This document shows positions 1-38,221 of a stretch of DNA of 38,221 nucleotides, piece by piece. The notes under the pieces are model-generated. The model was not told the DNA's origin, ran no database searches, and was given only the letters and a program-made list of their open reading frames with translations. The stretch comes from an uncultured Gammaproteobacteria bacterium. GTDB taxonomy: Bacteria > Patescibacteriota > Patescibacteriia > 2-01-FULL-39-33. Each line of letters begins with the position of its first letter. Positions within the stretch are counted from its first letter, which is position 1. The stretch is taken from NCBI GenBank assembly GCA_964573235.1, contig CAZNIV010000005.1:1-38221 (forward strand), in the 5' to 3' direction. Position numbers and translations under genes: made by a program.

Positions 1-616
1 GACTATCTATACCAAAAATATACTTTTCATCCGCCCAATACTGCATAAAATCATTAACATGCTCATCGTCACCATTGGCAATAATCGCCTTTGGCACTTC
101 ACTTCCACGATATGTTTTATGAGTTTCTTCGCGTAATTTAGCAAATAATTTTTCTTTCGCTTTTTGATAATTAACAAAACCGCCATGTGCCTCAATATGT
201 TCTGGAGTTAAATTGGTAAACACTGCGATATCATAATTAATACCCAAATGACGAAATTGATCAATGCCTTGAGAAGAAGTTTCAATTACCGCATGACTAC
301 AGCCAGCTTTTTTCATTTGCGACAAAATCTTTTGCAACCCAAAACGACCCAACATAGTCATTTTTTTATCATTGAGCCATTCCTGACCAGCAATTTTAAA
401 AGATACCGTTGAGGTAGAACCCACTTTATAGCCAGCTTGCTCTAAGATTTTAGCAATCAACGCTACCGTACTCGATTTACCATTGGTACCAGTTACGCCA
501 ATCACAATCATATCCTGACTAGGATTACGATAAAGACCCTTGGCCAGAAGAGCCATGGTTTTATGGTAATAAGCTAACGCTTTTTTATTAACAATCTTTT
601 TAATTAACGCTTTCAT
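1..616 (-). CDS. Mur ligase family protein (MurE-like), N-terminal part. The ORF continues past the window start, so this is a partial CDS.
   Basis: The minus-strand ATG at 616..614 opens an ORF with no stop before position 1. Its translation carries the Mur-ligase P-loop GVTGTNGKSST and the FTNLTPEHIEAHGG motif (compare FTN-L-x-x-DHLD-x-HG of MurE/MurF). It is absent from the ORF track because it is truncated. Confidence 0.7.
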   Translation of the reverse strand, partial: MKALIKKIVNKKALAYYHKTMALLAKGLYRNPSQDMIVIGVTGTNGKSSTVALIAKILEQAGYKVGSTSTVSFKIAGQEWLNDKKMTMLGRFGLQKILSQMKKAGCSHAVIETSSQGIDQFRHLGINYDIAVFTNLTPEHIEAHGGFVNYQKAKEKLFAKLREETHKTYRGSEVPKAIIANGDDEHVNDFMQYWADEKYIFGIDS

Positions 617-617
617 A

Positions 618-1202
618 CTATTTTTTGCCCAAATATTTCAAAGCTTCTTTAATTTTACCAGAAGTATCGGTGGCCGTCACATGCTTTAACGCCTCACGCA
701 CATCAAAAGCGCCATAACCTAACGCCATTAAGGCATCCATCGCCTCACCAAACTCATCGGTAATTACTTTACCATCAACACTTTCTAATGATCCTAATTT
801 ATCCTTCAAGCCCATGACAATTTTTTCGGCCGTTTTTGGTCCAATGCCCGATAACTTACTTAATAAATTATAATCACCGGTCATCACGCCTTGACGCAAA
901 TCTTCAATTTTGGCTTTTTGCATAATATCTGAAGCACTACGCGGACCAATACCCGAAATGGTTAACAACAATTCAAAAAAGTTTAATTCTTCTTGATTAA
1001 TAAAACCATATAAATCCAAAGCCGTTTCTGCCACCTGAGTGTAAATAAATAATTCCATCTCTTCATCAAGCACCGCCTGAGTAATTAATTTTAGGCCAAC
1101 ATAAACTTTATAGCCCACGCCATTAACATCGACAATTAAAAAATTATCCTTTTTACCAGGCAAGCTCTTGTTTCTAATTTTACCTCTCAAGTAAGCGATC
1201 AT
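618..1202 (-). CDS. ruvA: Holliday junction DNA helicase subunit RuvA
   Basis: 194-aa ORF. It has an N-terminal OB-fold region (LRGKI...DVNGVGYKV), tandem HhH motifs (ISGIGPRSA, LSGIGPKTAEKI) and a C-terminal RuvB-interaction region, the typical RuvA architecture. Confidence 0.88.
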   Translation of the reverse strand: MIAYLRGKIRNKSLPGKKDNFLIVDVNGVGYKVYVGLKLITQAVLDEEMELFIYTQVAETALDLYGFINQEELNFFELLLTISGIGPRSASDIMQKAKIEDLRQGVMTGDYNLLSKLSGIGPKTAEKIVMGLKDKLGSLESVDGKVITDEFGEAMDALMALGYGAFDVREALKHVTATDTSGKIKEALKYLGKK

Positions 1203-1206
1203 TAAC

Positions 1207-2457
1207 TTATTTTTTCTTTCTTAATAAACTGCCTTCTATTATAACATAATCAGCCGGCAATAAAACAGAAAACACTTCCTCGGTACCACCATGAGCCTCG
1301 GTAATATCTTCACCCTTGGCGTTAGTAATAATATGCAACCGCAAGGTGTATAAATTTTCTGGCGTTAAAATTTCTATTTTCTCATTCGCCAATAATGTAT
1401 TGTGCACTTTAATATAAGCGTGTATACCCGAAGCCTCTTTTTTTATCTTCACCACTTCACCTACCAACTCCCAATCGGTAAACGCTTTAGAGGTTTCAAA
1501 ATCTTCACGAGTTTCCGCTTCATTGCCCAATAAAAATCCGGTGGTATAACCACGATGATCCACCTTAAATAATTCTTCTCGCGCCTTAGCTAATAACTTT
1601 TGCTTATTTTTAATTTTAGGGTCTAACAGAATATCAATCGCTTGACGATAAGCATTGGTAATCGATGCTACATAATAATGACTTTTAGTACGCCCTTCGA
1701 TCTTAAAAGATATAACTCCCGCTTTTATCAACTCACTTAAATAATCAAATAAGCAAAGATCTTTGGAGTTTAAAATATAAGTACCCTTATCATCATTCTC
1801 CACTTCCAAAAATTCTCCTGGTCGTAATTTTTCTTCGAGCTTCACTTTGTAATCCCAGCGACATGGTTGCGTACACAAACCCTCATTGCCACTACGATTA
1901 TTTAACCAAGAAGATAAATAACAACGCCCGGAATAACTTAAACACATCGCGCCATGAACAAAAATTTCCAATTCCATTTTAGGCACCGCCTTATGAATCG
2001 CCTGAATATCTTTCAAACTCGTTTCGCGTCCTAAAATTACGCGATTCACGCCCATCTTTTTCCAAAACTTTACCGCCTCACTATTAATCGTATTAGCCTG
2101 AGTAGAAAGATGAATGGCAATTTGTGGACAATATTTTTGCGCCAAATGAATAATACCGGGATCAGAAATAATTAAAGCGTGCGGTTTTATTTTGGCTAAC
2201 TTTTTTAAATATTCCGGCAAAGCTTTAATGTGTTTTTCATGAGCAAAAATATTTATTGTGACATAAACTTTCTTTTTGTTTTTCTTGACATAGTCAATGG
2301 CTTTTTCTAAGCCACCTAAATCAAAACCAGTTTTCGCGCGCAAAGAAAAAGCGGGCAACCCACAATAAACCGCATCGGCGCCATACAAAAAAGCAAACTG
2401 CATTTTTTTAAGATCGCCAGCGGGAGATAATAATTCCACTAATTGTTTTTTAGCCAT
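1207..2457 (-). CDS. Peptidase U32 family protein (collagenase-like / PrtC-type)
   Basis: 416-aa ORF carrying the U32 signature E-x-F-x-H-G-A-M-C-x-S-Y-S-G-R-C (ELEIFVHGAMCLSYSGRCYLSS) and the downstream C-T-Q-P-C-R-W motif. Confidence 0.85.
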   Translation of the reverse strand: MAKKQLVELLSPAGDLKKMQFAFLYGADAVYCGLPAFSLRAKTGFDLGGLEKAIDYVKKNKKKVYVTINIFAHEKHIKALPEYLKKLAKIKPHALIISDPGIIHLAQKYCPQIAIHLSTQANTINSEAVKFWKKMGVNRVILGRETSLKDIQAIHKAVPKMELEIFVHGAMCLSYSGRCYLSSWLNNRSGNEGLCTQPCRWDYKVKLEEKLRPGEFLEVENDDKGTYILNSKDLCLFDYLSELIKAGVISFKIEGRTKSHYYVASITNAYRQAIDILLDPKIKNKQKLLAKAREELFKVDHRGYTTGFLLGNEAETREDFETSKAFTDWELVGEVVKIKKEASGIHAYIKVHNTLLANEKIEILTPENLYTLRLHIITNAKGEDITEAHGGTEEVFSVLLPADYVIIEGSLLRKKK

Positions 2458-2461
2458 AATT

Positions 2462-3397
2462 CTAGCGTTTGATTCTAATTAAACCAGAAAACGGCGCCAC
2501 TTCTACGCCTTGCTTTTCTATGGCATCAACCAATAAATTTACTCCCAATGAATCAGATGACATATGCCCAGCAATTACCACATTAACATGATTTTTAGAC
2601 GCTTCTTTTTTATGCTCTTCACTCATATGCATGCCAACAATGGTGCCGATACCCGCCTGCGACATTTTTTCATAAATTGCTTTACCATTAGAAGTGCCAC
2701 CAGTAATTTCAGTTAAAGCGATCTTGCCTGTGTAATTATCTTCGGCGCCGGCAAAAATTTTTGGACCAGATTTTCTTTTCATCGCTGCTTTATATTCGGG
2801 AATTTCTTTAAGCGCATCCATCAATTCACTAACTAGTTCAATCTTTTTGGTTTTTAAATATTTATCTAAAAAATTAGCCGCTAAATTATCACATGGCGTA
2901 TGTATGCACATGAAATTAATATTTAGCAAACGCGCCGCATCAACTGAGCGATCATGATTCGCCGGATTAACACTACGCACTACTTCAGAAATTCTTTCTT
3001 TAGTAATTGATTCCGCAATATTAATTGGCACGCCATATTGCGCCAACACTTCGGCTTGCAAATGCATGACATCACCTAAATCTGCTAACGCTTCACCTTC
3101 TGGGTGGTGCGCAATAACGGTATCATAACCCAATTGCTTAGCCAAAATAAGTTCTTGCGGATCTACATCAATGCCAAATAAAACTTTTTTTACTTCTGAG
3201 CCATTATCATACAAAATACGGGTGTCGGAATATGGATTAGTCAATCTTTCAACATCAAATTCCTTTTTAGCCTCCGCACTTAACTTTTCATATTTAGTCT
3301 TAGCTTTAACTAAATGACCGTTTACTTTTTCAACGCCACGCAAATCAGTTTCAATACCCATTTTAATCGCCAAAGCGTAAATATCCTTTAAAAACAT
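2462..3397 (-). CDS. Nif3-like dinuclear metal centre protein (YqfO/YbgI family)
   Basis: 311 aa with the conserved AHHP motif, a second metal-binding His cluster (GHMSSD) and size typical of Nif3/GTP cyclohydrolase 1 type 2 homologues. Confidence 0.75.
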   Translation of the reverse strand: MFLKDIYALAIKMGIETDLRGVEKVNGHLVKAKTKYEKLSAEAKKEFDVERLTNPYSDTRILYDNGSEVKKVLFGIDVDPQELILAKQLGYDTVIAHHPEGEALADLGDVMHLQAEVLAQYGVPINIAESITKERISEVVRSVNPANHDRSVDAARLLNINFMCIHTPCDNLAANFLDKYLKTKKIELVSELMDALKEIPEYKAAMKRKSGPKIFAGAEDNYTGKIALTEITGGTSNGKAIYEKMSQAGIGTIVGMHMSEEHKKEASKNHVNVVIAGHMSSDSLGVNLLVDAIEKQGVEVAPFSGLIRIKR

Positions 3398-3520
3398 ACA
3401 TCAACAATTTATTATTTAAGATTACTTGATACTCATATCATTTTTTCATTTTATGAGATAAAAGTCAAACAAAAAAGATTTTTAACCACTGCCTAATTAT
3501 AAGTTAAAAATAATCAGTAA

Positions 3521-3568
3521 ATTAAGATAAAAAAATAAAATAAAATCGACTCTTAACGAATCGATTTT
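3521..3568 (-). terminator. Rho-independent terminator downstream of the S1 protease gene
   Basis: Inverted repeat AAAATCGA...TCGATTTT (3542-3549 / 3561-3568). On the minus strand it is followed by a TTTTATTTTATTTTTTT run. Confidence 0.55.
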
Positions 3569-3601
3569 ATTTACCCAAAACTACTAATACCTCAATAACT
3601 A

Positions 3602-5785
3602 CTACTTGAAGGATAAAGTACTTAATACTTTATTAAAATCAACTAACGCATTCTGAAAAATCTTTTTATTATCAGTAAGAGCTGTCACGGTAATTGCCAA
3701 AAAATTATTATTAATTTTAATATAATAATCCCTATTGAAAGACAAGATCTTATCTTGACTCACAGTTTTTTCCGTACCATCAAAAATCATAACATCATTA
3801 ATCTCTTTATTCAATTTAAAGTGCGCAATAGTTTTGTCGATTGTATAATTATAGTCAATACTGGCAGTCTTTTGATTACTGGAATTAACCATATCCCTTA
3901 CGGAATTTATGTACTCCTCATTACTTAAGCCACCATCAGCATCGCTAATTTTTTCCAAAGAAAAGCTAACAAAAACTTCTTTATTTTTTTTATTTTGAAT
4001 TTTTAAGGGGCTAGCCTTACTGTTCTGTTTTAAAATAGCCCAATTAACATTCGTTGAAACACTAAATTTAGGTGAATCATTCACGTATTTATGAGTCTCA
4101 GTAAATGTTGTTTTATCGGAGATAATTTTAAATGAATTAACAATACTATCTACCACCTCCTTATCTTTATCATCTTTTCCATAAACATACTCCACCCAAA
4201 CCAAGTATTCTTTTTGAGGAAAAATATAACTATTTAGCATCTTTCCATTTGCCGACAAGGTAATGAGCTTTCCCTTGACATTGTTAATTTTTACTTCTTT
4301 CTCTTTGACTAGTCTTACCAGAGATGAAAAACCAAGATCATTAAAACTTTTTAAAATCATAGGCTTAATATCACCAAGACTAGTTAAGTATGGTGCTCTT
4401 AATAAGTCCACTATAACATAACCACCATCTTTATCATTTTTTTGAAATATCTTAACAATATTCTCTGATTCACTTTTAAAAGTCCAATCAACTGGCTTAT
4501 CTATTGTATAACGAGGATATGGGCTTGATTGAATATATTTATCAACTACTTTTAAAATTTTTTGTTTTCTAGATAAATTAATCATTCTATCTAATAATGA
4601 ACCATCTATGGGGGTTAAATATTTATTCGACTCTACCCAATCAAAAATCGAAGCTGAACTTAATAAAAATCCTAATTGTCCAGACACATCAGAGGCAACT
4701 TGAGTAGTAATTCCAATTACATTACCAATCGAATCAACAGCAGCGCCACCAGAACTACCGAAGGATATAGCCGCATCAGTTTTAATCCAACTATTACCAT
4801 ATTTACTAGCCTTACCACTTATTATCCCACTAGTTATAGTAATCGTATCTCCACCAATTGAAGGATAGCCTATCGTCGTAATCGTATCATTTACTTGACT
4901 TACGTCTGTCTGATTTAAGTGCAAATAAGGGAAAATGGGAACATCATTCCCTCCAGAAGTATCGACTATTTGTAACAAAGCAACGTCTTTATCTTCGTCC
5001 CTAGAAATAAGCTTAGCTAAATAATCACAACTAGGCTCTTCATTAATATTTTTAGTAAGACAAATTTGAAAAGTAGTTTCATAATCACTATTATCATAAT
5101 CGCTCCTTTTAGAAACAACATGGTCATTAGTTAAAATCAAACCAAATGTACCAATAATAATCCCTGATCCTTCCGCTATTTCCTCTAAAACAAAATTTTT
5201 ATTAAGCGCATAAGTTTTTACCTTAACAACCGATTTATAAGCATTTGTATTTAACAACGGGACCACTGCATTTGGCTGACTAACTGGATTAACTGAAACT
5301 ATTGGCTGATTAACTAGGTTAACTGACACTGTTGGCTGACTAGCTTGATTAACTGGGGTACTCAAAGGGGCCTGATTTGAACCACTGGCTGGATTTATAT
5401 CAAAAAAACCACTATCTATAACGATTGAACCGACCCCCTTATGATAAGCAATAACTTCAATCTGATAATTAATGCCAGATGAAAAAGTGCTGGGAATAAT
5501 CCAATCATACGAACCCGTAGTATTGGTTATTTCAACATCTTTACCAAATACTATCCAGTCTAAACAACTTGGGCATGACTTATAGCCTATCGTTACCATG
5601 TCGACATTAACTTGATTCCATTTTATAGTTATTTTTTCACCAACAGAAAAAGTTTCGCCACCGATCGGAGAAACAAGAGAAACCACTGGATCGCCAGTAG
5701 TGGCAAAAACTTGATGGGTACACAAAAAATTAGAAACCAACAAAAAAACCGCTACGGCTAATCCAGAAAAAAATTTCTTAATCAT
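3602..5785 (-). CDS. Secreted multidomain trypsin-like serine protease (S1 family)
   Basis: 727 aa. It has an N-terminal signal peptide (MIKKFFSGLAVAVFLLVSNFLCTHQVFA) and a catalytic triad context TNDHVV (His), DVALLQI (Asp), GSSGGA (Ser, GDSGG-like). A Q/P/V/S/N-rich linker is encoded by tandem DNA repeats, and C-terminal domains are unassigned. Confidence 0.7.
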   Translation of the reverse strand: MIKKFFSGLAVAVFLLVSNFLCTHQVFATTGDPVVSLVSPIGGETFSVGEKITIKWNQVNVDMVTIGYKSCPSCLDWIVFGKDVEITNTTGSYDWIIPSTFSSGINYQIEVIAYHKGVGSIVIDSGFFDINPASGSNQAPLSTPVNQASQPTVSVNLVNQPIVSVNPVSQPNAVVPLLNTNAYKSVVKVKTYALNKNFVLEEIAEGSGIIIGTFGLILTNDHVVSKRSDYDNSDYETTFQICLTKNINEEPSCDYLAKLISRDEDKDVALLQIVDTSGGNDVPIFPYLHLNQTDVSQVNDTITTIGYPSIGGDTITITSGIISGKASKYGNSWIKTDAAISFGSSGGAAVDSIGNVIGITTQVASDVSGQLGFLLSSASIFDWVESNKYLTPIDGSLLDRMINLSRKQKILKVVDKYIQSSPYPRYTIDKPVDWTFKSESENIVKIFQKNDKDGGYVIVDLLRAPYLTSLGDIKPMILKSFNDLGFSSLVRLVKEKEVKINNVKGKLITLSANGKMLNSYIFPQKEYLVWVEYVYGKDDKDKEVVDSIVNSFKIISDKTTFTETHKYVNDSPKFSVSTNVNWAILKQNSKASPLKIQNKKNKEVFVSFSLEKISDADGGLSNEEYINSVRDMVNSSNQKTASIDYNYTIDKTIAHFKLNKEINDVMIFDGTEKTVSQDKILSFNRDYYIKINNNFLAITVTALTDNKKIFQNALVDFNKVLSTLSFK
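5272..5361. repeat. Three tandem ~30-nt repeats (ttggctgac/t taactgg attaactga...) inside the protease gene
   Basis: The direct repeats are visible in the sequence. They encode the peptide repeats VNQPIVSVNP / VSQPNAVVPL / VNQASQPTVS (linker region). Confidence 0.7.
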
Positions 5786-5837
5786 ATTTTTTTAAAAAAT
5801 AATAACTCTTTAATCTATTTATTATACCATATAAATT

Positions 5838-5867
5838 AAAAACAAAAAGAAGCTCTTTTCGAGCTTC
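5838..5867 (-). terminator. Rho-independent terminator (minus strand) at the left edge of the GC-rich island
   Basis: Hairpin GAAGCTC-ttttc-GAGCTTC (5849-5867). On the minus strand it is followed by TTTTTGTTTTT. Confidence 0.55.
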
Positions 5868-5881
5868 CGCAGAATGCTGAT

Positions 5882-6073
5882 TTACTTCAGTAAAAATCCC
5901 GAAACGGCGGCTTGAACCAGTTCTGGACCGACTAAACTGTACGTGATCCAAGCCACGACTATTATAAACGGCACGACAAGCATAATTGTGGTCGCTAACC
6001 ATTGAGAGCGATGACGCCCCCGACCCCAGGAAATGTTGTGACAATCGTATTTTTCAATCCCCAGAATGGTCAT
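5882..6073 (-). CDS. Small hydrophobic (single predicted TM) protein of unknown function
   Basis: 63 aa with the hydrophobic stretch TIMLVVPFIIVVAWITYSLV. Its start overlaps the stop of the upstream HTH gene by 4 nt (ATGA), which suggests translational coupling. GC-rich island codon usage. Confidence 0.45.
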   Translation of the reverse strand: MTILGIEKYDCHNISWGRGRHRSQWLATTIMLVVPFIIVVAWITYSLVGPELVQAAVSGFLLK

Positions 6074-6273
6074 GACTTTTTACCCTCCATTGGCGATGTA
6101 GCGATCATGTGGCTTTCTAAAAATGCCACTAGATCCTTTTCAAATACTCGGTAGGTTTTGTGGCCGATTTTGGCGGCTCGCAATTCGCCCGCACTAATCC
6201 AACGGTACACAGTCTTTAGACTGACCTTCATTAGCGCTGACACCTCCTCAATTGTGAGTATTTGGTTAGCCAT
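6070..6273 (-). CDS. Helix-turn-helix DNA-binding protein, excisionase (Xis/AlpA/MerR-like) family
   Basis: 67 aa. LTIEEVSALMKVSLKTVYRWISAGELRAAKIGHKTYRV matches the excisionase-type HTH pattern (Lx-Ex-Ax-lxvSxxTvyrwixxGxlpaxkiGxxxRi). Confidence 0.65.
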   Translation of the reverse strand: MANQILTIEEVSALMKVSLKTVYRWISAGELRAAKIGHKTYRVFEKDLVAFLESHMIATSPMEGKKS

Positions 6274-6299
6274 TAACTCTTTTTCGATAAGATAGCGGA

Positions 6300-6590
6300 C
6301 AAGCTCTTTATCTCACTTTGCACCTTCCATGTGCTGTTTATAGTGTATGACTTATGTACTTAATTGTCAACAATAAGTTATGCACAGGGTTTATTTATTT
6401 TTAATTATAATTAATAGATTATTATAAATAGCTTATTATTATCTTAAATAACTATTTATTCTTAATTTAATCTATTTAATATTATTAAGATGTATTAATA
6501 TACTATCAGATATTATTATATGATTATTATTCTTTATTGTTCTTAATTGTCTAGTAATAAATAATAAATTATTCAAAAATAACGATAACC
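6300..6590. other. Extremely AT-rich (~12-15% GC) 290-bp tract separating the divergent island transcription units
   Basis: Direct reading shows runs of ATTATTA/TTAAT/TAAATA motifs. The tract is flanked by GC-rich coding DNA. Confidence 0.8.
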
Positions 6591-6592
6591 AT

Positions 6593-6697
6593 TGACTTTT
6601 TGCCAAAAATATGCTAGTCTAAACTGTTTGAATCGAACGGGCTTCATGTGAAGTTCGCGGTTATTCAAACAATCAAGTGTCCATTACAAGGAGTTAA
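6593..6697 (+). promoter_or_regulatory. Putative promoter (TTGACT -35; weak TAGTCT -10) and strong RBS (AAGGAG, 9 nt before the ATG) for the SPFH gene
   Basis: TTGACT at 6593-6598. AAGGAG at about 6688-6693, ahead of the ATG at 6703. Confidence 0.35.
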
Positions 6698-6702
6698 TTA
6701 TC

Positions 6703-8571
6703 ATGCCAAGCATCAGCAACACAGCAATCATGTGGATCAGTATTGTAGTGGGAGCGATCGTCCTGATCGCCTGCTACAAACTCCTCCTTCGCCTCTTCGG
6801 CGTGATCATCGTGCCGGAGGACAGCATCGGCATCGTCAACAAGCGATTCGTCATCTTCGGGGCAAATAAAACACTGCCCGATGGTGAAGTGGTCGCCATG
6901 AAAGGCGAGGCCGGCCTGCAAGCCGACACCCTGCCACCGGGACTGCACTTCCTGTATTGGCCATGGCAATACACGATCAGATTCCAAGGGTTTATCACCA
7001 TTGATGACGACAAAATCGGCATCGTGGAAGCTCGTGGCGGTAACGCCCTGACCAACGGTCGCGTGCTCGCCAAGCAGGTGGATTGCGACTCCTTCCAGGA
7101 TGTACGTAAATTCCTCGGCAATGGCGGCCAACGCGGTCCACAAATTGCGGTCATCCCACCGGGAACTTACCGCATCAACACCGAGTTCTTCTCAATTAAC
7201 CCAGCCAGTGTGCTGGAAATCGAGGATAACAAGGTTGGCATCGTCACCGTCAAGGACGGCGAGCCACTGACTACTGGCGAAATTGCCGGTAAGGAAATTG
7301 CTGGACACAACATGTTCCAGGAAGGCGAGAAGTTTATCATTGCCGGCGGCCATCGTGGCCTACAGGAGCAAGTACTTCTGGCTGGACGGTACTTCATCAA
7401 TCCGCGGTTCGCCACGGTGGACACTGTGGACATGACAACCGTGCCGATTGCCAATGTTGGCGTCGTGATTGCTTACGTCGGTGAAACCGGCGTCGACGTC
7501 ACTGGCGACCACTTCAAGCACGGCAACATGGTGAAAAAGGGGCAGAAAGGCGTCTGGGTCGATCCTCTCGATCCGGGAAAATACGCCATTAATATCCTGA
7601 CGCACAAGGTAGAAGCGGTGCCAACTGCCAATATCGTGCTCAACTGGGCCAATGGAAAGACCGAAGCGCACAATCTGGACAAAAACTTGTCCACGATCAC
7701 CGTGCGGTCGGCCGACGGATTCACATTCAATCTGGATGTGAGCCAAATCATACACATCCCGCGCGCCGATGCCCCCAAGGTCATCGCCAGATTCGGCAGT
7801 GTGGCCAACCTGGTCACACAGGTGCTTGAGCCAACCATCGGCAACTACTTCCGCAATACGGCGCAAAACAGTGACGTCATCGACTTCCTGAAGCATCGCA
7901 CGGCGCGACAAGAAGAAGCCAGGGCGGCAATTGCCAAGGCCCTTCAAGAGTATAATGTCGTCGCGGTGGACACCCTAATCGGTGACATCAACCCGCCGGC
8001 AGAACTCATGAAGACGCTCACCGACCGCAAGATCGCAGAGCAAGCGAAGGTAACCTACGACACACAAAAACTCGCGCAGGTTACGAGGCAGGAGCTGGAA
8101 GAAGCGACCGCCCGAGCCAACACCCAGGCGCGCGTCGTCGATGCGGAACGGCAAGTCGCCATCAAAACATTTGAGGCTAACGCCAATATCGAACAGGCCA
8201 AGGGTACGGCCGCAGCCAAGCGTGTGGAAGCAGACGCTGAAGGCTATCGTGTTACCACCATTGGAAACGCCGAGGGTGGTAAGATTGAAGTCATTGGTCT
8301 GGCCGAAGCGAAGGTCACCAAGGCCAAAATTGACTCCATGGAAGCCAACAACTACGCGGCCATCAAGGTGGCGGAAGCTTTGGCTGGTGCCGGCATCAAG
8401 CTGGTTCCCGACGTCATGGTTGTCGGTGGCAATGGCAGCAACGGCGGCGGAACACTGGTCGATGTTCTCCTGGCCAATACGATCAGGGATCAGTTGACCA
8501 GGGCAGCAAGCAAGACGGAAGCGGAAAAAACCACTACCACCGTCGAACCGGGAAAACCGGCCAGCAAGTAA
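6703..8571 (+). CDS. SPFH/band-7 domain membrane protein, flotillin-like (YqiK/FloT-like)
   Basis: 622 aa with an N-terminal TM helix (IMWISIVVGAIVLIACYKLLL) and an SPFH start pattern (VPEDSIGIVNKRFV...PPGLHFLYWPW). The C-terminal Ala/Glu-rich coiled-coil flotillin region (EEATARANTQARVVDAERQ...AEAKVTKAKIDSMEANNYAAIKVAEALAGAGIKLVPDVMVVGG) resembles the C-termini of bacterial flotillins. High-GC codon usage. Confidence 0.7.
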   Translation: MPSISNTAIMWISIVVGAIVLIACYKLLLRLFGVIIVPEDSIGIVNKRFVIFGANKTLPDGEVVAMKGEAGLQADTLPPGLHFLYWPWQYTIRFQGFITIDDDKIGIVEARGGNALTNGRVLAKQVDCDSFQDVRKFLGNGGQRGPQIAVIPPGTYRINTEFFSINPASVLEIEDNKVGIVTVKDGEPLTTGEIAGKEIAGHNMFQEGEKFIIAGGHRGLQEQVLLAGRYFINPRFATVDTVDMTTVPIANVGVVIAYVGETGVDVTGDHFKHGNMVKKGQKGVWVDPLDPGKYAINILTHKVEAVPTANIVLNWANGKTEAHNLDKNLSTITVRSADGFTFNLDVSQIIHIPRADAPKVIARFGSVANLVTQVLEPTIGNYFRNTAQNSDVIDFLKHRTARQEEARAAIAKALQEYNVVAVDTLIGDINPPAELMKTLTDRKIAEQAKVTYDTQKLAQVTRQELEEATARANTQARVVDAERQVAIKTFEANANIEQAKGTAAAKRVEADAEGYRVTTIGNAEGGKIEVIGLAEAKVTKAKIDSMEANNYAAIKVAEALAGAGIKLVPDVMVVGGNGSNGGGTLVDVLLANTIRDQLTRAASKTEAEKTTTTVEPGKPASK

Positions 8572-8599
8572 ACATCCACTTCAAGGATGAATAACCCAT

Positions 8600-8626
8600 A
8601 CGGGCAGACTATCTGCCCGTTTTTTA
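8600..8626 (+). terminator. Rho-independent terminator after the SPFH gene
   Basis: ACGGGCAGA-cta-TCTGCCCGT followed by TTTTTT. Confidence 0.75.
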
Positions 8627-8650
8627 ATTGTAAAATTACTATTATCCTGA

Positions 8651-8679
8651 TTGACAATAGCTATAAAAAGTGATAATCT
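8651..8679 (+). promoter_or_regulatory. Sigma70-like promoter (TTGACA, 17-nt spacer, TAATCT) upstream of the acidic repeat protein. The RBS AAGGAGA lies 8 nt before the ATG at 8744.
   Basis: Read directly: ttgacaatagctataaaaagtgataatct. Confidence 0.5.
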
Positions 8680-8743
8680 TGGCTGTTAGTTCTTTCACAT
8701 TCTATTCATATAAAAACAAGCAAAAACAACAAGGAGAAGCATC

Positions 8744-10423
8744 ATGAGTATCTGGTCAAAACTTTCTTCCTGGCTAGACGCCATCCGCGGTAATCAAAAA
8801 ACGCAACAGTATCGTCCAAGGCCTATGGCCAGTAAAACGGTTGAACGAAAAACCAGCCTCGACCCCATTCCCAAAATGGAAAAAGCGGAACCGACATCAA
8901 GAGAAGAGCAGACTGTCAAAGCTATTTTGGAAACAATCGGCGACGACAACGAAGATTTGGTTAGAAGGGTTTTGGGAAATAAACCGTCCAGGCCCGGAAC
9001 GCCAAGTCTCCGCGAAAAATTCTTCGCGGCCACCACTGTCGAGGAATTACTTGAGATCCGAAAAAAGGTTCAGCTGGAAAGCGAACTGGAACGTCAAGTC
9101 AATCAAAAAATTGACGACCTGCTCCGGCGCGAACTGGAACAATCATCATCAATCGACGAATGTCTGGATGTTTACGAAAAATCACCGCCCAAAAGCGCGA
9201 TCGAGAAATTGGCCGCCGAAAAAATTCTCAGCCTAATTCAGGATGAGAATGACTGCCAAGAAGTTATTGACGAAAGTCCGTCGAACAGTTGGCTGGAAAC
9301 CCAAGCCAAGCAAAAGAAAAAAAAGCTGCTTCTGGAAAAAATCCGCACTGCCACCAACATCGATGACCTGATGGAAATCGATCTGAAAGGTTTTACGGAT
9401 GACCCGGAAATCAATCAGCAATTCAACGCTCAAGTTTTGGCTTTGACCAAGACCACTAAAGATTGCCTAAGCATCTGCGAAGATCATGATCTGAGCGACG
9501 AGCTGAAACTGCAATTACTGACCAAGGCGCTTGAGCTGACCGTCGGTGAAGATGAGTGCGTGGAAATTTTCCAAAACACCGACGATGATTCGCTACAAGA
9601 AAAAGCGGCCATGCGAGCTATCACCATCGCCGAAACCGTAGAAGATCGTTTATCGGCCATCGAAGAAATGTCGATGGATGAAGACTTGAAAGAAAAGTTA
9701 CTGCAAGCAATTTTGGCTACCGCCGAAACTCCTGAAGACTGCCACCGCGTGTTTTTAGCGGCGACATCCGACAGTGAAATCGAAAAGCAAGCGATCAAAA
9801 AAGCCACTGGCCTGGTCAATTCCTTCAGTGAGTGCGAAAAAATCTTTGATGATCAGCTTCACTGGGACGAGGTTCTGGAAAGGCTACTGGAACTGGCCAC
9901 CAACGAAGATGAATACCTGGTCGTCATCGAACAGGCTGAGGGTGAATACGGGAATGATGAAATAGCACAAAAGGCGTATGAGAAATTACTGACCGTGGTC
10001 AACAATTTCGAAAAATGCCAAAAGTACTACTACAACTGCCCCGACGAGCTCAAGCCATGGTTTTTGGAAAAAGCGCTAACCCTGGTTGCCATCATTGAAG
10101 ATTGCAACTGGGTCCATGAGGAATCCGAAAGTGACAGCGATTTGGAAAAATTGGCCGGCGATAAACTCGACGCCATGATTCTGGGAGAACTGCCCACCGC
10201 TAATTCCTTTGACGAATGCCTGGATCTTTTTGAAACCACTCTCACTGATGGTCCAGCAGAATGGCCGACATTCGAAAAAGCACTAGCCCTGACGACAACC
10301 GTCAAGCAATGTGCTCGGCTTTACCAAGTTGCGACCAACTACTACGAAGATCATCAGGAAATGGCCCATCGCTGTATCCGAAAAATGGCGGAAATTATCC
10401 GAATGCAAGGCTTTCGGAATTAA
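8744..10423 (+). CDS. Highly acidic helical-repeat protein with about 13 tandem ~31-residue repeats, each bearing a conserved [DE]-[DE]-C-x-x-[IVL]-[FY] motif. Function unknown.
   Basis: 559 aa and very D/E-rich. Cys at 140, 171, 241, 272, 333, 364, 425, 454, 492 and 523, mostly spaced 29-31 residues apart (two larger steps, 70 and 61, are about two units each). The repeat-opening motifs are IDECLDVY, ENDCQEVI, TKDCLSIC, EDECVEIF, PEDCHRVF, FSECEKIF, FEKCQKYY, IEDCNWVH, FDECLDLF and VKQCARLY. The tails are helix-like (EKALALT, EKLLQAILATA). Degenerate units lack the Cys (VEDRLSAIEE, NEDEYLVVIE). Confidence 0.6.
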   Translation: MSIWSKLSSWLDAIRGNQKTQQYRPRPMASKTVERKTSLDPIPKMEKAEPTSREEQTVKAILETIGDDNEDLVRRVLGNKPSRPGTPSLREKFFAATTVEELLEIRKKVQLESELERQVNQKIDDLLRRELEQSSSIDECLDVYEKSPPKSAIEKLAAEKILSLIQDENDCQEVIDESPSNSWLETQAKQKKKKLLLEKIRTATNIDDLMEIDLKGFTDDPEINQQFNAQVLALTKTTKDCLSICEDHDLSDELKLQLLTKALELTVGEDECVEIFQNTDDDSLQEKAAMRAITIAETVEDRLSAIEEMSMDEDLKEKLLQAILATAETPEDCHRVFLAATSDSEIEKQAIKKATGLVNSFSECEKIFDDQLHWDEVLERLLELATNEDEYLVVIEQAEGEYGNDEIAQKAYEKLLTVVNNFEKCQKYYYNCPDELKPWFLEKALTLVAIIEDCNWVHEESESDSDLEKLAGDKLDAMILGELPTANSFDECLDLFETTLTDGPAEWPTFEKALALTTTVKQCARLYQVATNYYEDHQEMAHRCIRKMAEIIRMQGFRN

Positions 10424-10446
10424 TATTCGCCCAACACCGCCCCACA

Positions 10447-10485
10447 GAGGACTAGCGCATCGACGCTATCCTCTTTTTTATTTTT
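10447..10485 (+). terminator. Rho-independent terminator for the acidic-protein gene
   Basis: GAGGA(c)TAGCG-catcga-CGCTATCCTC stem followed by TTTTTTATTTTT. Confidence 0.65.
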
Positions 10486-10516
10486 CCAAAATAAAAAGCG
10501 GATCCCAATGATCCGC
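10486..10516 (-). terminator. Rho-independent terminator for the convergent 219-aa gene
   Basis: Perfect inverted repeat GCGGATC-ccaat-GATCCGC (10498-10516). On the minus strand it is followed by TTTTTATTTTGG. Confidence 0.65.
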
Positions 10517-10523
10517 AAAACTT

Positions 10524-11183
10524 TCAACCTTCCAAATTAAATTCCAATTGCTCAGATCGCCCAACGCGCGCCCAGCAAGAAGGAAAGGAGATTCCTGGCA
10601 ACACCTGATCCAGCCTTTTCTCCTCCATTAGTGGAGCATCGTAGTGTGTTAAGCCAATAACCGGGAAACAATCTTCTCGTCCTCTCACCATCGAACCAAT
10701 TGCCCCCGTACCCAGCCAATTTGGCTGAGCGGTAAACAAATAATGATATTGAGTGGCTAAAGCAATATTTTCAGCACAAGTCAGTGGATAGCCCTGACAT
10801 TTAGCAATAGCCATGACTCCTGACTGAGCCTGACCGGAATCATTGGCCACCAATTCAAACCCGGTTCTCACCTTGATGGCAAAATAAGGTTCTACTGACA
10901 CCAAGTACCGATCAGTTACATCACCTTGTTTAATGTAACTATTACCACCCATACCACTGCGATAAACCGTTTGCATTTGCACGGCAGGACCGAATATTGA
11001 GAGTGGCACCACTGCCAGTAAGGGTATTTCCCCTTCAGTAAACTGCAAACTCTCGGCGCGAAAAACAGCTGCCGACATAACCTGGCGCAAACCATCAATA
11101 TGCCGACCATAACTGGTGTGCTCACGCAGATAATCAATCTGCGTCGTTGCTACTTTTTGTAGCTCTACTGACGAAAAACGCAT
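10524..11183 (-). CDS. Hypothetical protein (219 aa) encoded in the GC-rich island. No family recognised.
   Basis: GC-rich ORF with a strong RBS (AAAGGAG, 7 nt before the ATG) and its own terminator. Contains a conserved-looking Cys (IAKCQGY) and His (LTHYDAP), but I cannot assign a fold. Confidence 0.5.
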   Translation of the reverse strand: MRFSSVELQKVATTQIDYLREHTSYGRHIDGLRQVMSAAVFRAESLQFTEGEIPLLAVVPLSIFGPAVQMQTVYRSGMGGNSYIKQGDVTDRYLVSVEPYFAIKVRTGFELVANDSGQAQSGVMAIAKCQGYPLTCAENIALATQYHYLFTAQPNWLGTGAIGSMVRGREDCFPVIGLTHYDAPLMEEKRLDQVLPGISFPSCWARVGRSEQLEFNLEG

Positions 11184-11282
11184 GATTGACTCCTTTCTAA
11201 ACTGATTTCAATTTAAGGTGCATCATTAACTGATAATTCAAACTAACAAAAATCAAAATATTTAGCAAATATCCCAAAAACA

Positions 11283-11310
11283 AAAAACCGCAGGGGTTAA
11301 CCGACGACTT
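11283..11310. repeat. Copy A of a ~28-bp direct repeat (aaaaccgc[a/c]ggggttaaccgacga[c/t]ttt) flanking the GNAT gene
   Basis: Matches 11873-11900 at about 25 of 28 positions. On the minus strand both copies read as a GC-rich segment followed by a T-run, i.e. terminator-like, and each sits downstream of a minus-strand gene. Confidence 0.6.
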
Positions 11311-11321
11311 TTAACTCATAG

Positions 11322-11789
11322 CTATATCTTTTTAAACCAAACAGTGGCTTCTTTTTTAAAATCTAAGTTTTGCCAAACATTTTCAGCCAATTCATTTCCT
11401 ACGAGTGTTTTTAATTCTAAATAATTTATTCTTTTAGCCTTACAATACTCTATAACACATTCTAACAACTCTTTCGCCACACCCTTACCGCGCCAATTAT
11501 TATCTACACCGCATTCATCAACATAACAATATCTTCTTATTTTAAACCAAGCTATATTTTTAACAATCGAAAATGCAATATACCCTATTATTTTATCATT
11601 CTCTACGGCAACATAAGTATTGGTTTTTTTATCTTTTATTGTCAGTCTAGCGTCTTTAATACTATTCTTTAGATTAGTATCTACTGAGCACTCAAAAAGA
11701 GGGGTCGGGTCTTTGTGATATTCCCAAAATTGAACGTATAATTCCGCTAAACCTTTTGTATCTTTTATGGTAGCTTTTCTTATCTTCAT
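11322..11789 (-). CDS. GNAT family N-acetyltransferase
   Basis: 155 aa with acetyl-CoA motif A (CYVDECGVDNNWRGKGVAKELL), i.e. Q/R-x-x-G-x-G/A. Confidence 0.8.
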   Translation of the reverse strand: MKIRKATIKDTKGLAELYVQFWEYHKDPTPLFECSVDTNLKNSIKDARLTIKDKKTNTYVAVENDKIIGYIAFSIVKNIAWFKIRRYCYVDECGVDNNWRGKGVAKELLECVIEYCKAKRINYLELKTLVGNELAENVWQNLDFKKEATVWFKKI

Positions 11790-11872
11790 TTTTTTAAACT
11801 ATTTATATTCGCTAACTAATATTCCTTTAATCTTACTTCCCCAAAATACAAATGTCAAACTATTAAATACAA

Positions 11873-11900
11873 AAAAACCGCCGGGGTTAACCGACGATTT
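11873..11900. repeat. Copy B of the direct repeat, immediately downstream of ileS
   Basis: See copy A. Confidence 0.6.
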
Positions 11901-11916
11901 TTTATCAGAAAAAATA

Positions 11917-14772
11917 TTAAATTTTCTCTACTTTCAATTTAACTTCTTCGCCATTAACTTCTACTATTTCACCCTCATCGGCATTTTCCATTTTTTCCGT
12001 TAATGTTGATTTCATCAATTCATTTTTAAGCTTATTATCCGCCAATAATTTTTGGATAATATCTCCCTGACTATGCCATTGCACCTTTACTTTATCTCCC
12101 AAAGTTAAACCTTGCTTTTTGCGCATATCATTAATGGCGCGAACCATTTCGCGCAAGGCCGCGGCAATTTTCAACTCCTCAGTAATTACTAAATCCAACT
12201 CCACTTTAATTTCCGCGCTCTTAGCAAATTCCACTTTAAGCACATTAACTTCATCAGCGATCAACTGCGCCAAAGACGCATCTAAATCATAACCAAAAGC
12301 GATTAACTTACCAAGCGGTTGGCGAATCTTCATGCCATTTTTAGCGCGCTCGGCTAAACCTAATTCCACAATTTTACGCACCTGATCCATTTGTTCCACC
12401 GTTTTCTTTTCTTCAGAAGTTAATTCTTTAGCTTCCGGCCAAGTAGCCAAATGCACCGAAGTTTTATCACCACCAACGGCCAAATAAATGTAATCAGCAA
12501 TAAATGGCATAAACGGCGCCATCACCTTAGACAATTCCAACAATACTGTACGGAAAGTCGCCAAAGCTTGTTGTTTATCTTGCTCGTTTTCACTCTTAAA
12601 GCGATCGCGAGAACGACGCAACCACCAAGTAGAAAATTCATCAATAAAATTCTGAATTGGACGAGAGGCTCGAGGCAAGTCATATTTCTCCATGGCATTC
12701 GTCACTTCAGAAATCAAAGCACACAACTTAGCGATTAACCATTGATCCAAAACATTTTTACTATTCATCATTAATTCCGTTTTACCTTCATCATACAACT
12801 GATAAAAATTCAAAATATTTTGTAGTAACATGATATTCTTTTGCAACGCTTCTTTCACGCCAGCCTCGGCAAAATTTAAATTTTCAGCCGATACCACTGG
12901 CGAAGACAACAAATAATAACGCATCGCATCAGCGCCATATTTTTCCATTACAATTTCTGGATCAGGATAATTCTTTAAGCGCTTAGACATCTTTTTGCCG
13001 TCCTCAGCCAACACGGTGCCGTTAACAATCACGTTTTTAAACGCCACTTTATTATTGATAGCAGTTGAGATGACATGCAAATAATAAAACCAAGCGCGAG
13101 TCTGATCAATACCTTCAGCAATAAATTGTGCCGGAAACTTTTTAGCAAATTTTTCTTGATTTTCAAACGGATAATGTTCTTGGGCAAACGGCATCGAACC
13201 GGATTCAAACCAACAATCCAACACATCAGGAATGCGTTTCATTATGCCCGAACACTTTGGACAAGTTACCGCAACATGATCAATCTTATGCTTATGCAAA
13301 TCGGTAATTTTTTCCCCGCTATCTTTTTCTAAATCAGCAATAGCGCCATAAACTTTTAACTCACCGCAACTACACTTCCAAATTGGCATACATGACGCCC
13401 AAAAACGCTGACGAGAAATAGACCAGTCGCGCGCGCCAGCTAACCAATGACCAAAACGACCTTCTTTAATATGTTCTGGCGACCAATTAATCTCTTGTGC
13501 CAACTCCAGCGCCTTTTCTTTAACTGAGGTTACTTTAACAAACCAAGAAGAAGTAGCATAATTGATGAGCGGAGTATCACAGCGCCAGCAATGCGGGTAG
13601 CTGTGCTCATATTTTTCTTTAGTAAACAATAAATTTTTACCGGCTAAATATTTAATCACGGCCACATCAGTTTGCTGAGTGTCTTCAGCTGGTTTTACAT
13701 TAGCGCCCGGAAAATCCACCACCTCAGCAGTAAAATGGCCACTCATCGTCACGTTTTGAATAAATGGCAAATTCTTTTCTTTACCTAACAACATATCTTC
13801 TTCACCAAAAGCCGGGGCAATATGCACCACTCCAGTACCATCAGAAGTAGTGACAAAATTAGCGCTCACTACTGTGTACAAATTTTCGCGATTGGGTGTC
13901 GTTTCATTTAAATAATAAGAAAATAAAGGATGATATTTGCGACCCACTAATTTATCGGCCGTCAATTCTTCGATTACGGTATAATCGCCTTTGATAATTT
14001 CTAATCTCGCTTTAGCTAAGATAAAATATTCATCATCTTTTTTAATTTTGACATATTCAATCTCTTCTCCCACTGCCAAAGCCACATTGGCTGGCAAGGT
14101 CCAAGGAGTAGTCGTCCAAGCTAAAATAAAAGTACCGGATTCACCCACTAGTTCAAACTTAGCGGTCGCGGATAAATCTTTAATATCACGATAACCTTCG
14201 CTCACTTCTTGTTGTGACAAAGTAGTTTCACAGCGCGGACAAACATGCATTGATTTATAGCCTTCATAAACCAAGCCTTTGTCCCATAATTGCTTAAAAG
14301 TCCACCAAACACTTTCCATGTAATCTTGATCCATGGTTTTATAAGCATTTTCCATATCCGCCCAACGACCAAAACGTTTCATGGTCTTCTTCCACTCTTC
14401 CACATAAGTTAAAACCCGACTTCGACAAAGTTCATTAAATTTGGCCACGCCAATTTCTTCAATATCTTTTTTACTTTTCAAATCTAATTCTTTTTCCACG
14501 ATATTTTCAATTGGCAAGCCATGACAATCCCAACCCCAACGACGCTCTACAAAATGGCCCTTCATCGTCCAATATCTTGGCACGACATCTTTCATCACTG
14601 AAGCTACTAAATGGCCGTAGTGTGGCGTGCCCGTAGCAAATGGCGGACCATCATAAAAAGAATAGCGTGGGCCATTTTTGGTTTGCTCCAAAGAAGCTTC
14701 AAAAACCTTTTGATCTTCCCAAAGTTTTTGTGTCGCTTTTTCGCGATCATTGATGGATAATTTTTCTGCCAT
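11917..14772 (-). CDS. ileS: Isoleucyl-tRNA synthetase
   Basis: 951 aa. Class I motifs PHYGHL (HIGH) and KMSKR (KMSKS), the IleRS-specific GWDCHGLPIE, an editing (CP1) domain and Zn-finger-like CPRC...CWRC / CSCG...CPKC clusters. Confidence 0.92.
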   Translation of the reverse strand: MAEKLSINDREKATQKLWEDQKVFEASLEQTKNGPRYSFYDGPPFATGTPHYGHLVASVMKDVVPRYWTMKGHFVERRWGWDCHGLPIENIVEKELDLKSKKDIEEIGVAKFNELCRSRVLTYVEEWKKTMKRFGRWADMENAYKTMDQDYMESVWWTFKQLWDKGLVYEGYKSMHVCPRCETTLSQQEVSEGYRDIKDLSATAKFELVGESGTFILAWTTTPWTLPANVALAVGEEIEYVKIKKDDEYFILAKARLEIIKGDYTVIEELTADKLVGRKYHPLFSYYLNETTPNRENLYTVVSANFVTTSDGTGVVHIAPAFGEEDMLLGKEKNLPFIQNVTMSGHFTAEVVDFPGANVKPAEDTQQTDVAVIKYLAGKNLLFTKEKYEHSYPHCWRCDTPLINYATSSWFVKVTSVKEKALELAQEINWSPEHIKEGRFGHWLAGARDWSISRQRFWASCMPIWKCSCGELKVYGAIADLEKDSGEKITDLHKHKIDHVAVTCPKCSGIMKRIPDVLDCWFESGSMPFAQEHYPFENQEKFAKKFPAQFIAEGIDQTRAWFYYLHVISTAINNKVAFKNVIVNGTVLAEDGKKMSKRLKNYPDPEIVMEKYGADAMRYYLLSSPVVSAENLNFAEAGVKEALQKNIMLLQNILNFYQLYDEGKTELMMNSKNVLDQWLIAKLCALISEVTNAMEKYDLPRASRPIQNFIDEFSTWWLRRSRDRFKSENEQDKQQALATFRTVLLELSKVMAPFMPFIADYIYLAVGGDKTSVHLATWPEAKELTSEEKKTVEQMDQVRKIVELGLAERAKNGMKIRQPLGKLIAFGYDLDASLAQLIADEVNVLKVEFAKSAEIKVELDLVITEELKIAAALREMVRAINDMRKKQGLTLGDKVKVQWHSQGDIIQKLLADNKLKNELMKSTLTEKMENADEGEIVEVNGEEVKLKVEKI

Positions 14773-14797
14773 ATGTTTGTTTAAATTAATTTTGGAA

Positions 14798-14990
14798 ATA
14801 AAAAAACCGAGCCTGTGCCAAGAGCCCTTGCGGGCGGTACCATCTCGGAATTATACTTTTACTTTACCACAAAAGCAATAAAGTTAGGGTGATAACGGGC
14901 CCATCCGGCTAAGTCTACTTGTCTTGCGACTTTCTTTTAGCAGCTTTCCTGGTGATTGCCAGGATCTACGCTTTGTTTAATTGTGCCTTA
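14798..14990 (-). promoter_or_regulatory. T-box riboswitch-like leader of ileS (Ile specifier)
   Basis: Minus-strand RNA contains the specifier-like GCAAUCACC (AUC + A; plus 14953-14957), the F-box CCGUUA (plus 14894-14899) and the T-box core AAUUCCGAGAUGGUACCGCC (compare AAUUAGGGUGGNACCGCG). These are followed by a long hairpin CCGAG...CUCGG (plus 14807-14848) and a U7 tract. Confidence 0.6.
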
Positions 14991-15019
14991 AATATAGCAA
15001 GAATACGGCTATCCGTCAA
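14991..15019 (-). promoter_or_regulatory. Sigma70-like promoter for the ileS leader (TTGACG, 17-nt spacer, TATATT)
   Basis: Read on the minus strand: TTGACGGATAGCCGTATTCTTGCTATATT. Confidence 0.5.
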
Positions 15020-15020
15020 T

Positions 15021-15059
15021 AAATAAAAATAAAAAATAGAGCCCCAATTGAGACTCTAT
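15021..15059 (-). terminator. Rho-independent terminator after the ferredoxin gene
   Basis: Minus strand ATAGAG-tctcaattgggg-CTCTAT followed by TTTTTTATTTTTATTT. Confidence 0.5.
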
Positions 15060-15085
15060 CCTATAAATAAAAAATCTAAATTTAC

Positions 15086-15280
15086 TTATTTTTCCCACTC
15101 AATCGCCTGAACTGGGCAAGCAGCTATTGCTTCGTCAATTTGACCCTTTAATGCTTCATAATTAGCTGACTGCGGATTAGCTTTCATGGCACCACCGACT
15201 TCTTCTACCTTAAATACCTCTGGACAAACCGCCTCGCAAGTACCACAAGCGATGCAATTTTCGTTAACTTTTGGTTTCAT
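15086..15280 (-). CDS. 4Fe-4S ferredoxin (single-cluster, small)
   Basis: 64 aa with CIACGTCEAVCP plus a distal CP (AIAACPVQA), the classic Cx2Cx2Cx3CP...CP pattern. Confidence 0.85.
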   Translation of the reverse strand: MKPKVNENCIACGTCEAVCPEVFKVEEVGGAMKANPQSANYEALKGQIDEAIAACPVQAIEWEK

Positions 15281-15288
15281 AAATTTGA

Positions 15289-15672
15289 TTATTTTTTAAT
15301 CTTTAAAATTTCTCTAACTTTATCTACTAACAAACTTGGCGTGTAATCGGTTTTAATTATATAACCATCAACACCCTTAGCTATCGCCTTTTCAATTTCT
15401 TTCTTCTGTGTCAAATTACTCCAAGCGTAAATTAATGTACCATTAACTTCTTTATCAGCCCGAATTTTTTCAATTGCCGTATAGCCATCCATGTCCGGCA
15501 TATACATATCCAAAAATACCAAATCCGGCCTACCCTCTTTTACTGCCCTAACACCTTCGATACCATTAGTAGCCACTATCACCTCAAAGCCTTCACTAAT
15601 TAATTTCATGCTAAAAATTGCTACCAAATCAGGTTCATCTTCTACTAATAAAATCTTATATGTTTTTGCCAT
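15289..15672 (-). CDS. Stand-alone response-regulator receiver domain protein (CheY-like)
   Basis: 127 aa with LLVEDE (acidic pocket), the phospho-acceptor D in LVFLDMYMPDMDG, and a conserved T/S and K (AWSN...K). Confidence 0.85.
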   Translation of the reverse strand: MAKTYKILLVEDEPDLVAIFSMKLISEGFEVIVATNGIEGVRAVKEGRPDLVFLDMYMPDMDGYTAIEKIRADKEVNGTLIYAWSNLTQKKEIEKAIAKGVDGYIIKTDYTPSLLVDKVREILKIKK

Positions 15673-15707
15673 ATTTTTATAGCGAATTAACTCACTACCC
15701 TATTTTA

Positions 15708-17414
15708 TTACATTTCTTCTAAGGTAGCAATACCCAATAACGCCAAGCCATTAGTTAAAACCTGCTTAACCGAAGCCACCAAGGCCAAACGCGCCTTTTG
15801 TACCGCCAAATCGGGAACAATAATCTGAGTTTTTTGGTAATAAGAAGCAAATTGGCGAGATAAATCAAATAAATATTTAGCAATCGAGCTAGTATCAAAA
15901 TTTTTATAAGACGCCTGAACGGCCTCTGGAAATTCCGCTAACTTCAAAACTAATTGGCGCTCAATCTCTTCTTTGAGATTTTCCCAGCCCGCTTTTGGTA
16001 TGGTACGAAATTTAGCTTTCTTTAAAATACTATTAATACGACAAATAGTATATTGAATATAAGGGCCACTGAAACCTTCAAAACTTAGCGCCTCATCAAT
16101 ATCAAAAACGATCACCGTATTACTGCCCACCTTAATCATGTTAAATTTCAAACCACATAAGGTAATGCCCTTGGCGGTAGCGTTGATTTTTTCTTCGCTC
16201 CAATCTTCGTGACGCTTTTTGGTTTCTTCTTTAGCTTTTTGCAATACTTGTTGATATAAATCTTCAAACAGCACTACATTACCAGCGCGAGAAGACATAG
16301 CGCCATCTTTCAAAGTAACAAAATCATAAGCAATGTGTTTCATTGGTTTATTAAAACCAATAACTTCCATTGTTTTAAACACTTGATCAAAATAAAAGCT
16401 CTGGCGATTATCTACTAAAACAAAACTTTTATCAATTTTATATTTTTGAAACTTTAATTTACATAACGCCAATTCTTTGGTGGAATAAAGCGAAGAACCA
16501 TCAGACTTAAGCAATAAAAATTGTTTTAAGCCATACTTATCTAAATCAATGATAGTCGCGCCTTGGCTTGGCTGAGCGATTCCTTGTTTTAGCATATCAT
16601 GCACCATTTTTTTACCCGGCTTTTCCACTTCGCTTTCAAAAAAAATGTGATCAAATTTAGCACCCAATAATTCATAATTTTTCATAAAGCCGTCCATGCT
16701 CCACTGCTTGGTTTTTTCCCATAAGGCTAACCATTCTTTATCGCCGTTTTCTAATTTTTGTTGAATTTCATCAATTTCTTTTTTTAATTCAGCGTTCTCA
16801 GCTACTTTGCGAGTAGCTTCAGCATAAATTTCTCCCAACCAACGAGACTTATTTTCCGGAGCTGTTTCGCTATCATGAAATTTTTTCAAACCCCATAAAC
16901 ATTTAGCTACGTGAGCGCCAATATCGCCAATATAATTAGCCGCAATAACTTTATCGCCAGCAAAACGACCAATATTCACCAAGCTACTACCCAAGGCCAC
17001 GTTACGCAAATGACCAACATGAAATTCTTTATGTGTATTGGGTTGAGAATATTCCAACATCACTTTTTGCCCAGTCGGCTTAGAACTACCAAACTTAGCT
17101 TTCATTGTTTTAATTTCGGTAATTACCGCTTCACTCAACTTAGCGTTATCTAAAACAAAATTAAGATACGGACCGGCGTTTTTTACCTCTTTAATTAATC
17201 CGTTGGGTAAAATCCTACTTGGCAAGTCAGCGGCAATCTGATTAGGTGAAATACGCAATAATTTAGCCAAAAAGAAACAAGGCACGGCTAAATCACCCAT
17301 TTCTGGGGATGGGGGTACAGTTACTTCTAACTGCTGACGATCCACATCGCGACCCAAGGCTTTAATAGCCTCATCAATAATCTGCTCTTTAATTTGGTAA
17401 ATGGTGTATTTCAT
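15708..17414 (-). CDS. argS: Arginyl-tRNA synthetase
   Basis: 568 aa with the class I HVGH motif (NTHKEFHVGHLRNVALG), an ArgRS-type anticodon-binding DALR-like C-terminus and no canonical KMSKS, which is typical of ArgRS. Confidence 0.9.
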   Translation of the reverse strand: MKYTIYQIKEQIIDEAIKALGRDVDRQQLEVTVPPSPEMGDLAVPCFFLAKLLRISPNQIAADLPSRILPNGLIKEVKNAGPYLNFVLDNAKLSEAVITEIKTMKAKFGSSKPTGQKVMLEYSQPNTHKEFHVGHLRNVALGSSLVNIGRFAGDKVIAANYIGDIGAHVAKCLWGLKKFHDSETAPENKSRWLGEIYAEATRKVAENAELKKEIDEIQQKLENGDKEWLALWEKTKQWSMDGFMKNYELLGAKFDHIFFESEVEKPGKKMVHDMLKQGIAQPSQGATIIDLDKYGLKQFLLLKSDGSSLYSTKELALCKLKFQKYKIDKSFVLVDNRQSFYFDQVFKTMEVIGFNKPMKHIAYDFVTLKDGAMSSRAGNVVLFEDLYQQVLQKAKEETKKRHEDWSEEKINATAKGITLCGLKFNMIKVGSNTVIVFDIDEALSFEGFSGPYIQYTICRINSILKKAKFRTIPKAGWENLKEEIERQLVLKLAEFPEAVQASYKNFDTSSIAKYLFDLSRQFASYYQKTQIIVPDLAVQKARLALVASVKQVLTNGLALLGIATLEEM

Positions 17415-17480
17415 AAATAAAATAATATGTATATTTTACGCCAAAATGACCAAAAAAGCAACCCTTTTGAGGGTAATAAT

Positions 17481-17509
17481 TTGACGAATCACCTAAATTG
17501 TTCTAAAAT
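17481..17509 (+). promoter_or_regulatory. Sigma70-like promoter (TTGACG, 17-nt spacer, TAAAAT) for the thrS leader
   Basis: Read directly. Confidence 0.55.
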
Positions 17510-17515
17510 GGCCTT

Positions 17516-17715
17516 ATTCCAAACGATTGAAAAGACCACCAATCTTTTATCCCTAATAGATCGCGAAAGCGCTAAGTTTGGCCAAACAAGAGCCTGATTG
17601 ATCAAAAGATCGGGAATCTGGGTGGAACCGCGAGGCAAAAAAGGCCCCGTCCCAACACATCATTTTTTTTGGTGTTTTGTGATGGGGTTTTATTTTTTAT
17701 TAATTACTAACTAAA
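17516..17715 (+). promoter_or_regulatory. T-box riboswitch-like leader of thrS (Thr ACC specifier candidate)
   Basis: Strong T-box core AAUCUGGGUGGAACCGCG at 17615-17632 (17 of 18 to the consensus AAUUAGGGUGGNACCGCG). The upstream GACCACCAA offers ACC-A specifier candidates. Downstream is a U-rich tract (UUUUUUUU...GGGGUUUUAUUUUUU) with an imperfect hairpin. Confidence 0.55.
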
Positions 17716-17722
17716 AAAATAT

Positions 17723-19477
17723 ATGGCTAAAAAAGAAATCAACGAACAATTAGAAAAAATTCGCCACTCCACTTCTCATGTGATGGCTTACGCTGTCAAA
17801 GAATTATTCGGCGAAGTTAAATTTGCTATCGGTCCAACTATCGAAGATGGCTTTTATTATGATTTCGAAATGGTTGATAAAACCTTTTCTCCTGATGATT
17901 TAAAAAAAATCAAAGATAAGATGGATGAGATCAACCATAAGAAATTAGATTTTGTTCATACTGAATTGCCTATTGCTGAAGCTTTGAAAAAAATGGAAGG
18001 CCAGCCATACAAGCAAGAATTAATTAAAGACTTAGAGGCTAGTGGCGAAACTGTGGTTAGCTTTTACCAAGTTGGCGACTTTACCGATTTATGCCGTGGG
18101 CCTCATGTGGCTAACACTAAAGAACTTGGGCATTTCAAGTTAATGAAAACTGCCGGTGCCTACTGGAAGGGTAGTGAAAAAAATAAAATGCTTCAAAGAA
18201 TTTACGGCACTGCCTTTACTACTAAGGATGAATTATTCAGCTATGTCAAAGCAGTTGAAGAGGCCGAAAAGCGCGACCATAATAAACTCGGCCGTGAATT
18301 AGAGTTATTTGTCACTTCAGAGGTTATTGGTCAGGGCTTACCACTATTAACTCCCAAGGGCTCAAAAATTATTCAGGTTTTAAAGCGCTGGATTGAAGAT
18401 GAGGAATATAAGCGCGGTTATCAGTTAACCATGACTCCGATGATGGCTAAAAGTGATTTATACAAAATTTCTGGCCATTGGGATCATTATCGCGACGGCA
18501 TGTTTTTATTAAACGCCATTGATGATGAGATGGCACTACGCCCAATGACTTGTCCATTCCAATTTACTATCTATAACGCTAAAAAACATAGCTACCGCGA
18601 CTTACCAATTCGTTACGGCGAAACTTCTACCTTATTTAGAAACGAATCTTCCGGTGAAATGCATGGCTTAATTCGCTTACGCCAATTCACTATTTCCGAA
18701 GGTCATTTAGTTTGTCGTATGGATCAACTAGAAGAAGAATTCGATGGCGTTTTAAATTTAATTAGCTATGTTTTAAAAACCATCGGTTTAAGCGATTATA
18801 CTTATCGTTTTTCTAAGTGGGATCCAAAAAATGAAAAAGGTAAATACATTGATAACCCAGCTGCGTGGGAAAGTTCTCAAGTTGCTTTAAAAAGAATTCT
18901 GGATAAAAACGGCCTACAATACGAAGAGGCTGAGGGTGAAGCGGCTTTTTATGGCCCTAAATTAGACATTCAAATGAAGAATGTCCATGGCAAAGAAGAC
19001 ACTATCATTACTGTGCAAATCGATTTTGCCTTACCAGAAAGATTTGACATGAAATATACTGATAAAGAAGGCAAAGATGCCCGACCAATTGTTATCCATC
19101 GCACTTCTATTGGTTGCTATGAAAGAACTTTAGCTCTATTAATTGAGCGTTATGCTGGCGCCTTCCCAACTTGGTTATCACCAAATCAAGTAACCATTAT
19201 TCCAGTATCCGAAAAGTTTAATGAATACGGTTATAAAGTGAAAAAAGCGCTAGACAATGAAATGATTCGGGTAGAAATAGATGATTCTGATGATTCCTTA
19301 GGTAAACGCATTCGCAACGCCGAGAAACAAAAAACTCCTTATATTATTGTGGTTGGTGAAAAAGAACAAACCGAAGGATCGGTTTCTATTCGCCAGCGCG
19401 GTAACATTGATTTGGGCACTAAGAGCCTTCAAGAATTTGTGGACTTGATTAAGCAAGAGATCGCGGATAAAAAATAA
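17723..19477 (+). CDS. thrS: Threonyl-tRNA synthetase (lacks the N-terminal TGS domain)
   Basis: 584 aa. It starts in the editing/second additional domain (HSTSHVMAYAV Zn/His motif). Class II motifs are present (FRNESSGEMHGLIRLRQF motif 2, GERFDMKY..., the motif 3 region), and the C-terminal anticodon-binding domain is intact. Confidence 0.9.
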   Translation: MAKKEINEQLEKIRHSTSHVMAYAVKELFGEVKFAIGPTIEDGFYYDFEMVDKTFSPDDLKKIKDKMDEINHKKLDFVHTELPIAEALKKMEGQPYKQELIKDLEASGETVVSFYQVGDFTDLCRGPHVANTKELGHFKLMKTAGAYWKGSEKNKMLQRIYGTAFTTKDELFSYVKAVEEAEKRDHNKLGRELELFVTSEVIGQGLPLLTPKGSKIIQVLKRWIEDEEYKRGYQLTMTPMMAKSDLYKISGHWDHYRDGMFLLNAIDDEMALRPMTCPFQFTIYNAKKHSYRDLPIRYGETSTLFRNESSGEMHGLIRLRQFTISEGHLVCRMDQLEEEFDGVLNLISYVLKTIGLSDYTYRFSKWDPKNEKGKYIDNPAAWESSQVALKRILDKNGLQYEEAEGEAAFYGPKLDIQMKNVHGKEDTIITVQIDFALPERFDMKYTDKEGKDARPIVIHRTSIGCYERTLALLIERYAGAFPTWLSPNQVTIIPVSEKFNEYGYKVKKALDNEMIRVEIDDSDDSLGKRIRNAEKQKTPYIIVVGEKEQTEGSVSIRQRGNIDLGTKSLQEFVDLIKQEIADKK

Positions 19478-19490
19478 TTGAGACTCATAA

Positions 19491-19517
19491 AAAGAGGCTA
19501 TTTTAGCCTCTTTTTAT
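19491..19517 (+). terminator. Rho-independent terminator after thrS
   Basis: AAAGAGGCT-atttt-AGCCTCTTT followed by TTAT. Confidence 0.75.
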
Positions 19518-19539
19518 ATTATTTTATTACTTTACTTGA

Positions 19540-19553
19540 CTAAAGCACTTTAG
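19540..19553. promoter_or_regulatory. Imperfect palindrome CTAAAG-ca-CTTTAG overlapping the putative promoter (-35 TTGACT at 19536-19541) of the TrpR-like gene. Candidate operator.
   Basis: Read directly. Confidence 0.35.
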
Positions 19554-19572
19554 TATGATAAAGTGATAGCAT

Positions 19573-19884
19573 ATGAATTGGAATAACAAAGAAAAACAAA
19601 ATCTCATTAAGGCTATTCTAGCTTTAAAAACTCGCGATGAAGCGGAACGCTTTTTACGCGACCTACTAACCGAAGGAGAAATTGAAGAATTTTCTAAACG
19701 CTTGCAAACCGCGGAATTATTAAATCAGCAAGTGCCTTATTCGCAAATCGAAGCCATTACCGGCTTTAGTTCTACCACTGTCGCCCGCGTTTCTAAATGG
19801 CTTAATGGCAAAAATCAAGGTTATAAAACTGTTATAAATAAATTACATCATCACTCTGCCCAAACTGGGAAAGAGTTGTCTTGA
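19573..19884 (+). CDS. TrpR-like YerC/YecD family DNA-binding protein
   Basis: 103 aa. The pattern LLTEGEIEEFSKRLQTAELL...SQIEAITGFSSTTVARVSKWL matches the YerC/YecD (Trp repressor fold) family. Confidence 0.7.
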   Translation: MNWNNKEKQNLIKAILALKTRDEAERFLRDLLTEGEIEEFSKRLQTAELLNQQVPYSQIEAITGFSSTTVARVSKWLNGKNQGYKTVINKLHHHSAQTGKELS

Positions 19885-19901
19885 TGTGCAAACATAAAGC
19901 T

Positions 19902-19940
19902 AACTCCTTCCTAGTTTTTGCTAGGAAGGAGTTTTCGTTT
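19902..19940 (+). terminator. Rho-independent terminator after the yerC-like gene
   Basis: 13-bp perfect stem AACTCCTTCCTAG-tttttg-CTAGGAAGGAGTT followed by TTCGTTT. Confidence 0.7.
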
Positions 19941-19981
19941 ACTCATTAAACGAGAAATATACCTTGAAGAGGAGAAGGACC

Positions 19982-20632
19982 ATGAATATCGAAGTCAAAA
20001 CAATTAAAAGTCTCAATGATCCCGGAACGGCCGTAAAGATGTCTAACGCCTATCAGCGACTCTTTCGCAGTCTGCCCCAAAATAAGGAAACCAGATGTCC
20101 ACTTTGTGGCAAACTAGCACTTATCGGCGCCAAAAACGTCAGATGCCCTCACTGTGCTTATCGATCCACTGCTTCCAACTATTTCAAACAATGTGTTTCG
20201 CTAGCTAACAATCATTTTATTTGTCAGATCATTTCTGATTTCTACCACGAAATCAAGGAAGTTAACGATTGCGTAATCGCTAATAACCATCAGGAAATCG
20301 TAGGGATTGCCTGGGGTCACGATCATTGGAGTGATTGGGGAGATTATCACGGCTGGTCAATGAATGAGCTCTTTGACTACAAATGGAAAACTCCTTTTCT
20401 GGCAATTGATCGCTTACTCATTAAGCCTAGTGACGAACAGGAAGTTGTTGGTATGTCACTTATTAATCAGCTCATGACTAACGAAAAAACTAACACCTGT
20501 TTTATGGTCATTAAAAAAAATGACCCCCTAATCCCGGTGCTAAAAGAAATTGGTGGCCAATGTGCTCAATCACCATTAATCCCTAGTGTCGCTTTCGTTT
20601 TTCGCAAAAGCCGAAAAAAATGCGTTAACTAA
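19982..20632 (+). CDS. Hypothetical protein with an N-terminal zinc-ribbon (CPLCG...CPHC) and a possible GNAT-like C-terminal fold
   Basis: The ATG at 19982 is preferred over the tracked TTG at 19964 because of the GAGGAG RBS 6-8 nt upstream. Zinc ribbon from two CxxC pairs. The C-terminal QEVVGMSLINQL loosely resembles GNAT motif A. Confidence 0.45.
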   Translation: MNIEVKTIKSLNDPGTAVKMSNAYQRLFRSLPQNKETRCPLCGKLALIGAKNVRCPHCAYRSTASNYFKQCVSLANNHFICQIISDFYHEIKEVNDCVIANNHQEIVGIAWGHDHWSDWGDYHGWSMNELFDYKWKTPFLAIDRLLIKPSDEQEVVGMSLINQLMTNEKTNTCFMVIKKNDPLIPVLKEIGGQCAQSPLIPSVAFVFRKSRKKCVN

Positions 20633-20638
20633 AACTTA

Positions 20639-20676
20639 AAGCCGTCCACTCGTGGGACGGCTTTTCTTCTTTGTTT
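20639..20676. terminator. Bidirectional terminator-like hairpin between the convergent genes
   Basis: AAGCCGTCC-actcgtg-GGACGGCTT followed by TTTCTTCTTTGTTT on the plus strand. Confidence 0.55.
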
Positions 20677-20685
20677 CAACCGAAT

Positions 20686-21717
20686 TTAAACTCTTATTTT
20701 AGCTACTTTCTTTTTATCCGCTAATGGCAAGGAAAAAGAAAATTTTGCACCCTGCCCTTTGCCAGCGCTATCCACCCAAATACGACCACCCATGTTTTCT
20801 ACTAATAATCTAGCGAAATACATACCTAACCCAGTTCCTTCAGTATAAACTTGCATCATACCCTTGCCACGCACAAATTTATTAAACAAACGAGGCAAAT
20901 CATCAGGCTCTATACCAATACCCGTATCCTGACAAGAAAATACCACCGAAGCACCTTCTAAGTGTAAACCAACGGAAATTTCTCCGCTTAGCGTGTATTT
21001 AATCGAGTTATCGATAATATTAGAAATAACTTCTTTAATCTTAGAGGCATCTGCCAAAACTTTAGGCAATTTTTTATCCGGAAAAAATTCCAACTTTAAT
21101 TTTTTATCTTGAGCACGCTTAGCAAAACCATCCCAAATTTCTTTAACCGAATTTTCTAAGTTAATCGGCTGGATATTAAATTCAATACGACCGGCTTCAA
21201 TACGCGAAATATTTAGTAAACTTTCAATTAAATCCACCAAATGAACGGAGGCAGTATTTACCTTAGTTAAATTTTCTTTAATCAATTTTGGCAATTTACC
21301 AAAACTACCTTCTAACATCATCGAGACATAACCACGAATAACCGTTAACGGTGTGCGTAACTGATGAGAGGCAATTGATAAAAATTCCGACTTGGCATCA
21401 TCTAATCGTTGCAATTCTTTATTAGCCCCTTCTAACTCTTTAGAAGCTTTGGCTAATTTATTGGCCAATTTTTCTAATTCTTCACGACGCTTGATTTCTT
21501 TTAACGATGATCTAATCACTAAAACAGTAAAAATCAAACTGATTACAAAAACCCCTAATTTATTTAACAAATCCTCTAACGAAAAAGCAAAAAATATTTC
21601 TATAAAATTAATCAGAAGCAATATGCCAATAAAAATTTCCGTGGATACAACTTTTATTTCAAATAATTTAGTTTTGGACATGGTATAAGCAATAAGCAAA
21701 ATATAAGCTGAACTCAA
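20686..21717 (-). CDS. Sensor histidine kinase (2 TM, HisKA + HATPase_c)
   Basis: 343 aa with the H-box FLSIASHQLRTPLTVIRGY, N/G1/G2 boxes (IIDNSIKYT, DTGIGI, GTGLGM) and an N-terminal hydrophobic segment. Confidence 0.88.
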   Translation of the reverse strand: MSSAYILLIAYTMSKTKLFEIKVVSTEIFIGILLLINFIEIFFAFSLEDLLNKLGVFVISLIFTVLVIRSSLKEIKRREELEKLANKLAKASKELEGANKELQRLDDAKSEFLSIASHQLRTPLTVIRGYVSMMLEGSFGKLPKLIKENLTKVNTASVHLVDLIESLLNISRIEAGRIEFNIQPINLENSVKEIWDGFAKRAQDKKLKLEFFPDKKLPKVLADASKIKEVISNIIDNSIKYTLSGEISVGLHLEGASVVFSCQDTGIGIEPDDLPRLFNKFVRGKGMMQVYTEGTGLGMYFARLLVENMGGRIWVDSAGKGQGAKFSFSLPLADKKKVAKIRV

Positions 21718-21823
21718 AAAATATCATACAAACAAAAGAAATAATACGCTATGTTGTCTTTTATTATAACATATTATACTGCCCCAAGGAAACAAGTATA
21801 ACCCCAAAATACCAAAGCTACTT

Positions 21824-23641
21824 CTAATCATACTCGCTTTTTTGCTCGTTATACAACTTAGCGTAAACTTCGCTTCGCGCCATTAATTCCTCATGAGTGC
21901 CATTTTCTCTTACGCGTTTATTGTCTAACAATATAATCCTATCGGCGCGCCTTAAGGTAGCGAAATTATGAGAAATAAGCAAAACTGATTTTTCTTTAGG
22001 CAAATTTTCAATATTACGAAAGATTCTTGAGGCCGAAGGCGCATCCACGGCTGCTGTTGGTTCATCCAAAATATAAACCTTGGCATCACGATAAAAAACA
22101 CGCGCTAAGGCCATCTTCTGCTTCTCTCCCTTAGATAATTCCTCGCCACTAAACTCCACGCCGATCATAGTGTCATATTGCTTTGACCAAGACTCAATAT
22201 ACTCATTAGCTGTACCTAGTTTAGCAGCGTTTTTAACATCATTAATATTTATTTTTCTATCAGCATCACCAAAAGCAATGGATTCTTTAGCAGAAAAGTT
22301 AAAGGTAGAATAATCCTGAGGCAAAACGCCAACTAATTTCCACCAATCGTGCAAATCAAGTTCACGCAAATTAACACCATTAATTAAAATTTCACCCGTA
22401 CTAGGGTCATGAATTCTGAGTAATAATCTTAAAATAGTTGTTTTACCAGCACCATTATGACCAATAAAAGCAATCTTATCTCCCGGATTAATCGTAAAAG
22501 ATAATTCCTCTAAAACTGTTTCGGTAGTATTGGGATATTTAAAAGAAACATTCTTGAATTCAATTTTAGGCGTTACTGAAAGTTTTAATTTCTTTGGATT
22601 TTTTGAACTTTCAACGACTGGATTAACATGAAAAACATCATAAATATCAGAAGCATAAAGATTTCTTTCTAATTGTCTGGCCAAGCTTTTTAACAATTCG
22701 GTAGCCGCACTATTTAAAGCATTTAAAGAACTAAATAAAAAAACCACCGTACCAATAGTGATCAACCCCTTCATTGATTGACTAATGGCTAAAAACAAAG
22801 AGGCGTATAAACCAGCTGCTGCCAACACTTCGGCGCCTAATTGTAACCAGGTTCGTTTTTTTTCTAGCTTAATTTGTTGATGAAAAAAATTATCTAAAAT
22901 ACCTTTCATCCGACCAAAAAATAAATTTTGCAACTTAAATAACTTAGATTCAATTACGCTATATTTATTGGTAAAATATTTTTTATACTCAGCATATAAT
23001 CGCTGATCGCGACCATTAGAACCCCAAATATTCCATAAGCCACCACCATAAGATAATTCAATTAAAAATATTGGGATAGCGGTTACGACAGTAATCACAA
23101 AAATACGCCAATCAATCAACATAATAGCAATAGCGATGGAGGAAAAGGCGATAACCCGTCTTAAATTTTCGTAACTAGATTCTAGAATATTAAGAATAGG
23201 CCAAACGCCATTATTAAAAGCGCGCATACTTAAATCCTGATACGCCGGGTCTTCAATATGGGCAATATCCAACCCCCCACGCTTTTTATAAGAAAATAAC
23301 TCAATAAAATTATTAAACTTAATATAATAATATTTATCAGTATAATTATAGATAACGCCGATCAAATCAGGCGTTAAGCTTATGCTAATATAAATAGCTA
23401 ACATAAACCAAACGGTTTCACCATTACCCGTTTTAACAAAACTAACGATAGAATCAATTAGATGACCGAAAACCTTAGAAGTAATCAAGGGAAAAATACC
23501 CTGAGCCACAGATATAACCAACATCACAGTAGCCGCAATTGGCATATCACTAAAAAGTAAGCGCCCAAAATAAACCAGATTTCTAATCAGGTTTTTAAAG
23601 TTAATTAAACTCTTACCATTATCCTCTTTCTTTTCGGCCAT
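21824..23641 (-). CDS. ABC transporter, fused permease/ATP-binding protein (exporter, MsbA/ABCB-like)
   Basis: 605 aa with an N-terminal 6-TM region, Walker A GHNGAGKTT, signature LSKGEKQKMALARV, Walker B ILDEPTAAVD and an H-loop (LLISHN). Confidence 0.88.
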   Translation of the reverse strand: MAEKKEDNGKSLINFKNLIRNLVYFGRLLFSDMPIAATVMLVISVAQGIFPLITSKVFGHLIDSIVSFVKTGNGETVWFMLAIYISISLTPDLIGVIYNYTDKYYYIKFNNFIELFSYKKRGGLDIAHIEDPAYQDLSMRAFNNGVWPILNILESSYENLRRVIAFSSIAIAIMLIDWRIFVITVVTAIPIFLIELSYGGGLWNIWGSNGRDQRLYAEYKKYFTNKYSVIESKLFKLQNLFFGRMKGILDNFFHQQIKLEKKRTWLQLGAEVLAAAGLYASLFLAISQSMKGLITIGTVVFLFSSLNALNSAATELLKSLARQLERNLYASDIYDVFHVNPVVESSKNPKKLKLSVTPKIEFKNVSFKYPNTTETVLEELSFTINPGDKIAFIGHNGAGKTTILRLLLRIHDPSTGEILINGVNLRELDLHDWWKLVGVLPQDYSTFNFSAKESIAFGDADRKININDVKNAAKLGTANEYIESWSKQYDTMIGVEFSGEELSKGEKQKMALARVFYRDAKVYILDEPTAAVDAPSASRIFRNIENLPKEKSVLLISHNFATLRRADRIILLDNKRVRENGTHEELMARSEVYAKLYNEQKSEYD

Positions 23642-23756
23642 AAATGACTTTGTATTTACTGTAAATTATAACAAATATTTGAAATAAAATACACAATTAA
23701 CTATCCAGTGCCAAAATAAAAAATCTACTGCGTTCACAATTACCAACAAACAAACA

Positions 23757-24752
23757 ATGACATCGCCAAGATTTTTTGGTAAAATGACAGAAACATTCGA
23801 TATGGCAAATTACTTCTCAAAAATTGAAAAAATCAAAAAATCAAACTCATTTCTTAGTGGTGAGAACTTCGAAGTTGCCTCTAATGGCACTCATTATAAA
23901 GTTTTTATTTCGAGTAAATATGTTATTCGGTTTAGGGATGATAATCAAAAATTACTGCAAAGGGAGGCTAAATTATTAAAAAAACTTAATCACCCCCTGA
24001 TACCTAGCATAATATTAGTAACAAAAATAGGTCAATCAACCGCCATGATCGAAAATCGACTCCCCGGAGAAACTATAAATAAAGTATGGGGGAACCTTTC
24101 TGAAACAAAAAAAACAAATATTACCAATCAAGTTGTTATTTTTTTACAAAATATTAAGTCAATTGACGCAAAAAATATTCAAAAAAACGCCTATTCAATA
24201 ACTACCGGAAAAAAATACCATAATTTTTTAGATCTTATTACAGACAAAATAAATCAAAAGGTTTTAAAGATAAAAAAAAATAAATCCACTAGAACTATTT
24301 TGACCAGCTTGTTGGCTATTATCAATAATACTAAAAATAAAAAACTTTTCACTGACAAAAATACAATGGACCTGGTTCATGGCGATCTAATTATCCATAA
24401 CCTGTTAACCGACGGCAAAAATCTAACAGGAGTTCTTGATTGGGAACTATCATTAATTGGAGATTCTGATTATGATTTATTCCGACTATTTTATTACCAA
24501 GAATGCGCCAAGGCCTACGAACAACAAAAGACAGACGAATCTTTTGAGATTGACTACATGAATAAATTAGTTACCACGATTTTAAAATCAAACCTTATTA
24601 AAAATAAAAAGGTATTTTATAAAAAATACCAAATAGCGCGCGCTATTTTTATTATCAATGCTCTTTATTGGGCAACAAATTCAAATGCTCCCAAAAAAAA
24701 TACTAAAGAGCTTATAGCACAATTTAATATAAAAAGCGGGGCTTCAGCATAA
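23757..24752 (+). CDS. Phosphotransferase (APH / choline-kinase-like) family protein
   Basis: 331 aa with a Brenner-like catalytic motif LVHGDLIIHNLL and the D-[WF]-E motif (VLDWELSLIGDSDYD). AT-rich host-like composition. Confidence 0.7.
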   Translation: MTSPRFFGKMTETFDMANYFSKIEKIKKSNSFLSGENFEVASNGTHYKVFISSKYVIRFRDDNQKLLQREAKLLKKLNHPLIPSIILVTKIGQSTAMIENRLPGETINKVWGNLSETKKTNITNQVVIFLQNIKSIDAKNIQKNAYSITTGKKYHNFLDLITDKINQKVLKIKKNKSTRTILTSLLAIINNTKNKKLFTDKNTMDLVHGDLIIHNLLTDGKNLTGVLDWELSLIGDSDYDLFRLFYYQECAKAYEQQKTDESFEIDYMNKLVTTILKSNLIKNKKVFYKKYQIARAIFIINALYWATNSNAPKKNTKELIAQFNIKSGASA

Positions 24753-24767
24753 AATGCCTAACCCCGC
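24731..24767 (-). terminator. Rho-independent terminator downstream of the small peptide gene
   Basis: On the minus strand, GCGGGGTTAGGCAT-ttt-ATGCTGAAGCCCCGC is followed by TTTTTATATT. Confidence 0.7.
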
Positions 24768-24777
24768 GGACGCCCGC

Positions 24778-24873
24778 CTACTTACAGCCGGTACGTTTTC
24801 CGTCGAAAGCTTTGCCAACTGCCAATGGCGCCACTTTGTCGATCTTGATCAATACGATTTTGATCTTTTTCAT
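24778..24873 (-). CDS. 31-aa Lys-rich peptide MKKIKIVLIKIDKVAPLAVGKAFDGKRTGCK, a candidate RiPP precursor or substrate of the adjacent radical-SAM/SPASM enzyme
   Basis: Not in the ORF track (below 60 aa). Minus-strand ATG at 24873..24871, preceded by a strong RBS GGAGGTGA (24888..24881) that overlaps the rSAM stop. TAG stop at 24780..24778. Followed directly by a terminator. Confidence 0.55.
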   Translation of the reverse strand: MKKIKIVLIKIDKVAPLAVGKAFDGKRTGCK

Positions 24874-24889
24874 GAACTATCACCTCCTT

Positions 24890-26347
24890 TCACAAGCCAC
24901 ACACTGAACGACCACTTGCCACAGTCACTCCATTTGAGCGAATATAATCCACGGCAAGAGCTCGCGTAACTTGTCGATAAAAATCACACATATCAGCAAA
25001 GAGATTGTGCCCACTTTCCTTAGAGAGACGAGAAACAACCTCTCTGGTCACGTGACACTGACCACCACACAAACCCTCGAGAATACAACCATAACAACAT
25101 TGATCGGCTCCAGGAAAACGCTCATTGACCAATTTGAGCAATTTCCCTTCTTTCTGGAAAATCTGGTCAAACTGATCGACGTGACCGATCTGAGAGGTCG
25201 CATGACTGCAGACCTTAATACTGCCATCAACATTGAATTCCAAAGACTTTCCTTCAACGGCAGCACAAAAAGAACGACTCTCCAGCAAAAGATTCCCGCC
25301 AGTGAGGTTCCTAAAGGCACTATCCCATGTTCCGAAAAAATCGATACCCCTTTCATTAGCATACCTCTTCAGGCGCATGAGCTTTTCCACTCTTTCGCCC
25401 GTCGAAATACCAACGAGGGCAATGAGATCATAGTCGAAGGCTATGGAAGTCATGCCTCTTTCAGTGGCAAGATCTATGATATCAGTATCAACTAACTCAA
25501 AGTTACCATTAGTAACCGTGATACTGAAACCATCCAATGGATAGCCAACCTCATTCAAGAGATCAAACTTCTCCAGTATCAAATCGAATGTTCCTTGCCC
25601 GCCCTTCGTGACACGAATCGCATCATTGGCCTTTGCCAATCCATCAAGAGAAGTAGCGATACGCACCTTGTGTTTTTTAAACACGCTTGCTATTTCCCTC
25701 GTCATCAAAACGAGATTGGTGTTAATGGCAAAATCAAAAGTCAAATCTGTCATGCTTTCGCAATAACAAAGGACCTTTTCAATTACCGGCCAGTTAATTA
25801 ATGGCTCGGCGTTGCCAAAATGAATCTTACAACGCTTAATGCCCTGAGCTCTCATTAAGGCAATATAATGATCAACACAATTTTTAGCGGTTTCAAAGCT
25901 CATATTAAGCTTGGTCACCGACTTTTGATAAGTCGGTAGAATTTCTTTCTCACTACAGCTTGACTGCTGAAAATGAATGCAGTGCTTGCAACCAAAGTTA
26001 CACGAATCACTAATTGCAAGACCCATTCGATCAACACTTTTTTGGGATTCTACTATTAACAGGCGAATCTCCCTTTGCTGTTGCAAAAACTTTTTCTCAT
26101 CAAATCCTGGCTCAATAAGAAAAAATATTTCAGAGAACTCATTGATGACATCGGATGGGTCTCCATCACAATCATCCAAGGCCCTTGAAATTGTTATTGG
26201 ATTCTTGAAAAGGCTTAAGAAATCCAATCCTTCGCGATTCACAATTCTTGGATTACCATAGAGTGAATGATAAACCATTGCTGCTCCCGATTCGGAATCA
26301 AGCACGGTGCGAACATAAGAGGACAACTTATAAATACGGTCCGACAT
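24890..26347 (-). CDS. Radical SAM / SPASM-domain enzyme with an N-terminal RRE (PqqD-like) extension. Putative peptide-modifying maturase.
   Basis: 485 aa. The Cx3Cx2C motif CNFGCKHC is at ~residues 116-123. An auxiliary-cluster SPASM region is at the C-terminus (CAAVEG...VCSH...CCYGCILEGLCGGQCH). The ~110-aa N-terminal extension (YKLSSYVRTVLDSESGAAMVYHSLYGNPRIVNREGLDFLSLF) resembles RiPP recognition elements. Confidence 0.8.
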   Translation of the reverse strand: MSDRIYKLSSYVRTVLDSESGAAMVYHSLYGNPRIVNREGLDFLSLFKNPITISRALDDCDGDPSDVINEFSEIFFLIEPGFDEKKFLQQQREIRLLIVESQKSVDRMGLAISDSCNFGCKHCIHFQQSSCSEKEILPTYQKSVTKLNMSFETAKNCVDHYIALMRAQGIKRCKIHFGNAEPLINWPVIEKVLCYCESMTDLTFDFAINTNLVLMTREIASVFKKHKVRIATSLDGLAKANDAIRVTKGGQGTFDLILEKFDLLNEVGYPLDGFSITVTNGNFELVDTDIIDLATERGMTSIAFDYDLIALVGISTGERVEKLMRLKRYANERGIDFFGTWDSAFRNLTGGNLLLESRSFCAAVEGKSLEFNVDGSIKVCSHATSQIGHVDQFDQIFQKEGKLLKLVNERFPGADQCCYGCILEGLCGGQCHVTREVVSRLSKESGHNLFADMCDFYRQVTRALAVDYIRSNGVTVASGRSVCGL

Positions 26348-26391
26348 TTTCTACCTCCATACTGTTTTTCATTGTTAAGGAACGACCATTA

Positions 26392-26420
26392 ATTCTATAT
26401 TAAACACTCTTAAATGTCAA
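26392..26420 (-). promoter_or_regulatory. Sigma70-like promoter (TTGACA, 17-nt spacer, TAGAAT) for the rSAM-peptide cassette. A second TTGACA lies at 26470..26465 without a clear -10.
   Basis: Read on the minus strand: TTGACATTTAAGAGTGTTTAATATAGAAT. The RBS GGAGGT lies 7 nt before the ATG at 26347. Confidence 0.5.
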
Positions 26421-26520
26421 CCCCTAACGACCTACTCCCTAGACACGCCTAAATTCGGAAAACTTGTCAAGGGTTTCCTAAAATTTAAAAAGCCCCGTCA
26501 AGTAAAATGGTCAGGGATTT

Positions 26521-27141
26521 TTAAATATTTTTAATTATTTTTTCGATATTAGGATAATATTTTTCAAAAGCCAAATCGATAGACTGCGTATCAATTGACA
26601 TTTTTTGTATGATATTCAATTCGGGGTCGATTTTTTGAAAAATTAAATCAACAAGTCTTTCTTTTACCCAGTGATCAATCTTATTTTCATTAATAAAAGA
26701 TTGAATGGATAGATGAACTATTTCGTGAATAGTATTTCTAAAAAGGGCCACTTCCGATTTGTTTTGAAAATTCAAAATAACCTGATTGGGTAAATTATAA
26801 CTTCCACCAACACCATATTTTGTAAGCTGTGTAATATAAACTTCCTCTTGTTTTAATAATGTTTCTTTAAAATATTTTTCTAGTTTCGGTGCAAATTTAA
26901 ACCACTGCTCACTAATAATACTTTTTATCTTCTCATAATCTTTTGAATCATATTCTTCTTCGGCAATATCAAATAAAATACTACCGGCAGTTTTCAAATC
27001 AATTTCCTCTAACTTTTTACCTGCTGGCAATTTTATCCATTTAGAATAACCGTTTTCAAGAAACCAATCGGCTTTATCTAAGGTGTATTTTATTCGCTCT
27101 TTTTCATATTTAAGAGAGTATTTTATATCTAAATTTATCAT
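26521..27141 (-). CDS. Hypothetical protein with an HExxH motif (possible zincin-like metallopeptidase)
   Basis: 206 aa. NTIHEIVHLS contains HEIVH. No other family signature was recognised. AT-rich host-like composition. Confidence 0.4.
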   Translation of the reverse strand: MINLDIKYSLKYEKERIKYTLDKADWFLENGYSKWIKLPAGKKLEEIDLKTAGSILFDIAEEEYDSKDYEKIKSIISEQWFKFAPKLEKYFKETLLKQEEVYITQLTKYGVGGSYNLPNQVILNFQNKSEVALFRNTIHEIVHLSIQSFINENKIDHWVKERLVDLIFQKIDPELNIIQKMSIDTQSIDLAFEKYYPNIEKIIKNI

Positions 27142-27171
27142 TTATTTTTTTTAAACCGCTACTTTTAATAA

Positions 27172-27201
27172 AAATCCCGACCATATGTTCGATCGGGATT
27201 T
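27172..27201 (-). terminator. Terminator-like hairpin between the response-regulator and HExxH genes
   Basis: AAATCCCGA-ccatatgttcg-TCGGGATTT. The T-tail is weak (TTATTAAAAG on the minus strand). Confidence 0.4.
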
Positions 27202-27207
27202 GTAATT

Positions 27208-27582
27208 TTATTGTTTTACTTCTAAGATTTTTCTCACTTTCTCAACCACATCCTTTGGCAAAACTTCCGTTTTGGCCCAAAAGTCAGTCACGCCCATCTT
27301 TTTCGCTTTTTCCATGACCTCACGCTTAATCAGATTGCTTAAAAATACAAAAGGAATATCTTTGGTTTTAGGATCGGCCTTAAATAATTTAAGCGTACCC
27401 ATACCATCAATCACCTCCATTAACATATCACAAATCACAATATGCGGATTGGATTTTTTAGCCAACTCTAATCCCGTGTAGCCATCCGAAGCCCACAATA
27501 GCTCCATATCATACAACTGAAAAGCCATTTTATACATTTCAATCTGGTCATTATCATCTTCAATCAATAAGGCTCTAATCAT
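27208..27582 (-). CDS. Single-domain response regulator (receiver)
   Basis: 124 aa with LLIEDD and the phospho-acceptor D in IVICDMLM. Confidence 0.85.
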   Translation of the reverse strand: MIRALLIEDDNDQIEMYKMAFQLYDMELLWASDGYTGLELAKKSNPHIVICDMLMEVIDGMGTLKLFKADPKTKDIPFVFLSNLIKREVMEKAKKMGVTDFWAKTEVLPKDVVEKVRKILEVKQ

Positions 27583-27592
27583 ATTTTTGAGA

Positions 27593-29833
27593 TTATTTTT
27601 TAACCCCTTTAATTTGCTTAATTTCCGTCTGACAATTATCTTTACATACTTGCAAAGAAACCGTAAAAACCGTGCCCTTACCTAGTTCACTTTCAAAAGA
27701 AATTTTACCACCCTGATGCGCTTCGATAATCTTTTTTACGATAAATAAACCTAAGCCCGAACCATCCGTATACATATTAACGGCATTAGACGCGCGCGAG
27801 AATTTATCAAAAATCTTTTTCTGTTCCTCCTTAGGAATACCAATACCAGTATCGACAATTTTAATAACCACCCTTCCTTTTTCCTGAGTCAATATCATCT
27901 TAACCGAACCGCTCTTAGTATATTTAATGGCGTCATCTACTAAATTAAATATGGCTTGTTCAAAAAAATCAGCATCCGTCAAAACCGTGCTAGTTGACTT
28001 ATTGGGCTTTTCTAAAATTAATTGCAATCCACGCTTTTGCGCTTCGTCAATATTATCGTTATAAACTTCCTGCAACACATCTTCAATCGCCACTGGACGC
28101 AAATTTTCTGGATCCAAAGTAAAATCATCGGTATCCATTTCACTGGCGCGTAAAATATCCGAGATAATTACATTAAGTTTTTTAGCCTTCCAAAAAATAT
28201 TATCAAAAAACTTTTGTTGTTGCTCTTTGGGTAATTTATCCATCGAACCCTCACGAAACATCGAAATGGTGCCCAAAATTACCGACACTGGCGTTTTTAA
28301 TTGATGAGAGGCAATATCCAAAAATTCCGAGCGCATTTTAAGTAACTTCTTTAAATGATCTGCTTGTTTGGTTAAATCTAGCGTTTGCTCATCCACTTTT
28401 TGCTTTAAAGTACTAGCAAATTCCTGCACTTCTTCATATAAACGCGTATTATCAATCGCAATACCTAATTGACTAGAAATAACTTCTAATATGCGCAAAT
28501 CTTCTTGAGAAAAAGGATTGCCCGAACGCTTAGAGCCCATGGCAATTAAGCCAATCATTTTATATTTAGAAAACAAAGGGATAACCAAAGCGATATCTAA
28601 ATTGCTTAATTCATAAAGTAAATCAACACTGCGTGGTTGATATTCACCACTTTCATAACGAGAGCGCATTTCATCAATAACACGAATTTCACGAGAAGTT
28701 TCAAAATAAAGTGGCAAAACTTTCTCCTTGCCCTTAACAAATTTCTTAAGCACTACTGGATCAAAACCGCGCTGCTCCACAATCTTTAGTTGACTATTTT
28801 TATCGGCTAAAACAATCGAAATACAAGTATAATGAAAAGCATCTTCTAATTCTTTAATAACCGCATGAAGAATCGCTTCAGAGTTACCAATCGAGGAAGT
28901 AATGTCGTTGATTTTTTCTAATAAAATTGATGGATTATAAACTTTGGCAAATAAAAAGCGATCTGTAACGCGTTCAAGAATCGATTTTAATGGCGGAAAC
29001 AAAATTGTTACCACAATAGCCACAATCACAGCACTGATATAACGAGCATTATTACCGGATACTCTTTCTACCAAGAAACTAATAGCGGAAGTAAGAATCA
29101 AAACCAATGAACCCACTACTACTACCAGAACAGTAAATACTGATGAGCGCTTCACCAGCATGCGAATATCCATCAAGCGATAACGGGTAATAGCATAGGT
29201 GATAAAAATAATATAGAAGAAAACTAAATACGTTCCAAAAGGATATATTTGAATAAACTGAGGAAAAAAATTGGTAACACCACCACCAGCACCGGCAATC
29301 AAAGCAAATAAAACATATCTCGCTTGATTCTTTTTTATACCAGTTGCCTTTCCTAAAAATCTAATAAGTAAAAAGGCGGAATAAGAAAAATAAATTACAA
29401 AATAGGCAAAATACCAATAATATAAAACTCCTGGCTCAACCCAATAATTAAAGCCTGAGCTTGGCGGAACGCCCTTAACAAAAAGGGTTCCATAAAAATT
29501 AAAAAAGATAAATAAAGCGCTAAGAGCATACCCGAGATTAATAACTACCTTCTGCACCTTATTCCTGCCCAATAAAACGCAAACGAAATGTAAAAAAAAT
29601 GTCGGAACCACAATAGCTCCCAAATATAATATCTTATTCCAGAAAAGAGCCATATTATAGCTGTCGGAACTAACCTCCATGCCTAATCCAAGACTCCACA
29701 ATCCAGTACTAAGACCAACAAAAAGCCATAACTTATTTAATAAAGAATTTTTATTTTTGAAATAAACCAAAAAACCCAATATTATAGAAAATATTGCTGT
29801 CACTATCGACGAAATTGCAAAAGATGAAAACAT
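27593..29833 (-). CDS. Sensor histidine kinase with an N-terminal 7TM sensor, GAF domain, HisKA and HATPase_c
   Basis: 746 aa. There are about 7 hydrophobic helices in the first 270 residues, then a GAF-like region, the H-box FLDIASHQLKTPVSVILG and ATPase boxes (VDDAIKYT, DTGIGI, GSGLGL). Confidence 0.88.
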   Translation of the reverse strand: MFSSFAISSIVTAIFSIILGFLVYFKNKNSLLNKLWLFVGLSTGLWSLGLGMEVSSDSYNMALFWNKILYLGAIVVPTFFLHFVCVLLGRNKVQKVVINLGYALSALFIFFNFYGTLFVKGVPPSSGFNYWVEPGVLYYWYFAYFVIYFSYSAFLLIRFLGKATGIKKNQARYVLFALIAGAGGGVTNFFPQFIQIYPFGTYLVFFYIIFITYAITRYRLMDIRMLVKRSSVFTVLVVVVGSLVLILTSAISFLVERVSGNNARYISAVIVAIVVTILFPPLKSILERVTDRFLFAKVYNPSILLEKINDITSSIGNSEAILHAVIKELEDAFHYTCISIVLADKNSQLKIVEQRGFDPVVLKKFVKGKEKVLPLYFETSREIRVIDEMRSRYESGEYQPRSVDLLYELSNLDIALVIPLFSKYKMIGLIAMGSKRSGNPFSQEDLRILEVISSQLGIAIDNTRLYEEVQEFASTLKQKVDEQTLDLTKQADHLKKLLKMRSEFLDIASHQLKTPVSVILGTISMFREGSMDKLPKEQQQKFFDNIFWKAKKLNVIISDILRASEMDTDDFTLDPENLRPVAIEDVLQEVYNDNIDEAQKRGLQLILEKPNKSTSTVLTDADFFEQAIFNLVDDAIKYTKSGSVKMILTQEKGRVVIKIVDTGIGIPKEEQKKIFDKFSRASNAVNMYTDGSGLGLFIVKKIIEAHQGGKISFESELGKGTVFTVSLQVCKDNCQTEIKQIKGVKK

Positions 29834-31003
29834 CTATTTCCTCTTTAACTCCTTACGAATTAAATCAAACGCTTCTTTAACTGTCGGCGGACACCTGGTC
29901 AAATTTGGCGCATTATATGCATCGGCAAATTTTTTAGTACAAGCGCCAATGGTAATAATTTTATCATTGGGATTCAATTTTAAGTCCTTAGCATTGCCGA
30001 TCACTAAATGCAATTTTTTATCCACCAAATACATCCAACGAAAAAAATCCCAGGCTAACCATGGTTTGGATTTAAAAATCTTTCCCGATTGATTGAGCGC
30101 CGTAATGCAACGAGAACAGCCGTCAGTTGGCCAAACATACACATTTTTACCCACTTTTACATACTTATCGGCCAAATTATAAGGATTAATATATTTAGAA
30201 TTTCTAGCCATTAATTGCGGTGAAGCAAATTGACCCAAGCCCAGTTGCTGAGATAAAACCACATGACCAGCTCGCTGATAATCCAATCCAATAATGTGGC
30301 AAGCCAAAGAATCCAATTCTACTATATCATCAGAGGCCATAATCAAATCCATCTTCTTAGCTTCGCCATGATGCGGGCCATTGCCTTCCATGCCCCATAA
30401 TCCGTCGATAAAATTAAAATCTGCTTTAACCGTTAAGCCAATATGCGCCACCATGTCTTGCAAATAACCAGAACGATGACACTGGATGCGATCTTCTTTG
30501 CTTAAAATACCCATTTGGTTCTTAATCGCAAAACTAACATCCGCCTCCATATGCGTTTTTAAAGCGCCAACATTGATATATAAATCCTCTTCGTGATTAA
30601 GCAAAAAAGTTGGGATATCAAAAGTATAATTTCCGACTTTAACCTTCTGACGATCAACTAAATCTAAATTTTGCAATTCTACTTTTTTATATAATTTTGG
30701 CAAAACATCAAAACCGCCACCCTTAACCACTTTTTCAAAAGGAAAAACCTTATCAGCGGTACCCAAAAGAGAAGAGTGACCGATTTGAATGCGCGTAACA
30801 GCGGGAAATTCTAAAAGCGCCTCAATCAAGCCTTTCATAAACTCCACTGAAGTATTTTCACCACGAATAACTGGCGGACGAGCCGATAAATTAGGTTTAA
30901 TAAAAATCCAACCCTTTGGCTCAACCTTAAATTGCGAAAATATATTTAAAATTTCAGCTTTTACCTCGCTATATTTTTTGATTTTAGAAACATCAACACT
31001 CAT
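29834..31003 (-). CDS. DUF362-like domain protein, co-transcribed with the HK-RR pair
   Basis: 389 aa. FIKPNLSARPP is an N-terminal motif typical of DUF362 proteins (my recollection of the family). Its stop abuts the HK start at 29833/29834. Confidence 0.45.
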   Translation of the reverse strand: MSVDVSKIKKYSEVKAEILNIFSQFKVEPKGWIFIKPNLSARPPVIRGENTSVEFMKGLIEALLEFPAVTRIQIGHSSLLGTADKVFPFEKVVKGGGFDVLPKLYKKVELQNLDLVDRQKVKVGNYTFDIPTFLLNHEEDLYINVGALKTHMEADVSFAIKNQMGILSKEDRIQCHRSGYLQDMVAHIGLTVKADFNFIDGLWGMEGNGPHHGEAKKMDLIMASDDIVELDSLACHIIGLDYQRAGHVVLSQQLGLGQFASPQLMARNSKYINPYNLADKYVKVGKNVYVWPTDGCSRCITALNQSGKIFKSKPWLAWDFFRWMYLVDKKLHLVIGNAKDLKLNPNDKIITIGACTKKFADAYNAPNLTRCPPTVKEAFDLIRKELKRK

Positions 31004-31029
31004 AGATAGTTATTATTTCTGACTAGTAT

Positions 31030-31060
31030 ATTATAACAGATTTTATAGACAAACACCAAA
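31030..31060 (-). promoter_or_regulatory. Promoter with an extended -10 (TGtTATAAT) for the DUF362-HK-RR operon
   Basis: On the minus strand, TTTGGTGTTTGTCTATAAAATCTGTTATAAT, with a perfect TATAAT at 31035..31030 and an upstream TG. Confidence 0.5.
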
Positions 31061-31111
31061 AATTAAAAATCGCTCCACAATGGAAACGACCTTTATTTAT
31101 AACGAAACAAT

Positions 31112-31639
31112 TTATTTTATAAAATCCCTAACTTTTTTCGCCACCTCTTCGAGAATTAAAATAGAAGTATCAACCACTGGACTATCCAATTCCACAAAAG
31201 ACGCCTTCATTTGCTGAGAAATATAAATATTACCATCAATAAAAACATTGATCGGCTTACCAATCACGGTTTGTGATTCATCAAAATAACCGTCCTTGGT
31301 ATACCTTCCCTTTAAACGACTTCTAATTATCTCTGGCTCCGCATCCAAAAAGATAGTAACGATTTTACATTCTTGATTGGTTAATAAATCCTGAAAATCG
31401 GCCGGTTTCACAAAACCGCAAATAATAATACTTTTATTCTCTTTAGCTAATCTAAAACCCTCTTCTGCCCAATATCGAGTTTCAGAGATACGCCAAGCAC
31501 CGCCGGCGTTAGATGGAACGCCGCGCTCATCAAAATCATGGATTTCGTATTTATCCTTTGGCAATAATGCCCTAAGATGAGGCATAATAGCACTTTTACC
31601 TACGCCATTAACGCCACTGATAAAATAAATTTGGCTCAT
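31112..31639 (-). CDS. P-loop NTPase / small kinase-like protein
   Basis: 175 aa with Walker A GVNGVGKS at the N-terminus. The size and layout resemble AAA_33/NMP-kinase-like small ATPases. Exact family unassigned. Confidence 0.5.
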   Translation of the reverse strand: MSQIYFISGVNGVGKSAIMPHLRALLPKDKYEIHDFDERGVPSNAGGAWRISETRYWAEEGFRLAKENKSIIICGFVKPADFQDLLTNQECKIVTIFLDAEPEIIRSRLKGRYTKDGYFDESQTVIGKPINVFIDGNIYISQQMKASFVELDSPVVDTSILILEEVAKKVRDFIK

Positions 31640-31693
31640 GATTTTTTATTTAAAAACAGGGTCATTTTAATTACCCTGTTTTTATATTCTAAT

Positions 31694-33187
31694 TTAATAC
31701 GATCTCGCAAATGCCCAACGCTTATTAACCTTAACCGGTTTACCGCAATGCACACAAACATGCTCACCACTTTCTTCTTTAGCATTAAAAGGCAAACAAC
31801 GGGTAACTGCTTTAGTCTTTTCTTTAATCTGTTCTTCACATTTGCCATCTTCACACCAAAAAGACATTACATAACCTTGCTCAATGGCTTTTTCAAATTC
31901 AGCCCAAGTATCAGCCGATTTAGTATGTTCACTAACCCTGGCTTCCGCTTTGGCAAAAATATTTTTCTGAATCTCTTCTAATAACTTAGTTAATTCGGCT
32001 TTCAAATCCTTAAGCGCTACTATTTGCTTAACGCCAGTATCGCGACGCACTAAAACACAAGACTGATTCGCTAAATCTTTTGGACCAATCTCAATACGCA
32101 CTGGCACACCTTTCTTTTCCCATTCGTAATGCTTTTCGCCTAGGCGTAAATTATCACGCGCATCAATTTCTATTCTAAAATCGGTCATCAATCCAGCCAC
32201 TGCCTCTTTGGCTTTAGCTACCGTTTCTAAATCACCTTCTTTAGCAATTGGCAAAACCACCGCCTGCACCGGAGCGATTTTTGGTGGTAACACCAAACCC
32301 TTATCGTCGCCATGCATCATAATAATAGCACCAATTAAACGAGTGGTAACGCCCCAACTGGAATTATAAGCATATTTAGTTTGCCCGTCTTTATCTAAAA
32401 ATTTAATACCAAAAGATTTAGCAAAATGATCGGATAAATCATGAGCCGTACCCATTTGTAACGCCTTACCATCTTGCATTACTGCTTCCATCGTAAAGGT
32501 ATCGCCAGCGCCCGGAAATTTTTCACCTTCAGACTTGCGACCAGTAATCACCGGGGCAGCCAAATACTCTTCCAAAAATGTTTTGTAAACAGTATTCAAA
32601 ATCATCAAAGCATAATCAGTTGCTTCTTTCGCCGTAGCATGAGCAGTATGACCTTCTTGCCATAAAAATTCGGTGGTACGCAAAAACGCGCGCGGACGAG
32701 TTTCCCAACGCACCACATTAGCCCATTGATTAATCAACATTGGCAAATCGCGATAAGATTGAATCCAACGAGAATAAGCATCATAAATAATCGTTTCAGA
32801 CGTTGGACGCACAATTAACGGCTCTTCGAGTTGCTTGCCACCACCAATCGTTACTACCGCCACCTGAGGAGAAAATCCTTCTACATGCTCAGCCTCTCTT
32901 TGTAAGAAGCTACTTGGAATAAATAAAGGAAAGTAGGCATTCTTAACACCAATCGCTTTAATCTTAGCGTTCAATACGGTTTGAATCATCTCCCATATGG
33001 CATAACCATAAGGTTTAATAATCATACAGCCACGAACTGGCGCATTCTCAGATAAATCAGCGGCCACAATTACATCCTGATACCACTGAGGGTAATCAAC
33101 GGCAATAGGGGTGATCGCCTTAGCTTCACCGGCGCTAGTTTTTTTGTTAAGTTCTTTTTCAGAAGTTGTTTTTTTATTTTCAGTCAT
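31694..33187 (-). CDS. proS: Prolyl-tRNA synthetase, archaeal/eukaryotic type with a C-terminal zinc-binding domain
   Basis: 497 aa with class II motifs and ProRS-type organisation. A C-terminal Cys cluster (CEDGKCEEQI...CVHCGKP) is typical of archaeal-type ProRS lacking the bacterial INS domain. Confidence 0.88.
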   Translation of the reverse strand: MTENKKTTSEKELNKKTSAGEAKAITPIAVDYPQWYQDVIVAADLSENAPVRGCMIIKPYGYAIWEMIQTVLNAKIKAIGVKNAYFPLFIPSSFLQREAEHVEGFSPQVAVVTIGGGKQLEEPLIVRPTSETIIYDAYSRWIQSYRDLPMLINQWANVVRWETRPRAFLRTTEFLWQEGHTAHATAKEATDYALMILNTVYKTFLEEYLAAPVITGRKSEGEKFPGAGDTFTMEAVMQDGKALQMGTAHDLSDHFAKSFGIKFLDKDGQTKYAYNSSWGVTTRLIGAIIMMHGDDKGLVLPPKIAPVQAVVLPIAKEGDLETVAKAKEAVAGLMTDFRIEIDARDNLRLGEKHYEWEKKGVPVRIEIGPKDLANQSCVLVRRDTGVKQIVALKDLKAELTKLLEEIQKNIFAKAEARVSEHTKSADTWAEFEKAIEQGYVMSFWCEDGKCEEQIKEKTKAVTRCLPFNAKEESGEHVCVHCGKPVKVNKRWAFARSY

Positions 33188-33191
33188 AATA

Positions 33192-35715
<2,524 letters not shown>

Positions 35716-35851
35716 AGAAATCTTAATTTATTAACTATACTGATTTTAGCGGATTTTGGCGATTTTTTCAACTATTAAACAAATTATGCCCATTTATGTC
35801 TGAAATCATTTAAATATATTCTAATTTAGGCGATTTTTATTAATATTTACT

Positions 35852-35885
35852 AAAAACAAAACCGTCGTGATTAGCGACGATTTTA
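35852..35885 (-). terminator. Terminator-like hairpin downstream of the large surface-protein gene
   Basis: On the minus strand, AAAAUCGUCG-cuaauca-CGACGGUUUU followed by GUUUUU. Confidence 0.45.
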
Positions 35886-35893
35886 GTAATAAG

Positions 35894-38221
35894 CTATTCT
35901 TGTGGCGAAGCAACTGGATCAGCCGGAGCAGATTCTGCCGGAGCTTCTGGGGTTGTCTCTGGCACCACGGGAGCTGGATCGATCACAACGACGGGATCGG
36001 GCTCAACTACTGGCTCAACAACAACTGGGGCCACTGGAGCCGGATCAGTGCTAGTTGTCACAACTGGATCGGTTGAAGTAGCTACAACAACTGGAGTGGT
36101 TGTAGTCTCTGCGGTGGTAGAGGTTTCTACTATTGGTGTAGTAACTACGGGAGTAACAACTGGCGCTGGGGATGAATTACCACATTCACCCGGGGTGGTA
36201 ATAGTTACACCACTCTTTATCTTTAAGCAATATGGCGCTTTAGTATCTTCGTCGTACATAGTAATGCCAGTCGGTTTATCAGCGGAACCAATGGTTAATC
36301 TTTCAACTACGATATTTTTTAAGTAAGCAATGCCATTTTCAATCTTAGCAATAAAAGAACCAATTTCTTTAAGAGCATTAACTACTGTAGCTAAAATTGG
36401 GCGATCCGATAAGGTTAGGTAACCAATAGAATTAGTAGCTACCGCTTCTGGAATAGCTAATTGAACATTCTGAGCAGAGAAACCGGTATAAGTAGAAGAG
36501 GCATCAAAGCCCGTTTCTGGCTTCCAATTATAATTGATCGGATTAACTTTTTGTAAATCAGCTAAGCCACGAGTAAAATTATTTTGAACGTCTTTTAATC
36601 TTTCATCGGAAGATACGGTTAAATTACCATTAGCATCACTAGTAACTGTACCCGAACCTAAAGAGGCCAAACGAACAGAACCAGCAACAGTTAATTGGGC
36701 CGATGGGGTAGAGGTACCAATGCCCAACCTACCCCCAAAGAATGATGACGTAGTAGTACCCAATACTGATAAGGCACCATCAGTACCGATACCACCTAAG
36801 CCCACTATTAAAGCATTATTAACAAATAAATCGGTACCTACGGAGATAGTTCTAGTTGTCTGAATATTGTCTGATTTTAGAATGCCCGCGTACAAAGAAC
36901 CAATTTCTGCGCCCTGTAAGTCATAAACGGAAACGGTCGAATAAATATCTCCCACATATAAATAACGCCCAGAACCCACACACCAAGTGCGATAACCCCC
37001 AATGGTTACCCTTGGCAATATTTCTGTTGGAGCGCTTGGATTAGTAATATCCATGATAGACATATCATTACCGTGAGTATTAAGAATATAAGCATAATGA
37101 CCAACTACATAGAAAGTTTCTGGATAATTACCCGCTGAAATGCTTGATAACAAAACCGGATTAGTTGGATCAGTCACATTAATAACAGAAAAACTATTGG
37201 AATTTCTACCAATCGTATATAAATAACCATCAGAAATAGTGCTCCTAAACTGATCTGCGGCCAATCCACTAGTAATGGATCCGACTATATTGGCATTAAT
37301 AGGATCGATAATGTCCAAAACATACAAAAAGCCTGGGGCAAGACTGGCGCCACTGACATAGGCATATCTACCCTTTACTGATAACCAGTTAGGCGTACTA
37401 GCAAACGTTATGGTTTTAATTATTTGCATAGAAGTGGGATTGGAAATATCCACAATTTTTAAATCATTGCCAGATAAAGCATATAAATATCTACCATTAA
37501 CCACAATTGGATTAGCATTGGCAAGAGATGTCATAGAAACAATTGTTGGATTTTTTGGATTAGATACATCAATCGAATAAACACTGGAAGGGCTACCAAC
37601 AAAAGCATATCGACCAGAAATCGCCAACGAATAAGCACTGACGCCCAAGTCAATTGAACCTATTAAAACCGGCTTAGTAGAGCTAGAGATATCAGAAACT
37701 CTAAAGCCACCATCATAGCCAATAGTGTATAAATAATTACCCACCGTCTGCATACCATAAACAAAACCTCCACCAATATTGGTTGAGCCGGCTAATACCG
37801 GGAGATTAGTTGATGAAGGCAATCCGGTAGTAAAACGACCGGTGACACTCAGTCGTTGAACGGTTTCATTAGTACCGCCAAGCGCTGTCGCCCACCGAGT
37901 ACCCGTTGCCGTGGACTGCAAAAACTGACCAACGGTTCCCGTAGCATAAGTAGAATCAAACAATGAACCCGTTAAATACATATTGCCAGCAACAGCAAGT
38001 TTTTGAGAAGGAGTAGAGGTACCAATACCAACATTATTTAATAAATCAATTGTTAATGCGGGAACAGCCGAAGATGTACTACTAACGCCAAACATTATTT
38101 TCTGAGTACTTGTCGCTCTAAAAATCGTATCACCAGCAATACTCCCAGAAAGGATTGACCCTGCTCCAGAAGCTAAGCCAAAAATTAATTTTTCGGACAG
38201 ATCTTGAGAAAGTCCAATAAG
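35894..38221 (-). CDS. Large secreted/surface protein with LVIVD-like beta-propeller repeats and a Pro/Thr/Val-rich C-terminal tail. N-terminus lies outside the window.
   Basis: The ORF stays open in frame through the window end (42 further sense codons upstream of the tracked Met). Repeated units such as RYAFVGS...VYSIDVSNP, RYLYAL...LKIVDISNP and GYLYTIG. The C-terminal low-complexity PAPVVTPVVTTPIVETSTT...EPVVEPDPVV is encoded by repetitive DNA at 35900-36200. Confidence 0.65.
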   Translation of the reverse strand, partial: LIGLSQDLSEKLIFGLASGAGSILSGSIAGDTIFRATSTQKIMFGVSSTSSAVPALTIDLLNNVGIGTSTPSQKLAVAGNMYLTGSLFDSTYATGTVGQFLQSTATGTRWATALGGTNETVQRLSVTGRFTTGLPSSTNLPVLAGSTNIGGGFVYGMQTVGNYLYTIGYDGGFRVSDISSSTKPVLIGSIDLGVSAYSLAISGRYAFVGSPSSVYSIDVSNPKNPTIVSMTSLANANPIVVNGRYLYALSGNDLKIVDISNPTSMQIIKTITFASTPNWLSVKGRYAYVSGASLAPGFLYVLDIIDPINANIVGSITSGLAADQFRSTISDGYLYTIGRNSNSFSVINVTDPTNPVLLSSISAGNYPETFYVVGHYAYILNTHGNDMSIMDITNPSAPTEILPRVTIGGYRTWCVGSGRYLYVGDIYSTVSVYDLQGAEIGSLYAGILKSDNIQTTRTISVGTDLFVNNALIVGLGGIGTDGALSVLGTTTSSFFGGRLGIGTSTPSAQLTVAGSVRLASLGSGTVTSDANGNLTVSSDERLKDVQNNFTRGLADLQKVNPINYNWKPETGFDASSTYTGFSAQNVQLAIPEAVATNSIGYLTLSDRPILATVVNALKEIGSFIAKIENGIAYLKNIVVERLTIGSADKPTGITMYDEDTKAPYCLKIKSGVTITTPGECGNSSPAPVVTPVVTTPIVETSTTAETTTTPVVVATSTDPVVTTSTDPAPVAPVVVEPVVEPDPVVVIDPAPVVPETTPEAPAESAPADPVASPQE

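Follow-up and report, generated by a model that had tools for sequence, protein, structure and literature searches.

A GC-rich mosaic of probably foreign genes in an AT-rich, Patescibacteria-like chromosome

The window analysed here, a stretch of 38,221 nucleotides, is AT-rich apart from a block of about 5.4 kb whose five genes occupy positions 5882-11183. An earlier note interpreted this block as an island acquired from a higher-GC donor. This raises the question of whether the island is genuinely foreign and, if so, how it came to lie where it does. The gene content described in that note was confirmed (Table 1), as were the many spurious open reading frames overlapping the GC-rich sequence.

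Sliding-window GC and tetranucleotide frequencies both show a compositional shift over the island. In 200-nt windows, GC is 0.44-0.585 at 5900-6300 and 6650-11200, compared with around 0.27-0.42 in the flanks, and the foreign stretch can be placed at approximately 5848-11200. Each of the five island genes (GC 0.456-0.559) lies above all 23 other genes of the window (mean 0.363, sd 0.039, range 27-42%, maximum 0.424). By tetranucleotide Jensen-Shannon distance, the 2-kb windows that start at 6001-9001 differ from the remaining sequence by 0.059-0.097 and those elsewhere by 0.010-0.036, putting the island at 3-10 times background. The jump from about 35% to about 50-55% GC described earlier is real as a shift, but the higher level applies only to the SPFH gene (0.559), the other island genes being at 46-47%. 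Nor is the GC-rich stretch continuous, as had been supposed: the intergenic spacer, with GC below host level, divides it into two blocks. GC3 differs markedly by gene, from 0.676 in the SPFH gene (z = 6.7) through 0.52 in the 559-aa gene (z = 3.8) and 0.50 in both the HTH and TM63 genes (z = 3.4) to 0.41 in the 219-aa gene (z = 1.7), the last close to the highest value among host genes (0.417). Since GC3 varies in this way, the island resembles a mosaic or the product of several events.

The earlier note also attributed to every island gene a TTGACA -35 element, an AAGGAG-type ribosome binding site and a clean rho-independent terminator. The terminators (near 8600, 10447, 10486 and 5838) bear this out, all four combining a stable hairpin with a U-run, and since all four transcription units end in this way they probably arrived as expression-ready modules. 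The other two signals are less uniform. TTGACA is exact at 6365-6370 (minus strand) and 8651-8656 (plus strand), serving two transcription units only; the SPFH gene has TTGACT (6592-6597), the 219-aa gene no near-consensus -35 and TM63 no promoter of its own. Sigma-70-like promoter candidates are available for three of the four units, the 219-aa unit having none. AAGGAG-type sites precede three genes, TM63 having GGAGG and the HTH gene only a weak GAG; the spacing is 9 nt for SPFH, 6 nt for the 219-aa gene and, for the GGAGG of TM63, 10 nt. Strong Shine-Dalgarno (SD) sites are found in each of the three single-gene units and, in the HTH-TM63 operon, at the second gene only. Overall, SD cores accompany four of five island genes compared with one of 23 host genes (Fisher p = 0.0012), and among relatives they occur in 0 of 76 NIF3 and 1 of 34 RuvA genes. 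Because the recipient genome is SD-poor, foreign SD sites provide an additional marker.

The SPFH gene is the most clearly foreign of the five. Its product is the sole island protein with many homologues (n = 8000), the best named being from Niveibacterium, Ralstonia, Uliginosibacterium, Rhodocyclales, Bdellovibrio and Candidatus Acidoferrum (a MAG). Identity is 67-73% to the nearest, short-form clade, whose genes sit on 60-64% GC diderm contigs with outer-membrane efflux genes and ftsQAZ, and 60-65% to Betaproteobacteria; at the DNA level, Ralstonia megaplasmid genes are matched with 66-68% nucleotide identity (blastn E = 1e-104 to 1e-115). The lineage comparison proposed earlier thus sets Patescibacteria-like flanks beside a gene whose nearest relatives are in high-GC diderms, Betaproteobacteria and the Candidatus Acidoferrum MAG. 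Since the nearest homologue is only 73% identical and the protein is an outlier within its own clade, the acquisition, described earlier as recent, may instead be an old one, or its donor may not have been sampled. Members of this SPFH family also occur on megaplasmids and phage-type DNA (see below), which likewise favours transfer. With YqiK-type SPFH proteins (COG2268, Band_7 PF01145), flotillin-like membrane scaffolds of Proteobacteria, it shares an N-terminal membrane helix, a long N-terminal region, Band_7 at residues 282-466 and an Ala/Glu/Lys-rich helical C-terminus, and it is 60-73% identical to proteins named YqiK by JGI. It differs in being shorter, at 622 aa, than the Betaproteobacterial forms (about 675-690 aa), in the lack of an adjoining NfeD/YqiJ-type partner and in its Patescibacteria-like genome. 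Like other SPFH scaffolds, it would be expected to oligomerise on the membrane via its N-terminal helix.

The HTH protein scores 51 bits against the TIGR01764 'excise' domain (cut-off 28.8) and matches PHROG excisionase families with E about 1e-9. It resembles excisionase-family/MerR-like HTH_17 proteins (Xis/AlpA/BldC-like) in being a single-domain winged-HTH protein of 67 aa, far over the domain cut-offs, so that its earlier description as excisionase-type is apt for the fold, but neither an integrase nor a transposase nor a tRNA gene accompanies it in the window. Instead of having a partner integrase, the gene is coupled to that of the 63-aa membrane protein TM63 and is transcribed divergently from SPFH, an arrangement closer to that of a local regulator. 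It is probably a small regulator, and one that might act within the AT-rich spacer to control SPFH. The overlap with the small membrane protein gene noted earlier is an ATGA at 6070-6073, comprising the HTH stop and the TM63 start, by which TM63 is translationally coupled to the HTH gene. TM63 matched nothing in any of the family libraries.

Homologues of the 559-aa protein, with its at least 11 helical-hairpin repeats of around 31 aa opening with [DE]-[DE]-C-x-x-[VI]-[FY], were not detected. For the 219-aa protein, a word-indexed search found only the protein itself, while full HMMER searching of 1.8 billion representatives gave nine weak relatives, the closest at 43% identity (E = 1e-21). 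Of these nine, P0133 is a repeat protein and was set aside as a probably spurious match. Pfam DUF5701 (PF18959) is matched by five of nine aligned sequences (query plus eight relatives), the query itself falling below every Pfam threshold, PF18959 included. The protein is similar in length to DUF5701 (~200 aa) and shares G-x-IP-x-L-x-V-x-P, PY-x-x-x-V, PLT-x-x-E-x-IAL and a C-terminal PSC, but is only 25-43% identical to the family, under Pfam thresholds; it is a very divergent relative. Its AF2 model is poor (pLDDT 55). Since two of the five proteins are (almost) without usable homologues, the case for their foreign origin is built on base composition, on SD sites and on the lack of these genes in relatives.

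Table 1. Positions in the window of the island genes, their signals and neighbouring features.
Feature	Position	Strand	Remarks
Variable slot between NIF3 and IleRS	3398..11916	.	Contains island, trypsin-like peptidase and GNAT
Trypsin-like peptidase gene	3602-5785		Within slot; host-like, also lineage-specific
11-nt direct repeat AAAAACAAAAA, left copy	5838..5848	+	Minus-strand U-tract of TM63 terminator
Rho-independent terminator, HTH-TM63 operon	5848..5868	-	8-bp stem and U-run; MFE -13.1 kcal/mol, z = -2.1
TM63, 63-aa basic protein (ORF)	5882..6073	-	One predicted membrane helix; GC 0.469
HTH_17 DNA-binding protein, 67 aa	6070..6273	-	Excisionase family; Pfam HTH_17 E = 4e-16
AT-rich divergent intergenic spacer	6300..6650	.	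13-27% GC; short tandem and inverted AT repeats (D7, I4)
Promoter-like TTGACA-17-TACACT	6342..6370	-	5' of HTH gene; 10/12 consensus positions
Promoter-like TTGACT-17-(TGc)TAGTCT	6592..6620	+	5' of SPFH; direct reading; below consensus-scan threshold
SPFH/Band-7 membrane protein, YqiK (COG2268) type, 622 aa	6703..8571	+	Pfam Band_7 E = 6.5e-27
Rho-independent terminator, SPFH	8600..8620	+	9-bp stem, 6 GC pairs, T-run; MFE -15.7 kcal/mol, z = -4.0
Promoter-like TTGACA-17-(TGa)TAATCT	8651..8679	+	5' of 559-aa gene; direct reading
Acidic protein, 559 aa	8744..10423	+	pI 4.5; helical-hairpin repeats
Rho-independent terminator, 559-aa gene	10446..10474	+	MFE -14.7 kcal/mol, z = -4.5; then UUUUUUAUUUUU
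Rho-independent terminator, 219-aa gene	10498..10516	-	7-bp stem, 5 GC pairs, T-run; z = -2.5
219-aa protein, DUF5701-like	10524..11183	-	Converges on 559-aa gene
11-nt direct repeat AAAAACAAAAA, right copy	11276..11286	+	Pairs with left copy
Degenerate IleRS-terminator copy, 93%	11282..11310	-	Repeat D9; outside island, downstream of GNAT
GNAT gene	11322-11789		Within slot; host-like, also lineage-specific

The surroundings of the island are conserved, the gene order ArgRS-RR-IleRS-[slot]-NIF3-(U32)-RuvA recurring in genome and metagenome relatives. In the 31 relatives carrying both genes the IleRS-NIF3 gap can be as short as 65 bp or as long as about 7.9 kb, and the slot is either empty or holds stomatin, LemA with HtpX, or SGNH with an acyltransferase: it is a hotspot of gene gain. 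Island genes are present in the slot in none of 119 syntenic relatives, and the trypsin-like peptidase and GNAT genes were likewise found there in no relative. The relatives compared for synteny are distant, at most 80% identical in NIF3 and 65% in IleRS, and no close strain with an unoccupied site turned up. The best IleRS matches, at 52-58% identity, are mostly MAGs labelled Patescibacteria, and two of the closest carry the record label 'uncultured Gammaproteobacteria'; the host appears from its genes to be an AT-rich, small-genome, Patescibacteria-like organism.

The block is very probably a mosaic of foreign cargo, not itself mobile, lodged in the IleRS-NIF3 hotspot of an AT-rich and largely SD-less Patescibacteria-like chromosome. 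Foreign composition, the affinity of SPFH and the absence from 119 syntenic relatives all sustain horizontal acquisition from higher-GC donors; the single donor originally envisaged keeps its higher GC, but the GC3 spread of 0.41-0.68 argues against there being only one. This is a genuine cross-phylum acquisition and, as an event, of a type already known: it is an ordinary case of horizontal transfer that happens to be marked with unusual clarity. Four transcription units, encoding the HTH protein with TM63, the YqiK-type scaffold, the acidic helical-repeat protein and the DUF5701-like protein, probably arrived expression-ready, perhaps in more than one event or from more than one donor, and retain donor-type signals. 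Patescibacteria are naturally competent, and entry may have occurred by DNA uptake and illegitimate or microhomology-mediated recombination, without an integrase. The island has much in common with genomic islets, small acquired islands without mobility genes that occupy hotspots between core genes: atypical GC, GC3 and tetranucleotides, a slot of variable content among relatives, and accessory genes alongside genes without detectable homologues, one gene having other-phylum affinity. It differs in lacking a tRNA gene, integrase and clear direct repeats, in its internally heterogeneous composition and in its recipient, a reduced, AT-rich, SD-poor Patescibacteria-like genome.

Could the block instead be what remains of an integrative element capable of moving itself (prophage, ICE or IME), which came in by site-specific recombination? 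The HTH gene would then be the only mobility gene left, and the 11-nt repeats would be scars of the att sites. The match to the excisionase family and the exact direct repeat around the block would fit, as would the SPFH relatives on Ralstonia megaplasmids, a phage-like 33% GC contig and a 642-kb phage. Nevertheless, we consider this unlikely. HTH_17 proteins are commonly plain regulators, and the 38-kb window has no integrase, recombinase, transposase, tRNA gene, phage gene or conjugation gene. Within the island only the SPFH gene matches phage or plasmid DNA, and viral contigs contain no full-length SPFH or 559-aa relative, a single viral match aligning over 20 residues. The 11-mer has just two plus-strand copies in the window, exactly flanking the island, but it is an A-rich terminator tail and only marginally unexpected: a repeat this long between boundary zones is seen in 1.5-4.5% of shuffles and in one of 55 host intergenic-region pairs. 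It might conceivably be a target duplication; a convincing att repeat is not present. As regards the degenerate copy of the IleRS terminator, the search for copies yielded two matches against none expected; the terminator itself (11872-11900) folds well (z = -3.3) and the copy does not (z = 0.1).

It is also doubtful that the scaffold, the acidic solenoid and the DUF5701-like protein form one membrane-associated module, for example in stress, defence or host interaction, that moved as a unit. The close packing of expression-ready genes, the divergently transcribed regulator and the membrane-quality-control genes (stomatin, LemA, HtpX) in the slot of some relatives would all be compatible with such a system. 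Against it, GC3 is unequal between the genes (0.68, 0.52 and 0.41), the SPFH gene stands alone in homologous contexts elsewhere, relatives of the 219-aa protein, on short contigs, have no SPFH or repeat-protein neighbours, there is no PADLOC match, and the closest relatives of the host carry unrelated cargo in the slot.

Vertical inheritance, with composition explained by amino-acid content or expression level, is very improbable. All five genes are indeed intact with proper signals, and the 219-aa gene comes close to the host maximum in GC3, but protein composition cannot yield GC3 of 0.50-0.68, SPFH retains nucleotide-level similarity to Ralstonia genes, SD sites, present in the island, hardly occur in the host or its lineage, and none of the 119 syntenic relatives has the island genes.

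Hardly credible at all is a chimera in which the assembler joined a GC-rich block from another organism to an AT-rich contig since, despite the sharp change in composition at both ends and a break within the SPFH gene in other assemblies (7344/7353), the same two mis-joins would be needed in four assemblies. Both junctions, which the earlier note had wished to see checked for mis-assembly, are crossed by contigs from different samples or assemblies with 99.99-100% identity to the window, and the island is correctly assembled. L003 (NCBI GCA_037133135.1; window 15-7344) starts in the RuvA-to-trypsin flank, passes the left junction and then the AT spacer, and ends within SPFH, while L004 (ERZ27300010; 7353-11398), L005 (ERZ27300082; 10166-13423) and L006 (JGI 3300020163; 10251-11716) cross the right junction, leading from inside the island towards GNAT and IleRS.

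The GC-rich island is not a product of misassembly. Four contigs from other assemblies (L003 to L006), matched by blastn, cover the left junction, the internal AT-rich spacer and the right junction, each at least once and with 99.99-100% identity, as the table shows. The junctions, for which a check against a chimeric contig had been advised, are therefore real. The end of L003 and the start of L004, from two different assemblies, nearly coincide inside the SPFH gene, hinting at a drop in coverage or at strain variation at that point; the two contig ends are surrounded by an imperfect inverted repeat of 30 nt within the gene.

Features of the island and its surroundings, in window positions
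Feature	Position	Strand	GC3 (z)	Remarks
Contig L003, NCBI GCA_037133135.1	15-7344			one mismatch
Contig L004, ERZ27300010	7353-11398			100%
Contig L005, ERZ27300082	10166-13423			100%
Contig L006, JGI 3300020163	10251-11716			100%
IleRS-NIF3 gap	3398-11916			8.5 kb
Host genes (23)			0.32 +/- 0.05	reference for z-scores
TM63 gene, 63-aa basic protein	5882-6073	-	0.50 (3.4)	one membrane helix; no family match
HTH gene, 67-aa HTH_17 DNA-binding protein	6070-6273	-	0.50 (3.4)	excisionase family; stop overlaps TM63 start as ATGA
SPFH gene, 622-aa SPFH/Band_7 protein	6703-8571	+	0.68 (6.7)	
559-aa gene, acidic protein	8744-10423	+	0.52 (3.8)	pI 4.5; 13 Cys
219-aa gene	10524-11183	-	0.41 (1.7)	product itself without family match
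TTGACA, HTH unit	6365-6370			exact
TTGACT, SPFH gene	6592-6597			
TTGACA, 559-aa unit	8651-8656			exact
11-nt direct repeat AAAAACAAAAA	5838-5848, 11276-11286			exact
29-nt element	11282-11310, 11872-11900			downstream of GNAT and of IleRS; 93% identical
30-nt inverted repeat, SPFH gene	6885-6914, 7487-7516			imperfect
Radical-SAM gene	24890-26347			
Synthetase-rich region	11917-35715			24 kb
733-aa protein gene	35894-38095			

Sliding-window GC reaches 0.44-0.585 over 5900-6300 and 6650-11200, against about 0.27-0.42 in the remainder of the 38-kb window. This agrees with the GC-rich block reported in the earlier note, except that the block is not continuous: a spacer at 6300-6650, of just 13-27% GC, breaks it in two. 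The five island ORFs have GC contents of 0.456-0.559, the 23 host genes a mean of 0.363 (sd 0.039, maximum 0.424). For 2-kb windows with starts at 6001-9001, the tetranucleotide distance from the remaining sequence is 0.059-0.097, versus 0.010-0.036 elsewhere, the island standing at 3-10 times background. Both of these measures, proposed earlier as checks, single out the island, whose composition and codon-position GC are unlike those of the host, as is characteristic of genomic islands. The ORF listing also contains the many spurious overlapping ORFs expected of GC-rich DNA.

The expression signals are less uniform than had been described. A TTGACA -35 box and an AAGGAG ribosome-binding site had been attributed to every island gene, an overstatement: TTGACA is exact for the HTH and 559-aa units, and no near-consensus -35 box lies upstream of the 219-aa gene. 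AAGGAG is present 6-9 nt upstream of three genes (SPFH, 559-aa and 219-aa), with GGAGG upstream of TM63. The four terminators that had been named are all there, a hairpin followed by a U-run. The ribosome-binding site is the most informative signal of the island. A Shine-Dalgarno (SD) core of 5 nt or more is found at the start of four of the five island genes versus one of the 23 host genes (Fisher p = 0.0012), and in relatives at none of 76 NIF3 and one of 34 RuvA genes. Given this rarity in host genes and relatives alike, the host lineage is SD-poor, and the island genes retain a foreign style of translation start. In such a lineage a strong AAGGAG provides an independent marker of foreign genes, and raises the question of how efficiently they are translated; a literature search on SD usage in Patescibacteria found nothing relevant. 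The sole gene outside the island with a strong SD (GGAGGT) is a radical-SAM gene, which is also the most GC-rich host gene (0.424, with 0.456 in the 500-nt window 25001-25500) and may be a second, older foreign gene.

Apart from the island, the window is a core region rich in aminoacyl-tRNA synthetases. The best relatives of its IleRS, at 52-58% identity, come mostly from MAGs labelled Patescibacteria; two carry the label ‘uncultured Gammaproteobacteria’ but have the same synteny. Next, at 44-48%, are Paceibacteria, Nomurabacteria and other candidate-phyla labels. Common to the relatives is the gene order ArgRS-response regulator-IleRS-[gap]-NIF3-(U32)-RuvA, where the gap measures about 65 bp at its shortest, many loci having the genes side by side, and about 7.9 kb at its longest. 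It may hold nothing, a 250-aa stomatin, LemA and HtpX or, in the closest relatives, an SGNH hydrolase and an acyltransferase. The window gap contains a GNAT gene, the island and a trypsin-like peptidase gene, and none of these seven genes is carried by any of 119 related loci with the IleRS-NIF3-RuvA block (39 genome and 80 metagenome loci), relatives that are themselves distant (NIF3 at most 80% identical). The varied cargo among relatives and the absence there of the window's own gap genes place the island in a hotspot of recurrent gene gain across the lineage.

LemA, a 250-aa stomatin-type SPFH protein and an HtpX protease occupy the slot in a number of relatives (L007 7423-9677, L008 8209-9671, L009 13021-13782, L068, L081, L083 and L095); in the window the SPFH protein is another one, and the protease is trypsin-like and secreted. 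The likeness between these membrane-quality-control genes and the SPFH-protease pair could be functional analogy or coincidence. Displacement of stomatin, LemA and HtpX by the island was set aside, given that the closest relatives hold the SGNH hydrolase and acyltransferase and that many slots are empty.

Evidence on the lineage of origin comes from the SPFH gene, the 559-aa and 219-aa genes having no or almost no homologues. The SPFH protein carries a Band_7 domain (PF01145) at residues 282-466 (95.1 bits; Pfam cut-off 23.6) and has 8000 homologues, including proteins named ‘uncharacterized membrane protein YqiK’ or ‘SPFH domain-containing protein’ with 60-73% identity over 85-97% of the length. 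Named homologues at 56-65% identity include those of Niveibacterium, Ralstonia, Uliginosibacterium, Rhodocyclales, Steroidobacteraceae and Bdellovibrio, and one from a Candidatus Acidoferrum MAG is 68% identical. Similarity extends to the DNA: Ralstonia megaplasmids carry SPFH genes that align with 66-68% identity over 1.25-1.46 kb. The nearest homologues thus lie in Betaproteobacteria, Candidatus Acidoferrum and diderm contigs of 60-64% GC, in contrast to the Patescibacteria-like flanks. Within a clade of short forms (600-638 aa) the window protein is 67-73% identical to the other members; as these are 69-89% identical among themselves, it is an outlier of the clade.

The contexts of the short forms are diverse. 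One member lies on a 64% GC contig with OEP, RND, MacB and ddl-ftsQAZ genes, another on a contig of 60% GC that also has GH43 and S9 peptidase genes. A third context is a phage-like contig of 33% GC (L128 1-17815 and L129 1-14047, from Logan SRR31980948 and SRR31712302) on which dozens of small ORFs accompany a DNA methylase, a GmrSD_N protein and TnpB; its short-form SPFH gene, 69% identical to that of the window, has a host-like GC3 of 0.31, which shows that mobile elements of low GC carry the clade as well. With a further copy, 52% identical, in a phage of 642 kb, the family is plainly mobile. Scanning viral contigs with the SPFH protein gave one 20-residue match at most, INPHARED phage DNA did not match the island, and a literature search on SPFH/YqiK with phage returned nothing relevant. 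In the E. coli yqiJ-yqiK operon, yqiK adjoins an NfeD-type partner, whereas Pfam finds none among the ORFs neighbouring the window gene, nor is there one beside its closest homologues.

How might the island have been acquired? A search for an integrase or tRNA gene just outside the window had been advised; the 38-kb window itself holds neither. Pfam scans of window ORFs of at least 120 aa and of short island ORFs, setting aside spurious ORFs that overlap real genes, detected no integrase, recombinase or transposase, and so no cognate integrase for the excisionase-like HTH protein; ARAGORN found no tRNA or tmRNA gene and Rfam no RNA family in the window. The one structural hint is an exact 11-nt direct repeat that brackets the island; it is marginally unexpected at best (p ~0.015-0.045) and doubles as the A-rich tail or U-tract of two terminators. 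Transfer as an operon from lineages with SPFH homologues was dropped, since the contexts of the closest homologues share no neighbours with each other, and none with the island. This lack of shared neighbours, the differing GC3 of the genes and the ultra-AT spacer between the two blocks argue that the block is a mosaic. Patescibacteria are naturally competent, and the mosaic of expression-ready cargo may have been built by one or several events of illegitimate recombination after DNA uptake. The earlier proposal of horizontal acquisition from higher-GC sources is upheld, although neither a recent date nor a single donor is borne out.

A 29-nt element, with no such pair expected by chance, occurs downstream of both the GNAT gene (GC 0.31) and the IleRS gene. 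The IleRS copy forms a good bidirectional-type terminator hairpin and the GNAT copy is degenerate. Flanked in this way, the GNAT gene looks as if inserted into, or copied with, the 3' region of IleRS.

Among the other island products, the HTH protein belongs to the excisionase family (TIGR01764, 51 bits, cut-off 28.8; HTH_17, 59.5 bits, cut-off 27), and scores 32 bits against the NCBIfam MAD1 equivalog, below its cut-off of 80. Together with the coupled small membrane protein, this divergently transcribed protein is probably a local regulator, and the SPFH protein would be a membrane-anchored oligomeric scaffold. In the 559-aa protein a unit of about 31 aa that starts [DE][DE]C-x-x-[VI][FY] is repeated at least 11 times; the protein is modelled as an all-alpha solenoid with no specific structural match. 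A homology search among 5.8 billion proteins returned the protein alone, and nothing matched in the viral-contig scan or in Pfam, PHROG, NCBIfam and PADLOC. It is a candidate for an invention of this lineage or for a mobile-element cargo gene that evolves fast. For the island proteins as a set, PADLOC-DB contains no defence-system match, just a weak generic HTH match (mad1, 30 bits) and a chance-level match to the 219-aa protein.

Among 1.8 billion representatives, nine are weak relatives of the 219-aa protein. Pfam DUF5701 (PF18959) is matched by five of the nine sequences in an alignment of the query with eight HMMER relatives (best E = 3e-16), the query itself being unmatched. Literature searches on this family and on the assembly accession found nothing. 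Its two closest relatives, 38-43% identical, are on 42% GC contigs of the ERZ27300176 metagenome, an accession in the same numerical range as two samples holding the island, from which we infer that all three share one study. The contexts of the relatives, contigs of 0.8-3.5 kb, reveal no conserved partner. In one of the two closest (L132 59-1061, ERZ27300176 k141_527303) the homologue ends after about 84 residues and, in the sequence as read by eye, adjoins a convergent IS30-like transposase fragment, which looks like disruption of this rare family by an insertion sequence. An AF2 model from the nine-sequence alignment was too poor for a fold search (pLDDT 55), and a PDB profile search matched armadillo repeats only, at the N-terminal helices, and was judged spurious.

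Horizontal gene transfer is well known, and the island adds a new instance that leaves current understanding of it unchanged. Two features are modestly interesting: the difference in SD use between the island and its SD-poor host lineage, and a large repeat protein for which no homologue can be detected. The island is also a clean, well-controlled case in which a reduced, Patescibacteria-like genome has gained genes across phyla, with verified junctions, an insertion slot defined by synteny and one gene with Proteobacterial similarity at the nucleotide level. A more specific reading, which we regard as improbable, is that the island records an episymbiont's partner: a Patescibacteria cell would have lived on a diderm of higher GC, similar to Betaproteobacteria or Acidobacteria, and taken up DNA of this host or of its plasmids. 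It would have retained the flotillin-like SPFH scaffold and two lineage-restricted proteins, the Cys-marked acidic alpha-solenoid and the DUF5701-like one, to form a new module at the membrane or host interface, controlled by the HTH regulator. If so, the island genes would use SD sites for translation in a lineage whose other genes start without them.

Beyond the slot, six aminoacyl-tRNA synthetase genes (IleRS, ArgRS, ThrRS, ProRS, TrpRS/TyrRS-class and a class II Asp/Lys/Asn-type) lie with two-component system genes between them. In several relatives (L056 4570-8004, L027-L042) IleRS has a large insertion between query residues ~490 and 491, which in L056 resembles, by eye, a histidine-phosphatase-type domain; the window IleRS has no insert. 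Finally, the 733-aa protein has the domain make-up typical of tail-fibre or surface proteins of phages: a Peptidase_S74 (endosialidase chaperone) domain together with LVIVD repeats and a beta-propeller. Its gene has an unusual GC2 of 0.50 and a raised tetranucleotide distance (0.036).

What the first reader, a model, noticed from the sequence alone, without database searches (positions are those of the whole stretch)
8744..10423. 559-aa hyper-acidic protein made of about 13 tandem 31-residue repeats, each opening with an invariant [DE][DE]-C-xx-[IVL]-[FY] motif
The periodicity was counted directly from the translation. Cys residues fall at 140, 171, 241, 272, 333, 364, 425, 454, 492 and 523, with degenerate Cys-less units at ~206, ~302 and ~395. 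Each unit looks like a helix-turn-helix solenoid module whose tail resembles EKALxLTxxx. I do not recognise this as TPR (34 aa), Sel1 (36 aa), ankyrin (33 aa) or a classical HEAT repeat. A 31-residue acidic Cys-bearing repeat is unusual. The regular array of single Cys residues could hold metals, form a redox or disulfide ladder, or bind polycations. The gene directly follows the SPFH/flotillin gene and may function with it.
Basis: seen in the sequence. Interest (0 to 1): 0.75.

Follow-up and report, generated by a model that had tools for sequence, protein, structure and literature searches.

The report
Acidic helical-repeat protein, uncatalogued CPR family
The gene encodes a real, strongly acidic protein built from about 15 copies of a 31-residue two-helix unit; the unit belongs to a small, unnamed repeat family whose three named members are all Parcubacteria, its cysteines look like buried packing residues rather than a metal or redox array, and nothing ties it functionally to the flotillin-like gene next door.

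Summary
ORF 8744-10423 (+) encodes a 559-aa protein (pI 4.5, net charge -49). It has a 31-residue periodicity far above chance and 12-15 recognisable units. All ten listed Cys positions are correct.

The motif is not invariant: only 10 of 15 units carry the Cys. AlphaFold models give an alpha-solenoid of helix hairpins. No Pfam, NCBIfam, PADLOC, PHROG or PDB family matches it.

An exhaustive profile search found about 47 related protein clusters built from the same unit (T-[FV]-[DE]-E-C-L-x-[VI]-Y-x-x-A-P-x-[GD]-S-E-L-x-x-x-A-L-E-K-A-L-x-L-A) and sharing a C-terminal cap. The three named relatives are all Parcubacteria (CPR).

In relatives the Cys position is often W, A, Y or L, and six relatives have no Cys. 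The position falls in the never-charged hydrophobic stripe of helix A. It is therefore most likely a core residue, not a ligand.

The SPFH link is unsupported. A strong terminator and a separate promoter and RBS lie between the two genes. None of 15 SPFH orthologue loci carries a repeat gene, and neither of the two relatives' neighbourhoods recovered carries SPFH.

Most likely it is a divergent, expanded, acidic member of an uncatalogued solenoid family that acts as a protein-binding scaffold. It sits on a small horizontally acquired island. Interest is modest.

The parts
8600..8626 (+). Intrinsic terminator of the upstream SPFH gene (ACGGGCAGA-CTA-TCTGCCCGT followed by TTTTTT). It separates the SPFH gene from the repeat gene.
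   Evidence: 9 pairs, 6 GC, loop 3, T-run; sequence read
8651..8679 (+). Promoter-like site for the repeat gene: TTGACA, 17-nt spacer, TAATCT, with TG two bases upstream of the -10 element.
   Evidence: read from the sequence. It was not listed by the strict scan (TAATCT matches 4 of 6 positions of the TATAAT consensus), so it is an inferred element.
8732..8737 (+). Shine-Dalgarno sequence AAGGAG, 7 nt before the ATG
8744..10423 (+). CDS of the 559-aa acidic repeat protein (P0001)
   Evidence: identical gene on three further public contigs
8747..8791 (+). Residues 2-16, SIWSKLSSWLDAIRG: an N-terminal, Trp-rich, moderately amphipathic helix (muH 0.46, mean H 0.10). A possible peripheral membrane or partner anchor; inferred only.
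8792..8896 (+). Residues 17-51: a Pro-rich, net-basic linker predicted to be disordered (8 K+R, 4 D+E, 5 P; pLDDT 28-46)
8942..10399 (+). Residues 67-552: an array of about 15 helix-hairpin units of 27-38 aa (mode 31). Helix A is about 10 aa and carries the Cys position. Helix B is about 14 aa and ends in EKALxL.
10295..10399 (+). Residues 518-552: the C-terminal capping unit (TTVKQCARLY...HRCIRKMAEII). It is colinear with the family cap 'HSPxAYxCIRKIAEIL'.
   Evidence: it is the most amphipathic helix in the protein
10453..10485 (+). Weak terminator-like hairpin and T-run after the repeat gene. The convergent 219-aa gene has its own terminator at 10498-10516 on the minus strand.

Best explanation
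The gene encodes a cytoplasmic alpha-solenoid. It is a divergent, unusually long and unusually acidic member of a small, uncatalogued family of 31-residue helix-hairpin repeat proteins. The named members of that family are all Parcubacteria/Paceibacterota (CPR bacteria).

Each unit is a short helix A (T-x-[DE]-E-C-L-x-[VI]-Y), a turn (A-P-x-G-S in relatives, acidic and Ser-rich here) and a longer helix B (E-L-x-x-x-A-L-E-K-A-L-x-L-A). Units stack into a superhelix that is closed by a conserved C-terminal capping helix.

Shown by sequence: the single Cys per unit occupies a never-charged position in the hydrophobic stripe of helix A, and relatives replace it with W, A, Y or L. Inferred from that: it is a buried packing residue, not a ligand.

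Shown by sequence: the extra negative charge sits at unit positions 8, 11, 12, 14, 16 and 17, that is, at the end of helix A and in the A-B turn. Inferred: these form an acidic ridge along one edge of the solenoid.

Inferred function: like other helical-hairpin solenoids, it acts as a non-enzymatic binding scaffold, probably for a basic protein or peptide partner. It may be held near the membrane, or auto-regulated, by its N-terminal amphipathic helix and basic disordered linker.

The gene is transcribed from its own promoter and lies on a roughly 5.3-kb island of foreign base composition. It is not an operon partner of the adjacent SPFH gene.
For: Repeat reality.

Family: an exhaustive search of 1.84 billion representatives with the unit profile gave 51 other proteins at E <= 1e-3. 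About 47 are clearly built from the same unit, with 2-12 copies each. Direct BLASTP of P0001 against P0007 gives 26% identity over 250 aa, E 9e-14, running colinearly into the C-terminal cap. Against P0037 the E-value is 3e-14.

Taxonomy of named members: OHB14250.1 (Candidatus Zambryskibacteria), MDB5194359.1 (Parcubacteria group) and MFA6553963.1 (Candidatus Paceibacterota).

No curated family.

Cys as a core residue.

Acidic edge.

Own transcription unit.

Foreign island: GC3 is 0.52 for this gene, 0.68 for SPFH and 0.24-0.36 for host genes.

Architecture parallel: the two other most similar acidic members have an N-terminal hydrophobic element plus a long linker. P0037 has a true TM helix followed by RKKK, and P0034 starts with GKLLDLLLGR.
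Against: No experimental or co-occurrence evidence identifies a partner, so the binding-scaffold function rests on fold class only.

Model coordinates could not be inspected. Burial of the Cys is therefore inferred from sequence pattern and substitution spectrum, not measured.

The N-terminal helix is only moderately amphipathic (89th percentile within a protein made of amphipathic helices).

The family was collected with a profile derived from this protein alone, in a single pass. Its true size, range and typical neighbourhood are therefore poorly sampled. Genomic context was obtained for only two relatives.

The C-terminal half of the full-length model is of low confidence (pLDDT 53-67).
Confidence: 0.6

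Rival explanations
1. It is a functional partner of the neighbouring SPFH/flotillin-like protein. In this reading the acidic solenoid is recruited to the cytoplasmic face of the membrane by its N-terminal amphipathic helix. It then serves as cargo or adaptor of the SPFH microdomain or cage, and the two genes were acquired together as a cassette.
For: The genes are adjacent and on the same strand within one GC-rich island. The protein has an N-terminal amphipathic helix plus a basic linker. The acidic relative P0037 is anchored by a TM helix. The SPFH protein has an N-terminal TM segment.
Against: A strong terminator and a separate promoter and RBS lie between the genes. GC3 differs (0.68 against 0.52), which suggests different donors or acquisition times. 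None of 15 SPFH orthologue loci has a family member within about 6 kb. Neither of the two relatives' neighbourhoods recovered contains SPFH. The conserved partner of prokaryotic SPFH genes is NfeD, and many SPFH subfamilies are single cistrons (PMC2636767).
Confidence: 0.12
2. It is a mobile-element or defence-associated accessory protein. It could be an acidic nucleic-acid mimic or decoy that titrates a DNA-binding or basic protein, such as a restriction enzyme or nucleoid protein, or an immunity or antitoxin-like binder.
For: The protein has net charge -49, and the excess acidic residues fall at the end of helix A and in the A-B turn. It lies on a horizontally acquired island next to an excisionase-type HTH_17 gene. 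The Zambryskibacteria relative sits among HEPN_AbiU2, RhuM-Fic, SocA_Panacea, LexA/S24-methyltransferase and NYN genes. The P0040 relative sits next to an SMC-like AAA_15/AAA_23 ATPase, an RNA ligase and a PRTase. Sequence divergence and copy-number variation across the family are wide.
Against: There is no PADLOC or PHROG hit. tblastn finds no match in 50,697 phage or 72,556 plasmid records, and a motif scan of viral contigs found nothing. Family pI ranges from 4.2 to 9.9, so acidity is not a family trait. The charge density (-8.8 per 100 aa) is, from my own knowledge, well below that of classical DNA mimics such as Ocr. The context evidence rests on two loci.
Confidence: 0.15
3. It is a metal-binding, redox or disulfide-ladder protein in which the regularly spaced Cys residues are the functional groups.
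For: Ten Cys residues lie at the same unit position. Cys is the commonest residue in that column across the family (40 of 67 units).
Against: The substitutes at that column are W, A, Y, L, I and R, not H, D or E. Six family members have no Cys. The position lies in the uncharged hydrophobic stripe. There is one Cys per 31-aa unit and no second conserved ligand. In alpha-solenoids equivalent positions of adjacent units are roughly 8-10 A apart (general knowledge), which is too far for disulfides. There is no signal peptide, so the protein sits in a reducing cytoplasm.
Confidence: 0.05
4. It is a spurious or decaying ORF, or an assembly chimera, with no functional product.
For: The protein's 90%-identity cluster contains a single sequence. 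Its base composition is foreign to the host.
Against: A 1.68-kb open frame with an RBS and promoter is present. The protein is homologous to about 47 other protein clusters, including a colinear cap. The AF2 solenoid is confident without an MSA. The sequence is 100% identical on three further public contigs from different samples. One of them spans the right island junction and one reaches the left edge.
Confidence: 0.03

Closest known systems
Uncharacterised Parcubacteria hypothetical proteins built from the same unit: OHB14250.1 / UniRef100_A0A1G2UXZ8 (Candidatus Zambryskibacteria, 280 aa), MDB5194359.1 (Parcubacteria group, 259 aa) and MFA6553963.1 (Candidatus Paceibacterota, 198 aa)
   Same: They share the same 31-residue unit (with occasional 38-residue units carrying an extended helix B), the same consensus T-[FV]-[DE]-E-C-L-x-[VI]-Y...S-E-L...A-L-E-K-A-L-x-L-A, and the same C-terminal cap (...C-I-R-K-[IM]-A-E-I-[IL]). 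BLASTP gives 26% identity with E 9e-14.
   Different: The window protein is among the longest members (559 aa against a typical 95-350) and has the most units (about 15 against 2-12). It is among the most acidic. It has lost the A-P-x-G-S turn in favour of acidic and Ser-rich loops. It also replaces the family's usual N-terminal module ('M-D-x-E-x-L-V-x-x-I-x-x-I-L-G...Q-I-R-x-A-L-G-V-P') with an amphipathic helix plus a disordered basic linker.
Tetratricopeptide (TPR) and half-a-TPR (HAT) repeats
   Same: Both are antiparallel two-helix hairpins stacked into a superhelix. Both have small or hydrophobic residues at the helix-packing positions. Both serve as protein-binding scaffolds. Natural TPR and HAT proteins appear among the structural matches.
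   Different: The unit is 31 rather than 34 residues, with a shorter helix A. The W4-L7-G8-Y11...A20-F24-A27-P32 signature is absent. Pfam TPR models do not reach threshold: the best is TPR_7 at E 0.13, in 2 of 48 members.
De novo designed helical repeat proteins (for example DHR49, PDB 5cwj) and synthetic alpha-solenoids
   Different: They have no evolutionary relationship to the window protein (9-21% identity). They only show that the fold is a generic, idealised helix-hairpin solenoid.
PBS-lyase / E-Z type HEAT-like repeats (PF03130, PF13646)
   Same: They have a period of about 30-31 residues and form a two-helix solenoid (from my own knowledge of the family; a lead, not a test).
   Different: No Pfam HEAT-family hit for this protein or for any of 48 relatives at E <= 1. 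The consensus is different, lacking the Arg/Ala/Leu-Gly signature.

Membership tests
Unnamed Parcubacteria 31-residue helix-hairpin repeat family (defined here) | Tandem units matching the consensus T-[FVI]-[DE]-[EQD]-[C/W/A/Y]-L-x-[VI]-[YF] ... S-[ED]-[LIV] ... A-L-x-K-[AIM]-[LI]-x-L | tested here: met
   An HMM built from relatives' units only scores the protein 126.7 bits, marks 12-14 units, and scores shuffles at most 7.6 bits.
Unnamed Parcubacteria 31-residue helix-hairpin repeat family (defined here) | Conserved C-terminal capping unit ending ...[AC]-[IM]-[RK]-[RKT]-[IM]-[AG]-E-[IL]-[IL] | tested here: met
   HRCIRKMAEII aligns colinearly with DMCIRTIAEIL of P0007. The same cap occurs in P0003, P0005, P0011, P0015, P0018, P0034, P0037 and P0046.
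Unnamed Parcubacteria 31-residue helix-hairpin repeat family (defined here) | A-P-x-[GD]-S turn between helices A and B | tested here: not met
   Relatives have P at position 14 in 33 of 67 units and S at position 17 in 43 of 67. Here the turn is acidic and Ser-rich (KSPPKS, ESPSNS, NTDDDS, ESESDS, MSMDED). This is a divergent feature of this member.
Unnamed Parcubacteria 31-residue helix-hairpin repeat family (defined here) | Host lineage is CPR/Parcubacteria | tested here: inconclusive
   The window's proteins are labelled only 'MAG ... [bacterium]' (MEI6627181.1). The low-GC, aaRS-rich chromosome is compatible with CPR, but taxonomy was not established. The gene's own composition is foreign to the host.
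TPR (Pfam clan CL0020: TPR_1, TPR_2, TPR_7, TPR_8 and others) | 34-residue unit matching the Pfam TPR models at gathering threshold | tested here: not met
   The period is 31. There is no TPR hit for the protein. The best hit among 48 relatives is TPR_7 at E 0.13 and 12.9 bits, against a cut-off of 27.9.
Sel1-like repeat (PF08238) | 36-44-residue unit matching the Pfam model | tested here: not met
   No hit at E <= 1 in the protein or among the most frequently matched families of 48 relatives.
HEAT / PBS-lyase HEAT-like / Armadillo | Pfam HEAT-clan model match | tested here: not met
Ankyrin repeat | 33-residue unit with a beta-hairpin/loop and TPLH motif; Pfam Ank models | tested here: not met
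   No Pfam hit. The model is all-helical with no beta elements.
NfeD-type SPFH operon partner | NfeD domain (membrane-anchored OB-fold protein) encoded in one operon with the SPFH gene (PMC2636767) | tested here: not met
   No NfeD Pfam hit. The fold is all-alpha. A terminator and a separate promoter lie between the genes. The literature basis is.
Cys-based metal-binding or redox repeat proteins | Ligand or redox Cys conserved across homologues, or replaced by other ligands, with two or more ligands per site | tested here: not met
   The Cys column reads C40, A8, W8, Y5, L2, R2. Six homologues have no Cys. There is one Cys per unit. Metal content itself cannot be tested with these tools.
Known anti-phage defence or anti-defence proteins | Match to PADLOC-DB or PHROG models, or presence in phage or plasmid records | tested here: not met

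The most novel reading that the evidence does not exclude
The protein is the founding, best-resolved example of a lineage-restricted repeat family seen so far mainly in Parcubacteria. Its acidic, membrane-tethered members (this protein, P0034 and P0037) would act as polyanionic decoys or adaptors at the cytoplasmic membrane. They might sequester a basic DNA-binding or invading protein, or load cargo into the co-acquired SPFH cage. In that case the small island would be a new two-component membrane-organising or defence cassette moved between phyla.
Probability: 0.1. Interest if true: 0.6.

Novelty: new variant of a known kind. Interest (0 to 1): 0.3.

Why it matters
CPR/Patescibacteria genomes are full of lineage-specific proteins with no annotation. 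This analysis defines one such family: a unit consensus, a cap, about 47 member clusters and a confident fold class. It is absent from Pfam and NCBIfam and could be turned into a domain model.

The analysis also corrects two tempting over-interpretations. A regular Cys array need not mean metal or redox chemistry. Adjacency to an SPFH gene need not mean functional coupling.

The practical value is better annotation, and a natural, short-loop, 31-residue solenoid that resembles designed helical repeat proteins. The biological pay-off would rise only if the acidic, membrane-anchored subgroup turns out to have a specific partner.

Tried and rejected
- The word-indexed homologue search with the full protein found only itself. 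With a 48-protein alignment it returned only four proteins because of the 8000-candidate limit. The index is insensitive for this low-complexity repeat. Direct phmmer and BLASTP show that P0007 is a clear homologue.
- A degenerate DNA pattern for 'EKALxLAxTx[DE]EC' found nothing in viral contigs. In JGI metagenomes it found two loci, one of them the known P0007 contig.
- The AFDB Foldseek library was unavailable.
- Sequence searches of the PDB gave only chance or designed-protein hits.
- Among weak Pfam matches, DUF6898 (5 of 48 members, best E 0.019) and Pdase_C33_assoc (3 members) were judged compositional noise and not pursued.
- P0024, P0031 and P0051 from the profile search were discarded as false positives (TPR or unrelated repeats). 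P0035 is only a motif-level match.
- A search for att-like direct repeats flanking the island found only weak 75-79% matches. There is no tRNA and no Rfam hit.
- A mixed alignment intended to improve the fragment model was too gappy and was not used.
- Literature searches found no description of the family.
Full report
**The observation**

The ORF at 8744-10423 (+) is real. It starts with ATG, has AAGGAG 7 nt upstream, and encodes 559 codons. The product has 117 D+E and 68 K+R residues, giving net charge -49 and pI 4.54. It has 13 Cys. Three more Cys (245, 432, 544) lie outside the motif position.

A BLOSUM62 autocorrelation of residues 101-559 peaks at lag 31 (z = 6.2). Secondary peaks fall at 61 and 38. 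No lag in 500 shuffles exceeded z = 4.06. I divided the protein into 15 units of 27-38 residues, most often 31. Ten units carry the Cys. Five have L, L, L, R or Y in its place.

The array is therefore real and far above chance, but the '[DE][DE]-C-xx-[IVL]-[FY]' motif is frequent rather than invariant. There is no DNA-level tandem repeat, so the units are old and diverged (13-39% identity to the reference unit in the unit alignment).

**Fold**

AlphaFold2 without an alignment gives an all-helical solenoid. Its mean pLDDT is 69.7, with 80-89 across residues 130-360. Residues 13-50 are predicted to be disordered. A five-unit fragment (residues 204-358) folds with pLDDT 83.9 and pTM 0.71. Each unit is a helix of about 10 residues that contains the Cys position, a 3-5-residue turn, and a helix of about 14 residues.

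**Known families**

The protein has no hit above threshold in Pfam-A, NCBIfam, PADLOC or PHROGs. Sequence searches of the PDB return nothing meaningful. By sequence it is not TPR, Sel1, HEAT or ankyrin.

**Relatives**

The word-indexed search found only the protein itself. An exhaustive HMMER scan of 1.84 billion cluster representatives with the 31-position unit profile found 51 other proteins at E <= 1e-3, eight at E <= 1e-10, counting the query itself. After I discarded three clear false positives and one motif-only match, about 47 remain. They are 94-696 aa long and contain 2-12 copies of the same unit.

The consensus over 67 aligned units is t-T-[FV]-[DE]-E-C-L-k-[VI]-Y-x-n-A-P-x-[DG]-S-E-L-x-x-x-A-L-E-K-A-L-x-L-A. 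Many members also share a C-terminal cap ('HSPxAYxCIRKIAEIL'). The window protein's HRCIRKMAEII aligns colinearly with it. BLASTP against P0007 gives 26% identity over 250 residues, E 9e-14. Against P0037 it gives E 3e-14.

A unit HMM built only from the relatives scores the window protein 126.7 bits, against at most 7.6 bits for shuffles.

The three members that carry names are all CPR. They are OHB14250.1 (Candidatus Zambryskibacteria), MDB5194359.1 (Parcubacteria group) and MFA6553963.1 (Candidatus Paceibacterota). Scanning all 48 members against Pfam found no family shared by more than five of them, and none was significant. This is an uncatalogued repeat family.

**What the cysteines are**

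Across the 67 units the Cys column reads C40, A8, W8, Y5, L2, R2. Six family members have no Cys at all.

Per-position statistics show that positions 3, 6, 9, 10, 13, 19, 23, 24, 27, 30 and 31 are almost never charged, either here or in relatives. Within helix A, positions 3, 6/7, 9/10 and 13 form the i, i+3/4, i+7 stripe. Position 6, the Cys, therefore most likely packs in the hydrophobic core.

Replacement by W, A, Y or L rather than H, D or E argues against a metal, redox or disulfide ladder. So do the single Cys per unit and the cytoplasmic location (no signal peptide). I could not inspect model coordinates, so burial is an inference from sequence.

**Where the charge is**

Family pI ranges from 4.2 to 9.9 (median 5.4). 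Strong acidity is therefore a property of a subgroup (this protein, P0002, P0033, P0034, P0037, P0040), not of the family.

In the window protein the excess acidic residues lie at unit positions 8, 11, 12, 14, 16 and 17. These are the end of helix A and the A-B turn, where relatives have N/K-x-A-P-x-G-S. I infer an acidic, Ser-rich ridge along one edge of the solenoid.

The N-terminus differs from the family's usual module. It has a Trp-rich, moderately amphipathic helix (residues 2-16, muH 0.46). A Pro-rich, net-basic disordered linker of about 35 residues follows. The two most similar acidic relatives have an analogous layout. P0037 begins with a true TM helix followed by RKKK and a long linker. 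P0034 begins with a short hydrophobic helix and a basic linker. This hints at membrane proximity, weakly.

**Surroundings and the SPFH question**

The window is a low-GC chromosome (about 35% GC) with Ile-, Arg-, Thr- and Pro-tRNA synthetase genes plus a further class II (Asp/Lys/Asn-type) synthetase gene. Positions ~5880-11200 form an island of 46-56% GC. It contains:
- a 63-aa membrane ORF and an excisionase-type HTH_17 gene on the minus strand;
- a 350-nt spacer of 13-21% GC;
- the 622-aa SPFH gene (GC3 0.68);
- the repeat gene (GC3 0.52);
- a convergent 219-aa singleton ORF (GC3 0.41).

Host genes have GC3 of 0.24-0.36. Three further public contigs from other samples are 100% identical over the island. 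One spans the right junction.

The SPFH gene ends in a strong intrinsic terminator at 8600-8626. The repeat gene has its own TTGACA/TAATCT promoter-like site and RBS.

Fifteen SPFH relatives (59-67% identity) were recovered from Acidobacteriota, Ignavibacteria, Phycisphaerae, Gammaproteobacteria and Saccharibacteria. They sit in unrelated neighbourhoods, and none has a repeat-family gene nearby.

Conversely, the Zambryskibacteria relative lies among HEPN_AbiU2, RhuM-Fic, SocA_Panacea, LexA/S24-methyltransferase, ClpP and NYN genes. P0040 lies next to a PRTase, an RNA ligase and an SMC-like ATPase. Neither is near an SPFH gene.

The established partner of prokaryotic SPFH genes is NfeD (PMC2636767), which this protein is not. 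The proposed functional link with SPFH is therefore unsupported, though the sample is small and cannot exclude it.

**Most likely mechanism**

Shown:
- a cytoplasmic alpha-solenoid of about 15 helix hairpins;
- membership of an uncatalogued family whose named members are all CPR;
- its own transcription unit;
- residence on a horizontally acquired island.

Inferred:
- The Cys residues are core packing residues.
- The protein works as a non-enzymatic binding scaffold whose acidic loop edge engages a basic partner.
- The N-terminal helix and basic linker may tether it near the membrane, or fold back on the acidic surface.

Rivals and my probabilities:
- SPFH adaptor: 0.12.
- Defence-island decoy or DNA mimic: 0.15. 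This rival is compatible with the contexts of two relatives, but it has no PADLOC, PHROG, phage or plasmid support.
- Cys-based metal or redox array: 0.05.
- Spurious ORF: 0.03.

**Novelty and verdict**

The fold class is ordinary. The sequence family is not in Pfam or NCBIfam, and I found no paper describing it. I rate it a new variant of a known kind: a new helix-hairpin repeat family, with this protein an expanded acidic outlier. Interest is modest (0.3). It would interest people annotating CPR proteomes or studying natural repeat proteins. It does not open a long-standing question unless the acidic, membrane-anchored subgroup proves to have a specific partner.

Noticed in passing
window 5880-11200: A roughly 5.3-kb island of 46-56% GC sits inside a chromosome of about 35% GC, between a trypsin-like protease gene and a GNAT gene. 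It holds five genes with three different GC3 levels (0.68, about 0.50, 0.41), which suggests mosaic horizontal acquisition. No integrase, tRNA or convincing att repeats were found; the only flanking direct repeats are 75-79% matches at 5743-5761/11282-11300 and 5825-5848/11263-11286.
   Followed up: partly
window 6703-8571 (+); loci L004-L018: The 622-aa SPFH/flotillin-like protein has 59-67% identical relatives in Acidobacteriota (Terracidiphilus), Ignavibacteria, Phycisphaerae, Gammaproteobacteria and a Saccharibacteria MAG. Each sits in a different neighbourhood and lacks an NfeD partner. It looks like a stand-alone SPFH gene that moves between phyla.
   Followed up: partly
window 10524-11183 (-): A 219-aa ORF lies convergent with the repeat gene and has its own terminator (10498-10516). 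It has no hit in Pfam, NCBIfam, PHROGs or PDB, and only a chance-level PADLOC match (E 0.009). It is a singleton cluster among 15 billion proteins. Function unknown.
   Followed up: partly
window 5882-6273 (-): A two-gene minus-strand unit comprises an excisionase-type HTH_17 protein (67 aa; TIGR01764 E 1.4e-13; weak similarity to MADS MAD1) overlapping by ATGA a 63-aa ORF with one predicted TM segment. A clean terminator follows at 5848-5868. It is divergent from the SPFH gene across the AT-rich spacer and may regulate the island.
   Followed up: partly
window 6300-6650: An intergenic spacer of 13-21% GC is packed with TTAATA, ATTATTA and TAATAGATTA direct and inverted repeats. It contains many promoter-like hexamers on both strands.
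   Followed up: no
L001 (ENA ERZ27300137 k141_214352) 1-19 and 4717-4778: This public contig carries Nextera transposase adapter sequence at both ends (AGATGTGTATAAGAGACAG / CTGTCTCTTATACACATCTCCGAGCCCACGAGAC...). This is untrimmed adapter in a deposited assembly, not biological variation at the island edges.
   Followed up: yes
protein P0035 (617 aa): A secreted protein repeats 'NPTTFEECLEIYPEHYCL' six times between Pro/Thr-rich linkers and ends in an HEFGH zincin-like domain. Only the helix-A half of the unit is present. This may be a different use of the same motif or a convergent one.
   Followed up: no
L019-L023 (Candidatus Zambryskibacteria MHWX01000019.1 and identical metagenome contigs): The relative P0007 sits in a dense accessory region: HNH, LexA-S24-N6_N4 methyltransferase fusion, HEPN_AbiU2, RhuM-Fic, ClpP, SocA_Panacea and NYN. 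The protein was indexed in 42 blocks of the public collection (24 contigs read). This is a CPR defence/TA island worth its own look.
   Followed up: no
window 35894-38095 (-): A 733-aa protein combines LVIVD repeats or a beta-propeller with a Peptidase_S74 (endosialidase chaperone) domain. This is an unusual surface or tail-fibre-like architecture in the host chromosome.
   Followed up: no

Follow-up and report, generated by a model that had tools for sequence, protein, structure and literature searches.

A conserved Patescibacteria cassette with a radical-SAM enzyme and an APH-fold kinase that very probably modify a 31-residue peptide

A three-gene unit in tiny-genome Patescibacteria

Three genes, encoding a radical-SAM (rSAM) enzyme, a 31-residue peptide and an APH-fold kinase, form one conserved unit across the tiny-genome Patescibacteria, and the enzyme and the kinase are very probably modifiers of the peptide. 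The best reading of this cassette is a new family of rSAM RiPP systems. The example analyzed here lies in a 38,221-nucleotide stretch of contig CAZNIV010000005.1 (the window), and related loci were found in the candidate phyla Falkowbacteria, Kuenenbacteria, Taylorbacteria and Wolfebacteria. No description of the cassette was found among curated families, defence models or papers. A sequence-only reading of the window had described an enzyme and peptide pair, and the 485-aa enzyme, its CNFGCKHC motif and SPASM cysteines, the 31-codon ORF and its ribosome-binding site are all located where it had placed them. However, that reading had taken the pair to be self-contained and had missed the kinase, which belongs to the conserved unit. 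As a whole, the cassette is explained best, and with moderate confidence, as a three-gene RiPP-type system for which we propose thioether formation and threonine phosphorylation as the chemistry.

Comparison of the neighbors across related loci showed that the kinase alone is retained beside the pair, with the remaining genes varying from locus to locus and no protease, transporter or lyase conserved alongside the cassette. A minority of loci, among them that of the window, have two-component genes and ABC exporters next to it.

The precursor-like peptide

The peptide ORF, MKKIKIVLIKIDKVAPLAVGKAFDGKRTGCK (31 codons; 24778–24873, minus strand), follows the enzyme gene, and 33 of 34 loci have an intact homolog in this place, always as a single copy. 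This conservation bears out the earlier proposal of an RRE-rSAM-SPASM enzyme with a cognate, precursor-like peptide downstream. Sixteen nucleotides separate the TGA stop of the enzyme gene from the peptide ORF and include the Shine-Dalgarno sequence GGAGGTGA (24880–24887, minus strand), read from the sequence 6 nt ahead of the peptide ATG; the element AAAGGAGGTGA also precedes the peptide in related loci. Every one of the 29 DNA versions compared, all different, ends in G-[KR]-R-T-x-C-K; two to six synonymous codons serve for each conserved residue of this heptapeptide (G, K, R, T, C and K), and the stop codon keeps its place but varies among TAA, TAG and TGA. By this codon usage the ORF, which carries no name in public collections, is real and under purifying selection. 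Conservation of the cysteine, singled out beforehand as a check, extends to every version of the peptide. The single aspartate, also remarked on earlier, is present in the window peptide, but its position is variable across loci (P, G, F, L, S or D), and a Cys-Asp thioether of the PapB/QhpD type therefore cannot be the conserved chemistry.

We presume that residues 1–24 constitute the leader (24802–24873, minus strand) and that residues 25–31, GKRTGCK (24781–24801, minus strand), constitute the core, which is followed directly by the stop codon. The N-terminal part is rich in Lys and Ile (MKKIxIKKIKIAKVxPL), and the 24-residue leader is well conserved and very cationic. In sister families, related leaders (KKPLP..., PLPKI...) are joined to differing C-terminal cores, which is the usual pattern of an N-terminal leader and a C-terminal core. 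Peptides of sister subfamilies present a hydroxyl residue and a cysteine near a basic C-terminus (GGR[TS]TCC, KRATCQ, NKTCKC and DASCT). A putative sister peptide ending in PLPEYPGILSY, a candidate ORF at three loci (L049, L051 and L070), contains no cysteine even though the adjacent enzyme carries the GTW motif described below, and it was counted against the favored explanation.

The enzyme is a relative of TigE

The enzyme gene (24890–26347, minus strand), identified by its ORF, Pfam and TigE matches, encodes 485 residues and belongs to an unnamed clade marked by a GTW motif. About 207 homologs were found, mostly in Patescibacteria. The sole Pfam match is the generic Radical_SAM family; matches to the Pfam PqqD and SPASM models were not reported, and no NCBIfam or Pfam family beyond Radical_SAM was reached. 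No paper on the family was found, in agreement with the sequence-only reading, which had called it uncharacterized. Many rSAM/SPASM RiPP maturases were matched in NCBIfam, all far under cutoff, with PapB (88 bits), QhpD (87), RumMC (80), CcpM (78) and SCIFF (73) the best of them. These top matches are all peptide maturases, with thioether formers leading, and were counted in favor of the proposed chemistry.

The radical-SAM cluster motif C116-x3-C120-x2-C123 (CNFGCKHC; 25979–26002, minus strand) is invariant in an alignment of 18 homologs and in all loci. The SPASM domain (24986–25267, minus strand) contains a seven-Cys motif, C361-x13-G375-x4-C380, C418-x2-C421-x5-C427-x3-C431 and C454, whose columns are invariant among the same 18 homologs; the seven cysteines are kept across 150 superfamily representatives, and the region aligns with the SPASM domain of TigE. 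Additionally, Cys157 in the rSAM domain (25877–25879, minus strand) is an invariant residue specific to the family, conserved in the 18 homologs down to 47% identity. It is not a cluster ligand of known motifs, and the position is occupied by Ala in most of the wider superfamily and by Tyr in TigE.

TigE (8VPO) is the best solved relative of the enzyme, with a full-length match to the family profile (E 1.6e-57, 22% identity) and TM scores of 0.76/0.81 in Foldseek. Position 3 of the family profile aligns to TigE residue 4, so the match covers the RRE of TigE, a methyl-cyclopropylglycine synthase in which residues 3–85 form a crystallographic winged helix-turn-helix RRE (Lien et al. 2024, PMC10878394). 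In the AF2 model, the first ~100 residues of the enzyme (26048–26347, minus strand; pLDDT about 90) are predicted to fold into an RRE-like domain of β-strands (5–8, 12–16, 23–27 and 31–36) followed by three helices (38–48, 53–58 and 65–73). Support for an RRE thus comes by a single route, homology and fold match to TigE; the likeness to PqqD proposed earlier found no Pfam match by sequence. Profile scores place TigE (198 bits) ahead of CteB (80 bits), the second-best solved structure. The enzyme groups with RRE-bearing RiPP maturases, TigE and then CteB, and not with anaerobic sulfatase maturases (anSME).

This grouping bears on the reading that a chance small ORF lies next to a non-RiPP SPASM enzyme, such as an anSME-like protein. 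anSME models do match weakly (NCBIfam 60 bits, cutoff 349; PDB 4K36, E 7e-6), and the lack of hits to the Pfam PqqD and SPASM models would suit such an enzyme. However, the enzyme has an RRE-like N-terminus, whereas the alignment with anSME starts no earlier than profile position 113; neither a sulfatase nor a C/S-x-P/A-x-R substrate lies nearby, and the peptide has its codon-level purifying selection, fixed stop and conserved ribosome-binding site. With the peptide conserved in 33 of 34 loci through synonymous codon variation, this reading is effectively refuted, and we assign it a negligible probability.

The enzyme shares with TigE and TvgB an architecture of three domains, an N-terminal winged helix-turn-helix RRE, an rSAM barrel and a seven-Cys SPASM domain, as well as a G-x-W motif about 20 residues ahead of the first SPASM cysteine. 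[quoted passage not shown] Alignment with TigE sets G339-T340-W341 (25325–25333, minus strand) opposite the GYW of cyclopropyl synthases, and FFGTW is found in every close relative. The Tyr of GYW is a ligand of Aux I in TigE; it is reported to occur without exception in cyclopropyl synthases and to be indispensable for the activity of TigE. On the basis of its replacement by an invariant Thr, we conclude that the enzyme most likely represents a sister clade of TigE and not a cyclopropyl synthase. The substrates also differ, those of the known enzymes (TigB and TvgA) carrying repeated TIGSVS or TVGG motifs with conserved Ile/Val, compared to one C-terminal GKRTxCK here, invariant and free of aliphatic residues. 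Cys157 and the obligatory kinase partner are further differences from TigE and TvgB.

TigE, the nearest characterized enzyme, makes C-C bonds (cyclopropanes) and not thioethers (PMC10878394), a point counted against the favored explanation. Its closeness in bits and fold raises the alternative that TigE/TvgB-like C-C chemistry, cyclopropanation or another modification, takes place on Ile/Val in the I-x-I-x-K repeats of the peptide's N-terminal half, the GKRTxCK tail being a recognition or follower element. Cyclopropyl synthases modify Val/Ile within repeated motifs, and the Ile/Val positions of a quasi-repeat in the peptide, IEIKK-IKIAK-V, are kept in 24–27 of 29 versions. These positions nevertheless tolerate V, T, M and K, compared to an invariant C-terminal heptapeptide, and the joining of related leaders to different cores in sister families likewise argues against a modified N-terminal half, as does the absence of the required Tyr. 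Moreover, about 140 representative clusters are nearer to the enzyme than TigE is and carry many different residues in the middle of GxW (GYW in 25, GFW in 23 and GTW in 20 superfamily representatives, plus others), and as this residue differs by clade, function probably does too. We therefore regard C-C chemistry on the N-terminal half as improbable.

Returning to the thioether proposal, the enzyme resembles CteB (thermocellin; 5WGG), PapB (freyrasin), QhpD and the sactipeptide and ranthipeptide maturases in its RRE-rSAM-SPASM make-up, short precursor and core cysteine. It differs from them in scoring 4- to 10-fold under their family cutoffs, in a precursor with one cysteine instead of several, no CxxxD/E motif and an Asp in the window that is not conserved, and in a gene order that places the precursor downstream of the enzyme with a kinase in the unit.

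The kinase is a constant partner

The third member of the cassette is an APH-fold (eukaryotic-like) kinase (23757–24752, plus strand; Pfam APH, 47 bits) that is convergent with the other two genes. Homologs begin at residue 16 of the window ORF, and Met16 (23802, plus strand) is the probable true start. The residues of the catalytic loop, H208-G-D210-x4-N215 (24378–24401, plus strand), and of D228-W-E230 (24438–24446, plus strand) are invariant. The kinase adjoins the pair in all 27 loci with at least 1.2 kb of downstream sequence and lies directly after the peptide in 36 loci in all. A distant sister family (L054/L055), with only 30% identity to the window enzyme and 32–33% to the window kinase, also keeps the kinase, which there follows the peptide gene directly and on the same strand. 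In Patescibacteria the kinase family has 238 members, and the rSAM and kinase families are similar in size and occur on shared contigs. Their identity matrices are correlated (Mantel r 0.76, reached by 0 of 2000 permutations), as shared vertical descent would also predict. No rSAM-kinase fusion was found among the relatives.

APH-like kinases CaoK, LxmK and TvaC phosphorylate Ser/Thr of RiPP precursors, acting with the HopA1-like lyases CaoY, LxmY and TvaD (PMC9486802). As in these class V lanthipeptide and thioamitide systems, an APH-family kinase here stands beside a precursor with conserved Thr and Cys, and its catalytic HGDxxxxN and D-x-E are intact; the likeness is at the level of the APH family. 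In contrast to these systems, conserved genes for a HopA1-like lyase, a cyclase or a cysteine decarboxylase were not found, and the partner is a radical-SAM enzyme.

The nearest solved structures to the AF2 model of the kinase are APH(2'') and APH(4) (TM about 0.6), which are small-molecule (aminoglycoside) kinases, so the substrate could be other than the peptide. An alternative that we consider unlikely is that the RiPP system comprises only the enzyme and the peptide, with the kinase serving in self-immunity or detoxification, acting on another cationic small molecule or being retained by inherited synteny. In its favor, the kinase gene of the close family lies opposite the other two and is transcribed separately, its nearest relatives by structure and sequence are aminoglycoside and hygromycin resistance kinases, and both a LanK/LanY-type lyase partner and an rSAM-kinase fusion are missing. 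However, the kinase is kept while all other neighbors differ, and its retention in the 30%-identity sister family makes inherited synteny alone unlikely; an immunity role would leave it part of the system anyway. The Thr flanked by basic residues and a conserved acidic patch of the kinase (segment 226–270, net −8, next to the catalytic motifs) also fit direct action on the core. Counted against phosphorylation of the peptide within a three-gene cassette were the convergent, not co-transcribed kinase of the close family and the absence of a HopA1-like lyase, an rSAM-kinase fusion and a conserved protease or exporter.

Proposed route of modification

The three-gene explanation can be drawn out as follows. 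The Lys/Ile-rich N-terminal leader would dock as a β-strand on the acidic RRE at the N-terminus of the enzyme, which would bring G-K-R-T-x-C-K into an active site with the rSAM cluster and two SPASM auxiliary clusters. The net charges of the peptide (+7) and the RRE (−6) fit such docking, and the acidic patch of the kinase would similarly suit a cationic KRTxCK core. In the CteB structure, three Cys reportedly ligate Aux I, which also binds the Cys of the substrate. The residue corresponding to the Aux I-ligating Tyr of TigE is Thr here, from which we infer a free or weakly held coordination site on Aux I; the suggestion stems from this one substitution together with the reported CteB structure. 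A non-ligating Thr at GxW would allow the invariant Cys thiolate to bind there in the manner of CteB. The 5'-deoxyadenosyl radical could then take a hydrogen from the invariant Thr-4, Arg-5 or Lys-6 (counted from the C-terminus), and a small intramolecular thioether ring would result. The kinase would phosphorylate the invariant Thr hydroxyl as a final decoration or activation step. The invariant Cys thus suggests the thioether and the invariant Thr the phosphorylation. The constraint on the peptide, the enzyme architecture with its match to TigE, the GTW motif, the sister peptides, the constant kinase with its intact catalytic residues, the correlated identity matrices, the fit of the charges, the precedent of CaoK, LxmK and TvaC and a relative in a RiPP cluster were counted in favor of this explanation.

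The neighbors of that relative, at 48% identity, make up a RiPP cluster of the classic kind: an M16 peptidase, GNATs, an ABC exporter and a second PqqD-rSAM. Other relatives of the enzyme are fusions to Peptidase_MA_2.

Comparison with peptide-derived cofactors

The mycofactocin (MftA/B/C) and PQQ (PqqA/D/E) systems also combine a short precursor and an invariant C-terminal core with an RRE-dependent rSAM-SPASM enzyme, and they likewise have a single precursor copy and are widely conserved instead of strain specific. Homology to their enzymes is limited to the rSAM-SPASM fold, and they are not among the top NCBIfam matches; none of MftD/E/F or PqqB/C/F is present, and the core sequence is unrelated.

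By the same logic, the cassette could yield a peptide-derived cofactor or a small molecule that stays with the cell, and not a secreted antimicrobial; housekeeping peptidases would process the modified peptide, and the kinase would supply a phosphate handle. A core that stays invariant in several candidate phyla and among enzymes that diverge by roughly 50% would suit this role, as would the single precursor and the lack of a conserved dedicated exporter, protease or immunity gene. The cassette also persists in reduced genomes with a GC content that tracks the host, suggesting long residence. Nevertheless, a redox or cofactor-using partner is not conserved downstream, the conserved, very cationic leader equally suits a membrane-active or signaling peptide, and the two-component genes and ABC exporters beside some loci hint at an extracellular role. 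We consider such a product decidedly improbable.

Promoter, terminator and GC content

A sigma-70-like promoter, TTGACA-17 nt-TAGAAT, is predicted upstream of the rSAM gene (26392–26420, minus strand; 11 of 12 consensus positions). Of 28 distinct related loci, 16 have an element with at least 10 of 12 positions, mostly with a perfect TTGACA, ahead of the enzyme gene, compared to 5% of shuffles. At the other end, RNA folding revealed an intrinsic-terminator-like, 13-bp bulged hairpin followed by U5 (24731–24767, minus strand; centroid −21 kcal/mol), which also serves the convergent kinase gene, whose 3' end it overlaps; the loop rule of a simple terminator scan had hidden it. GGGGTTA...TAACCCC hairpins with T-runs occupy the same place in four related loci (L001, L002, L004 and L005). 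The transcription signals that the sequence-only reading had assigned to the pair thus gain comparative support.

The same reading had noted an elevated GC content and had taken it as a sign of horizontal acquisition. The enzyme gene is indeed at about 42–43% GC with flanks at about 30–35%. Across 24 loci, however, the rSAM gene averages 5 points above its flanks and the kinase 5.5 points below, both tracking host GC; the enrichment characterizes the gene family and is not evidence for horizontal transfer.

Conservation of the peptide gene

The 31-codon peptide ORF (MKKIKIVLIKIDKVAPLAVGKAFDGKRTGCK, 24778..24873) lies on the minus strand, as does the 485-aa enzyme ORF (24890..26347), and its RBS (GGAGGTGA, 24880..24887, minus strand) falls inside the 16 nt that follow the enzyme TGA, with the peptide ATG 6 nt past the RBS. 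Enzyme relatives were collected at 5 genome loci and 76 metagenome loci, and the peptide was counted only at loci whose enzyme reached 54% identity and whose sequence ran on for 130 nt or more past it. An intact ORF of 30 to 37 aa was found directly 3' of the enzyme in 33 of the 34 qualifying loci, with synonymous variation under the invariant residues, which bears out the pairing of peptide and enzyme proposed in the sequence-only reading. The odd one out, L037, is a 1.2-kb contig that keeps the RBS and the leader (SKKIAVKKIKIAKVKPMTSGPTF) and then diverges in mid-ORF, with an abrupt change to unrelated GC-rich sequence (981..1196); it is most likely an assembly chimera and not a natural variant.

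Across 29 distinct DNA versions of the peptide, the C-terminal residues G, K/R, R, T, x, C and K are invariant or nearly so, and each conserved residue is encoded by two to six synonymous codons, those seen for Arg being CGA, CGG, CGT, CGC, AGG and AGA. The position of the stop is constant, although the codon itself may be TAA, TAG or TGA, and the RBS is also fixed across loci. This synonymous diversity, together with the fixed stop position, indicates a translated ORF under purifying selection. Judged by this pattern of conservation, the small ORF is a short precursor-type ORF that lies next to a modifying enzyme and is under coding selection. Each locus carries one copy; some gene callers call the ORF, and no source gives it a name.

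The peptide follows the consensus MKKIxIKKIKIAKVxPLxSGASFxGKRTGCK and contains a single Cys. The Asp of the window peptide, which had been singled out as a notable residue, falls at a variable position and loses that standing. Thr-4 (counted back from the C-terminus) is invariant, and Val and Ile are absent from the invariant core GKRTxCK. Precursors of the TvgB/TigE cyclopropyl synthases have a repeated core motif with a conserved Val or Ile; in the cassette peptide, a loose I-x-I-x-K quasi-repeat with conserved Ile/Val occupies the N-terminal half, which is leader-like in appearance. Sister subfamilies keep the Lys-rich N-terminus, often with a PLP element, and differ in their C-termini, which read ...MCGGR[TS]TCC[KHN] in L054, L055, L056, L064 and L065, ...AKRATCQRRG in L043, ...RNKTCKC in L057, and ...KKGKDASCT in L039; in L049, L051 and L070, a putative core ...PLPEYPGILSY belongs to an ORF that is itself only a candidate. 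Almost every sister core pairs a Thr or Ser with a Cys and has basic residues adjacent. An N-terminal leader followed by a C-terminal core is the customary RiPP layout, and the shared Lys-rich N-terminus with its varying C-terminus was read accordingly as leader and core.

The enzyme and its closest structural relative

In an alignment of 18 homologs sharing 47 to 68% identity, the enzyme motif C116-x3-C120-x2-C123 is invariant, and the SPASM seven-Cys pattern is complete and also invariant (C361-x13-G375-x4-C380, C418-x2-C421-x5-C427-x3-C431, and C454). The Pfam Radical_SAM model PF04055 matched with 38.6 bits against a cutoff of 29.5 and was the only Pfam family reported for the enzyme, with no match reported to the Pfam SPASM model PF13186; in alignment, the C-terminal region pairs with the TigE (PDB 8VPO) SPASM domain. 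Together, these motifs assign the enzyme, as predicted from its sequence, to the radical SAM superfamily and its SPASM subfamily. Matches to 44 NCBIfam families were obtained, with peptide maturases foremost, all of them 4- to 10-fold under their cutoffs (PapB, 88 bits against 340; RumMC, 80 against 720; CcpM, 78 against 500; SCIFF, 73 against 425); QhpD, at 87 bits, was likewise below its cutoff. Since every score was far below its cutoff, the enzyme falls in no curated family.

A profile search of the PDB gave one outstanding match, 8VPO (E 1.6e-57, profile positions 3-465 against chain residues 4-458), followed by CteB (1.4e-21) and then by ChlB and anSME. The 8VPO entry is TigE, a radical-SAM methyl-cyclopropylglycine synthase, and its crystal structure shows a SPASM domain and an rSAM barrel in addition to the RRE at residues 3-85 (PMC10878394). 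The window enzyme, modeled with AlphaFold2 (pTM 0.82), has strands and then three helices in residues 1-100 (pLDDT about 90), and in Foldseek the model matched TigE with TM 0.76/0.81 across 477 columns. An N-terminal PqqD-like RRE had been proposed from the sequence. Homology to TigE and the fold match support the predicted presence of a leader-binding-type RRE, although the PqqD label did not hold, as Pfam PqqD PF05402 gave no match to the enzyme at E up to 0.1. The PqqD model works in this setting, because it does match the second rSAM enzyme of the related locus L039.

The view that the enzyme is not anSME-like was confirmed, as the TIGR03942 score was 60.5 bits where 349 is the cutoff, the anSME alignment begins no earlier than profile position 113, so that anSME lacks the N-terminal domain of the enzyme, and neither a sulfatase nor a substrate with the C/S-x-P/A-x-R motif is present near the cassette. 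That the small ORF is a chance reading frame beside an anSME-like enzyme is refuted by this partial match and by the coding selection on an ORF that is kept in 33 of 34 loci.

The GxW motif and a GTW sister clade

The cyclopropyl synthase family is defined by a strictly conserved GYW motif, in which the Tyr is an Aux I ligand and indispensable for activity (PMC10878394). In the alignment with TigE, GYW stands opposite G339-T340-W341 of the window enzyme, and FFGTW is found in every close relative. Identity as a cyclopropyl synthase was rejected, because the invariant GTW fails this defining test; TigE and TvgB are the nearest characterized relatives of the enzyme, yet their Aux I-ligating Tyr is Thr here. 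An exhaustive profile search over 1.84 billion representatives returned 330 clusters at E<=1e-30, among which TigE (198 bits) ranks about 139th. Among the best 150 of the 330, all ten cluster Cys residues are conserved and the middle residue of the motif varies by clade (GYW 25, GFW 23, GTW 20, GSW 9, GMW 7, and others). On the basis of this residue, the window enzyme belongs to a GTW sister clade. For most GxW clades, GFW, GTW, GSW and GMW among them, no function has been assigned, and a nearest sister of the cyclopropyl synthases with Tyr changed to Thr offers a natural experiment on the Aux I ligand and the outcome of the reaction.

The closeness of the enzyme to TigE would also suit a cyclopropyl-type C-C chemistry on the conserved Ile/Val residues of the I-x-I-x-K quasi-repeat, but the Tyr of GYW is missing and the C-terminus of the peptide is conserved much more strongly than this repeat. 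An additional invariant Cys in the rSAM domain, Cys157 (25877..25879), is kept down to 47% identity and is family-specific, with Ala at this position in most of the GxW superfamily and Tyr in TigE. By analogy with rSAM epimerases, Cys157 might be a hydrogen-atom donor, or it might be an extra ligand.

[quoted passage not shown] A strict core-like motif is present in 8 of 26 distinct enzyme tails, and several more approach it. The corresponding tail of TigE sits in the RRE groove of the crystal structure (PMC10878394), and for this reason the enzyme tail could be an autoinhibitory mimic of substrate or leader, or even a self-substrate.

A convergent kinase as third gene

The neighborhood was surveyed by tblastn of all window proteins against the loci and by all-vs-all clustering of 609 neighboring ORFs from 82 loci. 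Only two families recurred, the enzyme (64 loci) and a convergent APH-fold kinase (36 loci), which in the window is encoded at 23757..24752 on the plus strand (Pfam APH, 47 bits). The kinase gene was present in 27 of 27 loci having at least 1.2 kb beyond the enzyme. Its catalytic loop H208-G-D210-x4-N215 and the D228-W-E230 motif are invariant. Because homologs begin at residue 16 of the window ORF, the true start is probably at 23802. The closest relatives in the PDB are APH(2'') and APH(4) (profile E 8e-11; fold TM about 0.6 at 13% identity), a generic homology that gives no clue to the substrate.

The two families are of similar size, with 238 kinase and 207 enzyme members, and all named kinase members are from Patescibacteria. 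Among the matches listed, 32 kinase entries are on contigs of identical size to those of rSAM matches. Pairwise identities of enzyme and kinase co-vary (Mantel r 0.76, reached by 0 of 2000 permutations), for which shared vertical descent could be another source. In a distant family, L054 (1089..3572) and L055, the enzyme is about 30% and the kinase 32-33% identical to the window proteins, the peptide ends in CGGRTTCCK, and the kinase gene is co-directional and immediately 3' of the peptide gene. This distant family supplies the most telling evidence for the kinase as third gene of the cassette. L054 and L055, like L056, L064 and L065, have GCW or GFW at the GxW position and precursors with three Cys residues, and in L064 a response regulator and a histidine kinase take the place of the kinase after the peptide.

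The convergent orientation and the likeness to resistance kinases speak for an immunity enzyme or an unrelated neighbor, readings that are opposed by the retention of the gene across loci and its co-directional placement in the distant family. We consider it highly probable that the three genes form a peptide-modifying system. The net charges of its parts fit the division of the peptide into leader and core: the peptide carries +7 and enzyme residues 1-100 carry -6 (homolog mean -3), and the kinase is basic overall, with a conserved net -8 (range -11 to -5) in residues 226-270, just past the catalytic motifs.

A Rosetta-stone search found no rSAM-kinase fusion among 150 superfamily representatives; the fusions found instead were to Peptidase_MA_2, a second rSAM, a decarboxylase, and a CxxCxxCC domain. 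These fusions (P0350, P0248, P0285, P0292, P0316, and P0379) have the architectures rSAM + Peptidase_MA_2 + rSAM-SPASM (about 1120-1160 aa), Orn/Lys/Arg decarboxylase + rSAM (940 aa), and rSAM + CxxCxxCC domain (690 aa), and none is characterized as far as our searches show.

Comparison with known systems and proposed chemistry

Maturases of ranthipeptides and sactipeptides (PapB, CteB, SCIFF, RumMC, and CcpM) differ from the window enzyme, which lies under every NCBIfam cutoff tested, and their precursors carry several donor Cys residues with acceptors such as CxxxD/E, whereas the cassette peptide has one Cys and a variable Asp. A Cys-Asp crosslink of the PapB/QhpD type was rejected on account of this variable Asp position. 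In class V lanthipeptide and thioamitide pathways, the APH-like kinases CaoK, LxmK and TvaC phosphorylate Ser/Thr of RiPP precursors and act together with a HopA1-like lyase (PMC9486802). The cassette resembles these LanK-containing systems in having an APH-family kinase with intact catalytic residues beside a Thr-bearing core; however, a HopA1-like lyase (LanY) is not conserved near the cassette in the 82 loci clustered. No precedent turned up in the literature searched for a radical-SAM maturase whose obligatory partner is an APH-fold kinase and which lacks a lyase.

In the mechanism that we propose, the leader would dock on the RRE as a β-strand, and the invariant Cys-2 would coordinate Aux I, where the Tyr ligand of TigE is replaced by a non-ligating Thr. 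This binding is likened to that in CteB, in which a three-Cys Aux I reportedly binds the substrate Cys. Hydrogen abstraction at Thr-4, Arg-5 or Lys-6 would then lead to a small thioether ring, and the kinase would phosphorylate the invariant core Thr. Thioether chemistry on the peptide is a tentative assignment, to which we give somewhat less than an even chance, and action of the kinase on the peptide Thr comes slightly nearer to even. The invariant core, the single peptide copy, and the lack of a conserved exporter or protease also agree with a cofactor-like product of the mycofactocin or PQQ type.

A further proposal, which we regard as improbable, is that kinase and rSAM enzyme cooperate in a chemistry undescribed for RiPPs, giving a lyase-independent radical Thr-Cys crosslink in a Patescibacteria-wide product. 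The kinase would phosphorylate the Thr of R-T-x-C, and the rSAM radical would then form beside the phosphate ester. As β-(phosphatoxy)alkyl radicals fragment readily, the neighboring invariant Cys could capture the intermediate to give a methyllanthionine-like or other Thr-Cys crosslink. If such cooperation is real, its outcome would be a small peptide or cofactor of invariant sequence, shared throughout Patescibacteria and perhaps detected by the two-component systems that lie beside a minority of cassettes.

Pfam, NCBIfam and PADLOC hold no specific family for the cassette, and sources name its products just 'radical SAM protein' or 'phosphotransferase'. Literature searches across 8 million full texts, with most subscription journals outside their scope, returned nothing specific on the motif, on RiPPs combining rSAM and kinase, or on CPR RiPPs, and an earlier description is possible. 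We class the cassette among the rSAM-SPASM RiPP systems, set apart by a kinase partner that is unusual and obligatory, by a single-Cys core that does not vary, and by a changed Aux I ligand. It is less surprising in that many rSAM-RiPP families remain uncharacterized, and more so for its breadth in Patescibacteria, its core invariance, and its kinase. In Patescibacteria (CPR), genomes are tiny and very little secondary metabolism is known, and the three-gene unit is nevertheless kept across several candidate phyla with an unchanging core, which argues for a product with a specific conserved role and not a strain-level bacteriocin. The pairing of rSAM enzyme and kinase could reveal a new union of phosphorylation and radical chemistry, and at about 2.6 kb, with a substrate of 31 aa and a single candidate site, the system is small enough to be unusually tractable for heterologous reconstitution.

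Genomic neighborhood

Clustering of neighbors from the 82 loci identified no conserved protease, exporter, lyase or cyclase with the cassette. L039 (4534..14253) places a GTW relative of 48% identity, without the kinase, in a full classic RiPP cluster composed of an AI-2E-family transporter, an M16 peptidase, the rSAM enzyme, a 37-aa peptide ending in KKGKDASCT, two GNAT acetyltransferases, an ABC exporter, a second PqqD-rSAM-SPASM enzyme, and a transglutaminase-like protein. This cluster and the Peptidase_MA_2 fusions of other relatives mark the clade as a RiPP clade, and the window lineage is a pared-down form of it to which a kinase belongs.

Directly upstream of the cassette, a 206-aa ORF (26521..27141, minus strand) carries HEIVH (HExxH). 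It was rejected as the cassette leader peptidase, having no significant Pfam or peptidase match and adjoining the cassette in the window and L017 only; the L017 homolog shows a weak zinc-peptidase hint (DUF5700, E 0.013), and the ORF could be a sporadic leader peptidase or unrelated. An ABC exporter-type protein of 605 aa (21824..23641, minus strand) lies just past the kinase in the window, with homologs near the enzyme in just two other loci, L034 and the RiPP cluster of L039. Two-component genes (27208..29833 and 20686..21717, minus strand) encode a 7TM-GAF histidine kinase, a stand-alone receiver, and a second histidine kinase. The ABC exporter, response regulator and histidine kinase were rejected as cassette members, since they are not conserved across loci. 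In nine loci, the window among them (the others being L005, L011, L020, L022, L032, L045, L048, and L064), two-component genes are found no more than a few kb from the cassette, a proximity that seems frequent for small genomes and that could hint at a signaling role or regulation. Regarding anti-phage defense, PADLOC showed only a generic rSAM-core likeness to pVip (27 bits) and negligible kinase matches, and Rfam found no RNA family anywhere in the window.

Regulatory elements and base composition

The ORFs, RBS, terminator, promoter and GC difference described from the sequence alone are all present in the window. Directly after the peptide TAG, RNA folding gives a terminator-like 13-bp bulged hairpin with U5 (24731..24767, minus strand), which a simple terminator scanner skipped because its loop exceeds the scanner rule; GGGGTTA...TAACCCC hairpins with T-runs occupy the equivalent site in L001, L002, L004 and L005. 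A promoter-like TTGACA-17-TAGAAT element (26420..26392, minus strand) matches the consensus at 11 of 12 positions, and of 28 distinct related loci, 16 have an element with at least 10 of 12 matches upstream of the enzyme gene, compared with 5% of shuffled controls.

Horizontal acquisition had been proposed from the GC enrichment of the pair. The enrichment is seen, with the enzyme gene at about 42-43% and its flanks at about 30-35%. However, across 24 loci the enzyme gene averages +5.0 points and the kinase gene -5.5 points relative to the flanks, and both track host GC, as in L024 (enzyme 0.319, kinase 0.242, background 0.269) and L021 (enzyme 0.514, kinase 0.388, background 0.448). Since these offsets belong to the gene families themselves, GC does not speak for a recent acquisition, and that proposal was rejected. 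The flanking genes differ between loci, which indicates that the cassette behaves as an independent unit over evolutionary time.

Elsewhere in the window, a sharp GC-rich island at ~6500..10500 (50-56% against about 35% elsewhere) has a strong positive AT skew. It is not rRNA, having no Rfam match, and contains ORFs for a 622-aa SPFH/Band-7 protein (6703..8571, plus strand) and a 559-aa protein with no Pfam match (8744..10423, plus strand). A foreign origin is more plausible for this island than for the rSAM cassette.
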